Positions 1 to 64,000 of a stretch of DNA of 64,000 nucleotides are shown here, in pieces (the first letter of the stretch is position 1; each line of letters begins with the position of its first letter). The stretch spans positions 22,816,001-22,880,000 of the forward strand of contig NC_135805.1 in assembly GCF_964213995.1 (NCBI RefSeq), given 5' to 3'. Both the position numbers and the translations under genes were made by a program. The notes under the pieces were generated by a model. That model searched no databases. It was given only the letters and a program-made list of their open reading frames with translations, and was not told the DNA's origin. The DNA is from Mustelus asterias (lineage: Eukaryota).

Positions 1-2344
1 ATAGCTTTTCACAGAGCCAAGTCTTTTGTGCTCCCACCATTACAGTTTCTAGCTCTTAAATTAATGTTATCTAATTTAAGTCCATAATATACATGGTGAA
101 AAGCTGAGGTCACATTACAGATTCCTATGCAATGATATTTTACACATGTGGCAGTTCATTGCCTGGTGCTTGCAAAACTGAAGAAAAGGTATTGGGGTTG
201 CTAGTTTCCATGAAAAATCGGCAGATATTTTCTTCCAGGCCTCTTTAATTCCTGTATTTGGGGGAACTTGGCTGATTTGTGTGTTAGACTGGCTCTTCAG
301 AAATAACTTCCCCAATCCAGTTAATGATGAATGAATACCACTTTTCTGAAGTTTGATTATTCTACAAGTGAATCTTTGCTTGAAGTTTATAATCAATTCT
401 TTTGTAACAGCCAAGATATGGCCACGGTTCCTTTGACCGTGACAGTTCCCATCTCCTTCTGTTGGTTACGCAGTCCTTTGTGTGGTGGTAAATTCTCAGG
501 AGTTCAGTTGCTCGCATTGGTTCCTCCAGAAGCTTGCAGGTTTTTGTTGTGATAGAGAAGTTAAACCAGAGAGTACCATGACCTCCTGTTCTAGATTCCC
601 TGCAAGAGGAAACATCCACTCCATGTCTGCTTTGTCAGTCCCTGTTATCAGCTTGTACATCTCAGTTAGAGATCGCATTCTTCTGAAGGAGTATTGGCCT
701 CAACTGCCCAATCTCTCTTTGTAAGACAAACCTCTCATTTCTGGAATCAAATCTTGTGGTGTAGGAAACGCATTGCAAATTTGCCAGGGTACATTTAATG
801 GGACTGATCGGAAGAACATGTGAACAGTGTACCATTCAGCTGATAAAGCATGTTCCGCAATTCAGTTAGAACAGAGTCACACATGCTTCGATGCTTTTCC
901 AACATTGCATTAGTACCTGTGCACCAGTTTTTAGATTTGTGTACATGGATATCGAATTCCCTTTGCTCCCTTCCCCAGTGTTCATGAATAAATTATTCAT
1001 ATTTATCTATCGCAGATCCAAGTGCGTAACCTTACACTTGCTCACATTAAACTGTGTCATAGCTTTTCACAGAGCCAGTCTTTTGTGCTCCCACCATTAC
1101 AGTTTATAGCTCTTAAATTAATGTTATCTAATTTAAGTCCATAATATACATGGTGAAAAGCTGAGGTCACATTACAGATTCCTATGCAATGATATTTTAC
1201 ACATGTGGCAGTTCATTGCCTGGTGCTTGCAAAACTGAAGAAAAGATACTGGGATTGCTAGTTTCCATGAAAAATCGGCAGATATTTTCTTCCAGGCCTC
1301 TTTAATTCCTGTATTCAGATTTGGGGAACTTGGCTGATTTGTGTGTTAGACTGGCTCTTCAGAAATAACTTCCCCAATCCAGTTAATGATGAATGAATAC
1401 CACTTTTCTGAAGTTTGATTATTCTACAAGTGAATCTTTGCTTGAAGTTTATAATCAATTCTTTTGTAACAGCCAAGATATGGCCACGGTTCCTTTGACC
1501 GTGACAGTTCCCATCTCCTTCTGTTGGTTACGCAGTCCTTTGTGTGGTGGTAAATTCTCAGGAGTTCAGTTGCTCGCATTGGTTCCCCCAGAAGTTTGCA
1601 GGTTTTTGTTGTGATAGTTAAACCAGAGAGTATCCCCGAGATGTGAACCATTTCTGAAAATAAATCATTTGACTGGATCTGCAATGTATATAACATGCAC
1701 AGCACAACTGGCAAGTGTTTGTTGTTCTATGACTTGTCTTCAGAACCTGAGACACTTGTGAATCACTCCTGAGAGTTGCGGTGGCTGTGGGGGGCAGGTA
1801 GCGACACGATTGGTTGTGCTTTAGGAAAATTGGGACAGAGAAATGTTTCCTTAACTGAATGCATTCTCTCAGTCCTAAATAGCAAAGTTCATTGCTCGCT
1901 TAAGGTGCCTCTTTCTCAGATGTTTAAAATACACCTGATTTATGGCCATCTGAGCACACTGCTGGTAAATGGAATTAAAATGAATTGTGTACCATCGTTG
2001 AAACTAACTGAGGTTTTTATCGTGGAGGCCCAGTGCTTGCAGCATCTTCAACTTGACAGTCTTAAACAGTTTCTGAAAAAACTGGAAAGGGTGGAAATGG
2101 TAAATATCTGTGTGTGACTTCTACAAAGTTAAAGCTGCTTGCTTTGTGAGTTGATGTCTGATTCTAGAGATTAAATTGGAATTAAAGGCTGTGTCTTTTT
2201 GTGGCTTGAATGTTTGAAATTGTATCTGAGACACAAGACAGCTTCATAAATTAGTAAGTACTGTATCACACTATGTATTTTATGGAGTATATGTTTTTAC
2301 GGCCTCGACTCCCTTTTTGTGCCATTTCTCTATTCCTTGATCTC

Positions 2345-2640
2345 AGATGTTAGAATTTGAATTCAATTTTTTAAAACCTGGAATTCAAAATCTACTGATG
2401 ACCATGAAACCGTTGTCGATTGTCAGAAAAACCCGATCTGATTTGCTAATGCCCTTTCGGAAGGAAATCTGCCATCCTTACCCGGTGTGGCCTACATGTG
2501 ACTCCAGAGCCACAGCAACGTGGTTGACTCTCAACTGCCCTCTGAAATGGCCTAGCAAGCCACTCAGTTCAAGGGCAACGAGGGATGGGCAATAAATGCT
2601 GGCCAGCCAGTGACACCCATGTCCCACGAATGAATTTTTA
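2345..2640 (+). mobile_element. SINE family 2 fragment (GGAAGGAAATCTGCC...GGGATGGGCAATAAATGCTGG); also at +6230 and +13521
   Basis: Same body and tail as the dispersed copies at ~41010-44120, 46670-46900 and 49455-49687. Confidence 0.75.
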
Positions 2641-3065
2641 ATAAAAATGAAATATTTGGTTCTTGGGTTTCTTCTGGTTACCATTTTGGTACTTTGAGTT
2701 TAAGATTACTCACTGGGCATTACCTGTGCCATGTGACATTTTCTTAAACCTCCTTTTGACAATGGTATCACATGTCCAAGGAGATCATTGTTGATTTACA
2801 TTAAACTGTGACGATTTTTCAGAATGCACACCCCACCAGCGCACTTTGTGTTATCAGTATTGATTAGATTTGTTTTGAATGATAGCAGAATCTAGTCTGG
2901 CATTAAAATGATGGAACAAGCAAATGCGTGAAGTTTCTGTGCAATGGGGTGTCAGGGGTGGTGGGAGGGAAGGTTAGTGGAAGTTCTCAATCTTGTCACA
3001 TAAACGAATAGCTGTATCTCTTGAGCACAGTTTACTCTTTACACCAAAGCAGGGTTTCCAGAAGT

Positions 3066-3141
3066 CTTGCTGTGATGATTTGTTAAGGTTTCGCTGTTTT
3101 GCTGACAAACCTGACGACACATCCTTGGCTGTCTGAGCAAG
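3066..3141 (+). ncRNA. SNORD53: Box C/D snoRNA, SNORD53-type (copy 1)
   Basis: Box C GTGATGA at 3072-3078, box D CTGA at 3133-3136, terminal stem CTTGC/GCAAG. Guides GGTTTCGCTG and CCTTGGCTGT are complementary to 28S CAGCGAAACC and ACAGCCAAGG. The D+5 rule points to the C of ACAGC, the SNORD53 target (human Cm3848). WDR43 is the known host gene. Confidence 0.92.
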
Positions 3142-4039
3142 CTGGCTAATCCCTCGATTTGCTTTGGTGATGAGTAGCCATTCAGGGTTAATTTAAAACA
3201 AAATGATAACCTTGCAGATGAAATGATGATTGTGTTTGTGTGACTGCCTGCCTTCCAAAATTGGCCCCTTCATTACTGTTACCCCTTCACCCTAATGTGC
3301 AGAAAATAAATAATACTATTTTATGCTATGTTGGTGGTGTAATTTTAATTAGATTCAACCTCAGTCATGGGAAGTCTCCCTCAATACTCTTGACAATAAA
3401 ATAAAAGCAAAATATTGAGGTAAATAGAAAATTCTGGAAAAATTCAGCAGGTCTAGTAGCATCTGTGAAGAGAGAGAAACAGCATTAATGCTTCAAGTCC
3501 AACATCACTCTTCTTCCAAACTCTTAGACCATGTGGGCACAGCTATGATAGATAGCTCAGTGACGCATACAAGCTCTTGGGTGAAGAATGTTCCCTTGTG
3601 TGAGATAGCAGAGGGCTGCTTCCATCTATCGCATTGTGCCCCCAGTGGATCTTAAATTTGATGCAGGGCACAGAGAGGAAGAAATCAGCATAATTCGAAT
3701 GGGTTCTAGAGAAACAATTGGCTGCTTTATATTGGAATTCTGTAAAGTATATTAAGTGACACATTGGTTTTCCTGACCTTAGCTCCAGTTTGAAGAATTG
3801 CTGGTTTCATGACGGTGTTTGAGACTTTAAGCAGTTATATTGCAAGAGGTGCTTGGTCCAAGCAGGAGAAGACAAACTGCAAGCTAAACATGTCCAGGTG
3901 TAAAGTGATTAAAAATCAATGCTTAGATGCCCAGGGAGAAAGGAAGAGAGTTGAGCACTAAATCTAGCACGTAAAATCAATCTATTTGTAAGCGTCTTTG
4001 AAATGAAACCCTGTGTGAAAAAGTTCTGTTTAATAATAC

Positions 4040-4490
4040 TTGGAGTATTATGAACAACTGTGGGCACCAACCACACCTAATGTAGTGCATATTGATCTTG
4101 GAGGGAGCGCAGTGTAGATTTGCCAAAATGATGCCTGGACTCTGAGGATTAAGCTGAGGAGTGATTGTACAAACTCGGGTTGTATTCTAATGAATTTAGA
4201 AGTTTATGGGATGATTCAGTTGACATTTTCAAGATGTGGGGGGAGTAGATAATACTAAACTATTTCTGTTGACTGGAGAGTATAGGAATGTGTGGCGTTA
4301 TAGTATTAAAAATTAGAGCCACACATTTCAGTAGTGAAATCAGGAAACAGTTCAGTCAAAGAGTGATGGGAGTTTGGAAGGTCCCTCCACAAATGGCTAG
4401 ATCAGTTACTGAGGTTGATAGATTTTTAAAAAAATTGAGTTCTGCATCATTGAATGGTGAAAATGCTTGAGGGGGGCTAAATGACCTACA
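4040..4490 (+). mobile_element. Degenerate CR1 LINE 3' fragment (present in each tandem unit)
   Basis: Decayed LEY...QR RF..M...FSQRV motifs and a CR1-like 3' end. Confidence 0.65.
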
Positions 4491-4621
4491 TCCTCTCTCC
4501 CCAAGCCCCAGTTGAAAATTAATCAGAAGAATTTGTTAATTTCTATAGTGTTGCAGCTTTATCTACATGTGCAACGTTAAACCTAAAACACATGTTTCTT
4601 CCCCCCTCCCCTCCCAAACAG

Positions 4622-4742
4622 CAAATGGAAAGCTGAGAAAGGCAGCGTCAGTTGTCTTTGTCTCAGCCCCGATGGAAAGATGTTGCTATCAGCGGGCCGT
4701 GGCATCAAACTATGGGACCTGGAGACCAAAGAAGTGTACAGG
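4622..4742 (+). CDS. WDR43: WDR43 WD40 exon (equivalent to human exon 4), copy 1: [40 protein letters not shown]
   Basis: Pyrimidine tract + CAG acceptor, AGG|GTGAGT donor, 121 nt, phase 2 to 0. The peptide closely matches recalled vertebrate WDR43 ([40 protein letters not shown]). Confidence 0.93.
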
Positions 4743-5295
4743 GTGAGTACTTAAAACTCTGCTTCTGTGCAGTTTGCATTGAGTTGTAATTTATTTGTGC
4801 CACAAGTGGTTTCTAATTTGGAAACACGTTTTGTATAGTGGGAGGATGACCAGGCTCCTGCTTTCTTTCCACAAGTCCCTATATTTTCCTCTGCTTCAAA
4901 TATTAATTCAATGTTCCCTAAAAAGATCCTTCCCTCAACCAGTACCTGGGTCAAAGCATTCAGTCTTCCAACAGCCCTACTGAAAAGAAACATTTTTGCT
5001 CTTTTTGGCTTTGAATTGATGACCCCTGATCCTCGTCAACAAGAGAAAGCAATCTTATTCCATTGTTCTTATCAAAACTCTTCCTAGTTCCAAGCACCTT
5101 TTAATTCTCCTTTGCTTCCTGCTCCAGTGCAGTAAGTTCCATTAATACATCTCTCCATTGCTGTAGCTTCCAACTCTGGCAGAATCCTGACTGTCTAGTG
5201 GCTTTGCAATTTCCATAATGTGCTCAAAACTGCACGCAATAGAACCATTGCTGGCTTTGAATTTATCATTGCTTCTTTACTCCTAAAATTCACAT

Positions 5296-5945
5296 ATCAA
5301 TGCTCGATCACAAGCTGCCGTTGGGTTTACTACGAGAGGGTAAGCCCGTGCCACCAGTTGTCTCTGCGAGGGTACAGAGATGGGCCTTCTTGCTAGCTGC
5401 GTACAACTACTCCTTGCAGCATTGGCCAGGGAGGCAAATATCGAATGGGGGTGAACTCAGCTGCCTTCCTCTTCCGCAGACCATCCTGTCAACACTTGTA
5501 CAACAAGAAATAATGATGTTGCGCCTGCTCAAGACATTGCCGGCCTCAGGTACCCATCTGAAAACTTGAACTGAGAGAGACCCACTACTATCAAAAGTAC
5601 AAGTTTGGCATTATGATAAGTCAGAGCAACTCAGACCCTACCTATTGCATAGGACAGAGATATAGTCAGGGTGACGTGTTGTTGTGGGGGGCTCGTGTAA
5701 TAGTGCCACCCTGGGGTAATGGCTTTTGCTACAGGAGATGCACACCCTGGACAAAGTAGGATGAAAACATTGGCCCAAAGCTGTGTCAAGTGGCCAGGCA
5801 TTGCCAAAGGTCAAAAGAATGGTCAGCCAATGCTCAAGTCATTGCTCGAGCCCAGGAGTTATTGCCATCACCAGCATATATGGAAGTGGCCAGGTCGGTC
5901 ATGGTCCTGATTTGCACATAGACTTCGCAGGACCATATGTTCCTC
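5296..5945 (+). mobile_element. Degenerate Ty3/Gypsy pol fragment (RNase H end to integrase zinc-finger start); copies at 11526-12175 and 18817-19350
   Basis: DHK.L.LL...SARVQRWA.LL..YNY and HPGQSRMK.LA...V.WPGI motifs, broken by stops and frameshifts. Confidence 0.85.
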
Positions 5946-6542
5946 ACTCCTCATCCTAAATGCTGGTATCAGCGATGGGATCATGTCACTACCACATTGT
6001 GATTTTAAAAAACTGGGTCGTTAATGTCCTTTAGGAAAGGAAATCTGCCGGCCTTAGTTAGATGATTCCAGACTCTTGGTTTCTCCACATGCTGAGGTTT
6101 CCACTAAAACATCGAGCCCTAAAATACAAAAGAAAATGTTAAATCCTTTATCTGTCCTTTTTGGTAAGAAAACCTTGAGTTTGTTACCAACAGTATAAGT
6201 CCTAACACCAGGCCACACATCTGGACTAGTGGAACTGCCAAATCATGGAGTTGTTTTAGTTGAAAGTGCATGGAACAGATTAATTGGTGTGGTGAATCAG
6301 TGTTAAGTTGGTGAATTTAATTCAAAGATGTCTGCTGAAGGATAGTTTAAAAAAAGCATTTGAGCGCATGAACTGTTGAGCAAATTCCCTTTGACCTGGG
6401 TGTTTACATAATAGCAGTGAGCAAAGTGTTTTACAGTGGTAGAGTTTGGATATCAACCCTAACACATCCTCAGCGGAATGTGCACTTTGAAGTTGTCTTG
6501 AAATAGTTGCAGAAAATTAACCCTTGCATTATTGTACACAAC

Positions 6543-6985
6543 TAGGAGCAGGAGTAGGGCTTCGAGCCTGCTCCACCATTTCATGCGATCATGGCTGATT
6601 TAATCTCAGCCTCAACTCTACTTTCCTGTCCATTCATCATGGCCCTCCAAACCCTTACTAAAAATCTGTCGACCTCTTCCTTAAATTTACTCAATGTCCC
6701 GACATCCGCCACTCTCTCGGGTGGTGAATGCCACAGAGTCACGATCCTTTGAGAGAAGTAATTTTTCCTCATCTCTGTTTTAAATCTCCCTCCCCATATT
6801 GTAAAACCATGACCTCCTGCTCTAGATTCCCTGCAAGAGGAAACATCCACTCCATGTCTGCTTTGTCAGTCCCTGTTATCAGCTTGTACATCTCAGTTAG
6901 AGATCTCATTCTTCTGAAGGAGTATTGGCCTAAACTGCCCAACCTCTCTTTGTAAGACAAACCTCTCATTTCTGGAATCAAATCT
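6543..6985 (-). mobile_element. CR1 LINE 3' fragment (also 12773-13215)
   Basis: Minus-strand translation gives GLSYKERL..LG.YS and GGRFKTEMRKNYFSQRIV..W. Confidence 0.85.
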
Positions 6986-9295
6986 TGTGGTGTAGGAAAC
7001 GCATTGCAAATTTGCCAGGGTACATTTAATGGGACTGATCGGAAGAACATGTGAACAGTGTACCATTCAGCGATAAAGCATGTTCCGCAATTCAGTTAGA
7101 ACAGAGTCACACATGCTTCGATGCTTTTCCAACATTGCATTAGTACCCGTGCACCAGTTTTTAGATTTGTGTACATGGATATCGAATTCCCTTTGCTCCC
7201 TACCCCAGTGTTCATGAATAAATTATTCATATTTATCTATCGCAGATCCAAGTGTGTAACCTTACACTTGCTCACATTAAACTGTGTCATAGCTTTTCAC
7301 AGAGCCAGTCTTTTGTGCTCCCACCATTACAGTTTATAGCTCTTAAATTAATGTTATCTAATTTAAGTCCATAATATACATGGTGAAAAGCTGAGGTCAC
7401 ATTACAGATTCCTATGCAATGATATTTTACACATGTGGCAGTTCATTGCCTGGTGCTTGCAAAACTGAAGAAAAGGTATTGGGGTTGCTAGTTTCCATGA
7501 AAAATCGGCAGATATTTTCTTCCAGGCCTCTTTAATTCCTGTATTCAGATTTGGGGAACTTGGCTGATTTGTGTGTTAGACTGGCTCTTCAGAAATAACT
7601 TCCCCAATCCAGTTAATGATGAATGAATACCACTTTTCTGAAGTTTGATTATTCTACAAGTGAATCTTTGCTTGAAGTTTATAATCAATTCTTTTGTAAC
7701 AGCCAAGATATGGCCACGGTTCCTTTGACCGTGACAGTTCCCATCTCCTTCTGTTGGTTACGCAGTCCTTTGTGTGGTGGTAAATTCTCAGGAGTTCAGT
7801 TGCTCGCATTGGTTCCCCCAGAAGTTTGCAGGTTTTTGTTGTGATAGTTAAACCAGAGAGTATCCCCGAGATGTGAACCATTTCTGAAAATAAATCATTT
7901 GACTGGATCTGCAATGTATATAACATGCACAGCACAACTGGCAAGTGTTTGTTGTTCTATGACTTGTCTTCAGAACCTGAGACACTTGTGAATCACTCCT
8001 GAGAGTTGCGGTGGCTGTGGGGGGCAGGTAGCGACACGATTGGTTGTGCTTTAGGAAAATTGGGACAGAGAAATGTTTCCTTAACTGAATGCATTCTCTC
8101 AGTCCTAAATAGCAAAGTTCATTGCTCGCTTAAGGTGCCTCTTTCTCAGATGTTTAAAATACACCTGATTTATGGCCATCTGAGCACACTGCTGGTAAAT
8201 GGAATTAAAATGAATTGTGTACCATCGTTGAAACTAACTGAGGTTTTTATCGTGGAGGCCCAGTGCTTGCAGCATCTTCAACTTGACAGTCTTAAACAGT
8301 TTCTGAAAAAACTGGAAAGGGTGGAAATGGTAAATATCTGTGTGTGACTTCTACAAAGTTAAAGCTGCTTGCTTTGTGAGTTGATGTCTGATTCTAGAGA
8401 TTAAATTGGAATTAAAGGCTGTGTCTTTTTGTGGCTTGAATGTTTGAAATTGTATCTGAGACACAAGACAGCTTCATAAATTAGTAAGTACTGTATCACA
8501 CTATGTATTTTATGGAGTATATGTTTTTACGGCCTCGACTCCCTTTTTGTGCCATTTCTCTATTCCTTGATCTCAGATGTTAGAATTTGAATTCAATTTT
8601 TTAAAACCTGGAATTCAAAATCTACTGATGACCATGAAACCGTTGTCGATTGTCAGAAAAACCCGATCTGATTTGCTAATGCCCTTTCGGAAGGAAATCT
8701 GCCATCCTTACCCGGTGTGGCCTACATGTGACTCCAGAGCCACAGCAACGTGGTTGACTCTCAACTGCCCTCTGAAATGGCCTAGCAAGCCACTCAGTTC
8801 AAGGGCAACGAGGGATGGGCAATAAATGCTGGCCAGCCAGTGACACCCATGTCCCACGAATGAATTTTTAATAAAAATGAAATATTTGGTTCTTGGGTTT
8901 CTTCTGGTTACCATTTTGGTACTTTGAGTTTAAGATTACTCACTGGGCATTACCTGTGCCATGTGACATTTTCTTAAACCTCCTTTTGACAATGGTATCA
9001 CATGTCCAAGGAGATCATTGTTGATTTACATTAAACTGTGACGATTTTTCAGAATGCACACCCCACCAGCGCACTTTGTGTTATCAGTATTGATTAGATT
9101 TGTTTTGAATGATAGCAGAATCTAGTCTGGCATTAAAATGATGGAACAAGCAAATGCGTGAAGTTTCTGTGCAATGGGGTGTCAGGGGTGGTGGGAGGGA
9201 AGGTTAGTGGAAGTTCTCAATCTTGTCACATAAACGAATAGCTGTATCTCTTGAGCACAGTTTACTCTTTACACCAAAGCAGGGTTTCCAGAAGT

Positions 9296-9371
9296 CTTGC
9301 TGTGATGATTTGTTAAGGTTTCGCTGTTTTGCTGACAAACCTGACGACACATCCTTGGCTGTCTGAGCAAG
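9296..9371 (+). ncRNA. SNORD53: SNORD53-type box C/D snoRNA, copy 2
   Basis: Identical to 3066-3141. Confidence 0.92.
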
Positions 9372-10851
9372 CTGGCTAATCCCTCGATTTGCTTTGGTGA
9401 TGAGTAGCCATTCAGGGTTAATTTAAAACAAAATGATAACCTTGCAGATGAAATGATGATTGTGTTTGTGTGACTGCCTGCCTTCCAAAATTGGCCCCTT
9501 CATTACTGTTACCCCTTCACCCTAATGTGCAGAAAATAAATAATACTATTTTATGCTATGTTGGTGGTGTAATTTTAATTAGATTCAACCTCAGTCATGG
9601 GAAGTCTCCCTCAATACTCTTGACAATAAAATAAAAGCAAAATATTGAGGTAAATAGAAAATTCTGGAAAAATTCAGCAGGTCTAGTAGCATCTGTGAAG
9701 AGAGAGAAACAGCATTAATGCTTCAAGTCCAACATCACTCTTCTTCCAAACTCTTAGACCATGTGGGCACAGCTATGATAGATAGCTCAGTGACGCATAC
9801 AAGCTCTTGGGTGAAGAATGTTCCCTTGTGTGAGATAGCAGAGGGCTGCTTCCATCTATCGCATTGTGCCCCCAGTGGATCTTAAATTTGATGCAGGGCA
9901 CAGAGAGGAAGAAATCAGCATAATTCGAATGGGTTCTAGAGAAACAATTGGCTGCTTTATATTGGAATTCTGTAAAGTATATTAAGTGACACATTGGTTT
10001 TCCTGACCTTAGCTCCAGTTTGAAGAATTGCTGGTTTCATGACGGTGTTTGAGACTTTAAGCAGTTATATTGCAAGAGGTGCTTGGTCCAAGCAGGAGAA
10101 GACAAACTGCAAGCTAAACATGTCCAGGTGTAAAGTGATTAAAAATCAATGCTTAGATGCCCAGGGAGAAAGGAAGAGAGTTGAGCACTAAATCTAGCAC
10201 GTAAAATCAATCTATTTGTAAGCGTCTTTGAAATGAAACCCTGTGTGAAAAAGTTCTGTTTAATAATACTTGGAGTATTATGAACAACTGTGGGCACCAA
10301 CCACACCTAATGTAGTGCATATTGATCTTGGAGGGAGCGCAGTGTAGATTTGCCAAAATGATGCCTGGACTCTGAGGATTAAGCTGAGGAGTGATTGTAC
10401 AAACTCGGGTTGTATTCTAATGAATTTAGAAGTTTATGGGATGATTCAGTTGACATTTTCAAGATGTGGGGGGAGTAGATAATACTAAACTATTTCTGTT
10501 GACTGGAGAGTATAGGAATGTGTGGCGTTATAGTATTAAAAATTAGAGCCACACATTTCAGTAGTGAAATCAGGAAACAGTTCAGTCAAAGAGTGATGGG
10601 AGTTTGGAAGGTCCCTCCACAAATGGCTAGATCAGTTACTGAGGTTGATAGATTTAAAAAAAAATTGAGTTCTGCATCATTGAATGGTGAAAATGCTTGA
10701 GGGGGGCTAAATGACCTACATCCTCTCTCCCCAAGCCCCAGTTGAAAATTAATCAGAAGAATTTGTTAATTTCTATAGTGTTGCAGCTTTATCTACATGT
10801 GCAACGTTAAACCTAAAACACATGTTTCTTCCCCCCTCCCCTCCCAAACAG

Positions 10852-10972
10852 CAAATGGAAAGCTGAGAAAGGCAGCGTCAGTTGTCTTTGTCTCAGCCCC
10901 GATGGAAAGATGTTGCTATCAGCGGGCCGTGGCATCAAACTATGGGACCTGGAGACCAAAGAAGTGTACAGG
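10852..10972 (+). CDS. WDR43: WDR43 exon-4 equivalent, copy 2
   Basis: Identical to 4622-4742, with intact splice sites. Confidence 0.9.
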
Positions 10973-13036
10973 GTGAGTACTTAAAACTCTGCTTCTGTGC
11001 AGTTTGCATTGAGTTGTAATTTATTTGTGCCACAAGTGGTTTCTAATTTGGAAACACGTTTTGTATAGTGGGAGGATGACCAGGCTCCTGCTTTCTTTCC
11101 ACAAGTCCCTATATTTTCCTCTGCTTCAAATATTAATTCAATGTTCCCTAAAAAGATCCTTCCCTCAACCAGTACCTGGGTCAAAGCATTCAGTCTTCCA
11201 ACAGCCCTACTGAAAAGAAACATTTTTGCTCTTTTTGGCTTTGAATTGATGACCCCTGATCCTCGTCAACAAGAGAAAGCAATCTTATTCCATTGTTCTT
11301 ATCAAAACTCTTCCTAGTTCCAAGCACCTTTTAATTCTCCTTTGCTTCCTGCTCCAGTGCAGTAAGTTCCATTAATACATCTCTCCATTGCTGTAGCTTC
11401 CAACTCTGGCAGAATCCTGACTGTCTAGTGGCTTTGCAATTTCCATAATGTGCTCAAAACTGCACGCAATAGAACCATTGCTGGCTTTGAATTTATCATT
11501 GCTTCTTTACTCCTAAAATTCACATATCAATGCTCGATCACAAGCTGCCGTTGGGTTTACTACGAGAGGGTAAGCCCGTGCCACCAGTTGTCTCTGCGAG
11601 GGTACAGAGATGGGCCTTCTTGCTAGCTGCGTACAACTACTCCTTGCAGCATTGGCCAGGGAGGCAAATATCGAATGGGGGTGAACTCAGCTGCCTTCCT
11701 CTTCCGCAGACCGTCCTGTCAACACTTGTACAACAAGAAATAATGATGTTGCGCCTGCTCAAGACATTGCCGGCCTCAGGTACCCATCTGAAAACTTGAA
11801 CTGAGAGAGACCCACTACTATCAAAAGTACAAGTTTGGCATTATGATAAGTCAGAGCAACTCAGACCCTACCTATTGCATAGGACAGAGATATAGTCAGG
11901 GTGACGTGTTGTTGTGGGGGGCTCGTGTAATAGTGCCACCCTGGGGTAATGGCTTTTGCTACAGGAGATGCACACCCTGGACAAAGTAGGATGAAAACAT
12001 TGGCCCAAAGCTGTGTCAAGTGGCCAGGCATTGCCAAAGGTCAAAAGAATGGTCAGCCAATGCTCAAGTCATTGCTCGAGCCCAGGAGTTATTGCCATCA
12101 CCAGCATATATGGAAGTGGCCAGGTCGGTCATGGTCCTGATTTGCACATAGACTTCGCAGGACCATATGTTCCTCACTCCTCATCCTAAATGCTGGTATC
12201 AGCGATGGGATCATGTCACTACCACATTGTGATTTTAAAAAACTGGGTCGTTAATGTCCTTTAGGAAAGGAAATCTGCCGGCCTTAGTTAGATGATTCCA
12301 GACTCTTGGTTTCTCCACATGCTGAGGTTTCCACTAAAACATCGAGCCCTAAAATACAAAAGAAAATGTTAAATCCTTTATCTGTCCTTTTTGGTAAGAA
12401 AACCTTGAGTTTGTTACCAACAGTATAAGTCCTAACACCAGGCCACACATCTGGACTAGTGGAACTGCCAAATCATGGAGTTGTTTTAGTTGAAAGTGCA
12501 TGGAACAGATTAATTGGTGTGGTGAATCAGTGTTAAGTTGGTGAATTTAATTCAAAGATGTCTGCTGAAGGATAGTTTAAAAAAAGCATTTGAGCGCATG
12601 AACTGTTGAGCAAATTCCCTTTGACCTGGGTGTTTACATAATAGCAGTGAGCAAAGTGTTTTACAGTGGTAGAGTTTGGATATCAACCCTAACACATCCT
12701 CAGCGGAATGTGCACTTTGAAGTTGTCTTGAAATAGTTGCAGAAAATTAACCCTTGCATTATTGTACACAACTAGGAGCAGGAGTAGGGCTTCGAGCCTG
12801 CTCCACCATTTCATGCGATCATGGCTGATTTAATCTCAGCCTCAACTCTACTTTCCTGTCCATTCATCATGGCCCTCCAAACCCTTACTAAAAATCTGTC
12901 GACCTCTTCCTTAAATTTACTCAATGTCCCGACATCCGCCACTCTCTCGGGTGGTGAATTCCACAGAGTCACGATCCTTTGAGAGAAGTAATTTTTCCTC
13001 ATCTCTGTTTTAAATCTCCCTCCCCATATTGTAAAA

Positions 13037-15153
13037 CCATGACCTCCTGCTCTAGATTCCCTGCAAGAGGAAACATCCACTACATGTCTGCTTTGTCAGT
13101 CCCTGTTATCAGCTTGTACATCTCAGTTAGAGATCGCATTCTTCTGAAGGAGTATTGGCCTCAACTGCCCAATCTCTCTTTGTAAGACAAACCTCTCATT
13201 TCTGGAATCAAATCTTGTGGTGTAGGAAACGCATTGCAAATTTGCCAGGGTACATTTAATGGGACTGATCGGAAGAACATGTGAACAGTGTACCATTCAG
13301 CGATAAAGCATGTTCCGCAATTCAGTTAGAACAGAGTCACACATGCTTCGATGCTTTTCCAACATTGCATTAGTACCCGTGCACCAGTTTTTAGATTTGT
13401 GTACATGGATATCGAATTCCCTTTGCTCCCTACCCCAGTGTTCATGAATAAATTATTCATATTTATCTATCGCAGATCCAAGTGCGTAACCTTACACTTG
13501 CTCACATTAAACTGTGTCATAGCTTTTCACAGAGCCAAGTCTTTTGTGCTCCCACCATTACAGTTTCTAGCTCTTAAATTAATGTTATCTAATTTAAGTC
13601 CATAATATACATGGTGAAAAGCTGAGGTCACATTACAGATTCCTATGCAATGATATTTTACACATGTGGCAGTTCATTGCCTGGTGCTTGCAAAACTGAA
13701 GAAAAGGTATTGGGGTTGCTAGTTTCCATGAAAAATCGGCAGATATTTTCTTCCAGGCCTCTTTAATTCCTGTATTTGGGGGAACTTGGCTGATTTGTGT
13801 GTTAGACTGGCTCTTCAGAAATAACTTCCCCAATCCAGTTAATGATGAATGAATACCACTTTTCTGAAGTTTGATTATTCTACAAGTGAATCTTTGCTTG
13901 AAGTTTATAATCAATTCTTTTGTAACAGCCAAGATATGGCCACGGTTCCTTTGACCGTGACAGTTCCCATCTCCTTCTGTTGGTTACGCAGTCCTTTGTG
14001 TGGTAGTAAACTCTCAGGAGTTCAGTTGCTCGCATTGGTTCCTCCAGAAGCTTGCAGGTTTTTGTTGTGATAGAGAAGAAGTTAAACCAGAGAGTACCAT
14101 GACCTCCTGTTCTAGATTCCCTGCAAGAGGAAACATCCACTCCATGTCTGCTTTGTCAGTCCCTGTTATCAGCTTGTACATCTCAGTTAGAGATCGCATT
14201 CTTCTGAAGGAGTATTGGCCTCAACTGCCCAATCTCTCTTTGTAAGACAAACCTCTCATTTCTGGAATCAAATCTTGTGGTGTAGGAAACGCATTGCAAA
14301 TTTGCCAGGGTACATTTAATGGGACTGATCGGAAGAACATGTGAACAGTGTACCATTCAGCTGATAAAGCATGTTCCGCAATTCAGTTAGAACAGAGTCA
14401 CACATGCTTCGATGCTTTTCCAACATTGCATTAGTACCTGTGCACCAGTTTTTAGATTTGTGTACATGGATATCGAATTCCCTTTGCTCCCTTCCCCAGT
14501 GTTCATGAATAAATTATTCATATTTATCTATCGCAGATCCAAGTGCGTAACCTTACACTTGCTCACATTAAACTGTGTCATAGCTTTTCACAGAGCCAGT
14601 CTTTTGTGCTCCCACCATTACAGTTTATAGCTCTTAAATTAATGTTATCTAATTTAAGTCCATAATATACATGGTGAAAAGCTGAGGTCACATTACAGAT
14701 TCCTATGCAATGATATTTTACACATGTGGCAGTTCATTGCCTGGTGCTTGCAAAACTGAAGAAAAGATACTGGGATTGCTAGTTTCCATGAAAAATCGGC
14801 AGATATTTTCTTCCAGGCCTCTTTAATTCCTGTATTCAGATTTGGGGAACTTGGCTGATTTGTGTGTTAGACTGGCTCTTCAGAAATAACTTCCCCAATC
14901 CAGTTAATGATGAATGAATACCACTTTTCTGAAGTTTGATTATTCTACAAGTGAATCTTTGCTTGAAGTTTATAATCAATTCTTTTGTAACAGCCAAGAT
15001 ATGGCCACGGTTCCTTTGACCGTGACAGTTCCCATCTCCTTCTGTTGGTTACGCAGTCCTTTGTGTGGTGGTAAATTCTCAGGAGTTCAGTTGCTCGCAT
15101 TGGTTCCCCCAGAAGTTTGCAGGTTTTTGTTGTGATAGTTAAACCAGAGAGTA
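13037..15153 (+). repeat. ~1.06-kb internal duplication within the long units (13037-14096 and 14097-15153; equivalent pair at <1-575 and 576-1632)
   Basis: The same junction AACCAGAGAGTA|CCATGACCTCC occurs at 575 and 14096. It joins sequence that normally continues TCCCCGAG (1633) to sequence normally preceded by GTAAAA (6801). Confidence 0.9.
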
Positions 15154-16586
15154 TCCCCGAGATGTGAACCATTTCTGAAAATAAATCATTTGACTGGATC
15201 TGCAATGTATATAACATGCACAGCACAACTGGCAAGTGTTTGTTGTTCTATGACTTGTCTTCAGAACCTGAGACACTTGTGAATCACTCCTGAGAGTTGC
15301 GGTGGCTGTGGGGGGCAGGTAGCGACACGATTGGTTGTGCTTTAGGAAAATTGGGACAGAGAAATGTTTCCTTAACTGAATGCATTCTCTCAGTCCTAAA
15401 TAGCAAAGTTCATTGCTCGCTTAAGGTGCCTCTTTCTCAGATGTTTAAAATACACCTGATTTATGGCCATCTGAGCACACTGCTGGTAAATGGAATTAAA
15501 ATGAATTGTGTACCATCGTTGAAACTAACTGAGGTTTTTATCGTGGAGGCCCAGTGCTTGCAGCATCTTCAACTTGACAGTCTTAAACAGTTTCTGAAAA
15601 AACTGGAAAGGGTGGAAATGGTAAATATCTGTGTGTGACTTCTACAAAGTTAAAGCTGCTTGCTTTGTGAGTTGATGTCTGATTCTAGAGATTAAATTGG
15701 AATTAAAGGCTGTGTCTTTTTGTGGCTTGAATGTTTGAAATTGTATCTGAGACACAAGACAGCTTCATAAATTAGTAAGTACTGTATCACACTATGTATT
15801 TTATGGAGTATATGTTTTTACGGCCTCGACTCCCTTTTTGTGCCATTTCTCTATTCCTTGATCTCAGATGTTAGAATTTGAATTCAATTTTTTAAAACCT
15901 GGAATTCAAAATCTACTGATGACCATGAAACCGTTGTCGATTGTCAGAAAAACCCGATCTGATTTGCTAATGCCCTTTCGGAAGGAAATCTGCCATCCTT
16001 ACCCGGTGTGGCCTACATGTGACTCCAGAGCCACAGCAACGTGGTTGACTCTCAACTGCCCTCTGAAATGGCCTAGCAAGCCACTCAGTTCAAGGGCAAC
16101 GAGGGATGGGCAATAAATGCTGGCCAGCCAGTGACACCCATGTCCCACGAATGAATTTTTAATAAAAATGAAATATTTGGTTCTTGGGTTTCTTCTGGTT
16201 ACCATTTTGGTACTTTGAGTTTAAGATTACTCACTGGGCATTACCTGTGCCATGTGACATTTTCTTAAACCTCCTTTTGACAATGGTATCACATGTCCAA
16301 GGAGATCATTGTTGATTTACATTAAACTGTGACGATTTTTCAGAATGCACACCCCACCAGCGCACTTTGTGTTATCAGTATTGATTAGATTTGTTTTGAA
16401 TGATAGCAGAATCTAGCCTGGCATTAAAATGATGGAACAAGCAAATGCGTGAAGTTTCTGTGCAATGGGGTGTCAGGGGTGGTGGGAGGGAAGGTTAGTG
16501 GAAGTTCTCAATCTTGTCACATAAACGAATAGCTGTATCTCTTGAGCACAGTTTACTCTTTACACCAAAGCAGGGTTTCCAGAAGT

Positions 16587-16662
16587 CTTGCTGTGATGAT
16601 TTGTTAAGGTTTCGCTGTTTTGCTGACAAACCTGACGACACATCCTTGGCTGTCTGAGCAAG
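16587..16662 (+). ncRNA. SNORD53: SNORD53-type box C/D snoRNA, copy 3
   Basis: Identical to 3066-3141. Confidence 0.92.
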
Positions 16663-18142
16663 CTGGCTAATCCCTCGATTTGCTTTGGTGATGAGTAGCC
16701 ATTCAGGGTTAATTTAAAACAAAATGATAACCTTGCAGATGAAATGATGATTGTGTTTGTGTGACTGCCTGCCTTCCAAAATTGGCCCCTTCATTACTGT
16801 TACCCCTTCACCCTAATGTGCAGAAAATAAATAATACTATTTTATGCTATGTTGGTGGTGTAATTTTAATTAGATTCAACCTCAGTCATGGGAAGTCTCC
16901 CTCAATACTCTTGACAATAAAATAAAAGCAAAATATTGAGGTAAATAGAAAATTCTGGAAAAATTCAGCAGGTCTAGTAGCATCTGTGAAGAGAGAGAAA
17001 CAGCATTAATGCTTCAAGTCCAACATCACTCTTCTTCCAAACTCTTAGACCATGTGGGCACAGCTATGATAGATAGCTCAGTGACGCATACAAGCTCTTG
17101 GGTGAAGAATGTTCCCTTGTGTGAGATAGCAGAGGGCTGCTTCCATCTATCGCATTGTGCCCCCAGTGGATCTTAAATTTGATGCAGGGCACAGAGAGGA
17201 AGAAATCAGCATAATTCGAATGGGTTCTAGAGAAACAATTGGCTGCTTTATATTGGAATTCTGTAAAGTATATTAAGTGACACATTGGTTTTCCTGACCT
17301 TAGCTCCAGTTTGAAGAATTGCTGGTTTCATGACGGTGTTTGAGACTTTAAGCAGTTATATTGCAAGAGGTGCTTGGTCCAAGCAGGAGAAGACAAACTG
17401 CAAGCTAAACATGTCCAGGTGTAAAGTGATTAAAAATCAATGCTTAGATGCCCAGGGAGAAAGGAAGAGAGTTGAGCACTAAATCTAGCACGTAAAATCA
17501 ATCTATTTGTAAGCGTCTTTGAAATGAAACCCTGTGTGAAAAAGTTCTGTTTAATAATACTTGGAGTATTATGAACAACTGTGGGCACCAACCACACCTA
17601 ATGTAGTGCATATTGATCTTGGAGGGAGCGCAGTGTAGATTTGCCAAAATGATGCCTGGACTCTGAGGATTAAGCTGAGGAGTGATTGTACAAACTCGGG
17701 TTGTATTCTAATGAATTTAGAAGTTTATGGGATGATTCAGTTGACATTTTCAAGATGTGGGGGGAGTAGATAATACTAAACTATTTCTGTTGACTGGAGA
17801 GTATAGGAATGTGTGGCGTTATAGTATTAAAAATTAGAGCCACACATTTCAGTAGTGAAATCAGGAAACAGTTCAGTCAAAGAGTGATGGGAGTTTGGAA
17901 GGTCCCTCCACAAATGGCTAGATCAGTTACTGAGGTTGATAGATTTAAAAAAAAATTGAGTTCTGCATCATTGAATGGTGAAAATGCTTGAGGGGGGCTA
18001 AATGACCTACATCCTCTCTCCCCAAGCCCCAGTTGAAAATTAATCAGAAGAATTTGTTAATTTCTATAGTGTTGCAGCTTTATCTACATGTGCAACATTA
18101 AACCTAAAACACATGTTTCTTCCCCCCTCCCCTCCCAAACAG

Positions 18143-18263
18143 CAAATGGAAAGCTGAGAAAGGCAGCGTCAGTTGTCTTTGTCTCAGCCCCGATGGAAAG
18201 ATGTTGCTATCAGCGGGCCGTGGCATCAAACTATGGGACCTGGAGACCAAAGAAGTGTACAGG
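18143..18263 (+). CDS. WDR43: WDR43 exon-4 equivalent, copy 3
   Basis: Identical to 4622-4742, with intact splice sites. Confidence 0.9.
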
Positions 18264-19353
18264 GTGAGTACTTAAAACTCTGCTTCTGTGCAGTTTGCAT
18301 TGAGTTGTAATTTATTTGTGCCACAAGTGGTTTCTAATTTGGAAACACGTTTTGTATAGTGGGAGGATGACCAGGCTCCTGCTTTCTTTCCACAAGTCCC
18401 TATATTTTCCTCTGCTTCAAATATTAATTCAATGTTCCCTAAAAAGATCCTTCCCTCAACCAGTACCTGGGTCAAAGCATTCAGTCTTCCAACAGCCCTA
18501 CTGAAAAGAAACATTTTTGCTCTTTTTGGCTTTGAATTGATGACCCCTGATCCTCGTCAACAAGAGAAAGCAATCTTATTCCATTGTTCTTATCAAAACT
18601 CTTCCTAGTTCCAAGCACCTTTTAATTCTCCTTTGCTTCCTGCTCCAGTGCAGTAAGTTCCATTAATACATCTCTCCATTGCTGTAGCTTCCAACTCTGG
18701 CAGAATCCTGACTGTCTAGTGGCTTTGCAATTTCCATAATGTGCTCAAAACTGCACGCAATAGAACCATTGCTGGCTTTGAATTTATCATTGCTTCTTTA
18801 CTCCTAAAATTCACATATCAATGCTCGATCACAAGCTGCCGTTGGGTTTACTACGAGAGGGTAAGCCCGTGCCACCAGTTGTCTCTGCGAGGGTACAGAG
18901 ATGGGCCTTCTTGCTAGCTGCGTACAACTACTCCTTGCAGCATTGGCCAGGGAGGCAAATATCGAATGGGGGTGAACTCAGCTGCCTTCCTCTTCCGCAG
19001 ACCGTCCTGTCAACACTTGTACAACAAGAAATAATGATGTTGCGCCTGCTCAAGACATTGCCGGCCTCAGGTACCCATCTGAAAACTTGAACTGAGAGAG
19101 ACCCACTACTATCAAAAGTACAAGTTTGGCATTATGATAAGTCAGAGCAACTCAGACCCTACCTATTGCATAGGACAGAGATATAGTCAGGGTGACATGT
19201 TGTTGTGGGGGGCTCGTGTAATAGTGCCACCCTGGGGTAATGGCTTTTGCTACAGGAGATGCACACCCTGGACAAAGTAGGATGAAAACATTGGCCCAAA
19301 GCTGTGTCAAGTGGCCAGGCATTGCCAAAGGTCAAAAGAATGGTCAGCCCCCC

Positions 19354-19553
19354 NNNNNNNNNNNNNNNNNNNNNNNNNNNNNNNNNNNNNNNNNNNNNNN
19401 NNNNNNNNNNNNNNNNNNNNNNNNNNNNNNNNNNNNNNNNNNNNNNNNNNNNNNNNNNNNNNNNNNNNNNNNNNNNNNNNNNNNNNNNNNNNNNNNNNNN
19501 NNNNNNNNNNNNNNNNNNNNNNNNNNNNNNNNNNNNNNNNNNNNNNNNNNNNN
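19354..19553. other. Assembly gap (200 N, likely a placeholder of unknown true size)
   Basis: Run of exactly 200 N. Confidence 0.99.
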
Positions 19554-19639
19554 CTTGATCGCAGCTGCGTTTGGAGTTAGCTGAAGTTGGTCAGGAGCTG
19601 TTGTTAGTGCTGTTCAGTGAACTGTGCTCAATGTACAAG

Positions 19640-19880
19640 GCAAACCCTGCAAATTTCCTGTGACTCATCCATCTAACCTACACATCTTGGGACACAAAGG
19701 GCCAATTTAGCATGGTCATCAGCCTAACCCGCACATCTTTAGACTGGAGGAAACCGGAGCACCCGTGGGAAATCCACGCAGACACTGGAAGAATGTGCAA
19801 ACTCCACACACGCCCTAGGCCAGGATCAGATCCAGGTCCCTGGGCTGTGAGGCAGCAGTGCTAACCACTGTGCCAATGTG
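19640..19880 (-). mobile_element. HE1/V-SINE-like tRNA-derived SINE
   Basis: Reverse complement of GGCACAGTGGTTAGCACTGCTGCCTCACAGC...GGGTGCTCCGGTTTCCTCC. Confidence 0.85.
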
Positions 19881-20362
19881 ACTTACCCAAGCCTGAATGT
19901 TATCTAGGCCTTGCTGCATATGGACACAGCCTGCTTCATTATTTGGGTGGCTACAAATGGAACTGAATGAATGCTGGAATTATTTGGCTGCCAACACTGC
20001 CTGCAAGGTCCCACACTGACATTGAATGGCTGTGGGTGAAGTGTTAGAGGAGCTTCATGCGGGAGGAATAGCATTTAATTCTTTTAATATCAGATTATCG
20101 TGCTAAAATAATAGCTGAATGCTTTTTGCTGCTATATCCGGGCTGTCCTGAACATTTTCTATCTCCTCAATAGAGGGAGCTGTTGCTACTGCTCCAGCCT
20201 TTCCTGTATTTTAGTTGTAGTGAAGGTCTAGAGGTTTTGAAACCAATGTATCTTGAGGCAATGGAAACTGATTTGCACCGACTGTTATAGTTATAAATTG
20301 TAATAAGATTTATATACATTTGGCACACATTTAATGACTTTGTTTTGTCTGCATGTATGTAG

Positions 20363-20426
20363 TGCTGCGTTAATGGTCAAGTGGCTAAAGGCAGTCTTCA
20401 CCCTACATGCCTCCTATCTGTCTACA
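20363..20426 (+). CDS. WDR43: WDR43 exon (Utp12/Dip2 domain, fifth from last): (S)AALMVKWLKAVFTLHASYLST
   Basis: TAG acceptor, ACA|GTAAGT donor, 64 nt. Matches recalled human [22 protein letters not shown]. Confidence 0.93.
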
Positions 20427-20578
20427 GTAAGTAACATTGGTTTACTCAGCCTCAGCAGTATAACGAAAGACATGTTGAATGTTAGCTTTGATATCTCTGG
20501 GATCTTCAAACGCTAAATTCAGGAAACCTTTTTTGGTTTATAGCCTGTTGCTGGTCAGGTATGAAGGAACAAATAAGG

Positions 20579-20712
20579 TTGCATCTGTTGACAGACCTGA
20601 AGCACATTCCAGTGGCTTTCTGGTTCCTTATTATTAAGATGCAAGATCAATTTCTTCGCGCTTTCTGTCTGCTCTTCTAGTGGCAGTTTGGATTGAATAG
20701 AGGAAAACATAC
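20579..20712 (+). ncRNA. SNORA31: Box H/ACA snoRNA, SNORA31-like, copy A
   Basis: Hairpin 1 stem TTGCATCT/AGATGCA, H box AGATCA at 20644-20649, hairpin 2 pocket CGCGCTT/TTGAA, ACA at 20707-20709 three nt from the end. Shares GCATC..TGA.AGACC, GATGCAA, GCGCTTTCTGTCTG and GATTGAAT with recalled human SNORA31. Confidence 0.85.
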
Positions 20713-21126
20713 ATGAAAATGTACATCTTTATGATGTTATTGGGTTGTATCTTTTAAGTGTGTAACCATATCCACAGAAAGTATGGGCTCCATTTGAAAC
20801 CTCTTGGCTATCATAGGTATGTACGTGTTGGGTATCGATGTTCAGTGGGGCTTTAACTTTTCTGATTCTAAAGGAGTGATGCTTGGAGCAATGATGAACC
20901 ATCTCTTTAAAAAAAAAATTGGGTTTATACAGTTTAACTATTTAGAATCTGCTTTTGAGAATCTTGGGTGGGTGGCACTGTAGAAATTGTGGCATTACTT
21001 CCAAGTTTAGTTTGCTAATCTACAGGATTTACCATTCATGTATTGAAGTACTGTATTTATGATTAGAATTTCACAAAGTTCTGTAACTTTAGCTTGCACT
21101 GAAGTGGTTGATTTTACTCTCTGCAG

Positions 21127-21240
21127 CTGCCTAATCTTGTACCACAGCTCGGGGCCTTGTACCAGCTGATGGAGAGCAGGGTGAAAACGCTCCAAAAGCT
21201 TTCGCGGCTGCATGGCAAGCTCTTTCTTCTAGTTGCACAG
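21127..21240 (+). CDS. WDR43: WDR43 exon: [38 protein letters not shown]
   Basis: CTGCAG acceptor, CAG|GTAAGG donor, 114 nt, in frame with both neighbouring exons. Confidence 0.95.
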
Positions 21241-21669
21241 GTAAGGAGTGGATGTCTGGTGCTGTGGGCAGTTACTGAGTGCAAGTTATGCAGGGAATTG
21301 GAGGAGAATTCCAAAGATGGTATGCATATTTTACAACTGCCTGTGACTGTGAAAATCCACCTAACTTACATTTCCCTCACTGTTTTACTTGTATCATCAA
21401 ACACCACTTCACTTCTGAGGTGCAGGCTTATGATTCAGATATTTCATTTAGTGCCCCACAGTTGTATTTGGGGATCTCTCTGGCAAATGGCACTGGTAGG
21501 ATCTATATTGCTGTTCTATTGGTGCAACACACTGCCCCATCGGCAAGCTAAATGTATTCAGAATCATTCGTATGAATGTTAGAAACTAGAATTTCTTCTA
21601 AGTTGCTAAAGTTTGCCTTTGTTATGAGCATTCTTGTGAAACTGAGTAGCTGTGTTTGATATCCCTCAG

Positions 21670-21739
21670 GTTGCAGCATCCGATAAAGCTCAAGATGTAA
21701 ACCCTGTGAACCAGACAGCAAAGCTGGTTTATGAGGAAG
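21670..21739 (+). CDS. WDR43: WDR43 exon: VAASDKAQDVNPVNQTAKLVYEE(E)
   Basis: CCTCAG acceptor, AAG|GTAAGA donor, 70 nt. Contains the conserved AKLVYEEE motif. Confidence 0.93.
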
Positions 21740-22689
21740 GTAAGAGCTAACCTGTTGTTACTCTGTATCGATGCAATTGTTCTCCATGGTAATGTGTATC
21801 TTGTAGATCAATATGAAGTGGCAACAAGATATTAACAAGATGATGAAAAATTATTGGGGGTGAGACAGGAATGTGGGGTTGAGGTTGCAATTAGATCAAC
21901 CATGATCTTATTGATTGACAGAGCAGGCTGGAGGGGCTCCTAATTCGTATATTGCTGAGGTGCTTTGGAGGTCTTAAAAATGAACACTGAGTCAAAAGGG
22001 AACAGTGGCCAAATGGTCGAGTTTTTCTTGGGGGTCTTGAAAGGAATGAAGGGATGCAAAGAGACGTAGGGTGGGACCCAAGTTTGAGGCCTCGATGACT
22101 GAAGGTATCACTTGCAGTGGTGGTTTGAAATGAATTTAGGATGAGATTAGAAGGAGGTCCAGAAATAGTGAGAGACATGGTCATGAAGTGATTTGAAAGC
22201 AAGGTTGCCAATTTTAAATGAGTGCTGTGACATTGGTAGTCAATGTAACAAGGACAGGTGTGAAGGAAAGCAGGAGTTGGTGCAGAATAAGATATTGGCA
22301 GTTAGGTTCTAAACAAGTGATGATCATGAGATATCTGATGGGAAGCTGGTCAGGAGAACATTAGAACAGAAATATCTGGTGGTGACACGTTCATGGTTGT
22401 GATTTCAGCAACGTTTAGCTGAGGCAGAAAAAGGAAATGGTGATCTTCTGGAAGTATGCATAGGTGATCTTCATGGTGGATGGAATATGAGATTGGAAAC
22501 TTGGTTTGGGATTGCGTAGAAAACTGAGGTTGCTAAGAATTTGGTTCAGACTAAGGCAGTGACTGGGGAGGCTGATGTAATTAGCGGCACAAGTAAAGTT
22601 TGTAATGAAGCCCTCCATTGGCCTACATGAATAGGGAGTCGAGAGTAAATCTTTGATTCACTAGAAATAATAGTGGGGAGTGGGAAGAG

Positions 22690-22925
22690 AAGTTATTGCA
22701 AGTTTTTTACTCAGACGGTGGTGGTTGCCTGGAACTCACTGCCAGGAGAGGTAGTGGAAGTAGATAGTGACTTTTAAGGGGTGTCTTGACAAATACATGA
22801 ATAGGATGGGAGTAGAGGGATATGGTCCTCGGAAGGGTAGGGGATTTTAGTTCAGTCAGGTAGCATGGTCGGTGCAGGCTTGGACAGTTGAAGGGCCTGT
22901 TGCTGTGCTGTAATTTTCTTTGTTC
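22690..22925 (+). mobile_element. CR1 LINE 3' end fragment
   Basis: FFTQ.VV..WNSLP..VVE motif followed by a GAAGGGCCTGTT..TGTGCTGTA tail. Confidence 0.75.
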
Positions 22926-23061
22926 AATGACAAGGTTTTGTCACATGGTAAACTCATTTGAGGTACTTGGAATGATTAATAGCATTCTGTGAACAGGCTA
23001 GGGTTAGTGGTAAGTTGAAACTAGCTTATTGGGATGAGTGGAAAAGACTGAAAAAGGATAT

Positions 23062-23192
23062 GTGCATCTCTTGACAGACCTGAAGTTCAACACTAACTTT
23101 TTGGGTTTATTCACTGAGATGCGAGATCAAATTTCTTTGCGCTTTCTGCCTGCCCCTTTAGTGGCAGCTCAGATTGAATAGAGAATACACGT
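23062..23192 (+). ncRNA. SNORA31: Box H/ACA snoRNA, SNORA31-like, copy B
   Basis: TGCATCTC/GAGATGCG stem, H box AGATCA at 23124-23129, pocket TGCGCTT/TTGAA, ACA at 23187-23189. Confidence 0.85.
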
Positions 23193-23735
23193 AACAGACA
23201 ACACTGTATTTATACTGTTAATCTGCTCCAACTACTTTCATTTCCAGTGTGTTCTCAATCAGTTGACTGAATCACCATTCTATTTTTTATATTCTACTTA
23301 AGAAATAAATGTAAATTAAGAAATGGAAGGGAGGGAGGAACTCAGGAAAATTCCAATCACCAGGGAAGTGGTACTGAGCAAATTGTTGGGTCTGCAGGCT
23401 GATAAATCCCCTGCTCTAGGTGGACTTCACCCCAAGGCCTTGAAAGGAAAATGGCTGATGAGATAGTTGATGCATTGATTTTAATTTTCCAAAATTCCCT
23501 AGATTTGGGGAAGGTTCCATTTGATTGGAGAATAGTAAACAAAACTCCTTTATTCAAAAAGGGAGAGAGACAAAAAGCAGGAAACTGCAAGCTAGTTAGC
23601 CTAACATCTGTCATTGGGAAAATGTTAGACGCCATTATTAAAGATGTTATAGCAGGGCATTTGAAAAAAAATCAAGGCAATAAGGCAGAGTCAACATGGT
23701 TTTGTGAAAGGGAAATCATGTTTATTGGAGTTCTT

Positions 23736-26700
23736 AGAAACATAGAAAAACTAGAGCACAAAACAGGCCCTTCGGCCCCACAAGTTGTGCTGAACATATC
23801 CCTACCTTTTAGGCCTACCTATAACCCTCCATCCTATTAAGTCCCATGTACTCATCGAGGAGTCTCTTAAAAGACCCTATTGAGTTTGCCTCCACCACCA
23901 CTGACAGCAGCCGATTCCACTCGCCCACTACCCTCTGTGTGAAAAACTTCCCCCCAATATTTCCCCTGTACCTACCCCCCAGCACCTTAAACCTGTGTCC
24001 TCTTGTAGCAGCCATTTCCACCCTGGGAAAAAGTCTCTGAGAGTCCACCCGATCTATGCCTCTCAACATCTTGTATACCTCTATTAGGTCTCCTCTCATC
24101 CTACGTCTCTCCAAGGAGAAAAGACCGAGCTCCCTCAGCCTATCCTCATTAGGCATGCCACTCAATCCATGCAACATCCTTGTAAATCTCCTCTGCACCA
24201 TTTCAATGTTTTCCACATCCTTCCTGTAATGAGGCGACCAGAACTGAGCACAGTACTCCAAGTGGGGTCTGATGAGGGTCTTGTATAGCTGCATCATTAT
24301 CCCTGGACTCCTAAACTCAATCCCTCGATTGATAAAGGCCAGCACACCATACGCCTTCTTAACCACCTCCTTCACCTGCGGGGCCGATTTTAGAGTCCTA
24401 TGGACCCGGACCCCAAGGTCCTTCTGATGCTCTACCGTACTAAGAGTCTTTCCCTTTATATTGTGCTCCTTCATCCCATTTGACTTGCCAAAATGGACCA
24501 CTATGCATTTATCTGGGTTGAAGTCCATCTGCCACTTCTCCGCCCAGTCTTGCATCCTATCTATGTCCCTCTAACTTCTCTGACATCCCTCCAGACTATC
24601 CACAACCCCACCAACCTTTGTGTCGTCGGCAAACTTACCAACCCATTCCTCCACTTCCTCATTCAGGTCATTTATGAAAATGACAAACAGCAAGGGTCCC
24701 AGAACAGATCCCTGGGGCACACCACTGGTGATCGACCTCCATTTAGAAAAAGACCCATCTATACCCACTCTCTGCCTCCTTTGGGCAAGCCAGTTCTGGA
24801 TCCACAGGGCAGCAGCCCCTTGGATTCCATGCCCCCTCACTTTTTCTAGAAGCCTTGCATGGGGGACCTTATTGAACGCCTTGTTAAAATCCATATAAAC
24901 CACATCTACCGCTTTCCCTTCGTCAATGTGTTTAGTCACATTTTCGAAGAACTCCACCAGGCTCGTAAGGCATGATCTGCCTTTGACAAAACCATGCTGA
25001 GTATTCTTGAGCATGCTAAGCCTCTCTAAATGCTCATAAATCTTGTCCCTCAGGATCTTCTCCATCAGCTTACCAACCACTGAGGTTAGACTCACAGGTC
25101 GGTAATTTCTTGGGCTTTCCCTATTCCCCTTCTTGAAAAAAGGAACCACATCCGCAATCCTCCGGCACCTCTCCCGTCTCCATCGACAACGCAAAGATCA
25201 TCGCCAGAGGCTCTGCAATCTCTTCCCTCGCCTCCCACAGTAACCTGGGGTACATCCCATCCGGACCTGGCGACTTATCTATCTTGATGCCATTCAAAGA
25301 TTCCAGCACAACCTCTTTGTTAAAGTCCACATACTCAGTCTTTTCAGTCCACCGCAAGCCCGCAGTACATCCACCCAGGTCCTTCTCCTCTGTGAAAACC
25401 GAGGCAAAATACTCATTAAGTACCTCTGCCATTTACTGGTTCCGTACAGCTTTTCCCACCTTCACCTTTTATAGGCCCTATTCCTTCACGTCTCATCCTT
25501 TTACTCTTCACATATTTATAGAACGCCTTAGGGTTCTCCTTAATCCTACCTGCCAAGGCCTTCTCAGGACACCTGGCTCTCCTAATTTCCTTCTTTAGTC
25601 CCTTCCTACAAGCCGTATACTCATCTAGATCCCTATCTCTGCCAAGCTCTCTGAACATTTTGTACGCTTTCCTTCTCTTCTCAACTAGGTCCCGCACAGC
25701 TTTTGTGCACCACGGTTCCTTTAACCGACCAACTCCTCCCTGTCTGCTCGGAACGTTGTCCTGTAGAACTCTAGACAGACATTCCTTGAAAAACTGCCAC
25801 CTCTCTTCAGTACATTTCCCCGAGAATACCTCCTTCCAATTTACTCCTCTAATTTGCTGCCTTATGTCTTCATATTTCCCCTTACTCCATACAAACGCTT
25901 TCCTAGCTTGCCTGATCCTCTCTTTTTCCAATGCAAGCATAAAGGAGATAGAGTCATGATCGCTATCCCCAAGATGCTCCTCCACTGAGAGATCTGACAC
26001 CTGTCCAGGTTCATTGGTCAGTATCAGAGCAAGTACAGCGAGGTGATGAATGAATATTTTTCTTCAGTGTTCACCAAGGAGAGGGGCCATGTTTTTGAGG
26101 AAGAGAAGGTGTTACAGGCTAATAGGCTGGAGGAAATAGATGTTCGGAGGGAGGATGTCCTGGCAGTTTTGAATAAACTGAAGGTCGACAAGTCCCCTGG
26201 GCCTGATGAAATATATCCTAGGATTCTTTGGGAGACAAGGGATGAGATTGCAGAGCCTTTGGCTTTGATCTTTGGGTCCTCATTGTCCACCGGGATGGTG
26301 CCAGAGGACTGGAGAATGGCGAATGTTGTTCCTCTGTTTAAGAAAGGGAATAGAAATGACCCTGGTAATTATAGACCGGTTAGTCTTACTTCGGTGGTTG
26401 GTAAATTGATGGAAAAGGTCCTTCGGGATGGGATTTACGACCATTTAGAAAGATGCGGATTAATCCGGGATAGTCAGCACGGATTCGTGAAGGGCAAGTC
26501 GTGCCTCACAAATTTGATAGAATTTTTTGAGGAGGTAACTAAGTGTGTTGATGAAGGTAGGGCAGTTGATGTCATATACATGGATTTTAGTAAGGTGTGT
26601 GATAAGGTCCCCCATGGTCGGCTTATGATGAAAGTGAGGAGGTGTGGGATAGAGGGAAAGTTGGCCGATTGGATAGGTAACTGGCTGTCTGATCGAAGAC

Positions 26701-27962
26701 AGAGGGTGGTGGTGGATGGAAAATTTTCGGATTGGAGGCAGGTTGCTAGCGGAGTACCACAGGGATCAGTGCTTGGTCCTCTGCTCTTTGTGATTTTTAT
26801 TAATGACTTAGAGGAGGGGGCTGAAGGGTGGATCAGTAAATTTGCTGATGACACCAAGATTGGTGGAGTCGTGGATGAGGTGGAGGGCTGTTGTAGGCTG
26901 CAAAGAGACATAGATAGGGTGCAAAGCTGGGCTGAAAAATGGCAAATGGAGTTTAACCCTGATAAATGTGAGGTGATTCATTTTGGTAGGACTAATTTAA
27001 ATGTGGATTACAGGGTCAAAGGTAGGGTTCTGAAGACTGTGGAGGAACAGAGCGATCTTGGGGTCCATATCCACAGATCTCTAAAGGTTGCCACTCAAGT
27101 GGATAGAGCTGTGAAAAAGGCCTATAGTGTGTGAGCTTTTATTAACAGGGGGTTGGAGTTTAAGAGCCGTGGGGTTATGCTGCAACTGTACAGGACCTTG
27201 GTGAGACCACATTTGGAATATTGTGTACAGTTCTGGTCACCTCACTATAAGAAGGATGTGGAAGCGCTGGAAAGAGTGCAGAGGAGATTTACCAGGATGC
27301 TGCCTGGTTTGGAGGGTAGGACTTATGAGGACAGGTTAAGGGAGCTAGGGCTGTTCTCTCTGGAGCGGAGGAGGCTGAGGGGAGACTTAATAGAGGTTTA
27401 TAAAATGATGAAGGGGATAGATAGAGTGAACGTTCAAAGACTATTTCCTCGGGTGGATGGAGCTATTACAAGGGGGCATAACTATAGGGTTCGTGGTGGG
27501 AGATATAGGAAAAATATCAGAGGTAGGTTCTTTACGCAGAGTGGTTGGGGTGTGGAATGGACTGCCTGCAGTGATAGTGGAGTCAGACACTTTAGGAACA
27601 TTTAAGCGGTTATTGGATAGGCACATGGAGCACACCAGGATGATAGGGAGTGGGGTAGCTTGATCTTGGTTTCAGATAAAGCTCGGCACAACATCGTGGG
27701 CCGAAGGGCCTGTTCTGTGCTGTGCTGTACTGTTCTATGTTCTCTCCTCTCTCTCGTAGGCTTGTCCACATGCTGTGTCAGGAAACCCTCCTGAACACAC
27801 CTAACAAATTCCTCCCCATCCAATCCCCTTACCTTAGGGATATTCCAATCTATGTTTGGGAAATTAAAGTCTCCCATCACAACAACTCTGCTATTATTGC
27901 AACACTCCAGGATCTGTTTTCTTATCTGCTCCTCCACCTCCCTGTTACTATTCTTGGTACTA
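23736..27962 (-). mobile_element. CR1 LINE (5'-truncated, part of endonuclease plus RT, frameshifted), interrupted at 26040-27741
   Basis: ORFs 23815-24555, 24571-25194, 25121-25432, 25416-26000 and part of 27602-28054 (MGDFN, FADD). Tail CTATGTTTCT. Possible TSD TTCTT. Confidence 0.92.
26040..27741 (+). mobile_element. CR1 LINE, 5'-truncated RT region
   Basis: ORFs 26043-27134 and 27153-27605 (GVPQGSVLGP, FADD). Tail GTTCTATGTTCT. Confidence 0.95.
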
Positions 27963-28399
27963 TTCTTTGGAGGTGTCACATGTGCAGTGGATAAAGGGGA
28001 AACCAGTGGATGTGCTGTACTTAGATTTCCAGAAGGCATTTGATAAAGTGCCACATAAAAGGTTATTGTGTAAAATAAAAACTCTTGATAACATATTGGC
28101 AGGGATTGAAGATTGGATCACTAACAGGAAACATAGTTGGCACAAATGGGTCTTTTTCTAGTTGGCGGGATGTGTTGAGTGGTGTGCCACAGCGCCTCAT
28201 TCTCACAATTTATATAAATGACTTAGCTGAAGGGACCAAAGATATGGTTGCTAAATTTACTGACAAGACAAAGTTAGGAAAGTAAATTGAGAGAGGACGT
28301 AAGGAGGCTACAAAAGGATACTGATGGATTAAGTGAGTGGGCAAATGTGAAATTGTCCATTTTGGCAGGAAGAATAAATAAGTAGCTTATTAACTAAAT

Positions 28400-30031
28400 A
28401 AGAACATAAGAAATAGGAGCAGGAGTAGGCCATCAAGCCCCTCGAGCCTGCCCCGCCATTCAATAAGATCATGGCTGATCTGACGTGGATCAGTACCACT
28501 TACCCGCCTGATCCCCATAACCCTTAATTCCCTTACCGATCAGGAATCCATCCATCCGCGCTTTAAACATATTCAGCGAGGTAGCCTCCACCACCTCAGT
28601 GGGCAGAGAATTCCAGAGATTCACCACCCTCTGGGAGAAGAAGTTCCTCCTCAACTCTGTCTTAAACCGACCCCCCTTTATTTTGAGGCTGTGTCCTCTA
28701 GTTTTATCTTCCTTACTAAGTGGAAAGAATCTCTCCGCCTCCACCCTATCCAGCCACCGCATTATCTTATAAGTCTCCATAAGATCCCCCCTCATCCTTC
28801 TAAACTCCAACGAGTACAAACCCAATCTCCTCAGCCTCTCCTCATAATCCAAACCCCTCATCTCCAGTATCAACCTGGTGAACCTTCTCTGCACTCCCTC
28901 CAATGCCAATATATCCTTCCTCATATGAGGGGACCAATACTGCACACAGTATTCCAGCTGCGGCCTCACCAATGCCCTGTACAGGTGCATCAACACATCC
29001 CTGCTTTTATATTCTATCCCCTTCGCAATATAGGCCAACATCCCATTTGCCTTCTTGATCACCTGTTGTACCTGCAGACTGGGCTTTTGCGTCTCATGCA
29101 CAAGGATCCCCAGGTCCCTTTGCACGGTAGCATGTTTTAATTTGTTTCCATTGAGATAATAATCCCATTTGTTATTATTTCCTCCAAAGTGTATAACCTC
29201 GCATTTCTCAACGTTATACTCCATTTGCCATATCCTCGCCCACTCACTCAGCCTGTCCAAATCTCTCTGCAGATCTTCTCCGTCCTCCACACGATTCACT
29301 TTTCCACTTATCTTTGTGTCGTCTGCAAACTTTGTTACCCTACACTCCGTCCCCTCCTCCAGATCATCTATATAAATGGTAAACAGTTGCGGCCCGAGTA
29401 CCGATCCCTGCGGCACGCCACTAGTTACCTTCGTCCAACCGGAAAAACACCCATTTATTCCGACTCTTTGCTTCCTGTCGGATAGCCAGTCCCCAATCCA
29501 CTTTAACACACTACCCCCAACTCCGTGTGCCCTAATCTTCTTCAGCAGCCTTTTATGGGGCACCTTATCAAACGCCTTTTGGAAATCCAAAAACACCGCA
29601 TCCACCGGTTCTCCTCCATCAACCGCCCTAGTCACATCTTCATAAAAATCCAACATGTTCGTCAAGCACGACTTTCCCCTCATGAATCCATGCTGCGTCT
29701 GATTGATCGAACCATTTCTATCCAGATGCCCTGCTATCTCCTCTTTAATAATGGATTCCAGCATTTTCCCTACTACAGACGTTAAGCTGACCGGCCTATA
29801 GTTACCCGGCTTTTGTCTCCTTCCTTTTTTAAACAGCGGCGTAACATTAGTCGTTTTCCAATCAACCGGCACTACCCCAGAATGCAACGAGTTTTGATAA
29901 ATAATCACTAACGCATCCACTATTACCTCTGACATTTCTTTCAATACCCTGGGATGCATTCCATCCGGACCCGGGGACTTGTCCACCTTCAGTCCCATTA
30001 GTCTACCCAGCACTGCCTCTCTGGTAACATT
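28400..30031 (-). mobile_element. Young CR1 LINE, 5'-truncated, with an uninterrupted 507-aa RT frame
   Basis: ORF 28490-30013. Tail CTTATGTTCTT. Apparent 3-bp TSD AAT. Confidence 0.95.
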
Positions 30032-30847
30032 AATGGTGAGAGATTGCAGAGCTGAGGTGCAGGGGGATCTGGGTTTCTTTGTGCATGAATCACAAAAGGC
30101 TAGTATAAAGATACAGCAAGTAATTAGGAAAGCTGAAAGAATGCTATCCTTTATTGTGAGGAGAATTGACTACAAAAGTAGGGAGGCTATGCTTCAGTTG
30201 TACAGGGCACTGGTGAGACCGCATCTGGAGTATTATGTACATTATTGGTCTCCTTATTTAAGGAAAGATGCAAATGCCTTAGAACAGTTCAGAGAAGGCT
30301 CACTAGAATTAATACCAGGACTGGATAAGTTGTCTTAAGAGGAAAGGTTGGAGAGTGTAGTTTTGTATCCACTAGTCTAGTTGAGTATGATGTGACTTGA
30401 TTGAAACTTTTAATGTTCTGAGGGGTGTTGATCGGGTGGATGTGGAGAGGATGCTTCCTCTTGTCAGAGAATGTAGAACTCGTCACTTATTCAAAATAAG
30501 GTGTTACCCGTTTAAGGCAGTGGCGAAGAGAAATGTTTTGTCTCAGGGTCGAGAATCTCTGGAACACTCTTCCTCAAAAAGCATGGAAGAGTCTTTGAAT
30601 ATTTTTAAGGCAGAGCTAGATAGATTCTTGATTAACAAGGGGGTGAAACGTTACCAGGAGTAGGCAGAATTGTGGGGTTGAGGTTGCAATCAGAACAGGC
30701 ATGACGTTTTGCATGGTGGAGCAGGTTCAAGCGCTGACTGGCCTACTGCTGCTTCTAATTCCTATGCAAGAAGATACTGTACAGTGCAAGGTATGTTGCA
30801 GTTTGCTGGTATTAACTCAAAAGTTATTTTATTTCTGACCCTTGTAG

Positions 30848-30903
30848 AATCATCTGAAGAGGAAAACTCAGAAGACGACATGATGGCTGACCAGGAATCT
30901 GAT
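30848..30903 (+). CDS. WDR43: WDR43 penultimate exon: (E)SSEEENSEDDMMADQESD
   Basis: CTGAC branch-like motif + TGTAG acceptor, GAT|GTAAGT donor, 56 nt, phase 1 to 0, compatible with both neighbours. Confidence 0.9.
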
Positions 30904-31948
30904 GTAAGTGTAGCAAACAGGCCCAGGATGTCTCAGCTCCCCCAGAAGTGTCGTCCTAATGTTGGAGATCAATTTGACTTTAGAAGACAAATTGTTTCTT
31001 TTAGTCTGTTCAGATTCCTCTTCATTTTTTTGTCACTTTGTGTCTTTTGTCGCAAAGAAAAATTTGAGAGACTATTGTTTTATTAATTCATCAGTCTAAT
31101 TTCACTGAAATTCCTGTGCTATTTCCCTGTGCCTGTGTAATAAGAGGGAGGGAAAGGTTGTCTCATTCAGATGATGTGAAATGGCATTGGACCGTATAAC
31201 AGCGTTATTTCATGGTACTTGTATGCCAAGCAAACCTGTTGTATCAAGTCAATTGATTTCAGTAATTACAATTAGGTAGTCTTTTGACTACAATTTCCAA
31301 ACTGGTTCAAAATAGCACAATAACTCACTACAAGCTCTGAAGTTGAATTGGAGTGAATATTTCCATTATTCCTGCCTTTGAAGTTACTTTGTGTTCTTGC
31401 TGAGATGAAGCAATTCAAGTATTGAAGGTGAAATAGTTTCCCATCTTTTAAATCCATTGTCTTGGGTACTCCCAAGTGAGATATAATCTGCCAACTCCCA
31501 GCTCCTTCCAACTAACGGGGTAAGATTTCCCCTCTTCCCTGTAGCAAAGTCATAAACTTGGATAATGAACTTGTTCATGATTTTGTTATTAATGATGAAA
31601 TAATACATCCATTGTACTCCTCATTTCCACCCTCGGAACACTGTGTGCAGTTGTACATTCTTGCAGTTTCTAGGTTTATTCTTTAGCCTCAGGGAGAATG
31701 CCTTATTTGCTTTATTCTGTGTTTCAGAGCTCCCAATTAGCAGTAATCAGTAAATCAGACTTGGAGATTATTGTTAGGTGAATATAGGCAAATGGGAAAG
31801 AGACCTTAAAGTCTAAGGGAGAGACAATCTGACCAAATTATTCTTGGTGGAGGGAAAGCTTTGAATTTTATTTTTAAAGCATGCTGATTCATTAAGATGT
31901 CGTCTTTGGGTTTTTTGGAGGTGGGGAAAATGAACAAAAAATGTAAGT

Positions 31949-32083
31949 TTGCATCTATTGACAGACCTGAAGCCGATCTTTGTGGCTTTTTAGGTTCTTT
32001 TCCAGTTAGATGCAAGATTAAATTCCTCGCGCTTTCTGTTTGATGAATTAGTAGCAATTCAGATTGAATAGAGGAATACATAA
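31949..32083 (+). ncRNA. SNORA31: Box H/ACA snoRNA, SNORA31-like, copy C
   Basis: TTGCATCTA/TAGATGCA stem, H box AGATTA at 32015-32020, TTCCTC/GAGGAA stem, pocket CGCGCTT/TTGAA, ACA at 32078-32080. Confidence 0.87.
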
Positions 32084-32269
32084 CTTAATTGAATAACACA
32101 GCAAACATGACTGATGCGCATAGCAGTCCGTCAGATCACTGCCACTTGCTTATCAAGTACAATATATCTTTCTTTTGGTTCTGTTGCCCATGTCTCAAAG
32201 TCAGTAGTTGGGAGAAAACCAGTAGACTACCTTGTGTCCCAATGGCTAGAGGTAAGAAAACAGATATTC

Positions 32270-32545
32270 TGTGCATGGTTGGTTAAGCCTCACAGCGCCA
32301 GGGACCTGAGTTCAATTCTGAGCTTGGGTCACTGTCTGCAGAGTCTGCTTGTTCTCCCCGTGTCTGCGTGGGTTTCCTCCGGGTGCTCCAGTTTCCTCCC
32401 ACAGTCCGAAAGACGTGCTGGTTAGGTGCATTAGCCATGCTAAATTCTCCCAAACAGGCGCCGGAGTGTGGCGATGAGGAGACTTTCACAGTAACTTCAT
32501 TGCGTTGTCAATGTAAGCCTACTTGTGACATTAATGAATAAACTT
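32270..32545 (+). mobile_element. V-SINE-like element with the CACAGTAACTTCATTGC...AATAAAC tail variant
   Basis: tRNA-like head and central GGGTTTCCTCCGGGTGCTCC domain. Related copies at 45815-46110 and 59179-59450 (minus strand). Confidence 0.85.
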
Positions 32546-33106
32546 GATGCCCATCCAGGGCTAATGGTTTATTTTCCTCAAGTGATTTTACCAAGCACAC
32601 TGGGGGAAAAAAGACTTTGGATCAAGAATCACTCACTCGGGTTTTGAGAGATATCTCTTGCACAGTGCCTGGGATTTGCACTTCATGTTGAGCCACTTAT
32701 GCAGCACATAGAAAGCCAACCTGTTTTTAAGAGTGATTTTAACATTTTTAGTCTGCAGTTTTTGGTGCATTGAACATCCTGAAGTTCAACCCAACATGAT
32801 GCCTCAAGTCTGGGTTTGAGCTGAAGCTCAGGGTAATTTGACAGAAGGTCTTAGCATCAAATAGACCGGCACCAATTCATTGATAAACATTTTCAATGCA
32901 CTTTCTTTACCTTAAAACAAAACATCCTTTTGTCAACATTTGGTGGACATCAGATATTCCAAAATATTGAACCTTTAAGCCTGGACTTAAGTACAGTTGT
33001 AAGAAAATGTGTACTCTGTTTCTTAATGCTTGGATCCCCACCTTGTATGTATGCAAGCAACTTGAGTCATGGGAAATGTTTTAATTATCCAATATTTTAA
33101 AACTAG

Positions 33107-33229
33107 GAGAACTGGGAGGAGGACGAGGAAGAGGAGAGAGCAGGCGACCCAAAAATGCACATTGACAAAGAAATCAGCGAAGACTCCGGAGAGGACATGC
33201 ACACAGGAAATGAAAGTGAAGAGGAATAA
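33107..33229 (+). CDS. WDR43: WDR43 last coding exon: ENWEEDEEEERAGDPKMHIDKEISEDSGEDMHTGNESEEE*
   Basis: CTAG acceptor. Acidic tail ending NESEEE-TAA, as in recalled human WDR43 (ENESEEE). Confidence 0.9.
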   Translation, partial: ENWEEDEEEERAGDPKMHIDKEISEDSGEDMHTGNESEEE

Positions 33230-33818
33230 AACCATTTTAAAAAATATATATTGACTGCATTCTCAGCACATTTGGGCCAATGAATCTGACCTGGGCATCT
33301 GAATTTTATTTTTTCCCACCCAGAAGGTCCCTTTATTTAGTTTGGAAAACAGATGACAGACTGGCAGTGAAGAGTGTGTTAAGAACTGTTGGTGCACTTT
33401 GGATTCCAAGAAATATTTGACTGTCTTAATAGTGCACATTTCACATATATATTTCTGCAACCATGTTTCTAATGCAGGTCGTTTTTGGACCACATTTATA
33501 TGTGGAGTGATTTACCACAGGCAGAAATGTGGTAGTAACTCGTGATCACTTGGAAGGTGGACAGATACCCAGTCATCTAATTCATGGCTACTCGCGTTGC
33601 ATTTTAACCTGATCTGGGGACATAGTTTGGATGTGGAATATGCAACGTCATGGGGTTTTTACTGGATATTTTGGTTCTGGCAGTTGGCCAGCTCGTCCCC
33701 ATGCTTTCAGGTTAGTATGTTACAGTATGTAGTCATTAGCTAGTTGACAGAATTATGTATATTTGTCTATAAATCAGTGGTTTACAGCAATTAAGGCTGT
33801 GTCCTCCTTTGTAAAGCA

Positions 33819-33964
33819 AATAAATCTGATTCTCCTTTACAATACCGCGTTCATAGTCTTTATGGCCATTGGCAGGAAGAACGCACAGCATTGGAAAAGG
33901 TGTTGGTTCTATTGTGAATTATACCATGCCCTTTTAATCCAACAAAGGCCACTCCTTCATTAAA
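33819..33964 (+). terminator. Candidate WDR43 polyadenylation signals (AATAAA 33819-33824, ATTAAA 33959-33964)
   Basis: Hexamers 0.6-0.75 kb after the stop codon and before the first downstream TE. Usage is unverified. Confidence 0.4.
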
Positions 33965-34539
33965 ATACAACTTTAGAGTCTATACATTGGGTGGTGATAT
34001 GTCTTTCGCTACTGGGGAATCTGGTTGATGTTGCCAGTATTTTAGAACATAGAACATTACAGCGCAGTACAGGCCCTTGGGATGTTGCGCCGACCAGTGG
34101 AACCAATCTAAAGCCCCTCTAATCTACACTATTCCAATATCATCCATATGTTTATCCAATAACTATTTGAATGCTCTTAATGTTGACGAGTCTGTCTACT
34201 TTGTTCCTTTTGTTCTTTTAATTACACCACTGAAAACGATTGTCAGTTTTCATCATTTCAAAACAGTTGGTTGGGCATTCTATCAATTCTATATCTATCT
34301 TTTTCTCCTCTTACCCTATTTCTCATTCCAGCCCAATTCAGATGATGGCGCTATGCCTGTCTCTTCACTCGTGCTGGTGTTCCTGCCATGTACTTCTAAA
34401 ATACACAGCTAATTTCTCCTATTTAATAGTCTGCTTGAGAGCTGTGAGAAACACAGGTACTGGCTGATTGCTGAGCCCATTGTGCTGTCAAACATTGTTG
34501 ATCTGTAATAGCAACTGGCATGAAAAGGTTTTTCCACCC

Positions 34540-34882
34540 CAGAGGTCTATAAAATAATCAGGGGCATAGATAAGGTAGATAGTCAACATCTTTTCCCAAA
34601 GACAGAGGGGAGTCTAAAACTAGAGGGCATAGGTTTGAGGGGAGAGAGATACAAAAGGGTCCAGAGGGGCAATTTTTTCACTAAGATGGTGCTGAGTGTC
34701 TGGAACGAGCTGCCAGAGGCAGTAGTGGAGGCTTTTAAAAAGCATTTAGACAGTTACATGGGTACAGAGGGATATGGGGCAAATGCGGACAATTGGGACT
34801 AGCTTAGTGGTAAAAACTGGGTGGCATGGACAAGTTGGGCCAAAAGGCCTGTTTCCATGCTGTAAACCTTTGTGACTCTATA
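34540..34882 (+). mobile_element. CR1 LINE 3' fragment
   Basis: EVYKI..GIDKVDSQHLFP and WNELPEAVVEA motifs. Same 3' UTR as the 49688-50492 copy. Confidence 0.85.
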
Positions 34883-36513
34883 GGTTCACAACTGCCTGGT
34901 TAAAATTCCTGTGCTTGCTTTCACCACAAATGCTTTACAGAGTTGGTACTGATGCTGTGAATGAACATGATGAATTATTTTGTCAAGCATGCAATCATTC
35001 TTTCGCACTCGTACAGTCTCCCTTGAGGTTTGGATAATGGGAGTTCAGCTGTTGAAAGTCTATTTTCATTATAATTTGTTTTCTGATTAGCGAGAGGCAA
35101 GGAATGATTTATTACCATGGTAATTGTTGCCACAGAAGCTTGGGTAAAATAGAATCTATTCAACATTGTTCTAATGACCCTGGTAGCACAGAAGTAGAGA
35201 CAACGTTGGAGTGCTGATCAGAGGTAAGTCCTCGCTGTGTACTGAGCTTCAACACTGGGGATGGAGCTAATTTTAGTCTGCTAAATTGTTAACATGATCC
35301 GATTGCAGGCAGGGTTGTACATTATAACACTGTCAGAAGTTTTCACATTGTTCTCCCCTACTCTGTCTTCCCATGTCAAACTGTCAGGTAGGTATACAAG
35401 TAGGAGTACAAGCCCATTCTTAAATGTATTTGGCAATAATATATTGTTCCACGATGGTGCTTGTGCAATCAGAAATTTGTCAAATATTAGGGATATTTAT
35501 TTAGGAGGTAATTCTGAGATTTCAGGTTTTTTTTAGTAAAGTGATGTATGCATGAGCAGTAACTGGTTGGGGTATTTTGTTTGGACCCCAAAGCATTGCG
35601 TGGTCTCGTGGGGTGTGTGAACACTGGAGCTCTTTTTTGTATTCGTTTGTGGGACATGGGCCTTGCTGGCTGGCCAGCATTTACTGGGTAGGGAGAATAG
35701 GGGCAGGTCTTTGAAGAATTTTTTAAAATGATGGTCCTGGGATACAGGAAGGCAATCTAGTGATTTGAGAGCACAGAATGGAGATCCAAGATTTGGGTTG
35801 GTAAAGGGGAAATCTGATTGGGGTGCGATCAGGTCTTAGGGTATTTAAGCTTTCCCCTATTTGCATTTCATTGACTTTTGGGAAATAGTAATGCCCAATG
35901 TGTTCTTGTTACTGTTGTAAGCCTCTCAGAACTTGCCTCTGAGCTCAAAATAGAAACTAGAAGCCGGGGCAGGCCATTCGGCCCTTCGAGCCTGCTTCAC
36001 CATTCATTTTGATCATGGCTGATCATCGAATTCAATATTTTGATCCCCATTGTCCATGTGTGCTTTTCGTCTACTTTTTTTTTCATTCTGAAATCGGGGC
36101 TTAATTTGCATTCTCTTATTCTGGCACATTCTTATTTTGAGTTCTCTTTTAGATTCTAGAACTGTCTTCGTTTACAGTGCTGATTTGTCTTCCCGACCCC
36201 AAGTATTTTCTTTTGCCCTCCAGCTAGGGTGTAGTTCCATAGGTGCCCAATCTCCTCTGCTACAAAACCCAAGTGATGCCCCATGCATGAATATAAACCG
36301 TAAGTGTCAGCAGGTTGCACTCTGTGGAGGACTCTGTGCTAAACCAAGACTGATCCTCATCACTCCAGCTCGGTCTATTAGATAGTGGTCAGTGCAGGGC
36401 CCTGGCGTACAGCTTTCCCTAAGCATAGATACTGACATCAGTTCCAGCAGCCCAGTTTTTTAAATTCAATCTTGGATGTGAGTGTCGCTGACTAGGCCTT
36501 CATTTATTGCCCA

Positions 36514-36800
36514 TTTAATTTGATTTATTATTGTCACATGTATTAGGATACAATGAAAAGTATTGTTTCTTGCGCACTATTCAGACAAAGCATACCGTTC
36601 ATAGGGAAGAAGAGGAGAGAGCTTCTTAACTATAGCGTCCGAGAGATTGCAGTGCTACAGTCATAGCTAGGGTGTAGGTAAAGATCAACTTGATGTGAGG
36701 TAGGTCCATTCAAAAGTCTGATGGCAGCAGGGAAGAAGCAGTTTTTGAGTCGATTGGTACATGTCCTTAGACTTTTGTATCTTTTTCCTGATGAAAGAAG
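36514..36800 (-). mobile_element. Rex1/Babar-type LINE 3' end
   Basis: Reverse complement of the 3' end of the element at 41670-43410. Confidence 0.8.
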
Positions 36801-36819
36801 GAGCTATGAACATGCTATG

Positions 36820-37772
36820 AAGGAGCTATGAACATGTACCCCTAGATCTCTTTGTTTTGTAACTCTCCCCAACGCCCTACCATTAACTGAGTAAGTCCTG
36901 CCCTGGATCAATCTATCAAAATGCATCACCTCGCATTTGTCTAAATTAAACTCCATCTGCCATTCGTCAGCCCTCTGGCCCAATTGATCAAGATCCCGTT
37001 GCAATTGGAGATAACTTTCTTCACTGTCCACTATGCCACGAATCTTGGTGTCATCTGCAAACTTACTAACCATGCCCCCTATATTCTCATCCAAATCATT
37101 AATATAAATGACAAATAACAGTGGGCCCTGCACTGATCCCTGAGGCACACCGCTGGCCACAGGCCTCCAGTTTGAAAAACAACTCTCTACAACCACCCTC
37201 TAATTTTGTATCCATTTAGCTACCTCACCCTGGAGCCCGTGAGATTTAACCTTATGCAACAACCTACCATGCGGTACCTTGTCAAAGGCCTTGCTAAAGT
37301 CCATGTAGACAACATCAACTGCACTGCCCTCATCTACCTTCTTGGTTACCCCTTCAAAAAACTCAATTAAATTTGTGAGACATGATTTTCCACTCACACA
37401 GTCATGCTGACTGTCCTTAATCAGTCCTTGCATCTCTAAATGCCTGTAGATCCTGTCTCTCAAAATACCTTCCAACAATTTACCCACCACAGATGTGAGG
37501 CTCACTGGCCTGTAGTTCCCAGACTTTTCCCTGCAGCCCTTTTTAAAAATGCCAATCTTCAGGCACCTCACCCGTGACTCGATTCAAATATCTCGGCTGG
37601 GGGACCCGCAATTTCCTCCCTAGCCTCCCACAACGTCCTGGGATATACTTCATCAGGTCCTGTGGATTTATCTACCTTGATGCACTTTAAGACTTCCAGC
37701 ACCACCACCTCTGTAATATGTACACTCCTCAAGACATCACTATTTATTTCCCCAAGTTCCCTAATATCCATT
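36820..37772 (-). mobile_element. CR1 LINE internal RT fragment
   Basis: ORFs 36804-37196, 37200-37571 and 37568-37771 (YMDFSKAFDKVPH, FADD). Confidence 0.9.
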
Positions 37773-37789
37773 CATCCATGTTGACCAAC

Positions 37790-39725
37790 AATGGCAGGCA
37801 TTTGTGAAAATAATTCATGACTCACAACAATGATGTATCACTGTGAGGGAGGAGGATTCTAGGAAGAGTATAAACCAACCATGGTTAACCAAGTAAGTTA
37901 AGGATAGTATTAAACTAAAATAAAATGCACAATGTACCAAAGATTTGTGGTAAACCAGAGGATTGGGAAAGTTTTAAAAACCAACAAAAGATGACCAAGA
38001 AATAAAAAGTGGGAGCAGATAAACGAAGGGTAAACCAGCAACTAATATAAAAGCGAGATAGTACGAACTTTAAATACATAAAAAGGAAGAGAGAGGCCAA
38101 AGCGAACATAGGTCCCATAGAGAATGAGACTGGGGAAATAATGGGGAACCAAGAAATGACAGAGGAATTAAATACTTTGCGTCAGTCTTCACAGTGGAAG
38201 ACACTAATAACATCGGGGCAAAAAGTGGAGGGAATAAATGCAACGACTAGCACTAGAGATCTAGTACTACGCAAACTAATGAGGCTGAAGGTTGATAAGT
38301 CCCCTGAACCTGATGGATTGCATCCTAGGATATTAATGGAAATCGCTATAGAGTTAGGTGCAGTGATAGTAATCTTCCAAAAATACTTCAATGCTGGAAA
38401 AGGTCCCGGAGGATTGGAAAACTGCCAATGTAACATCCTTTTTCAAAAAGGGGAAAAGGTAACTATAGGCCAGTTAGCTTAACATCTGTCATTGGGAAAA
38501 TGTTAACCATTCTAAAGGATGTAATAGAGCATTTAGAAATATGTTGTTATAATTCTTTTGAGGCAGTAACAAACAGGATAAATAAAGGGGAACCAGCAGA
38601 TGTAATATGCTTCCAAAAAGTGTTTGATAAGGTACCACACAAAAGGCTACTTCATTTAAGAGCCCATGTGTTGAAAGTAATATATTAGCATGGATAGAGG
38701 GTTATCTATCTAGAGAATTGGGATGAGGGACATTTTCAGGATGGCAACTTGTAACTAGTGGAGTGCTCCAGGGATCAGTGCTGGGACCACAATTGTTTAC
38801 AATATATATCAATGACTTGGATATGGGAAGTGAATGTACTATTGCCAACTTTACGGATGACATAAAAATAGGTGGGAAGGCAAGTGGTGAGGATGACAGT
38901 CTACAGAGGGCAATGAATGATCAAAGACTTGGCAGATGGAATATAATGTTGGAAAATGTGAAGTTATGCACTTTGGTAAGAAGAATAAAGGAGCTGAATA
39001 TTTTTTTAAATTGAGAGACTGCAGCACAGAGGGATTTGGGGGCCCTCATTCATAAAGCTGGCATGCAAGTTCAGCAGGTAATAGGGAAGGCAAAGGAATG
39101 TTGGCTTTTATTTCAAAGAGAATGGAGTATGCATGTCTTGCTAAAACTGTACAAGGCCCTAGTTAGACCACAACTGGAATACTGTGAACAGTTTTTGTCC
39201 CCATATCTAAGGAAAGGTAAACTGGCATTGGAAGCAGCCGAGAGAAGGTTTTCTAGGTTGATCCTGGGTATGGAGGGATTTTATGAGAGGTTGAGTAGGT
39301 TGGGCCTGTACTGTTGGGAGTTCAGAAGAATGAGAGGTGACATTGAGACATATAGGATTCTCAGGGGGCTTGATAGGGTAGATGCTGAGAGGATGTTTCC
39401 CCTTGTGCGAAAGTCTAGGCCCAGAGGGCATGATCTCAGAGTAAGGGGTCACCATTTAAGACAGACTAGGAGGAATTTCTTCTCTGAGAGGGTAGTGAAT
39501 CTGTGGAATTCTTTACCGCAGAGGGCTGTGGAGGCTGGGTGGTTAAGTATGTTCAAGGCTGAGATAGACAGATTTTTAATTAGTATGGGAATCAAAGGTT
39601 ATCATCGGGATGAGGCAGGAAAGTGGAGTTGAGTATTATCAGATCAGTCAAGATCTCATTGAATGGCAATCGTTGATCTCATTGGGCCAGATGGCCTGCT
39701 TCTGCCCCTACGCCTTATGGTCTGC
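37790..39725 (+). mobile_element. Degenerate CR1 LINE (ORF2 3' two-thirds plus 3' UTR)
   Basis: ORF fragments 38141-38482, 38763-39014 and 39036-39632. Confidence 0.9.
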
Positions 39726-41195
39726 ATGTTTTGGCATCCTGATTTGCCAGATTTTGATCTTTTGAATCTTGCTGTTGTGATCTTGGTTTAAAAAGAAAAT
39801 GCAGACAGAGTAGCTTGTTTATTATGGAAATGGCAGAAATGTAGAATGTAACCCAACACGACACAATACCAGATATCTTAGCACATCCAGGCAGTGCAGT
39901 GTGACGTTCATAACTTCTAATGTTGCCCAGTTGGTGCCAGGCCAACCAGCTGGAGTATGCCAAGTTTATGTTTGCACGATGCAGTAAATCTCCTCTGAGC
40001 CACCTTCCCAGCTGATCAGGCAGAGAGAACTTGGCTTTTTGTATTTCCCATCTACACGCCGCGACCGTACCCAGGCTCCTGTGTGAAGCGGACTCTCAAT
40101 TGGAGGTCTTGGACCTGTCCTTCGGTCCTAGGTGAGTGTTCTGTATTGTGCGATCCACATCTCAAAGCACAAGTAATACTTTCTCCTCTCGCTATTGTGC
40201 CCTTTAATCCCTCACTTCAATTTCTCTCGTATTCTATAGGGGAACCACAGCCTCTGTTTACTTGGATATGCCTCTCCTTTTCCTTTGTGGTATATTTGTT
40301 TCCTGTTTAGAAGCTCTTAAGAGTTTTTTTTTGTTTTAAAACAAATCTTTTTTGGTAGAACTAGTTCAGAGGAAATAGTCACCCCAGGTTTGTTCTGCTT
40401 TGCTGCCAGTACCTGCTGTCAGGAGAATAAAAGGACTGCCCAATGGCAAGCCTCCTCTGTTACCTTGTGTACCTTATCAGGGCACGGCCGAAAGCAAACA
40501 CCGTGTGCTTGCACTTGAGCCTGCTCTTTGGGAATATAAGCAGCCTTGTTTGTTTAGGTGGCAGCACAGACCAAATTTAAGAGTCCCATGAGAGGTAGCT
40601 CATAAGAGGGTGAGGCATTGAAAGAAGAGAAGGGCAGGCGCAGGGCGACTGTGTCACCATCGTAAAACCAGAACAGTCTGCAAGTGTTGGTTGTTACTCT
40701 AGTAAACTGAGGGGGGGGGGTGCGGGGGTATGGACTTTGGGGTTATTCAGCCTGGCATTGCCATGTTTTACATGATCAGCTTGCCTTTCATGATAGAGCT
40801 ACCATCAGTCGCAAAATGATTGTTTAGAAGTAGTTAAGACAAATACCACTTTTGAGGCCAGAGTAAGTTCAACTTAGGAACTCTATTACAAGCATGCAGG
40901 GGAATAGTTAAGCTAACCGAAACATCTGAGTAATTACAATAACATACATTTATACTCAATACAGTTGCAGCTGGCCATGGGGTATTATTGGTGGTATTAT
41001 TATTATTGGTAGTATTATTGCTGGACTATTAATTCAGAAACTCGGATAATGTTCTGGGGACCCGGGTTCGAATCCCGCCACAGCAGGTGGTGGAATTTAG
41101 AATTCAATAAAAATATCTGGAAATAAGAATTACTGATGACCAGGAAAGCATTGTTGATTATTGGGAAAACCTATCTGGTTCACGAATGCCCTTTA

Positions 41196-41434
41196 AGAAC
41201 ATAGAACAGTACAGCACAGAACAGGCCCTTCGGCCCACGATGTTGTGCCGAGCTTTATCTGAAACCAAGACCAAGCTATCCCACTCCATATCATCCTGGT
41301 ATGCTCCATGTGCCTATCCAATAACCGCTTAAATGTTCCTAAAGTGTCTGACTCCACTATCACTGCAGGCAGTCCATTCCGCACCCCAACCACTCTCTGC
41401 GTAAAGAACCTACCTCTGATATCCTTCCTATATC
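41196..41434 (-). mobile_element. CR1 3' tail insertion (same subfamily as 26040-27741)
   Basis: Near-identical to the reverse complement of 27500-27741. Flanked by CTTTA on both sides. Confidence 0.88.
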
Positions 41435-41493
41435 TCTTTAGGCAAGGAAATCTGCCGTCCTCGCCTGGTCTATATGTGACCCCAGAGCCACAG

Positions 41494-44022
41494 TGTTGTG
41501 AAGTGTGGTCCCTTTAAAAGCTGGTTTTGTGTCATGGATGTTTAAAATCCAGGTGCCTACAGGGTACACAGTCCTGCAACATTTGTAACAAGGAACTAGC
41601 ATCAGGGTTGCCTTGGTAACAGGCTTTGCAGGGCTTTGAATTTTGACAGCCTATCAGTTTAAAGAAGACACTCAGTACTGGATCAAGCTAGAGTCCCAGG
41701 CTAGCCACACCGACCCCCGCCGACTATGGCAAGGTCTGCAAGACATAACAGGCTACAAGATGAAGGCATGTAAAATCGCCGGCTCCAACGTACCCCTCCC
41801 TGATGAGCTCAATGCATTCTACCCTCGTTTTGAGCAAGAGGTCAGCGACAGCATGCGCTCCACCCTGGAAGCCCCGAATGAACATGAATCTGAGGTCGCC
41901 ATTGCAGATGTCAGAGCAGCCTTTTCGAAGGTCAACCCACGGAAAGCGACTGGCCCAGACGAGCACTCAGATCCTGCGTGGATCAGCTGGCGGGGGTATT
42001 CACAGACATCTTCAACCTCTCTTTACAGCAATCTGAGGTCCCTATTTGCTTCAAGAAGACGCCCATCATCCCGGTACCTAAGAAAAACCAAGCAGCGTGC
42101 CTTCATGACTATCGGCTGGAGGCTCTGACATCCATCATTATGAAGTGCTTCAAAAGGTTACTCATGGCACTAATCAATTCCAGCCTCCTGGACTACCTGG
42201 ATCCACTACAGTTTGCCTACCGCCGCAACAGGTACATAGCAGACGATATCCCCCTGGCCCTACACTCAACCCTGGAACACCTAGATATCAAGGACACCTA
42301 TGTCAGACTCCTATGTATTGACTATAGCTCAGCCTTCAACACTATTATTCCCACGAAACTCATCTCCAAACTGCATGGCCTGGGCCTCGGCAGCTCTGCA
42401 ACTGGATCCTGAACTTCCTAACTCTCAGACCGCAATTAGTAAGGATAGGCAACAACATCTCCTCCATGATCATCCTCAACACTGGTGCCCCATAAGGCTG
42501 TGTTCTCAGCCCCCTACTACACCCCTTATACACCTATGACTGTGCGGCCAAATTCCCCTCCAATTCGATTTTCAAATTTACTGACGACACCATCGTAGTG
42601 GGTCGGATCTCAAACAATGACGAGACAGAGTACAGGAATGAGAGAGAATCTGGTGAACTGGTGTGGCAACAATAATCTCTCCCTCAATGTTAACAAAACG
42701 AAGGAGATTGTCATCGACTTCAGGAAGCGTAAAGGAGAACATGCCCTGTCAACATCAATGGGGACAAAGTAGAAAGGGTCGAGAGCTTCAAGTTTTTAGG
42801 TGTCCAGATCACCAACAACCTGTCCTGGTCCCCCCATGCTGACACTATAGTTAAGAAAGCCCACCAAAGCCTCTACTTTCTCAGAAGACTAAGGAAATTT
42901 GGCATGTCAGCTATGACTCCAACTTTTACAGATGCACCATAGAAAGCATTCTTTCTAGTTGTATCACAGCTTGGTATGGTTCCTGCTCTGCCCAAGACCG
43001 CAAGGAACTACAAAAGGTCGTGAATGTAGCCCAGTCCATCACACAAACCAGCCTCTCATCCATTGACTCTGTCTACACTTCCCGGTGCCTCAGCAAAGCA
43101 GCCAGCATAATTAAGGACCCCACACACCCCGGATATTCTCTCTTCCACCTTCCATCGGGAAAAAGATACAAAAGTCTGAGGTCATGTACCAACCAACTCG
43201 AGAACAGCTTCTTCCCTGCTGCCACCAGACTTTTGAATGGACCTACCTTGCATTAAGTTGATCTTTTGCTACACCCTAGTTATGACTAACACTACATTCT
43301 GCACCCTCTTGTTTCCTTCTCTATGAACGGTATGCTTTGTCTGTACAGCGCGCAAGAAACAATACTTTTCACTGTATGTTAATACATGTGACAATATATC
43401 AAATCAAATCACAGCTAGCAGGAACCTATCAATTAAATTTGAATTTGCTGTTGACAACATCAGACCAATCCTGGTGCAGGAGATTTGGTAGATCATCACA
43501 GTTATAAAGAAGAATTCAACCACCTGCCTGCAGTTCAACTGAAGGGCTGCCACCTCTCGACACCTAGAGAGGGCTAAAAAAAACAATCTCAAGAGAACTC
43601 TCCATCCATCTTAAAAGAGCAAATCAGAAAGAGCCTCCAGGCAGCGGAATTGCCAGAAGAACTCAAGGTTTTTCCAAAGCCACAGAACCTGTTGTATATT
43701 TTGTTGAGAGTGAATTTAGTGACTAAATTCTATTTTTTTATGCTAATGAACGGTCCTTGTATTATTTGAACAGCTTTCCAGTAGAACCTTACTTGAATCG
43801 ATATATTACTTGTTTAGTTAAAGTTCCCGGTTGGTTAAATAAATAATTTGTTAATTATTCACTTAAAGTGAGTGTCAGGTCTTTCTGATAATGAACCTCT
43901 AAACGTTAATGATGAATAGTTAACATCTTCCCAAACACTTTAACAGATTATGAAGTGAGGTAATTCTTTTTGGGGGATTCAGCATTGCTTCTCAAAAGAG
44001 GATCAACCTCTGAGTCATAACA
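41494..44022. mobile_element. Solo LTR (~0.79 kb after removing the nested LINE), probably Gypsy-type
   Basis: Termini TGTTGTGA...TCATAACA (imperfect inverted repeats, TG..CA). 4-bp TSD ACAG at 41490-41493 and 44023-44026. It cleanly interrupts a SINE. Confidence 0.78.
41670..43410 (+). mobile_element. Rex1/Babar-clade LINE, 5'-truncated and degenerate
   Basis: [29 protein letters not shown] and [10 protein letters not shown] motifs. (CAAAT)n tail. Confidence 0.88.
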
Positions 44023-45159
44023 ACAGCAATGTGGCTGACTCTAAACTGCCCTCGAGCAACTAGGGATGGGCAATAAATGCTGGCCAGCCAGCGACACCGA
44101 TTTCCCACAAATGAATTAAAAGAATCATGTTTTGCCTCCAAGTTAGTCGGAAAGCACGGGCTGCAAGGAAAACAAAATGCAACTTGAAAACAGCTCACAT
44201 TTATTAGCTAAAGTGACTCCTATTTTAGCAAATACATTTAGGAAAACAGCAGATGTATAGGTCAAGGGTGCAATAACATGAATACAGTGGGGGACAGCTT
44301 TAATTAATAACTTTATAACTCATATTAACCCTTTAATCCCTGCATCAATCCCTCATGTTAGCCTCTGGTCAGTTCACATCTGACCCAGGTGGACACAATG
44401 ATTGAACTGTCAGCTAATAGGCTTGTCCAGGGATCTTACTGGATTCCTATGGGCATCAATTACTTGGTTCTATTTACATTACTAGCCAATTTGTAGTTCT
44501 CTTGCAGCCAGATGTCCACCTAGGCTTGGACCATGAATAACCAAATTAAATGCCATCAATATCATTTGGACATCCCCTCTTTGGATGTGTTGAGGCAGCA
44601 ACTAGGACATATCTCCTTTTCTTGACATCATTGCTAAATTGCAAAGTCGTCATCTTTGATAACAGGTGCAGATGCTGATCAGGGCAAGCACTGAAAAGAT
44701 GGTGGCAGCTCTTGTGCCTAATTCTAATTCTTACCAATTGTATTGCATTGGGCTTGCCTCGGTGCTCGTAATAGCAGAAGCCCTTAATACCCTGACAGAT
44801 TCTCTACTAAATCCACCTGCACTTTCAGTCGACTTGGCTTCTAGCTGTCAGTAGGGCCTTTTTTAACTCCTTGAGCAGCTTTTCCTGGCATGTAATCCTC
44901 ATTTAACTCGTCATCCCACCAAGGACTGCAAACCATACTCATCCGAGTTCTCCCTGCCGGGTAAAACTTTCCCAGGGTGAATGAGTCAGAAACCTGAAGT
45001 TGGAATATATTGTTTTTCCTACATCCCCAATCCTCCACAGAGATCATTATTCTTAGCAGTCAGAAAGCATCGCTGGGTTGGAGTTCCCTTGATTGCCCAG
45101 TTCAAAGGTTCTCTTTAGTGACCCCTTTTACAGGTCCGTGGCTGTCACTCAGGCAGCAC

Positions 45160-45546
45160 ATTGGGAGATCTTATTGAAACTTACAGGATACTGCGAGGCC
45201 TGGATAGAGTGGGCGTGGAGAGGATGTTTCCACGAGTGGGAAAAACTAGAACCAGAGGACGTAATCTCAGGCTAAAGGGACAATCCTTTAAAACAGAGAT
45301 GAGGAGGAATTTCTTCAGCCAGAGAGTGGTGAATCTGTGGAACTCTTTGCCGCAGAAGGCTGTGGAGGCCAGGTCATTGAGTGTCTTTAAGACAGAGATA
45401 GATAGGTTCTTGATTAATAAGGGGATCAGGGGTTATGAGGAAAAGGCAGGAGAATGGGGATGAGAAAAATATCAGCCATGATGAATGGCGGAGCAGACTC
45501 AGTGGGCCGAGTGGCCTAATTCTGTTCCTATGTCTTATGGTCTTAT
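45160..45546 (+). mobile_element. CR1 LINE 3' fragment
   Basis: ORF 45161-45463 (GDLIETY...FFSQRVVNLWNSLP). Tail TCTTATGGTCTTATG. Confidence 0.9.
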
Positions 45547-45814
45547 GCAAAGAAGCTCCCCACCTCACTCATTTATGTTCCCGATTCTTTTGCAGGATCA
45601 TTGTGCTTAAAGGGACTTTGTTAATGAGACCATTGTAGGATGGGATGTACTTTGTAATCTGTGGATAAAAGCGAAATACTGCGGATGTTGGAATCTGAAA
45701 TCAAAGCAGAAAATGCTGGAAATTCTCAGCTGGTCTGACAGCATCTGTGGAGAGAGAATAGAGTCTGACTCAAAACATTGGCTCTATTAAGATCTGTGGG
45801 TATTTATTTTTTTC

Positions 45815-46425
45815 AAAGTTTATTAGTGTCACAAGTGGGCTTACATTAACACAGCAATGAAGTCACTGTGAAAATCCCTTACTCCTCACACTCCGGCACC
45901 TGTTCAGGTACACTGAGGGAGAATTTAGCACGGCCAATGCACCTAACCAGCACGTCTTTCAGACTGCAAGGGGAAACCGGAGCACCCGGAGGAAACCCAC
46001 ACAGACATGGGGGAGAACATGCAGACTCTGCACAGACAGTGACCCAAAGCCGGGAATCGAACACGGGTCCCTGGCGCTGAGAGACAGAAGTGCTAGCCAC
46101 TGTGCCACCTTTGTTAAGCTAAAGGGGGAGTAAAGGAGTATTGTGTCATCATCCCATTTTCCATGCGTGGAGATTGCACATTCTCCCCGTGTCTGCGTGG
46201 GTTTCCTCTGGGTGCTCTGGTTTCCTCCCACAAATCGAAAGATGTGCGGATTAGATTGATTGGCCATGCTAAATTGCTCATAGTATCCTGGAATGTATAG
46301 CTTAGAGGGATTAGCGGGGTAAATGTGTGGGATTGTGGGGATGGAGCCTTGGGTGGGGCTATTGTTGGTGCAGATTTGATGGGCCGAATGGTCTCTTTCT
46401 GCACTGTAGGGTTGCTATATTTCTA
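45815..46425. mobile_element. Two V-SINE-like elements in opposite orientation (45815-46110 minus, 46165-46425 plus)
   Basis: The V-domain GGAAACCGGAGCACCCGGAGGAAACCCAC occurs once in each orientation. Confidence 0.82.
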
Positions 46426-46669
46426 TGTCTATGTAATAATTGGCAGTGCTGTTCCTCCATGTTTTTTAAAGAAATTAAAAGTTCTGGGGTTCCATTCTGG
46501 AATCTTCCCGTCCAGTTATCACATCAGCTGGGATCAGTTGGTAACAGTCATTATATGTAAGTGTAATTAAAACAGCAGATTTGGACTTAAAGGATTCTCC
46601 AACTCTACCTTTACCTGTATCCATCTTGTGGATAATCCTTATCAAATGTTCATAGATTGCATGGTGACG

Positions 46670-46900
46670 CTACTGATGACCATGAAGCCATTGTCGATTG
46701 TCGGAAAAACCCATCTGGTTCACTAATGTCCTTTCGGGAAGGAAATCTGCCATCCTTACCTGGTCTGGCCTACATGTGACTCCAGAGCCACAGCAATGTG
46801 GTTGACTCTCAAATGCCCTCTGAAACGGAGTGCGGTTAGGGATGCTGGGCAATAAATGCTGGGCCCAGCCAGCAATGCTCACATCCTGTAAAAATGAATT
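46670..46900 (+). mobile_element. SINE family 2 fragment
   Basis: AAAACCCATCTGGTTCACTAATGTCC...GGGCAATAAATGCTGG. Confidence 0.8.
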
Positions 46901-47594
46901 TTTAAAAATCCGCAGTCTTTATTCCACACTTTCCCATTCTCCATCCAAGTTAAGATGGTCTTGATTCTTGTTAAGTTAAAACTGTAATCAAAACTGAAAA
47001 TAAAAGTAAATGTTCACAATACAATGTTCATATTCTCAAAATGTACTCCAAATGAAACATAACAGTGGGGTGGAGTGGGTGGGTGAGAAGGGACAGACCT
47101 ATTGTGGGTTCCTCCTACTGGAACAATCCAAAGTGAACAAAGCTCGATTTGCTCCAACTCCTGATTTGAAATACTGGCACTTACACTACACTGCGCAAGA
47201 TTAGAACACAAACGGTTAACCACCCTTTAGTACAGAGACTTGTAGATGCCTTGACATTGACACGCAGAGACAAGAAAAATCACCAGACTCGAATAAAATA
47301 CACCAACAGCAACTTACATACAAGTTCTCCCAGTGGTTGGCCTGGGATCCATTTGGTCACAATCCAATTTGAACTTCTTCAAAACATACACGTTAAATAA
47401 GAACCGTTAGAAATGTGACTTGATGATGTGTTTTACTAACTACTATCAAATTTGATTAAATAGCAAACGTGTGAATTAAAAATTGCTTTAAAGGAGAATA
47501 GGGATAAACTCAGGGTACTGGGTTTAGGGTCCCAATCATCATATTCTTTACTTCAAATATCATATTCTTTACTTCAAATATTCTTTACTTCAAA

Positions 47595-48948
47595 ATTCTA
47601 GAATCCATCGTTAAGGATGAGATTTCTAAATTCTTGGAAGTGCAGGGTCGGATTAAGACAAGTCAGCATGGATTTAGTAAGGGGAGGTCGTGCCTGACAA
47701 ACCTGTTAGAGTTCTTTGAAGAGATAACAAATAGGTTAGACCAAGGAGAGCCAATGGATGTTATCTATCTTGACTTCCAAAAGGCCTTTGACAAGGTGCC
47801 TCACGGGAGACTGCTGAGTAAAATAAGGGCCCATGGTATTCGAGGCAAGGTACTAACATGGATTGACGATTGGCTGTCAGACAGAAGGCAGAGAGTTGGG
47901 ATAAAAGGTTCTTTCTCAGAATGGCAACCGGTGACAAGTGGTGTCCCGCAGGGTTCAGTGTTGGGGCCACAGCTGTTCTCTTTATATATTAACGATCTAG
48001 ATGACGGGACTGGGAGCATTCTGGCCAAGTTTGCCGATGATACAAAGATAGGTGGAGGGGCAGGTAGTATTGAGGAGGTGGGGAGGCTGCAGAAAGATTT
48101 AGACAGTTTAGGAGAGTGGTCCAAGAAGTGGCTGATGAAATTCAACGTGGGCAAGTGCGAGGTCGTACACTTTGGAAAAAAGAATAGAGGCATGGACTAT
48201 TTTCTAAACGGTGACAAAATTCATAATGCTAAAGTGCAAAGGGACTTGGGAGTCCTAGTCCAGGATTCTCTAAAGGTAAACTTGCAGGTTGAGTCCGTAA
48301 TTAAGAAAGCAAATGTAATGTTGTCATTTATCTCAAGAGGCTTGGAATACAAAAGCAGGGATGTACTTCTGAGGCTTTATAAAGCACTGGTTAGGCCCCA
48401 TTTGGAGTACTGTGAGCAATTTTGGGCCCCACACCTCAGGAAGGACATACTAGCACTGGAGCGGGTCCAGCGGAGATTCACACGGATGATCCCAGGAATG
48501 GTAGGCCTGACATACGATGAACGTCTGAGGATCGTGGGATTATATTCATTGGAGTTTAGGAGGTTGAGGGGAGATCTGATAGAAACTTACAAGATAATGA
48601 ACGGCTTAGATAGGATGGACGTAGGGAAGTTGTTTCCATTAACAGGGGAGACTAGGACGCGGGGGCACAGCCTTAGAATAAAAGGGAGTCACTTTAGAAC
48701 AGAGATGAGGAGAAATTTCTTCAGCCAGAGAGTGGTGGGTCTGTGGAATTCATTGCCACAGAGGGCTGTGGAGGCCGAGACGTTGAGCGTCTTCAAGACA
48801 GAAATTGATAAATTCTTGATTTCTCGAGGAATTAAGGGCTATGGGGAGAGAGCGGGTAAATGGAGTTGAAATCAACCATGATTGAATGGTGGAGTGGACT
48901 CGATGGGCCGAATGGCCTTACTTCCGCTCCTATGTCTTATGGTCTTAT
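47595..48948 (+). mobile_element. Young CR1 LINE, 5'-truncated, open RT frame
   Basis: ORF 47634-48869 (411 aa; YLDFQKAFDKVPH, FADD). Tail TCTTATGGTCTTAT. Confidence 0.95.
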
Positions 48949-49079
48949 AGTTCTGCAGCACAACTGGTTTTCACCTATCCGGTGCTTGCAACCTGTTCCT
49001 TCTCCTGTGTCCCCAACCCCCCACACAAGGCTTTCCACCTTTAGGAATATTCATTTAAGTTTTCCCACTGTTACCCTAA

Positions 49080-49452
49080 GGACACTAAATTGGATGTCAG
49101 TGTGTGCTATGAGGAGGATGCTAAGAGGCTGCAGAGTGACTTGGACAAGCTGACTGAATGAGCAAATACTTGGCAAATGCAATATAATGTGGATAAATGC
49201 GAGGTTATCCACTTTAGTGACAAAAACAGGAAGGAAGATTATTATCTGAAGGGTGGCAGTTTGGGAAGAGGGGAAGTGCAACATGACCTGGGTGTCATGG
49301 TGGAACAGTCACTGAAGGTTGGCATGCAGGTACAGCAGGCGGTGAGGAAAGCTAATGGCATGCTGGCCTTCATAGCAAGAGGATTTGAGTATAGGAGTAA
49401 AGATGTCTCACTGTAGTTATACAGGGCTTTGGTGAGGCCACATCTTGAGTAT
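49080..49452 (+). mobile_element. CR1 internal fragment
   Basis: ORF 49177-49416 (MQYNVDKCEVIHF...). Confidence 0.8.
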
Positions 49453-49687
49453 TTTTTTTATTCGTTAGTGGGACATGGGCATCACTGACTGGCCAGCATT
49501 TCTTGCCCATCCCTAGTTGCCCTTGCAGAGCAGTTGAGAGTCAACCACGTTGCTGTGGCTCTGTGGAGTGGTGATGACAATGGTTTCATGGTCATCAGTA
49601 GGTTCTTAATTCCACATTTTATTTATTGAATTCAAATTCCACCATCTGCCATGGTAAGATTCGAACCCGGATCCCCAGAACATTAGT

Positions 49688-50492
49688 CATAGAGTCATAG
49701 AGGTTTACAGGATGGAAACAGGCCCTTTGGCCCAACTTGTCCATGCCGTCCTTTCTTTTTTAAAACCTCTAAACTAATCCCAATTGCCCACATTTGGCCC
49801 ACATCCCTCTATACCCATCATACCCATGTAACTATCTAAATGCTTTTTAAAAGACAATATTGTACCTGCCTCTACTACTACCTCTGGCAACTTGTTCCAG
49901 ATACTCACCACCCTCTGTGTGAAAGAATTGCCCCTCTGGATACTTTTGTATCTCTCCCCTCTCATCTTAAACCCATGCTCTCTAGTTTTAGACTCCCCTA
50001 CCTTTGGGAAAAGATATTGACTATCGAGCTGACCTATGCCCCTCATTATTTTATAGACCTCTATAAGATCACCCCTCAGCCTCCTACACTCCAGAGAAAA
50101 AAGTCCCAGTCTATTCAGCCTCTCCTTATAACTCAATCCATCAAGTCCCAGTAGCATCCTAGTAAATCTTTTCTGCACTCTTTCTAGTTTAATAATATCA
50201 TTTCTATCATAGGGTGACCAGAATTGCGCACAGTATTCCAAGTGTGGCCTTACTAATGTCTTGTACAACTTCAACAAGACATTCCAACTCCTGTATTCAA
50301 TGTTCTGACCGATGAAACCAAGCATGCTGAATGCCTTCTTCACCACTCTGTCCACCTGTGACTCCACTTTCAAGGAGCTATGAACATGTGCCCCTAGATC
50401 TCTTTGTTCTGTAACTCTCCCCAACGCCCTACTATTAACTGAGTAAGTCCTACCCTGGTTCAATCTACCAAAATGCATCACCTCGCATTTGT
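49688..50492 (-). mobile_element. CR1 LINE 3' portion, flanked by SINE family 2 pieces
   Basis: ORF 49774-50481. Tail CTATGACTCTATGAC. Confidence 0.92.
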
Positions 50493-51189
50493 CCTTAGCT
50501 GGTCTGGCCTACAAGCCCACAACAATATGGTTGACTCTTAAATGCCCTCTAAAATGCTCAGGGATGGGCAAAAAATGCTGGCCCAGCCAATGACACCCAC
50601 GCCCCATGAATGAATAAAAAGAGGCTGGAAGAGGGAAGGCTAAGGTGGGAAGCATTGAACCTGGAGAAAACAGCAGAAGTGAAGAGTGGCAGTGAGGGCA
50701 GAGAGGCGTGTGCTATAGCAGAAATGGAAGTGAGCCCTGTTTCTGATGAAGAATAAAGAGTTGAAAAGTCATTTTGCGGCCTCATCGGGTGAGGTGGTTG
50801 GTTCAGCCTGAGACAGTGTGCAAGGGGGAAGATGGCTAGGGAATGCAGGTTTAATTATCAAGTGCTATTACAGTTGCTGCGACTAGAAAGATTAGCTCAA
50901 GTGGCAATACAATGTTATGAGGCAGTTGTTTACAAAGTCTGACATTTGTTGCGCGTACATTATTGCACACGCAACAGCAGACATTGAATTCTAGTACTGC
51001 CCCTGAGCACTCGATCTAAATCGGGGCTAATAACCACAGCCAGGATTCAGCTGCAAGATTTGCAGGAATGTGGAATGCGCTATCCCGGAAGATGCAGAAT
51101 TAATTTGGGTGTTCAAAAAGGAGGGTTAATACGTCACCTGAGATTTTAGGTCCTCAGTGTGGAGAGTTGGGGAATGTTACACACTTTGA

Positions 51190-51483
51190 GTGGCACAGTG
51201 GTTAGCACTGTTGCCTCACAGCGCCAGGGACCCGGGTTCAATTCCGGCCTCAGGTCACTGTGGAGTTTGCACGTTCTCCCTATGTCTGTGTGGGTTTCTT
51301 CCTGGTGCTCCGGTTTCCTCCCACAGTCCAAAGATGTGCGGATTAGGTTGATTGGCTATGCTAAATTACCCCATAATGTCGGGGGGATTAGTGGGTAAAA
51401 TAGTTGGGGATAGGGTGGGATAGTTGCCGGTGCAGGCTCGATGGGCCGAGTGGCCTCCTCCTGTACTGTAGGGATTCTATGAT
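51190..51483 (+). mobile_element. HE1/V-SINE-like SINE, near full length
   Basis: TGGCACAGTGGTTAGCAC (A box), GGTTCAATTCC (B box), V domain, CR1-like tail GGGCCGAGTGGCCTCC...TTCTATGA. Confidence 0.9.
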
Positions 51484-51877
51484 GATCTTGGAAGAAATGT
51501 TGAACTTGTGATACCTCTGCCCAAAGATGGATGGACATTGTGTAATGGATTGTAAAGGATGGGTAGTTAAGAACATCAATGGGTATTTCTTGTCTTCTAT
51601 ACCCTAGGAAAAGGCTTTACAAAGAATCATTTTTGGCTCTGCCTGGTAATTTAGTGTATAAGATGAGACATGGTTTTTAATAAAAGTTAACATCTTGGGC
51701 AGGCTACATTATACCGCAGCCAGTGCTTGCCAAAGCCACTTCCCCACATCCCAACCCCAACTCCATCGACAAGTTGTTTGATGGAGACAGGAATCCCACT
51801 GGTAGCCATAGTTGTATCTGGAAGGGTCATTAGAATTCTGGACTATATATACCAGCTAAAACTGAAAATCCTGCTTT

Positions 51878-52268
51878 GATTAGATTTATTATTGTCACAT
51901 GTATTGGCATAAAGTGAATATTGTTTCTTGCACGCTATTCAGACAAAGCATGCCATTTATTGAGTACATAGGGGAGAAGGAAAGGAGAGGGTGCAGAATG
52001 TAGTGTTACAGTCATAGCTAGGGTGTAGAGAAAGATCAACTTAATGCGAGATAGGACCATTCAAAAGTCTGATGGCAGCAGGGAAAAAGCTGTTCTTGAG
52101 CTGGTTGGTACGTGACCTCAGACTTTTGTATCTTTTTCCTGACGGAAGAAAAGTATGTCTGGGGTGCGTGGGGTCCTTAATTATGCTGGCTGCTTTTCCG
52201 AGGCAGCAGGACGCGTAGACAGAGCCAATGAATGGGAAGCTGGTTTGCGTGATGGACTGGGTTATGTT
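51878..52268 (-). mobile_element. Rex1/Babar-type LINE 3' end
   Basis: ORF 52041-52319 (KAASIIKDPTHP...NSFFPAAIRLLN). Confidence 0.85.
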
Positions 52269-53039
52269 CTCGGTAAGAACATTAATGAGAACTTGAAAGT
52301 ATAAGGTAAGAACAGTCATGGCTAATAAAATGCTGGAACTGGTTAACAGACCTAGTGGCCTTCTCTTGTTACTGTGTTTGTATCTCCAGATCCGTGTACA
52401 GGTTTCACAGTAAGGGATAGTTGACCTTATCTGTAATATTCCAGTTGCTTAGGTAAAGTTTATTTTTAGTCTCACTTAAGCCCTGATTAGCTCTGAACAA
52501 AAGGGGATTGTAAGATATCCCTTGCGGACAGTAATCTCCTCAAGGCGTGTACAAATTACATTGTCAAAAATAGTGGTCTTTTTTTAAATTGCATGCAGCA
52601 TGAGGGTGTGTGGAGGGTGCAATTTCCTGCAATCAGGATAATGCAGGTAATCAGATCCAGACAGGAATGTTTCAACTGTTTAATACGGGAATTGTAGACA
52701 TCCCGGGGAGGAAAAGCAAACCGGCTTCTAAAAGGGAATGATGAGGAGATCCTCTTATCTGGGATGGCTCGAGGAGCTTGAATGTCTGGTAATTGGATCA
52801 AGAACGTTTCCTGACATGTGTAATACAGTTTCAAGCCAGCTTGTATTTTAGTATCGAAGAGTTGGTTTTATTCTGGCGTTGAGTAAAGAGCTCTACAGAT
52901 CCTAGAATCAAACCAATTTACAAGATGTTGAGGCACAAAGTGGTGGATTGGGGATAGGGATGGAAGCTGAGTTTGGGACTGAGCTGTACTCGGGTAGGAC
53001 TTGGTCTGAGGTTAATAGAGGAGGCAGAACAACACATCA

Positions 53040-54985
53040 TTAACTCAGTGGAAGAGGAGGCTCCACAGATACCCCCATCCTCAATGATGGAGGAGCCCAG
53101 CACCTAGAATCTCTACAGTGCAGAAGGAAACCATTCAGCCCATCGAGTCTGCACCGATCACAATCCCACTTAGGCCCTATTCCCCTGACACTATGGAGGA
53201 ATTTATCATGGCCAATCTACCTAACCCGCACATCTTTGGACTGTGGGAAGAAACCGGAGCACCCGGAGGAAACCCACACGGAAACGGGGAGAATATGCAA
53301 ACTCCACACAGACAGTGACCCAAGCCGGTACCTGGTGCTGTGAGGCAGCAATTCTAACCATTGTGCCACCATGCCGCCCTATCATCAGTACAAAAGATAA
53401 GGCTGAAGCATTGCAACAATCTTCATCCAGAAGTACCGAGTTGATGATCTATCTCAGACTCCTCCAGAGGTCTCCAGCCTATTCAATTCACTCCACGTGT
53501 TATCAAGAAATGGCTGAAGGCACTGGATACTGTAAAGGCACTGGGCCCTCTTAACATTCCGGCAATAGTACTGAAGACTTGTGCTCCAGAACTTGCCATG
53601 CCCCAAGCCAAGCTGTTCCAGTACAGTTACAACATTGGCATCTACCCAACAATGTGGAAAATTGCCCAGGTATGTCCTGTACACAAGAAACAAGACAAAT
53701 CCAACCTGGCCAATTACCGCCCCATTAGTCTACTCTAGACCATTAGTAAAGCGATGGAACCTGCTCAGCAATAACCTGCTCACAGAAGTTCAGTTTGGTT
53801 CCGCCAGGGTCACTCAACATCTGACCTCTACAAAAAGTGATGAATGCCAGAGGTGCGATGAGAATAATTGCCCTTGACATCAAGGCAGCATTTGACTGAG
53901 TGTGGCATCAAGGAGCCTTAGGAAAACCGGAATCAATGGGAATTATGGTGAAAACTCTCCCATTGGTTGGAGTCATACCTGGCACAAAGGAATATGGTTG
54001 TGGTGGTTGGAGGCCAATCCTCTCAGTTCCAGGACATCATTGCAGGAGTTCCTCAGAGTAGTGTCCTAGGCCCAACCATCTTCAGCTGCTTCATCAGTGA
54101 CCTTCCTTCCATCATATAGAGATGGAGAGGTTTGTAGTTGATCGTGCAATGCCCAGTCAGCACTATTCGTGACTTCTCAGATACTGAAGCAGTCTATGCC
54201 CAAATGCAGCAAGATCGGGACAATATCCAGGCTTGGGCTGACAATTGGCAAGTAAGATTCACACCACACAAGTGTGAACCATCTCCGACAAGAGAGAATC
54301 TAACCATTGCCCCTTGACATTCAATGGCATTACTATCACTGCAGCACCCACTATCAACATCCTGGAGGTTACCACTGACCAGAAACTGAACTGGACTAGC
54401 CATATAAATACTGTGGCGACCAAAGCAGGTCAAAAGTTAGGAATCCTGCGACGTATAACTCATCTACTCACTCTCCAAAGCCTGTCCACCGTCTATGAGG
54501 CACAAGTCAGAAAAATGATGGAATATTCTCCATTTGCCTGGATGGGTGCAGCTTCAACAATACTCAAGAAGCTTGACAACATCCAGGACAAAGCAGCCCG
54601 CTTGATTGTTACCCCTTCCACACACATTCACTCTCTCCACCACTGACGAACAGTAGCAGCTGTGTGTGCCACCTACAAGATACACTGCGGGAACTCACCA
54701 AGGCTCCTTGGGCAGCACCTTCCAAACCATCTAATGGACAAGAGCAGCAGATGCATTGGAACGCCTGGTACTGCCCTTCCAAGCGACTCAACATCCTGAC
54801 TTGGAAACATACCATAGTTCCTTAGCAGTCACTGGGTCAAAATCCTGGAATGCCCTCCCTAACAGCACTGTGGGTGTACGTACACCTCAGGGACTGCAGC
54901 AGTTCAGGCAACTTAGCACCACCTTCTGAAGGGCACCAAGGAATGGGCAACAAATGCTGGCCTAGCCAGCAACAACTGCATTCTG
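53040..54985 (+). mobile_element. Degenerate CR1/L2-group LINE of a distinct family, with a SINE nested at ~53105-53378 (minus)
   Basis: NYRPISLL, LDIKAAFD, GVPQ.SVLGP.IF and YEAQVR..MEYS motifs. Its 3' end ATGGGCAACAAATGCTGGCCTAGCCAGC is shared with SINE family 2. Confidence 0.85.
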
Positions 54986-55295
54986 TAGAATCCTACAGTC
55001 TAGAAGGAGGCCATTAGGCCCATCGAGTCTGCACTGACCACATACCCACCCAGGCCCTATCCCCATAACCCCATGCATTTACCCTAGCTAATCCCCCTGA
55101 TACTAAGGGGCAATTTAGCATAGCCAATCAACCTAACTCGCACACCTTTGGACTATGGGAGGAAACCAGAGCGCCCGGAGGAAACCCACGCAGACATGGG
55201 GAGAATGTGCAAACTCCACACAGTCATCCGAGGCCAGAATTGAACCTAGGTGCTGTGAGGCTGCAGTGCTAATCACTGTGCCACCGTACTGCCCT
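54986..55295 (-). mobile_element. HE1/V-SINE-like SINE
   Basis: Reverse complement of the 51190-51483 family. Confidence 0.85.
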
Positions 55296-55754
55296 GTAAA
55301 TGAATAAAAAATAAACTTACATGTTACAGGACATTAAATGATTATTTGAACAGAAACAATGTGCAGGGGTACGGGGAAAAAGTCAGGGGAATGGCACTAA
55401 GTTATGAAGCTCGTTTGGAGAGCTGGTGTAGACATGATGGGCCGAATGGCCTCTGCTGTAGCAATTCTGTGATTCTGTATTAAGTAAACGGAGTTTTTGA
55501 TGAGGTGACAGAGAGGATTGATGAGGGTAATGCTGTTGATAGATTGTACATGAACTTCCAAAAGGACATTTAATAAAGTTCTGTACAACATGTGAAAAGT
55601 GAATACTCATGGAATAAAAGGGAAGGTCCAAACATGAACATGAAATTGGCCAACTGACAGGAAACGGTGTTAATGGATGTTTCTCACTCTGGAGCCAAAT
55701 GGAGTTTCCCGGGTGTTTAAAGTTTATTGATTAGTGTCATAAGTAGGCTTACAT

Positions 55755-58700
55755 AAGAACATAAGAAATAGGAGCAGGAGTAGGCCATCTAGCCCCTCGA
55801 TCCTGCCCCGCCATTCAATAAGATCATGGCTGATCTGAAGTGGATCAGTTCCACTTACCCGTCTGATCCCTATAACCCCTAATTCCCTTACCGATCAAGA
55901 ATCCATCTATCCGTGATTTAAACAAATTCAACGAGGTAGCCTCCACCACTTCAGTGGGCAGAGAATTCCAGAGATTCACCACCCTCTGAGAGAAGAAGTT
56001 CCTCCTCAACTCTGTCCTAAACTGACCCCCCTTTATTTTGAGGCTGTGCCCTCTGGTTCTAGTTTCCTTTCCAAGTGGAAAGAATCTCTCCACCTCTACC
56101 CTATCCAGCCCCTTCATTATCTTATAGGTCTCTATAAGATTCACCCCTCAGCCTTCTAAATTCCAACGAGCACAAACCCAATCTGCTCAGTCTCTCCTCA
56201 TAATCAACACCCCTCATCTCCGGTATCAACCTGGTGAACTTCTCTGCACTCCCTCCAAGGCCAATGTATCCTTCTGCAAATAAGGGGACCAATAAAATGT
56301 TCAAATGTTTTAGTCGAAGTAGGGAAGGAGGTAGAAGAGGGGGAGGGGTAGCATTATTGGTCAGAGATTGTATCACAGTGTCAGAGAGGAGGTTTGATGA
56401 GGACTTATCTGTTGAGGTAGTATGGGCGGAGATTAGAAATAGGAGAGGAGAGGTCACCCTGTTGGGAGTCTTTTATAGACCTCCTAAAAGTTCTAGAGAG
56501 GTTGAGGAAAGGATTGCGGAGTCAATCCTGCTTAGGAGTGAAAGTAATAGGGCAATTGTTATGGGGGATTTTAACTTGACTAATATTGACTGGAATTGTT
56601 ATAGCTCTAGCTCGTTAGAGGGGTCAGTTTTTGTTCAAAGCGTGCAGGAAGGTTTTTTGACTCAGTATGTAGACAGGCCAACTAGAGGTGAGGCTATATT
56701 GGATCTGGTGCTGGGAAATGAGCCAGACCAGGTGCTAGACTTGGAAGTTGGTGTGCATTTTGGTGATAGTGACCACAATTCGGTTACGTTCACCTTAGTG
56801 ATGGAAAGGGATAGGCATGAACCTCGGGCCAGTGGTTTTAGCTGGGGGAAGGGTAATTATGAGGCTATTAGGAGAGAATTAGGAAACATAGGTTGGACTA
56901 GGAGATTACAGGGACTGGGAACGTCCGACATGTGGAGTTTTTTCAAGGAGCAGCTACTGCGAGTCTGTGATAGGTATGTCCCTGTCAGGCAAGGAGGAAT
57001 TGGTAGGGCTAGGGAACCGTGGTGCACCAAAAAAGTTTATTTGTTGGTTAAAAAGAAAAAGGAGGCTTATGTTCGGATGAGACGTGAGCACTCGGGTAGT
57101 GCACTAGAAAGCTTTAGATTGGCTAAGAGGGAGTTGAAGAGCGAGCTTAGAAGGGCTAAAAGGGGACATGAGAAGACTTTGGCGGATAGGGTTAAAGAGA
57201 ATCCTAAGGCGTTCTATAGGTATGTCAAGAACAGAAGGTTGGTTAGGGCAAGTTTAGGGCCAGTTATAGATGGCAGAGGGAAGTTATGTGTGGAACCGGA
57301 GGAGATTGGTGAAGCATTGAACCAATATTTCTCTTCGGTGTTCACGCAAGGGGACATGAATATAGCTGAGGAGGACACTGGGTTGCAAGGGAGTAGAATA
57401 GACAGTATTACAGTTGATAAGGAGGATGTGCAGGATATTCTGGAGGGTCTGAAAATAGATAAATCCCCTGGTCCGGATGGGATTTATCCAAGGATTCTCT
57501 GGGAGGCAAGAGAAGTGATTGCAGAGCCTCTGGCTCTGATCTTCAGGTCGTCGTTGGCCTCTGGTATAGTACCAGAAGATTGGAGGTTAGCGAATGTTGT
57601 CCCATTGTTTAAGAAGGGGAACAGAGACTTCCCCGGGAATTATAGACCGGTGAGTCTCACTTCTGTTGTCGGCAAGATGTTGGAAAAAATTATAAGGGAT
57701 AGGATTTATAGTTATTTGGAGAGTAATGAATTGATAGGTGATAGTCAGCATGGTTTTGTGGCAGGTAGGTCGTGCCTTACTAACCTTATTGAGTTTTTTG
57801 AGAAAGTGACCAAGGAGGTGGATGGGGGCAAGGCAGTGGACGTGGTATATATGGATTTTAGTAAGGCGTTTGATAAGGTTCACCATGGTAGGCTTCTGCA
57901 GAAAATGCAGATGTATGGGATTGGGGGTGATCTAGGAAATTGGATCAGGAATTGGCTAGCGGATAGGAAACAGAGGGTGGTGGTTGATAGTAAATATTCA
58001 TCATGGAGTGCGGTTACAAGTGGTGTACCTCAGGGATCTGTTTTGGGGCCACTGCTGTTTGTAATATTTATTAATGATCTGGATGAGGGTATAGTTGGGT
58101 GGATTAGCAAATTTGCTGATGACACCAAAGTCGGTGGTGTGGTAGACAGTGAGGAAGGGTGTCGTAGTTTGCAGGAAGACTTAGACAGGTTGCAAAGTTG
58201 GGCCGAGAGGTGGCGGATGGAGTTTAATGCGGAGAAGTGTGAGGTAATTCACTTTGGTAGGAATAACAGATGTGTTGAGTATAGGGCTAACGGGAGGACT
58301 TTGAATAGTGTGGAGGAGCAGAGGGATCTAGGTGTATGTGTGCATAGATCCCTGAAAGTTGGGAATCAAGTAGATAAGGTTGTTAAGAAGGCATATGGTG
58401 TCTTGGCGTTTATTGGTAGGGGGATTGAATTTAGGAGTCGTAGCGTTATGTTGCAACTGTACACAACTCTGGTGCGGCCGCACTTGGAGTACTGTGTGCA
58501 GTTCTGGTCCCCACATTACAGGAAGGATGTGGAGGCTTTGGAGAGGGTGCAGAGGAGGTTTACCAGGATGTTGCCTGGTATGGAGGGGAGATCCTATGAG
58601 GAGAGGCTGAGGGATTTGGGATTGTTTTCGCTGGAAAGGCGGCGGCTAAGAGGGGATCTTATTGAAACATATAAGATGATTAGAGGTTTAGATAGGGTGG

Positions 58701-59171
58701 ATAGTGATAGCCTTTTTCCTCTGATGGAGAAATCCAGCACGAGGGGGCATGGCTTTAAATTGAGGGGGGGTAGTTATAGAACCGATGTCAGGGGTAGGTT
58801 CTTTACCCAGAGGGTGGTGAGGGATTGGAATGCCCTGCCAGCATCAGTAGTAAATGCGCCTAGTTTGGGGGCGTTTAAGAGATCCGTAGATAGGTTCATG
58901 GATGAAAAGAAATTGGTTTAGGTTGGAGGGTCACAGTTTTTTTTTTAACTGGTCGGTGCAACATCGTGGGCCGAAGGGCCTGTTCTGCGCTGTAATGTTC
59001 TATGTTCTATGTTCTATGTTCTAATACTGCACACAGTATTCCAGCTGCGGCCTCACCAATGCCCTGTACAGATGCAGCAAGACATCTCTGCTTTTATATT
59101 CTATCCCCCTTGTGATATAGGCCAACATCCCATTTGCCTTCTTGATCACCTGTTGCACCTGCAGACTGGGT
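55755..59171 (-). mobile_element. Short CR1 3' fragment (subfamily of 28400-30031), split by the insertion at 56295-59022
   Basis: GGGGACCAATA|...|AATACTGCACACAG rejoins to match 28929-28960. Flanked by GCTTACAT at 55747-55754 and 59179-59186. Confidence 0.9.
56295..59022 (+). mobile_element. Young CR1 LINE with ~875 uninterrupted ORF2 codons (partial APE endonuclease plus full RT), 5'-truncated
   Basis: GGGVAL, YRPP, MGDFN, LDL, SDHN, GVPQGSVLGP and FADD motifs. (GTTCTAT)n tail. TSD AATA. Confidence 0.96.
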
Positions 59172-59178
59172 AACATCA

Positions 59179-59450
59179 GCTTACATCAATTCTGTAATGA
59201 AGTTACTGTGAAAATCCCCTAGTCGCCACACTCCGGTGCCTGTTCAGGTACACTGAGGGAGAATTTAGCATAGCCAATGCACCTAACCAGCACTTCTTTC
59301 AGACTGTGGGAGGAAACCGGAGCACCCGGAGGAAATCCACCCAGACACGCGGAGCACGTGCAGAGTCCACACAGACAGTGACCCAAGCTGGGAATCGAAC
59401 CCAGGTCCCTGGCGCTGTGAGGCAGCAGTGTTAACCACCGTGCCACCCTG
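59179..59450 (-). mobile_element. V-SINE-like element whose 3' end is displaced to 55717-55754
   Basis: Matches 45815-46110 once the nested LINEs are removed. Confidence 0.85.
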
Positions 59451-59784
59451 TTGGTGTTCGAATCCCTGGTCTTCCTGATGGATTTAAATATCCTGGACCT
59501 TTGTGTACAGGGCACCATTTTCAAATTTTGAAAGATGACACAGAATGTGTTTAGGACATTGGTTTAGGTTTAACTGGTGTATTGCATCCAGTACTGGGCG
59601 CCAGACTTTCGGAAGGATGTGAAGGCACTCGAGGGTCATGAGAATGGTTCCAGGGATGAGAAACTTCAGTTACGGAGATAGATTGGTGAGGTTAGCACAA
59701 GATGCAAAACGCTGGGATCTGAGGGCTGGGTGGGGGTGGGTTGAAGGGGGTTGGGTAGGGGGTTGAGAGGTGGGGTGGTGCATA

Positions 59785-60385
59785 GGATCATCATATGAGG
59801 AGAGACTAAGTCGGTTAGGATTATATTCACTGGAGTTTAGAAGAGTGAGAGGGGATCTCATAGAAACTTATAAAATTCTAACAGGGTTAGACAGGCTGGA
59901 TTCAGAAAGAATGTTTCTGTTAGTGGGGAAGTCCAGAACTAAATTAAAAGTTTATTTATCAGTCACAAGTAGGCTTACATTAACACTGCGATGAAGTTAC
60001 TGTGAAAATCCCCTAGACGCCACACTCCAGCACCTGTTCAGGTACACTGAGGGAGAATTTTGCATGGCCAATCCACCTAACTTAGGGGAGAACTAGTTTG
60101 AGGATAAGATGTAAACCTTTTGGAGGTGAGGTGAGGAGAAATTTCTTCACCCAGAGGGTCGTGATTCTATGGAATTCACTACCACAGAATGTAGTTGAGG
60201 CCAAAACATTGTCTGTTTTCAAGGAGAAATTAGATATATCTCTTGGGGCTAAAGGGATCAAGGAATATGGGAGGAAGGGGGAGGATCAGGATATTGAATT
60301 CGATGATCAGCCATGATCAAAATGAATGGTGGGGCAGGCTGGAAGGGCCGAATGGCCTACTCCTGCTTCCAGTTTCTATGTTGTT
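59785..60385 (+). mobile_element. CR1 3' fragment with a SINE tail (59941-60081, minus) inserted
   Basis: YEERLSRLGLYSLEFRR before the SINE piece and FFTQRV..LWNSLP after it. Confidence 0.82.
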
Positions 60386-60459
60386 GGAAATGGAATTCCC
60401 GTCATTCTGAGCAGCAGCCAGAGCTGAAAGACTGGCTTGAAAGAAAATCAGAATTGTCA

Positions 60460-60881
60460 GTATCACCAATTGAGAGTCGGATCCCCTGCTTTCAACCTGT
60501 GGGCAGCCTCGTGGTTGCAATTTCTTTGTAAAAGCTGCCTGGAAACCCACAAAGCTGCCTGACGGTCAGAGGCTGAGGGCTTTCTTTTAAAGCTCGCGTG
60601 TTAGCTTTTACCTGGAAGTTTCAAAGGCGCGTTGAACATAATCTATCGGAGAAACCAATGAGACAAGATTGTGCGTTCAGTGCTCGGATCAGCCAGTGTG
60701 AACTTGCGTCTCCTCCAGAGACAAAGCATATGATTGGAGGAGCAGCGAGGGTGGGAGAGAGGAAACTGCGTCCTGGCCAATCCCGCTGGCCATCACGCAG
60801 GGTTTGTTCAGCCGCGTTGAATGATTTGCAGTGACATCTTTCGGGAGAACAAGGCGAAGGCACAGAAACTGAAAGGTGAGG
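60460..60881 (+). promoter_or_regulatory. Candidate promoter / non-coding first exon of a downstream gene
   Basis: TE-free and relatively CpG-rich. CCAAT at 60466 and 60655, ATTGG at 60733, consensus donor AAG|GTGAGG at 60875/60876. Confidence 0.4.
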
Positions 60882-61154
60882 GGAGGGGGGTCGCCGCTGG
60901 TTACAAGGCCTAGTGGGAGTTGTAAGTCAGCCTCGTGCCAGGCCCAACCCAGATATCGCCTGCAGTAACTCGCCACTCCCAGGGAAGGGGAACTTTGCTT
61001 CCCATGACACTGAGTTATCTGAAGCGAAGGGAGTGAACTCTGTGTCACTTCATGCGGGGAGGGAGCTTCAGAAATAACAAATGATTTGGTACAATGCCCT
61101 CTCCTCCTCTCCTCCCTTCCTTCCATCCCTCCTTCTCTTCTTCAACTCTCCAGC

Positions 61155-61925
61155 AATGGAACAATGCGAGCTGCATCTCACCAATAATCTCTCCCTCAAT
61201 GTCAATGAAACGAAGGAGATTGTCTTCGACTTCAGAAAGCATTTTGAAGAACATGCCCCTGTTTACAGCAATGGGGATGAAGTAGAAATGGTCAAAAGCT
61301 TCGAGTTTTTAGGTGTCCAGATCACCAACAACCTGTCCTGGTTCCCCCCATGCCGACACTATAGTTAAGAAACCCCACCAATGCCTCTACTTTCTCAGAA
61401 GACTAAGGAGATTTGGCATGTCAACTGCAACTCTCACCAACTTTTACAGATGCACCATAGAAAGCATTGTTTCTGGTTGTATCACAGCTTGGTATGGCTC
61501 CTGCTCTGTCTAAGACCGCAAGGAACTACAAAGGGTTGTGAATGTAACCCAGTCCATCACGCAAACCAGCCTCCCATCCACTAACTACGTCTATAGTTCC
61601 CGCTGCCTCGGAAAAGCAGCCAACATGATCAAGGACTCCATGCACCCCGAACATTCTCTCTCCCACCTTCTTCCATTGGGGAAAATATACAAAAGTCTGA
61701 GGTCACGTACCAACCGACTCAAGAACAGCTTCTTCCCTGCTGCCATCAGACTTTTGAATGGCCTTACTTATATTAAGTTGACCTTTCCCTACACCCTAGC
61801 TATGACTGTAACACTACATTCTGCATTTTCTCCTTTCCTTCTCTATGAACAGTATGTTTTGTCTGTATAGCACGCAAGAAACAATATTTTTCACTATGTT
61901 AATACATGTGACAATAAATCCAAAT
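61155..61925 (+). mobile_element. Rex1/Babar-type LINE 3' portion
   Basis: NNLSLNV..TKEIV.DFRK, FLG..ITNNLSW and NSFFPAAIRLLN motifs. Same 3' UTR as 43260-43410. Confidence 0.88.
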
Positions 61926-62015
61926 GGAAAAGGTCTTTTCTATCCTGTACAGTTAACTGAAATACATTAAACAAAATGTTGCAATCTGGGTTACAGGTAT
62001 TTAATTTTCCCCCAG

Positions 62016-62109
62016 ATCTGATTGCAGCGTCACCATGTCCGGATGGTACAATGCGCAGAACATGTTAATAAGGCAGCCACTGAAGTCGGTGTTATTCTCT
62101 GCAGTGCAA
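62016..62109 (+). CDS. Candidate first coding exon of an unidentified gene (ATG at 62035: MSGWYNAQNMLIRQPLKSVLFSAVQ)
   Basis: TTAATTTTCCCCCAG acceptor, Kozak-like GTCACCATG, CAA|GTAACT donor. No homology recognised. Confidence 0.3.
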
Positions 62110-62177
62110 GTAACTAACGGGATATTTTCTGTGCAATTAACAATATTGCATGATGCTGTTGAAATGCAACTTGTACA

Positions 62178-62672
62178 AAGAACAATGCAGCAAAGGAACA
62201 GACCCTTCGGCCCACCAAGCTGATTCCTAACCCTTATTTAGGCCCACTACTTCATGCCCATGCTCGGTTTCTATCCCTCTGTTCACCTCCTTTAGTGTAT
62301 CTATCAAGATACACCTTGACCGTTGCTAATGTGCCTGCTTCCACCACCTCCTCTGACAGTGCCTTCCACCACTCTCTGTGTAAAAAACTTCCCCGCACGT
62401 CTCTCCTAAATTTACCACTTCTCACCTTGAACCTGTGCCCCCTTGTAATTGACACTTCCACCCTGGGAACAAGCCTCTGACGATCCACCCTGTCTATGCC
62501 TCTCATAATTTTGTAGACCTCTATCAGGTCTCCCCTCAGCCTCCATCTTTCCAGTGAAAACAATCCAAGATTATCCAACCTCTCCTCATAGTCAACACCC
62601 TCGAGACCAGGCAACATCCTGGTGAACCTTCTTTGCGCTGTCCAAATCTTCCACGTCCTTAGGTAGTGTGGT
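62178..62672 (-). mobile_element. CR1 LINE 3' fragment
   Basis: ORF 62252-62704 (QRRFTRMLPGLE...GDLIEVYKIMRG). Confidence 0.88.
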
Positions 62673-63065
62673 AATGTGTACTCTTTAGTTTGTTTAATAG
62701 TCATGGTGGAATCACTTATAGATCACAGACAAACTAACATTGCATTATATTGTTGCTGCGCTCAATAATGACCTATTCTCAGACATATCATACCATATTT
62801 GTAACCAGATATCAACAATGGGCCTTATTGTTTAACTCAGACCTTCCTGTGATCGCTGAATCTTGGAAGGAGGAAAAGATTAACTCAGATGATCGAAGCG
62901 GTTTGGAGAGCCTGGAAACAGGTTTCTTACCCCCTGGAACTGGATGAAGTGTTCCATCATCATGGACACAATGTGCTGATTGCCCGTCTCCTGACCATTC
63001 TGAGATTCATTTCCTTAATTTTCAACAATCATCAATTATAAATGTAATGTGGCTTTTCAATAAAA

Positions 63066-63632
63066 TACTCACACTCACTCACTCACTCACTCACTCACTC
63101 TCCACTCACTCACTCACTCACTCTCCACCCACTCACACACTCACTCACTCACACTCACTTTCACTCACTCACTCACTTTCATTCACTCACTCTCCACTCA
63201 CTCTCACTCACTCACACTCTCCACTCACTCACTCTCCACTCACTCACTCTTCACTCACTCACTCTCCACTCACTCACTCTTCACTCACTCACTCACTCAC
63301 TCAGTCTCCACTCACTCACTCACTTCACTCACTCTTCACTCACTCACTCTTCACTCACTCACTCTCCACTCACTCACTCTTCACTCACTCACTCTTCACT
63401 CACTCACTCTCCACTCACTCACTCTTCACTCACTCACTCACTCACTCACTCTCCACTCACTCACTCTCCACTCACTCACTCACTTCACTCACTCTTCACA
63501 CACTCACTCTCCACTCACTCTCTTCACTCACTCACACACTCGACACTCACTCACTCTGTCTCTCTCTCTCTGTCTCTGTCTCTCTCTCTCTCTGTCTCTG
63601 TCTCACTCTCTCTCTCTCTCACACACAGACAC
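63066..63632. repeat. Compound microsatellite: degenerate (ACTC)n, then (CT)n/(CTGTCT)n and (CA)n
   Basis: Directly visible in the sequence. Confidence 0.97.
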
Positions 63633-64000
63633 GTGTTTAAATCTAGATTGACTGCTGAATTCCAGAGGGCAATTTTTTATCTATGAAATATTTGTGAGAT
63701 TCTGGTCAATGATTGTCTACATGCAGTGCAGTGGGAAATAGCAGAATAAAGGCTGCCTATTATTCATTGTGTATACACACTGTTAACTACTGTTGTTTAA
63801 TAATTATATGATCCGTTGTCCTCTCATACCTAATCCTTGCTGCCTTCTGAGCGCCTATTTGATTCATGGTTGCTATGCGACGCTGTTTGTTCCTTTACCT
63901 GGTCCTGTTTACATTTCCCTTTACTGATTTCTGGCTGCATTTTGCAAAAGGTTCTCTTCAGCCACCACACCAGTGGCATGTGGCGAGAGATTGAGTTCAG

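Follow-up and report, generated by a model that had tools for sequence, protein, structure and literature searches.

Introduction

Duplicated (unprocessed) pseudogenes arise in tandem segmental duplications with copy-number variation. The WDR43 locus of the shark Mustelus asterias that we describe here resembles this class in that introns and promoter were copied, the 3' exons are missing from the copy, inactivating lesions have accumulated, an intact paralogue lies adjacent, the junctions carry microhomology and the copies appear to have been mixed by recombination. It departs from a typical duplicated pseudogene in carrying intronic snoRNAs that may still be produced, one of which is tandemly repeated together with an exon.

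This repeat has the same form as the SNORD115 and SNORD116 arrays of the non-coding SNHG14, where, according to the available portions of two reports, each unit pairs a non-coding exon with an intron that contains one C/D snoRNA and where copy number changes and gene conversion take place (PMC4742849, PMC12429941). An array in rat is likewise described as processed from tandemly repeated introns (cited in PMC12429941, available in part). Unlike these arrays, that of WDR43 has three copies rather than tens and is apparently not fixed. SNORD115 and SNORD116 are also orphan guides, whereas SNORD53, whose family we take to guide rRNA with a target in 28S, is a housekeeping rRNA guide, and its host here is a copy of a coding gene that has recently become a pseudogene. 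To our knowledge, imprinting is not expected in sharks.

A further parallel is with the SNHG and GAS5 hosts, which, in the parts of the literature available to us, share with the WDR43 copy the absence of a functional reading frame and the location of intronic snoRNAs between intact splice sites (PMC4233243, PMC13736004, PMC10234308). The spliced RNA of the WDR43 copy is predicted to be a substrate of nonsense-mediated decay (NMD), as known hosts are, and the uncoupling of snoRNA from host output by NMD has already been published, as far as the accessible text of that source goes (PMC4233243). In contrast to these hosts, the same snoRNAs still come from an intact WDR43, and the copy, a candidate host by its sequence, shows no sign of constraint. 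WDR43 itself is listed as a multi-snoRNA host in a paper that states the site of SNORD92 but not the canonical one of SNORD53 (PMC9941101), and the target terms sought in PMC8210301 do not occur there. Near-identical copies beside a gap and overlapping unplaced contigs are also what false duplications in vertebrate assemblies look like, by the available parts of two surveys (PMC9516828, PMC8081667); unlike those, this locus has a novel junction and copy-specific alleles in contigs from public runs, and a depth about three-fold that of the functional allele. Literature searches, with most subscription papers and supplements outside their scope, found nothing on this locus (WDR43 with SNORD53; WDR43 with shark duplication) and no report of a duplicated coding gene that had given rise to a snoRNA host.

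Results

The window, by which we mean the whole analysed stretch of 64,000 nucleotides (NC_135805.1, assembly GCF_964213995.1, positions 22,816,001 to 22,880,000), contains three near-identical units, with self-BLAST identities of 99.45–99.81% across 5.3–7.3 kb and periods of 6,230 and 7,291 bp on exact-word diagonals. All genes, snoRNAs, units and junctions given below lie on the forward strand. An internal duplicate of 1,057 bp is what distinguishes the 7.3-kb unit from the 6.2-kb one. Units 2 and 3 open with a 545-bp segment A that is missing from unit 1 (1–5956). Unit 1 carries the internal duplicate C' (575–1632), which is ~97.5% identical to the C copy preceding it. Unit 2 (5957–12186, 6,230 bp) has no internal duplicate, and unit 3 (12187–19353) again includes C' (14096–15153) and ends at the very base at which the unplaced contig C1535 enters C-rich satellite. 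The junction between units 1 and 2 (5947–5957) contains a short templated insert and 1 nt of microhomology, and the junction between units 2 and 3 (12177–12187) is equal to it in sequence; at this locus 1–4 nt of microhomology was present at all five junctions examined and a short insert at two. Across the 4.2-kb D segment the units differ by 3–6 substitutions, and three of the four isolated unit-private ones are CpG transitions. An earlier note on this DNA had counted at least three units. Three is what is assembled, and additional units farther upstream are rejected because the left edge of the array lies 786 bases upstream of the window; the contig ends at 19353 against a 200-N gap, so that further units could be hidden on that side and the exact number holds for the assembled sequence.

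Each of the three units carries one intact 121-nt WDR43 exon and one SNORD53, in agreement with that note, as exon comparison and Rfam matches both indicate. The copies of exon 4 (4622–4742, 10852–10972 and 18143–18263) are identical, retain their AG and GT ends and correspond to residues 163–202 of human WDR43 (PDB chain 7mq8_LK); the best vertebrate matches are named WDR43. With 1.3 substitutions expected, they have 0 (P 0.28), an observation that leans against neutrality. Splicing one exon 4 to the next in the functional frame does produce the stop that had been anticipated, at nt 13 of the second copy, but that stop is moot since the array-bearing copy meets its first stop already in exon 2, at codon 78.

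The SNORD53-family C/D snoRNAs (3067–3140, 9297–9370 and 16588–16661) are likewise identical and match RF00325 (SNORD53/SNORD92) with 59.9 bits over model positions 1–78 in every unit, above the gathering cut-off of 46 bits; the assembly holds at least five matches to the family. Box C (TGATGA), box D (CTGA) and the D-box guide are intact in all three units, and a predicted flanking stem (3042–3169 around copy 1; −41.8 kcal/mol, with 3 of 200 shuffles equally stable) is identical across the units and the working gene. The C' box reads TGACGA in the array copies versus TGATGA in the working gene, one mismatch off the C' consensus. In total, pseudogene and working snoRNA differ by two substitutions where the local rate predicts 0.8; the pseudogene type has G at 3096 and C at 3115 of the window, the working type A and T. 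In this comparison, to which 74 nt give almost no power, the snoRNA copies appear free of any sign of selection; the excess over expectation and the loss of the C' consensus sit more easily with neutrality. A pattern search for the 28S guide target gave no match in the assembly, whose rDNA may be absent or skipped.

The gene copy that bears the array is dead. Its exon 1 has suffered deletions of 7 and 13 nt and an insertion of 1 nt (net −19 nt, a frameshift), its exon 3 contains a nonsense codon, and both exons lie directly upstream of the array on the same contig. These lesions are common to both truncated copies and are absent from the third, on the unplaced contig C1110. There, exons 1–12 of the working WDR43 are open and exon 4 and SNORD53 occur once each, and working 3' exons 14–18 lie in the window. 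The earlier suggestion of an array inside an essential gene, with one exon 4 chosen for protein, is thus unsupported, because exons 1–3 of the host are dead and the exon 4 and SNORD53 of the working gene, one of each, lie on another contig. What fits the lesions, the truncation and the intact paralogue is the alternative that the same note had offered, a non-functional partial duplicate.

The array is nested in a tandem segmental duplication of roughly 90 kb or more, in which the chromosome contig, C1535 and C1110 match collinearly at 97–99% across ~70 kb and which includes introns and upstream sequence alongside WDR43. Its right breakpoint in intron 15 (21577–21580) is joined to a point ~70.4 kb upstream of the window; this head-to-tail junction has 4 nt of microhomology and is the same in both unplaced contigs, the order of the contigs being putative. 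Across the 200-N gap (19354–19553) the scaffold connects the pseudogene's 5' half with a WDR43 copy that runs from exon 14 onward and has exons 16–18, so the order from array to exon 14 crosses the gap and omits exons 5–13. Exon 14 (20363–20426) is found also at the start of C1535, exon 15 (21127–21240) at the starts of both unplaced contigs, and a SNORA31-family H/ACA match in intron 14 (20579–20712) lies within the large duplicated unit and recurs on both. The exon 5 region occurs once in the assembly, and in a stricter first look exons 5–12 matched C1110 only; deleted, purged and unassembled sequence would look the same here. Exon 13 was absent from all three contigs in a forward-strand peptide scan at six of ten residues, and a search of the assembly for contigs that extend C1110 or bridge the gap found none.

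C1535 represents a second dead WDR43 copy with a single exon 4/SNORD53 unit, and the existence of such a sister copy is readily accommodated by neutral variation. Its many private differences do not support the view that it is simply chimeric between the other two contigs, but a site of recombination or switching likely lies between the 48th and 60th kb of this contig. C1535 also carries a 13-kb upstream duplicate that, like the 1,057-bp intronic duplicate in the array, is devoid of snoRNA. The region therefore duplicates readily without snoRNAs, again as a neutral reading would have it.

Of the 21 public sequencing runs listed, none of them recorded as RNA, four were examined, one of which (X1) may be the assembly's own sample; runs from other organisms with a small share of matches carry no weight here. 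The unit junction, missing from the unduplicated order on C1110, is crossed gap-free by contigs of two of the four runs, X4 (91 letters beyond) and X1 (30 letters, borderline). None of the contigs listed spans two units, and none of those listed for run X9, which comes from another study and covers 13 of 30 bins at depth 2–3, lies at the junction. The run evidence on junctions is confined to this one, the signal at the C–C', U–B and satellite junctions being swamped by SINE copies. In X1 the D segment has a depth of 72.9 versus 24.2–26.7 for the functional alleles, about three-fold, and the allele marking the internal duplicate a depth of 37.8. Contig-mean depths from this one run, as distinct from copy number proper, correspond to four pseudogene units (about 4–5 per diploid) and two functional alleles with the array in one dose, the best of six models (RMSE 7.4 versus 9.4–26.6), and the artefact models fit worst; a single dose accords with neutrality. 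With junction-crossing contigs in two of four runs and this depth fit, the array is real and an assembly artefact, which the earlier note had allowed for, is unlikely. The junction occurs in two samples that carry different codes, so the array may be common, and this recurrence weighs somewhat against a purely neutral history.

The promoter of the dead copy is barely eroded. Its CpG observed/expected ratio is 0.71–0.72 versus 0.76, three of four CCAAT-like and three of four GC-box motifs are kept after about 1.1–1.6% divergence, and CpG loss is not directional (26 versus 29 changes); one of four promoter repeat modules has been lost. Such retention of the CpG-island promoter and its motifs fits continued use and is harder to square with neutrality. 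The splice sites of exons 1–4 are retained too; by its sequence, the copy has no functional reading frame and a snoRNA inside a spliceable intron. Transcription of the dead copy may continue, since its promoter, splice sites, C/D boxes and terminal stem survive, and the copy may release extra SNORD53, several per transcript, while the transcript is degraded.

Discussion

We propose, at a probability of about 0.7, that this locus is best explained by nested neutral structural variation in a duplicated (unprocessed) pseudogene. The initial event, visible in the contigs themselves, was the tandem segmental duplication of ~57 kb of upstream DNA together with WDR43 exons 1–15, which left exons 16–18 to one copy only. 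The coding capacity of the truncated copy was then lost through the exon-1 indels and the exon-3 nonsense codon that it now carries. Subsequently, a 6.2-kb piece of introns 3–4 with SNORD53 and exon 4 was tandemly duplicated, as the unit junctions record; a microhomology-type event may have started the array, and unequal crossing-over and gene conversion may have expanded, contracted and mixed it into the three-unit and one-unit versions. The dead copy may be transcribed, in which case the exon-2 stop would mark its spliced RNA for NMD and any extra SNORD53 would be a by-product without a role under selection. The intact gene supplies the protein and the SNORD53 that is required.

It is also possible, but unlikely, that we are seeing a nascent non-coding snoRNA host, in which the dead copy is transcribed and kept for its dose of SNORD53 (and SNORA31) without WDR43 protein, a SNORD115/116-like array at birth. 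The retained CpG island, most promoter motifs and splice sites would suit this idea, as would the intact boxes, guide and stem in every unit, the creation by each unit of a new intron with one snoRNA, the early stop that would expose the spliced RNA to NMD like that of known hosts and the recurrence of the junction in two samples. Against it stand the single array dose in X1, the one-unit sister copy, the departure of the pseudogene snoRNA from the C' consensus without excess conservation, the snoRNA-free duplicates nearby and the report, in its available portion, that the majority of snoRNA copies in vertebrates lack expression (PMC10234308). At the opposite end, a real duplicate that is epigenetically shut off and yields no extra snoRNA would differ from our preferred explanation in the expression step only. 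The lost promoter module and the lack of a native 3' end in the truncated copies are compatible with complete silence, but the intact CpG island without directional CpG loss speaks against it, and we consider it quite improbable.

A false tandem duplication built at the contig end from haplotypes or collapsed repeats also seems very unlikely. The locus is badly assembled: the array stops at a contig end and gap, exon 13 is missing from three contigs of which two are unplaced, the copies are 99.5–99.8% identical and no listed contig reaches across two units. An artefact would nevertheless have to account for a junction that is absent from C1110 yet recovered in two runs, for the depth of the internal-duplicate allele, for unit differences that are CpG-type substitutions and not homopolymer slips, and for the poor fit of its depth models. 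Least credible of all is an array in the working gene, with one exon 4 picked for protein and extra SNORD53 made via exon 4–exon 4 splicing. The scaffold does place the array between exons 1–3 and 14–18, and such splicing does yield a stop; however, the upstream exons 1 and 3 on the same contig are frameshifted or nonsense-bearing, an intact gene has one exon 4, and the scaffold order depends on the gap at which exons 5–13 drop out.

Returning to neutral variation in a duplicated pseudogene, the repeat is probably copy-number variation of that kind, shaped like a miniature SNORD115/116 array. As such it matters little beyond annotation, where the point to note is that the scaffold fuses the 5' half of a pseudogene to the working 3' half, with working exons 1–12 on an unplaced contig. 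A more consequential version, which we regard as doubtful on the sequence, is that the dead copy is transcribed from its CpG-island promoter and spliced from exon 4 to exon 4, giving up to four extra SNORD53 from one haplotype with no extra protein, a non-coding host with a SNORD115/116-style array at birth and still segregating. Because pseudogene and working snoRNA differ at two letters, the extra snoRNA can be counted directly. Should the dead copy prove to be expressed, it would be a recent case, natural and polymorphic, of the way in which non-coding snoRNA hosts and repeated-intron arrays can start out, and would form a natural dosage series for a single rRNA guide.

Results

Self-comparison of the window (G000:C5:22816001-22880000, from an assembly totalling 3.68 Gb in 5,313 contigs) resolves three tandem units with periods of 6,230 and 7,291 bp and mutual identities of 99.45-99.81%, much as the earlier note described them. 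Its further claim, that every unit holds one intact WDR43 exon and one SNORD53, is confirmed. The copies of exon 4 (121 nt, starting at 4622, 10852 and 18143) have AG/GT ends and the same sequence in all three units, correspond to WDR43 residues 163-202 and match shark WDR43 proteins at 95-100%; each unit also carries an identical RF00325 match of 59.9 bits. The array starts 786 bases before the window (negative window coordinates denote places to its left), with no additional copies found upstream on C5, the chromosome scaffold, and on the right it stops where the contig itself ends, at a run of 200 N. The exon has five matches in the assembly, three in the window and one on each of two unplaced contigs, C1535 and C1110, and RF00325 has at least five, at the same places.

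Placing exons with shark WDR43 protein (assembly search and local tblastn) shows exons 1-12 to be open on C1110; C5 and C1535 each carry exons 1-4, and exons 14-18 follow the gap on C5. Extra 3' exons (14-15 or 15) lie at the starts of C1535 and C1110, which share one junction, from intron 15 (21580) to -70418, with 4-nt microhomology; exons 16-18 occur in one WDR43 copy only, and exon 13 was not found in C5, C1535 or C1110. This exon distribution and common junction identify the locus, as read from sequence, as a tandem segmental duplication that took in WDR43 exons 1-15 and about 57 kb of DNA upstream. The simplest contig order would be C5-left, C1535, C1110, C5-right; a search for contigs bridging the breaks between these pieces found none. 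At 19354-19553 the scaffold builds a chimeric WDR43 from a dead 5' half, a gap and a 3' half, and the public protein P0015 (110,665-bp contig) ends at 509 residues, after exon 12, so that both assembly and annotation of WDR43 need repair. Introns 1-12 of the working gene (C1110; L011-L017, L023-L027) contain a single RF00325 match. In human, WDR43 is host to more than one snoRNA (PMC9941101); any others in this genome may be in the part around exon 13 that is missing from the assembly.

By its sequence, the array host is a WDR43 pseudogene. Exon 1 of C5 and C1535 has in common deletions of 7 and 13 nt and an insertion of 1 nt, and in exon 3 both have TGG changed to TGA, with an additional 4-nt duplication there in C5 alone; C1110 is free of all these lesions. 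The immediate stop predicted earlier for exon 4 spliced to exon 4 does arise when the functional frame is used, at nt 13 of the second copy, but is irrelevant here, as the dead copy read in spliced order already stops within exon 2, at codon 78. Alignment of dead with working copies gives 56-64 substitutions over about 5,170 bases of the array unit and 262 over 16,913 of the gene body.

The working contig C1110 has segment order U A B C D E and continues beyond, where A is 5957-6501, C is 6806-7862 and D carries the snoRNA and exon. On C5 the order is U B C C' D E, A B C D E, A B C C' D, gap; on C1535 it is U B C D and then a C-rich satellite (L010:3206-3597, period about 16-18 nt) that terminates the contig. 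C1535 passes into this satellite, probably the cause of the gap in the window, at the exact base where C5 ends. Because C1535 combines a deletion marking unit 1 with the satellite ending unit 3, the contig resembles the outcome of a contraction, or else a collapsed array. The unit junction, a short templated insert with 1-nt microhomology, occurs twice in the assembly, both times within the window. Between units, segment D differs by 3, 3 and 6 substitutions; two of the differing letters sit at a T-run/A-run border, and three of the four remaining unit-private substitutions are CpG transitions. In relative age, the units are roughly one-tenth as old as the split from the working gene. Shared changes among C and C' copies form a mosaic. 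Upstream of the second dead copy, C1535:35232-61836 (L021, L022, L007, L008) is a further tandem duplicate, 97.5-98.8% alike; C1535 is nearer C1110 across much of its first 28 kb and nearer C5 from 60 kb onward, a shift that could reflect either a recombinant between tandem copies or an assembly switch.

The dead copy retains its start codon region, all splice sites of exons 1-4 and its CpG island (observed/expected 0.71-0.72, against 0.76 in the working copy), with CpG changes balanced at 26 versus 29. Three of four motifs that we take to be CCAAT-like and three of four presumed GC boxes are kept in its promoter. Boxes C and D and the D-box guide of its snoRNA are unaltered; of the two letters that differ from the working copy, one makes C' TGACGA instead of TGATGA. 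The snoRNA ends 1,481 nt from the 3' splice site, against 2,192 nt in the working gene, and a long predicted stem encloses it in both. According to PMC10234308, the main drivers of snoRNA copy expression are the terminal stem, how well the boxes are conserved and whether the host is expressed, and most annotated copies are reported as unexpressed. Release of SNORD53 is plausible if the host is transcribed. Substitution counts show no sign of constraint, with 2 against 0.8 expected in the snoRNA and 0 against 1.3 in exon 4, numbers too small for a test. Around the 5' side of the snoRNA, at 2927-3115, dead and working copies are separated by a cluster of 8 substitutions plus an indel where 2.0 are expected (P 0.001 for one window among about 22; unpolarised), and could be an old allele or a conversion tract.

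Introns 14, 16 and 17 of WDR43 each hold a SNORA31-family H/ACA match (20579-20712, 23062-23192 and 31949-32083; 51.6-70.3 bits, cut-off 40), the first also present in both dead copies. The human member of this family sits in TPT1, so the SNORA31 host would differ in sharks. Long open frames resembling LINE endonuclease-reverse transcriptases, which we take to be CR1/L2-type, lie at 56204-58918, 25998-27131, 28493-30169 and 47508-48866; one has 905 residues and several nearby copies are 96-99% identical, which suggests recent activity. Two LTR-retroelement-like frames at L033:6278-8604 presumably represent reverse transcriptase/RNase H and integrase, and 63072-63620 is a long (CACT)n and (CT)n microsatellite tract.

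Discussion

We propose that the array is a neutral nested duplication within a WDR43 pseudogene, possibly leaking extra SNORD53 (probability roughly 0.7). The earlier note had set the array in or beside an essential gene, with a non-functional partial duplicate as fallback; the fallback holds. An array in the working gene is scarcely credible, given the broken exons 1 and 3 of its host and the open exons 1-12 on C1110. The other fallback, an assembly artefact, was to be judged by depth and by sequence spanning unit junctions, and the contigs of public runs speak to both. Logan contigs of four of 21 runs (X1, X3, X4, X9) were compared with one unit, 1633-7862; X1, X3 and X4 belong to one study, whose samples may or may not be different animals. 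A contig of X4 (sample S3; 5320-6047) crosses the unit junction ungapped. One of X1 (sample S1; 4429-5986) is borderline, reaching 30 letters into segment A under a 31-letter rule for crossing, and stops where a junction-specific contig must end; in X3 a contig breaks off at the branch point, 5946. Among the contigs listed, none lies at the junction in X9 and none covers two units in any of the four runs. X1 depths are 54.7, 78.5, 95.6 and 72.9 for segments A, B, C and D, 37.8 for the allele marking three assembled C copies, 24.2 of 87.9 for a side branch with 7/7 C1110-type letters at 2927-3041, and 26.7 for a second at 6379. The best of six genotype models that we chose, an array in one dose with one single-unit dead copy and two working alleles, gives an RMSE of 7.4, against 9.4 for the runner-up and 18.8 and 26.6 for artefact models, although the depth of a contig does not measure copy number, the nine figures depend on one another and X1 is possibly the assembly's own sample. 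An artefact is therefore disfavoured and very unlikely; the tandem junction is well supported, and a count of three units is plausible.

Selection for a nascent snoRNA host appears unlikely: constraint is without sign, and neighbouring tandem duplicates lack any snoRNA. These lie close by (1,057 bp, and about 13 kb on C1535), and the array therefore requires no adaptive cause. A wholly silent duplicate seems quite improbable to us. That the dead copy is expressed and would release several SNORD53, selected or not, is possible, if doubtful.

A partial search of the literature, supplements excluded, found no paper that treats this locus or describes a snoRNA host arising by duplication of a coding gene. 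In SNORD115/116, non-coding exons form an array that hosts intronic snoRNAs (PMC4742849), and arrays of this type undergo copy-number change and gene conversion (PMC12429941); the array locus is similar in shape but differs in size and apparent fixation. By its sequence, the dead copy resembles non-coding, NMD-targeted snoRNA hosts (PMC4233243, PMC13736004), for which a separation of snoRNA from host output has already been proposed; to belong to that class it would have to be expressed. On every feature tested, the locus in this shark fits an ordinary duplicated pseudogene with nested copy-number variation.

Follow-up and report, generated by a model that had tools for sequence, protein, structure and literature searches.

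The window analysed here, a 64,000-nt stretch of the Mustelus asterias genome (NC_135805.1, positions 22,816,001 to 22,880,000), contains three SNORA31-family H/ACA snoRNA genes, one in each of introns 14, 16 and 17 of WDR43, together with exons 14 to 18 of the host gene and three C/D snoRNAs, as follows:

3067..3140, + strand: SNORD53/92 C/D snoRNA in intron 3 of a broken tandem WDR43 unit, copy 1 of 3
9297..9370, + strand: SNORD53/92, copy 2 of 3, identical
16588..16661, + strand: SNORD53/92, copy 3 of 3, identical
19354..19553, no strand: assembly gap, at which WDR43 exons 5-13 are absent from the scaffold
20363..20426, + strand: WDR43 exon 14 (tblastn, splice ends, joint 20426-21127 in run X3)
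20579..20712, + strand: H/ACA snoRNA of likely SNORA31B type, WDR43 intron 14 (Rfam 51.6 bits)
20588-20594, 20644-20649 and 20707-20709, + strand: TTGACAG, H box and ACA of the intron-14 copy
20655-20663 and 20693-20698, + strand: predicted 28S guide strands of the intron-14 copy (9+6 bp with 28S U2589, 14 nt to ACA)
21127..21240, + strand: WDR43 exon 15, Utp12 domain (tblastn, run X3 joint, splice ends)
21577..21580, no strand: where a tandem duplication covering WDR43 exons 1-15 ends (4 bases of microhomology with G000:C5:22745582)
21670..21739, + strand: WDR43 exon 16 (tblastn, run X3 joint, splice ends)
23062..23192, + strand: H/ACA snoRNA of likely SNORA31B type, WDR43 intron 16 (Rfam 63.9 bits)
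23124-23129 and 23187-23189, + strand: H box and ACA of the intron-16 copy
30848..30903, + strand: WDR43 exon 17 (tblastn, splice ends)
31949..32083, + strand: H/ACA snoRNA of likely SNORA31B type, WDR43 intron 17 (Rfam 70.3 bits)
32015-32020 and 32078-32080, + strand: H box and ACA of the intron-17 copy
33107..33229, + strand: WDR43 exon 18, coding part up to the stop codon (tblastn, splice ends)

The exons, whose numbers we take to follow the 18-exon vertebrate layout, were placed by tblastn with shark WDR43, by AG/GT ends, by an open joined frame and by two GT..AG joints in run X3. Exon 15 matched Pfam Utp12 with an E of 6e-4, which for this 38-aa piece falls under the whole-protein cut-off. 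The initial annotation had assigned one sense-strand copy to each of three WDR43 introns, and this placement was confirmed by the exon map. Run X3 carried no coverage of the intron-16 copy and is uninformative on it. The WDR43 locus is broken in the assembly, and exon 13 and its introns were not seen. The junction of the tandem duplication was identical on contigs C1110 and C1535, both of which carry identical copies of the intron-14 snoRNA, which the duplication multiplies. The three C/D snoRNAs in the window form part of the broken tandem copy left of the gap; the SNORD53/92 of the intact gene sits on C1110, and no further snoRNA was found in WDR43 introns 1-12 on that contig. With this C/D snoRNA and the three SNORA31-family copies, WDR43 is a mixed C/D and H/ACA host, as had been proposed.

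The Rfam scan of the window returned six matches, three of them SNORD53/92 and three RF00322 (SNORA31). The latter were full-model matches at exactly the coordinates proposed for the two-hairpin RNAs, all above the gathering score of 40 bits, so that the family name given by the initial annotation was upheld; no SNORA31 copy was detected in WDR43 intron 15 by the same scan. All three RNAs fold as hairpin-hinge-hairpin-tail, with H boxes (ANANNA) reading AGATCA, AGATCA and AGATTA in introns 14, 16 and 17, respectively, and with ACA three bases from the end. They share 75-78% pairwise identity. The single-sequence folding z-scores were -1.5, -3.2 and -3.8 in the same order, so that energy alone does not set the intron-14 copy apart. 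In the structure alignment, 91.6% of cells were paired (39-47% in slid controls), and 5 of 30 stem pairs had changed on both sides. The covarying pair pointed out earlier held for introns 16 (C-G) and 17 (A-U), and failed in the intron-14 copy, where a G.A mismatch stands.

Contrary to the earlier proposal that the family resides in WDR43 rather than in TPT1, an Rfam search of the genome, in which 42 of 198,131 candidates were scored, identified a fourth SNORA31 copy in the last intron of TPT1 (G000:C17:8279334-8279464, 58.9 bits). TPT1 exon 5 had one match in the assembly, and no second SNORA31 copy was found within 40 kb around TPT1, the position at its 3′ end included. The exact pattern of the full 28S guide occurred at five places in the assembly, all WDR43-linked, and a family-wide SNORA31 pattern at six, all sense and within WDR43 or TPT1 introns; both controls gave 0.

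Target sites were scored on the genome's own rRNA, in which 28S U2589 and 18S U210 correspond to human U3713 and U218, respectively. The 28S pairing that had been described for the 3′ pocket proved exact, with 15 bp around U2589 in the WDR43 copies. For the intron-14 and intron-17 copies this uridine ranked first among 3′-pocket targets, with 9+6 bp and 14 nt to ACA (8 of the 9 Watson-Crick in intron 17); the intron-16 copy paired with it in the homologous register (9+6 bp, 6 of the 9 Watson-Crick). The bipartite pocket lies 14, 13 and 14 nt from upper stem to ACA, the 13-nt copy being at the short edge; PMC8522698 gives the distance between target complementarity and box as ~15 ± 1 nt. Conservation of the guide strands, also part of the initial annotation, is confined to this pocket: the right strand of the 5′ pocket differs in all three WDR43 copies, which pair with 18S U210 by 1+0, 1+1 and 1+0 bp (introns 14, 16 and 17). 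A scan of rRNA gave these 5′ pockets no shared target, the best having 7-8 Watson-Crick pairs at differing sites. Two candidates, 28S U226 (two copies, 17-18 nt spacing) and 28S U2568 (one copy), were judged to be at chance level.

The TPT1 copy has the dual-guide 5′ pocket of SNORA31A (CTGATA / TGCAY) that the WDR43 copies lack, and its top 5′-pocket target was 18S U210 (6+5 bp, with box H 14 nt away). Its 28S left strand, reduced to 3 bp, forms a duplex of -0.3 kcal/mol vs -10.1 to -14.2 kcal/mol in the WDR43 copies, and by folding the right strand of the pocket is unpaired at 0.22 vs 0.55-0.82. We therefore prefer, with a probability of about 0.6, the reading that the SNORA31B-type copies of WDR43 guide 28S U2589 and that the TPT1 copy guides 18S U210 and likely retains little of its former 28S activity; the two modifications are thus predicted to be divided between two host genes. 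An unlikely alternative is that labour is not divided at all, the TPT1 copy guiding both sites despite the weakness of its 28S pocket, with no more than extra dosage coming from WDR43. The TPT1 copy does retain 3+6 contiguous Watson-Crick pairs with U2589 at 14-nt spacing, or 5+6 bp in an alternative register, and weak pockets are described as functional elsewhere in the available text of PMC6984369. Against this, the pocket appears mostly closed, since its changed left strand pairs with its own right strand. Moreover, GCGCTT is kept in the chicken and human A copies and in the A-like copy of a vertebrate contig, L069, so that the shark change, seen in one genome, represents the loss of a conserved element.

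The subtype of the WDR43 copies was evaluated against known family members. Human, chicken and Xenopus SNORA31 are listed with both the 28S and the 18S target; chicken SNORA31A, in TPT1 intron 5, has both, whereas chicken SNORA31B/GGgACA38, at the TPT1 3′ end, has the 28S target only and carries TTGACAGACC. The WDR43 copies share the family, fold and 3′ pocket of SNORA31/ACA31 (RF00322), and they look like SNORA31B, not like the human SNORA31 to which the initial annotation had compared them. With SNORA31B (chicken GGgACA38/GGN32 and human SNORA31B; PMC2653536, PMC3349704, PMC6028756) they have in common a length of ~134 nt, the 5′ strand signature TTGACAG (compared with chicken by eye), a longer right strand, the lack of an 18S-218 guide and a 3′ pocket predicted to guide 28S-3713. 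Known SNORA31B copies are single and sit at the TPT1 3′ end, whereas the shark has three diverged copies in WDR43 and no B-type copy at TPT1. The shark TPT1 copy resembles SNORA31/ACA31 in its last-intron position and 18S guide, and differs in its decayed 28S strand.

A first metagenome pattern search for SNORA31 gave 0 matches. A second gave 13 loci; after nhmmer, 12 of these were set aside as chance matches and one SNORA31 locus remained, L069, where one A-like and one B-like copy lie adjacent in a non-coding host with no similarity to TPT1 or WDR43 (best E 0.21). At three 5′-hairpin columns the WDR43 copies join the L069 B-like copy and the TPT1 copy joins the A-like one; another three columns give a different grouping. 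Trees of the whole RNAs and of their halves gave no resolved A vs B grouping, the A/B split appearing in 0 of 200 whole-length bootstrap trees from which chicken and human B were left out, and the AU test rejected none of three topologies. The WDR43 copies are likely of the SNORA31B subtype, a label carried by a few pocket characters. It is distinctly improbable that they arose from the shark's own A-type TPT1 copy and reached a B-like 5′ strand independently: they are as close or closer to that copy (67-72% identity) than to the L069 B-like copy (62-71%), and the AU result leaves room for it, yet the two substitutions from CTGATA to TTGACA and the longer right strand are common to chicken B, the L069 B-like copy and all three WDR43 copies, and convergence would require selection for the TTGACA motif.

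The intron-to-intron duplication proposed earlier was supported as an old event by the identity of the copies to one another, by the lack of flank similarity between them in 6 of 6 comparisons, and by the presence of the intron-14 and intron-16 copies on contigs of three related species at ~90-94% identity. By parsimony, SNORA31B likely started out in TPT1, from where it would have passed to WDR43 and spread between introns. That WDR43 was the older host, and that bony vertebrates moved B next to SNORA31A in TPT1, seems very improbable. The A and B pair of L069, in its non-TPT1 host, indicates that the family moves readily. However, three observations fit a local duplication in TPT1: the paralogues adjoin in chicken TPT1, human, opossum and platypus are all scored as having B, and zebrafish tpt1 has two H/ACA-sized snoRNAs (131 and 134 nt). 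Chicken WDR43 hosts C/D snoRNAs only. That the element is a transposon, or that its copies are dead retrocopies, has a negligible probability, since, full of repeats as the WDR43 introns are, the dispersed non-intronic copies that such an origin implies were absent from the assembly, the boxes, stems and guide are kept despite the divergence of the copies, and no poly(A) tail follows ACA in the WDR43 copies.

Under the preferred division between hosts, an ancestral A/B pair would have stood side by side in TPT1. In cartilaginous fish B would have moved to WDR43 and, long ago, been copied between its introns; the 3′ pocket of the copy left in TPT1 would have decayed as 28S modification was provided by several copies of B. 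Intronic H/ACA RNAs are released by debranching and exonuclease trimming and act with dyskerin, NOP10, NHP2 and GAR1. The WDR43 snoRNAs are predicted to be cut from their spliced introns in this way, their 3′ hairpin guiding pseudouridylation of 28S U2589 and the TPT1 copy that of 18S U210, with catalysis by dyskerin and the same three partners.

Vertebrate snoRNAs often change hosts, and the general process is well known. The available text of PMC6984369, PMC13736004 and PMC2653536 describes moves between introns and genes, snoRNA halves that evolve independently, loss of one pocket, higher copy number outside mammals and retention within ribosome-related hosts; relative to the cases there, the shark differs in that each of the two hosts appears to have lost the guide that the other keeps. 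The main text available for these sources makes no mention of sharks, WDR43 or SNORA31, cartilaginous fish are absent from the snoRNA surveys examined, and no report of a SNORA31 split between WDR43 and TPT1 was found in the literature searched. Automatic Rfam scans have likely already placed the loci in RefSeq/Ensembl shark annotations. The gain is a worked example and not a new principle: a clean case, open to test, in which the functions of a guide RNA with two targets are apparently partitioned between paralogues in different hosts. If orthology holds, the A/B split predates the divergence of sharks and bony vertebrates. SNORA31B as a likely 28S-3713 guide also bears on the reading of human SNORA31 variants, which reviews, in their available text, link to herpes encephalitis.

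A bolder version, which we regard as quite improbable, holds that the seemingly orphan 5′ hairpin of SNORA31B does have a function: its TTGACA strand clamps the RNP on 28S 16-21 nt upstream of the uridine modified by the 3′ hairpin, with both halves at one rRNA site. It holds further that the 18S and 28S functions are fully separated on two hosts; if true, the shark would offer a natural experiment on the relative importance of the two functions in human disease linked to SNORA31. While the opposite strand drifts, the TTGACA strand is conserved in shark, chicken and one further vertebrate.

The genome of Mustelus asterias holds a new arrangement of a known snoRNA family, with SNORA31B-type copies in WDR43 and, in TPT1, an A-type SNORA31 whose 28S pocket has decayed. 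Rfam cmscan of the whole window gave six matches above cut-off, three to SNORD53/92 and three to SNORA31, the latter all exceeding the SNORA31 cut-off of 40 bits, as the initial annotation had proposed for this family. Its claim that each SNORA31 copy occupies a different WDR43 intron was likewise borne out by exon placement, with exons numbered by what we take to be an 18-exon layout.

SNORA31 copies and WDR43 exons in the window (all exons with AG/GT ends and an open frame)
20363-20426, WDR43 exon 14
20579-20712, SNORA31, WDR43 intron 14, Rfam 51.6 bits
21127-21240, WDR43 exon 15
21670-21739, WDR43 exon 16
23062-23192, SNORA31, WDR43 intron 16, Rfam 63.9 bits
30848-30903, WDR43 exon 17
31949-32083, SNORA31, WDR43 intron 17, Rfam 70.3 bits
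33107-33229, WDR43 exon 18

The three copies are 75-78% identical, carry H boxes and ACA-N3 tails, and each fold into two hairpins (z of -1.5, -3.2 and -3.8 for introns 14, 16 and 17). Across six members of the family, the named structure paired 91.6% of cells, compared with 39-47% in slid controls, a comparison favoured by the derivation of the structure from the same sequences, and both-side changes were found in 5 of 30 pairs. The covarying stem pair noted initially held in two WDR43 copies, but the third has a mismatch. Exons 14-18 join into one open frame, GT..AG joints spanning introns 14 and 15 were found in sequencing run X3, and the exon-4 peptide matched shark proteins named WDR43 at 95-100%. 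A tblastn search with the Mustelus asterias WDR43 protein (P0015) recovered the exons of contig C1110, each stretch, overhangs included, matching at 77-100%. The suggested mixed C/D and H/ACA host stands for the intact gene, with SNORD53/92 in intron 3 of the unit on C1110, provided that this contig joins the right part of the window, as we infer.

An assembly-wide Rfam search for SNORA31, in which 42 of 198,131 candidates were scored, gave six matches, three in the window, two equal to the intron-14 copy exactly (contigs C1110 and C1535) and one on contig C17. The same six places were returned by an exact pattern independent of that search (control, 0), and DNA searches of the assembly for SNORA31 found no further place. 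The copy on C17 lies between an exon called TCTP by Pfam and an exon starting with a stop codon, with 135 nt between it and the 3′ splice site:
C17:8279334-8279464, SNORA31 in the last intron of TPT1 (Rfam genome search)
The last TPT1 intron therefore still holds SNORA31, likewise in chicken, so that neither the initial wording "rather than TPT1" nor a transposon reading, ruled out by only six places in the assembly, survives.

Guide pockets were scored against the genome's own rRNA (unit on contig C347), in which the 28S site (AUUCAA-UG-AAGCGCGGG) corresponds to U2589 and the 18S site (GUGCA-UU-UAUCAG) to U210; these are presumed to match human U3713 and U218 on the strength of identical chicken pocket sequences and the listed human targets. 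As claimed initially, the 3′ pocket fits the 28S target, with 9+6 bp around U2589 in all three WDR43 copies, 14, 13 and 14 nt from ACA (introns 14, 16 and 17), and at most 1+1 bp at U210. The best match of the TPT1 copy is U210 (6+5 bp, 14 nt from box H), and it forms only 3+6 bp at U2589 because GCGC has given way to TTAA, a stretch that pairs with the right strand of the pocket itself. The unpaired probability of that right strand is 0.22 in the TPT1 copy versus 0.55-0.82 in the WDR43 copies, and the left 28S duplex energy is -0.3 versus -10.1 to -14.2 kcal/mol. Five places in the assembly, all WDR43-linked, contain the complete 28S guide pattern. With 28S-only pairing in WDR43 and 18S pairing in TPT1, the pockets are reciprocal. 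A division of labour, in which the WDR43 copies would guide 28S and the TPT1 copy 18S modification, is given a probability of roughly 0.6 as a functional reading of these pairings, and the nine remaining pairs of the TPT1 copy may still guide 28S. In 2019 Lafaille reportedly found that SNORA31 deletion abolished the 18S modification and that the 28S modification stayed, which would fit a B-type backup for 28S. Deryusheva et al. warn that guide activity cannot be inferred from sequence (PMC6984369).

Of the two chicken SNORA31 RNAs, GGgACA7, from TPT1 intron 5, has both targets, and GGgACA38 (GGN32, SNORA31B), from the 3′ end of TPT1, has the TTGACAGACC strand and targets 28S alone; human SNORA31B is placed at 13q14.13, sense to TPT1 (PMC2653536, PMC3349704, PMC6028756). 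The chicken SNORA31B strand TTGACAGACC is present in all three WDR43 copies, which sit in WDR43 whereas the chicken one sits at TPT1. L069, one of 13 metagenome matches, is a vertebrate contig whose two SNORA31 copies, one A-like (83 bits) and one B-like (46.1 bits), occupy successive introns of what seems to be a non-coding host:
L069:602-734 and 1002-1137, minus strand, SNORA31 A-like and B-like pair
No similarity of this host to TPT1 or WDR43 was found, and L069 represents a second, independent host change of the family. Its B-like copy ends AUA, not ACA. Three 5′-hairpin columns unite the WDR43 copies with this B-like copy and three group otherwise, and the A/B split appeared in 0 of 200 bootstrap trees; thus the putative B label comes from diagnostic pocket characters, not from the tree, and no A/B topology was rejected.

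In the 5′ hairpin, TTGACAG is kept in every B-type copy seen and the opposite strand varies; no canonical 5′-pocket target emerged in the genome's own rRNA. Of the two UGUCAA sites (complementary to TTGACA) in 5,752 nt of rRNA, one lies 16-21 nt upstream of U2589, and this is the best site of the L069 copy (8 bp). Such a position is shared by about 0.9% of 6-mers, but the test was post hoc and rRNA matches of the same or greater length exist elsewhere for the shark copies, so this possible contact is a lead only.

Four of 24 listed runs were compared with window 20300-23300. The copies in introns 14 and 16 are covered, at about 90-94% identity, by contigs of three related organisms (D, E and F), in two cases with exon 14 on the same contig, and these copies are therefore older than the divergence of these species. 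A difference common to the other species, 20667 G>A, converts a stem G.U to A-U. Parsimony is the basis for the direction of the SNORA31B move: only C/D snoRNAs are listed for chicken WDR43, in introns 3, 4, 5 and 9 (PMC2653536), the Xenopus listing has one snoRA31, and zebrafish tpt1 has two unnamed snoRNAs (131 and 134 nt). No B-type copy was found in 40 kb around shark TPT1. Six of six comparisons of the flanks of the SNORA31 copies found no similarity. Changes of host and the independent loss of a single pocket are reported to be common (PMC6984369, PMC13736004).

The left part of the window carries further WDR43 sequence.

SNORD53/92 copies and the assembly gap
3067-3140, 9297-9370 and 16588-16661, three identical SNORD53/92, broken unit (Rfam)
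19354-19553, assembly gap
G000:C1110:76183-76256, SNORD53/92, intact unit

Window 1-19353 holds three copies of WDR43 intron 3 to exon 4 (99.5-99.8% identical), and such repeats directly before a gap may be an assembly artefact. The unit left of the gap has a frameshifted exon 1 and a broken exon 3, as does a second unit on C1535, and C1110 carries an intact unit with exons 1-12. Both contigs start with the tail of a preceding unit, which runs to window 21580 and then jumps to C5:22745582; this shared jump shows at least two tandem duplications of WDR43 exons 1-15 in the assembly, taking in the intron-14 snoRNA and SNORD53/92 as well as about 57 kb upstream. Consistent with transcription across the duplication junction, a contig of run X3 departs from the window at 21580; the contigs of D, E and F continue through this point without a jump. 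Alongside one intact unit, at least two broken units keep their snoRNAs and could be non-coding snoRNA hosts. In introns 1-12 of the intact gene only one SNORD53/92 was found, against a chicken WDR43 listing with four C/D snoRNAs. The internal C′ box is TGACGA in broken units and TGATGA in the intact one. Beside the duplication end point, window 21599-21622 has 22 letters versus 112 in D and E.

No description of SNORA31 in WDR43 was found in the literature searched, in whose accessible text PMC9941101 (on FUS) alone has both words, and "wdr43" had no hits in the supplement rows of PMC11880993, whose text may be incomplete; annotation of these loci as SNORA31 may already exist in genome browsers. 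Numerous repeats resembling LINEs and SINEs were observed at window 23350-30770, swelling intron 16 to 9.1 kb, and at 36800-63000. They include long frames of reverse-transcriptase size, for example one of 905 aa on the minus strand at 56204-58921, and the tandem repeat at 63067-63626 has plus-strand open frames.
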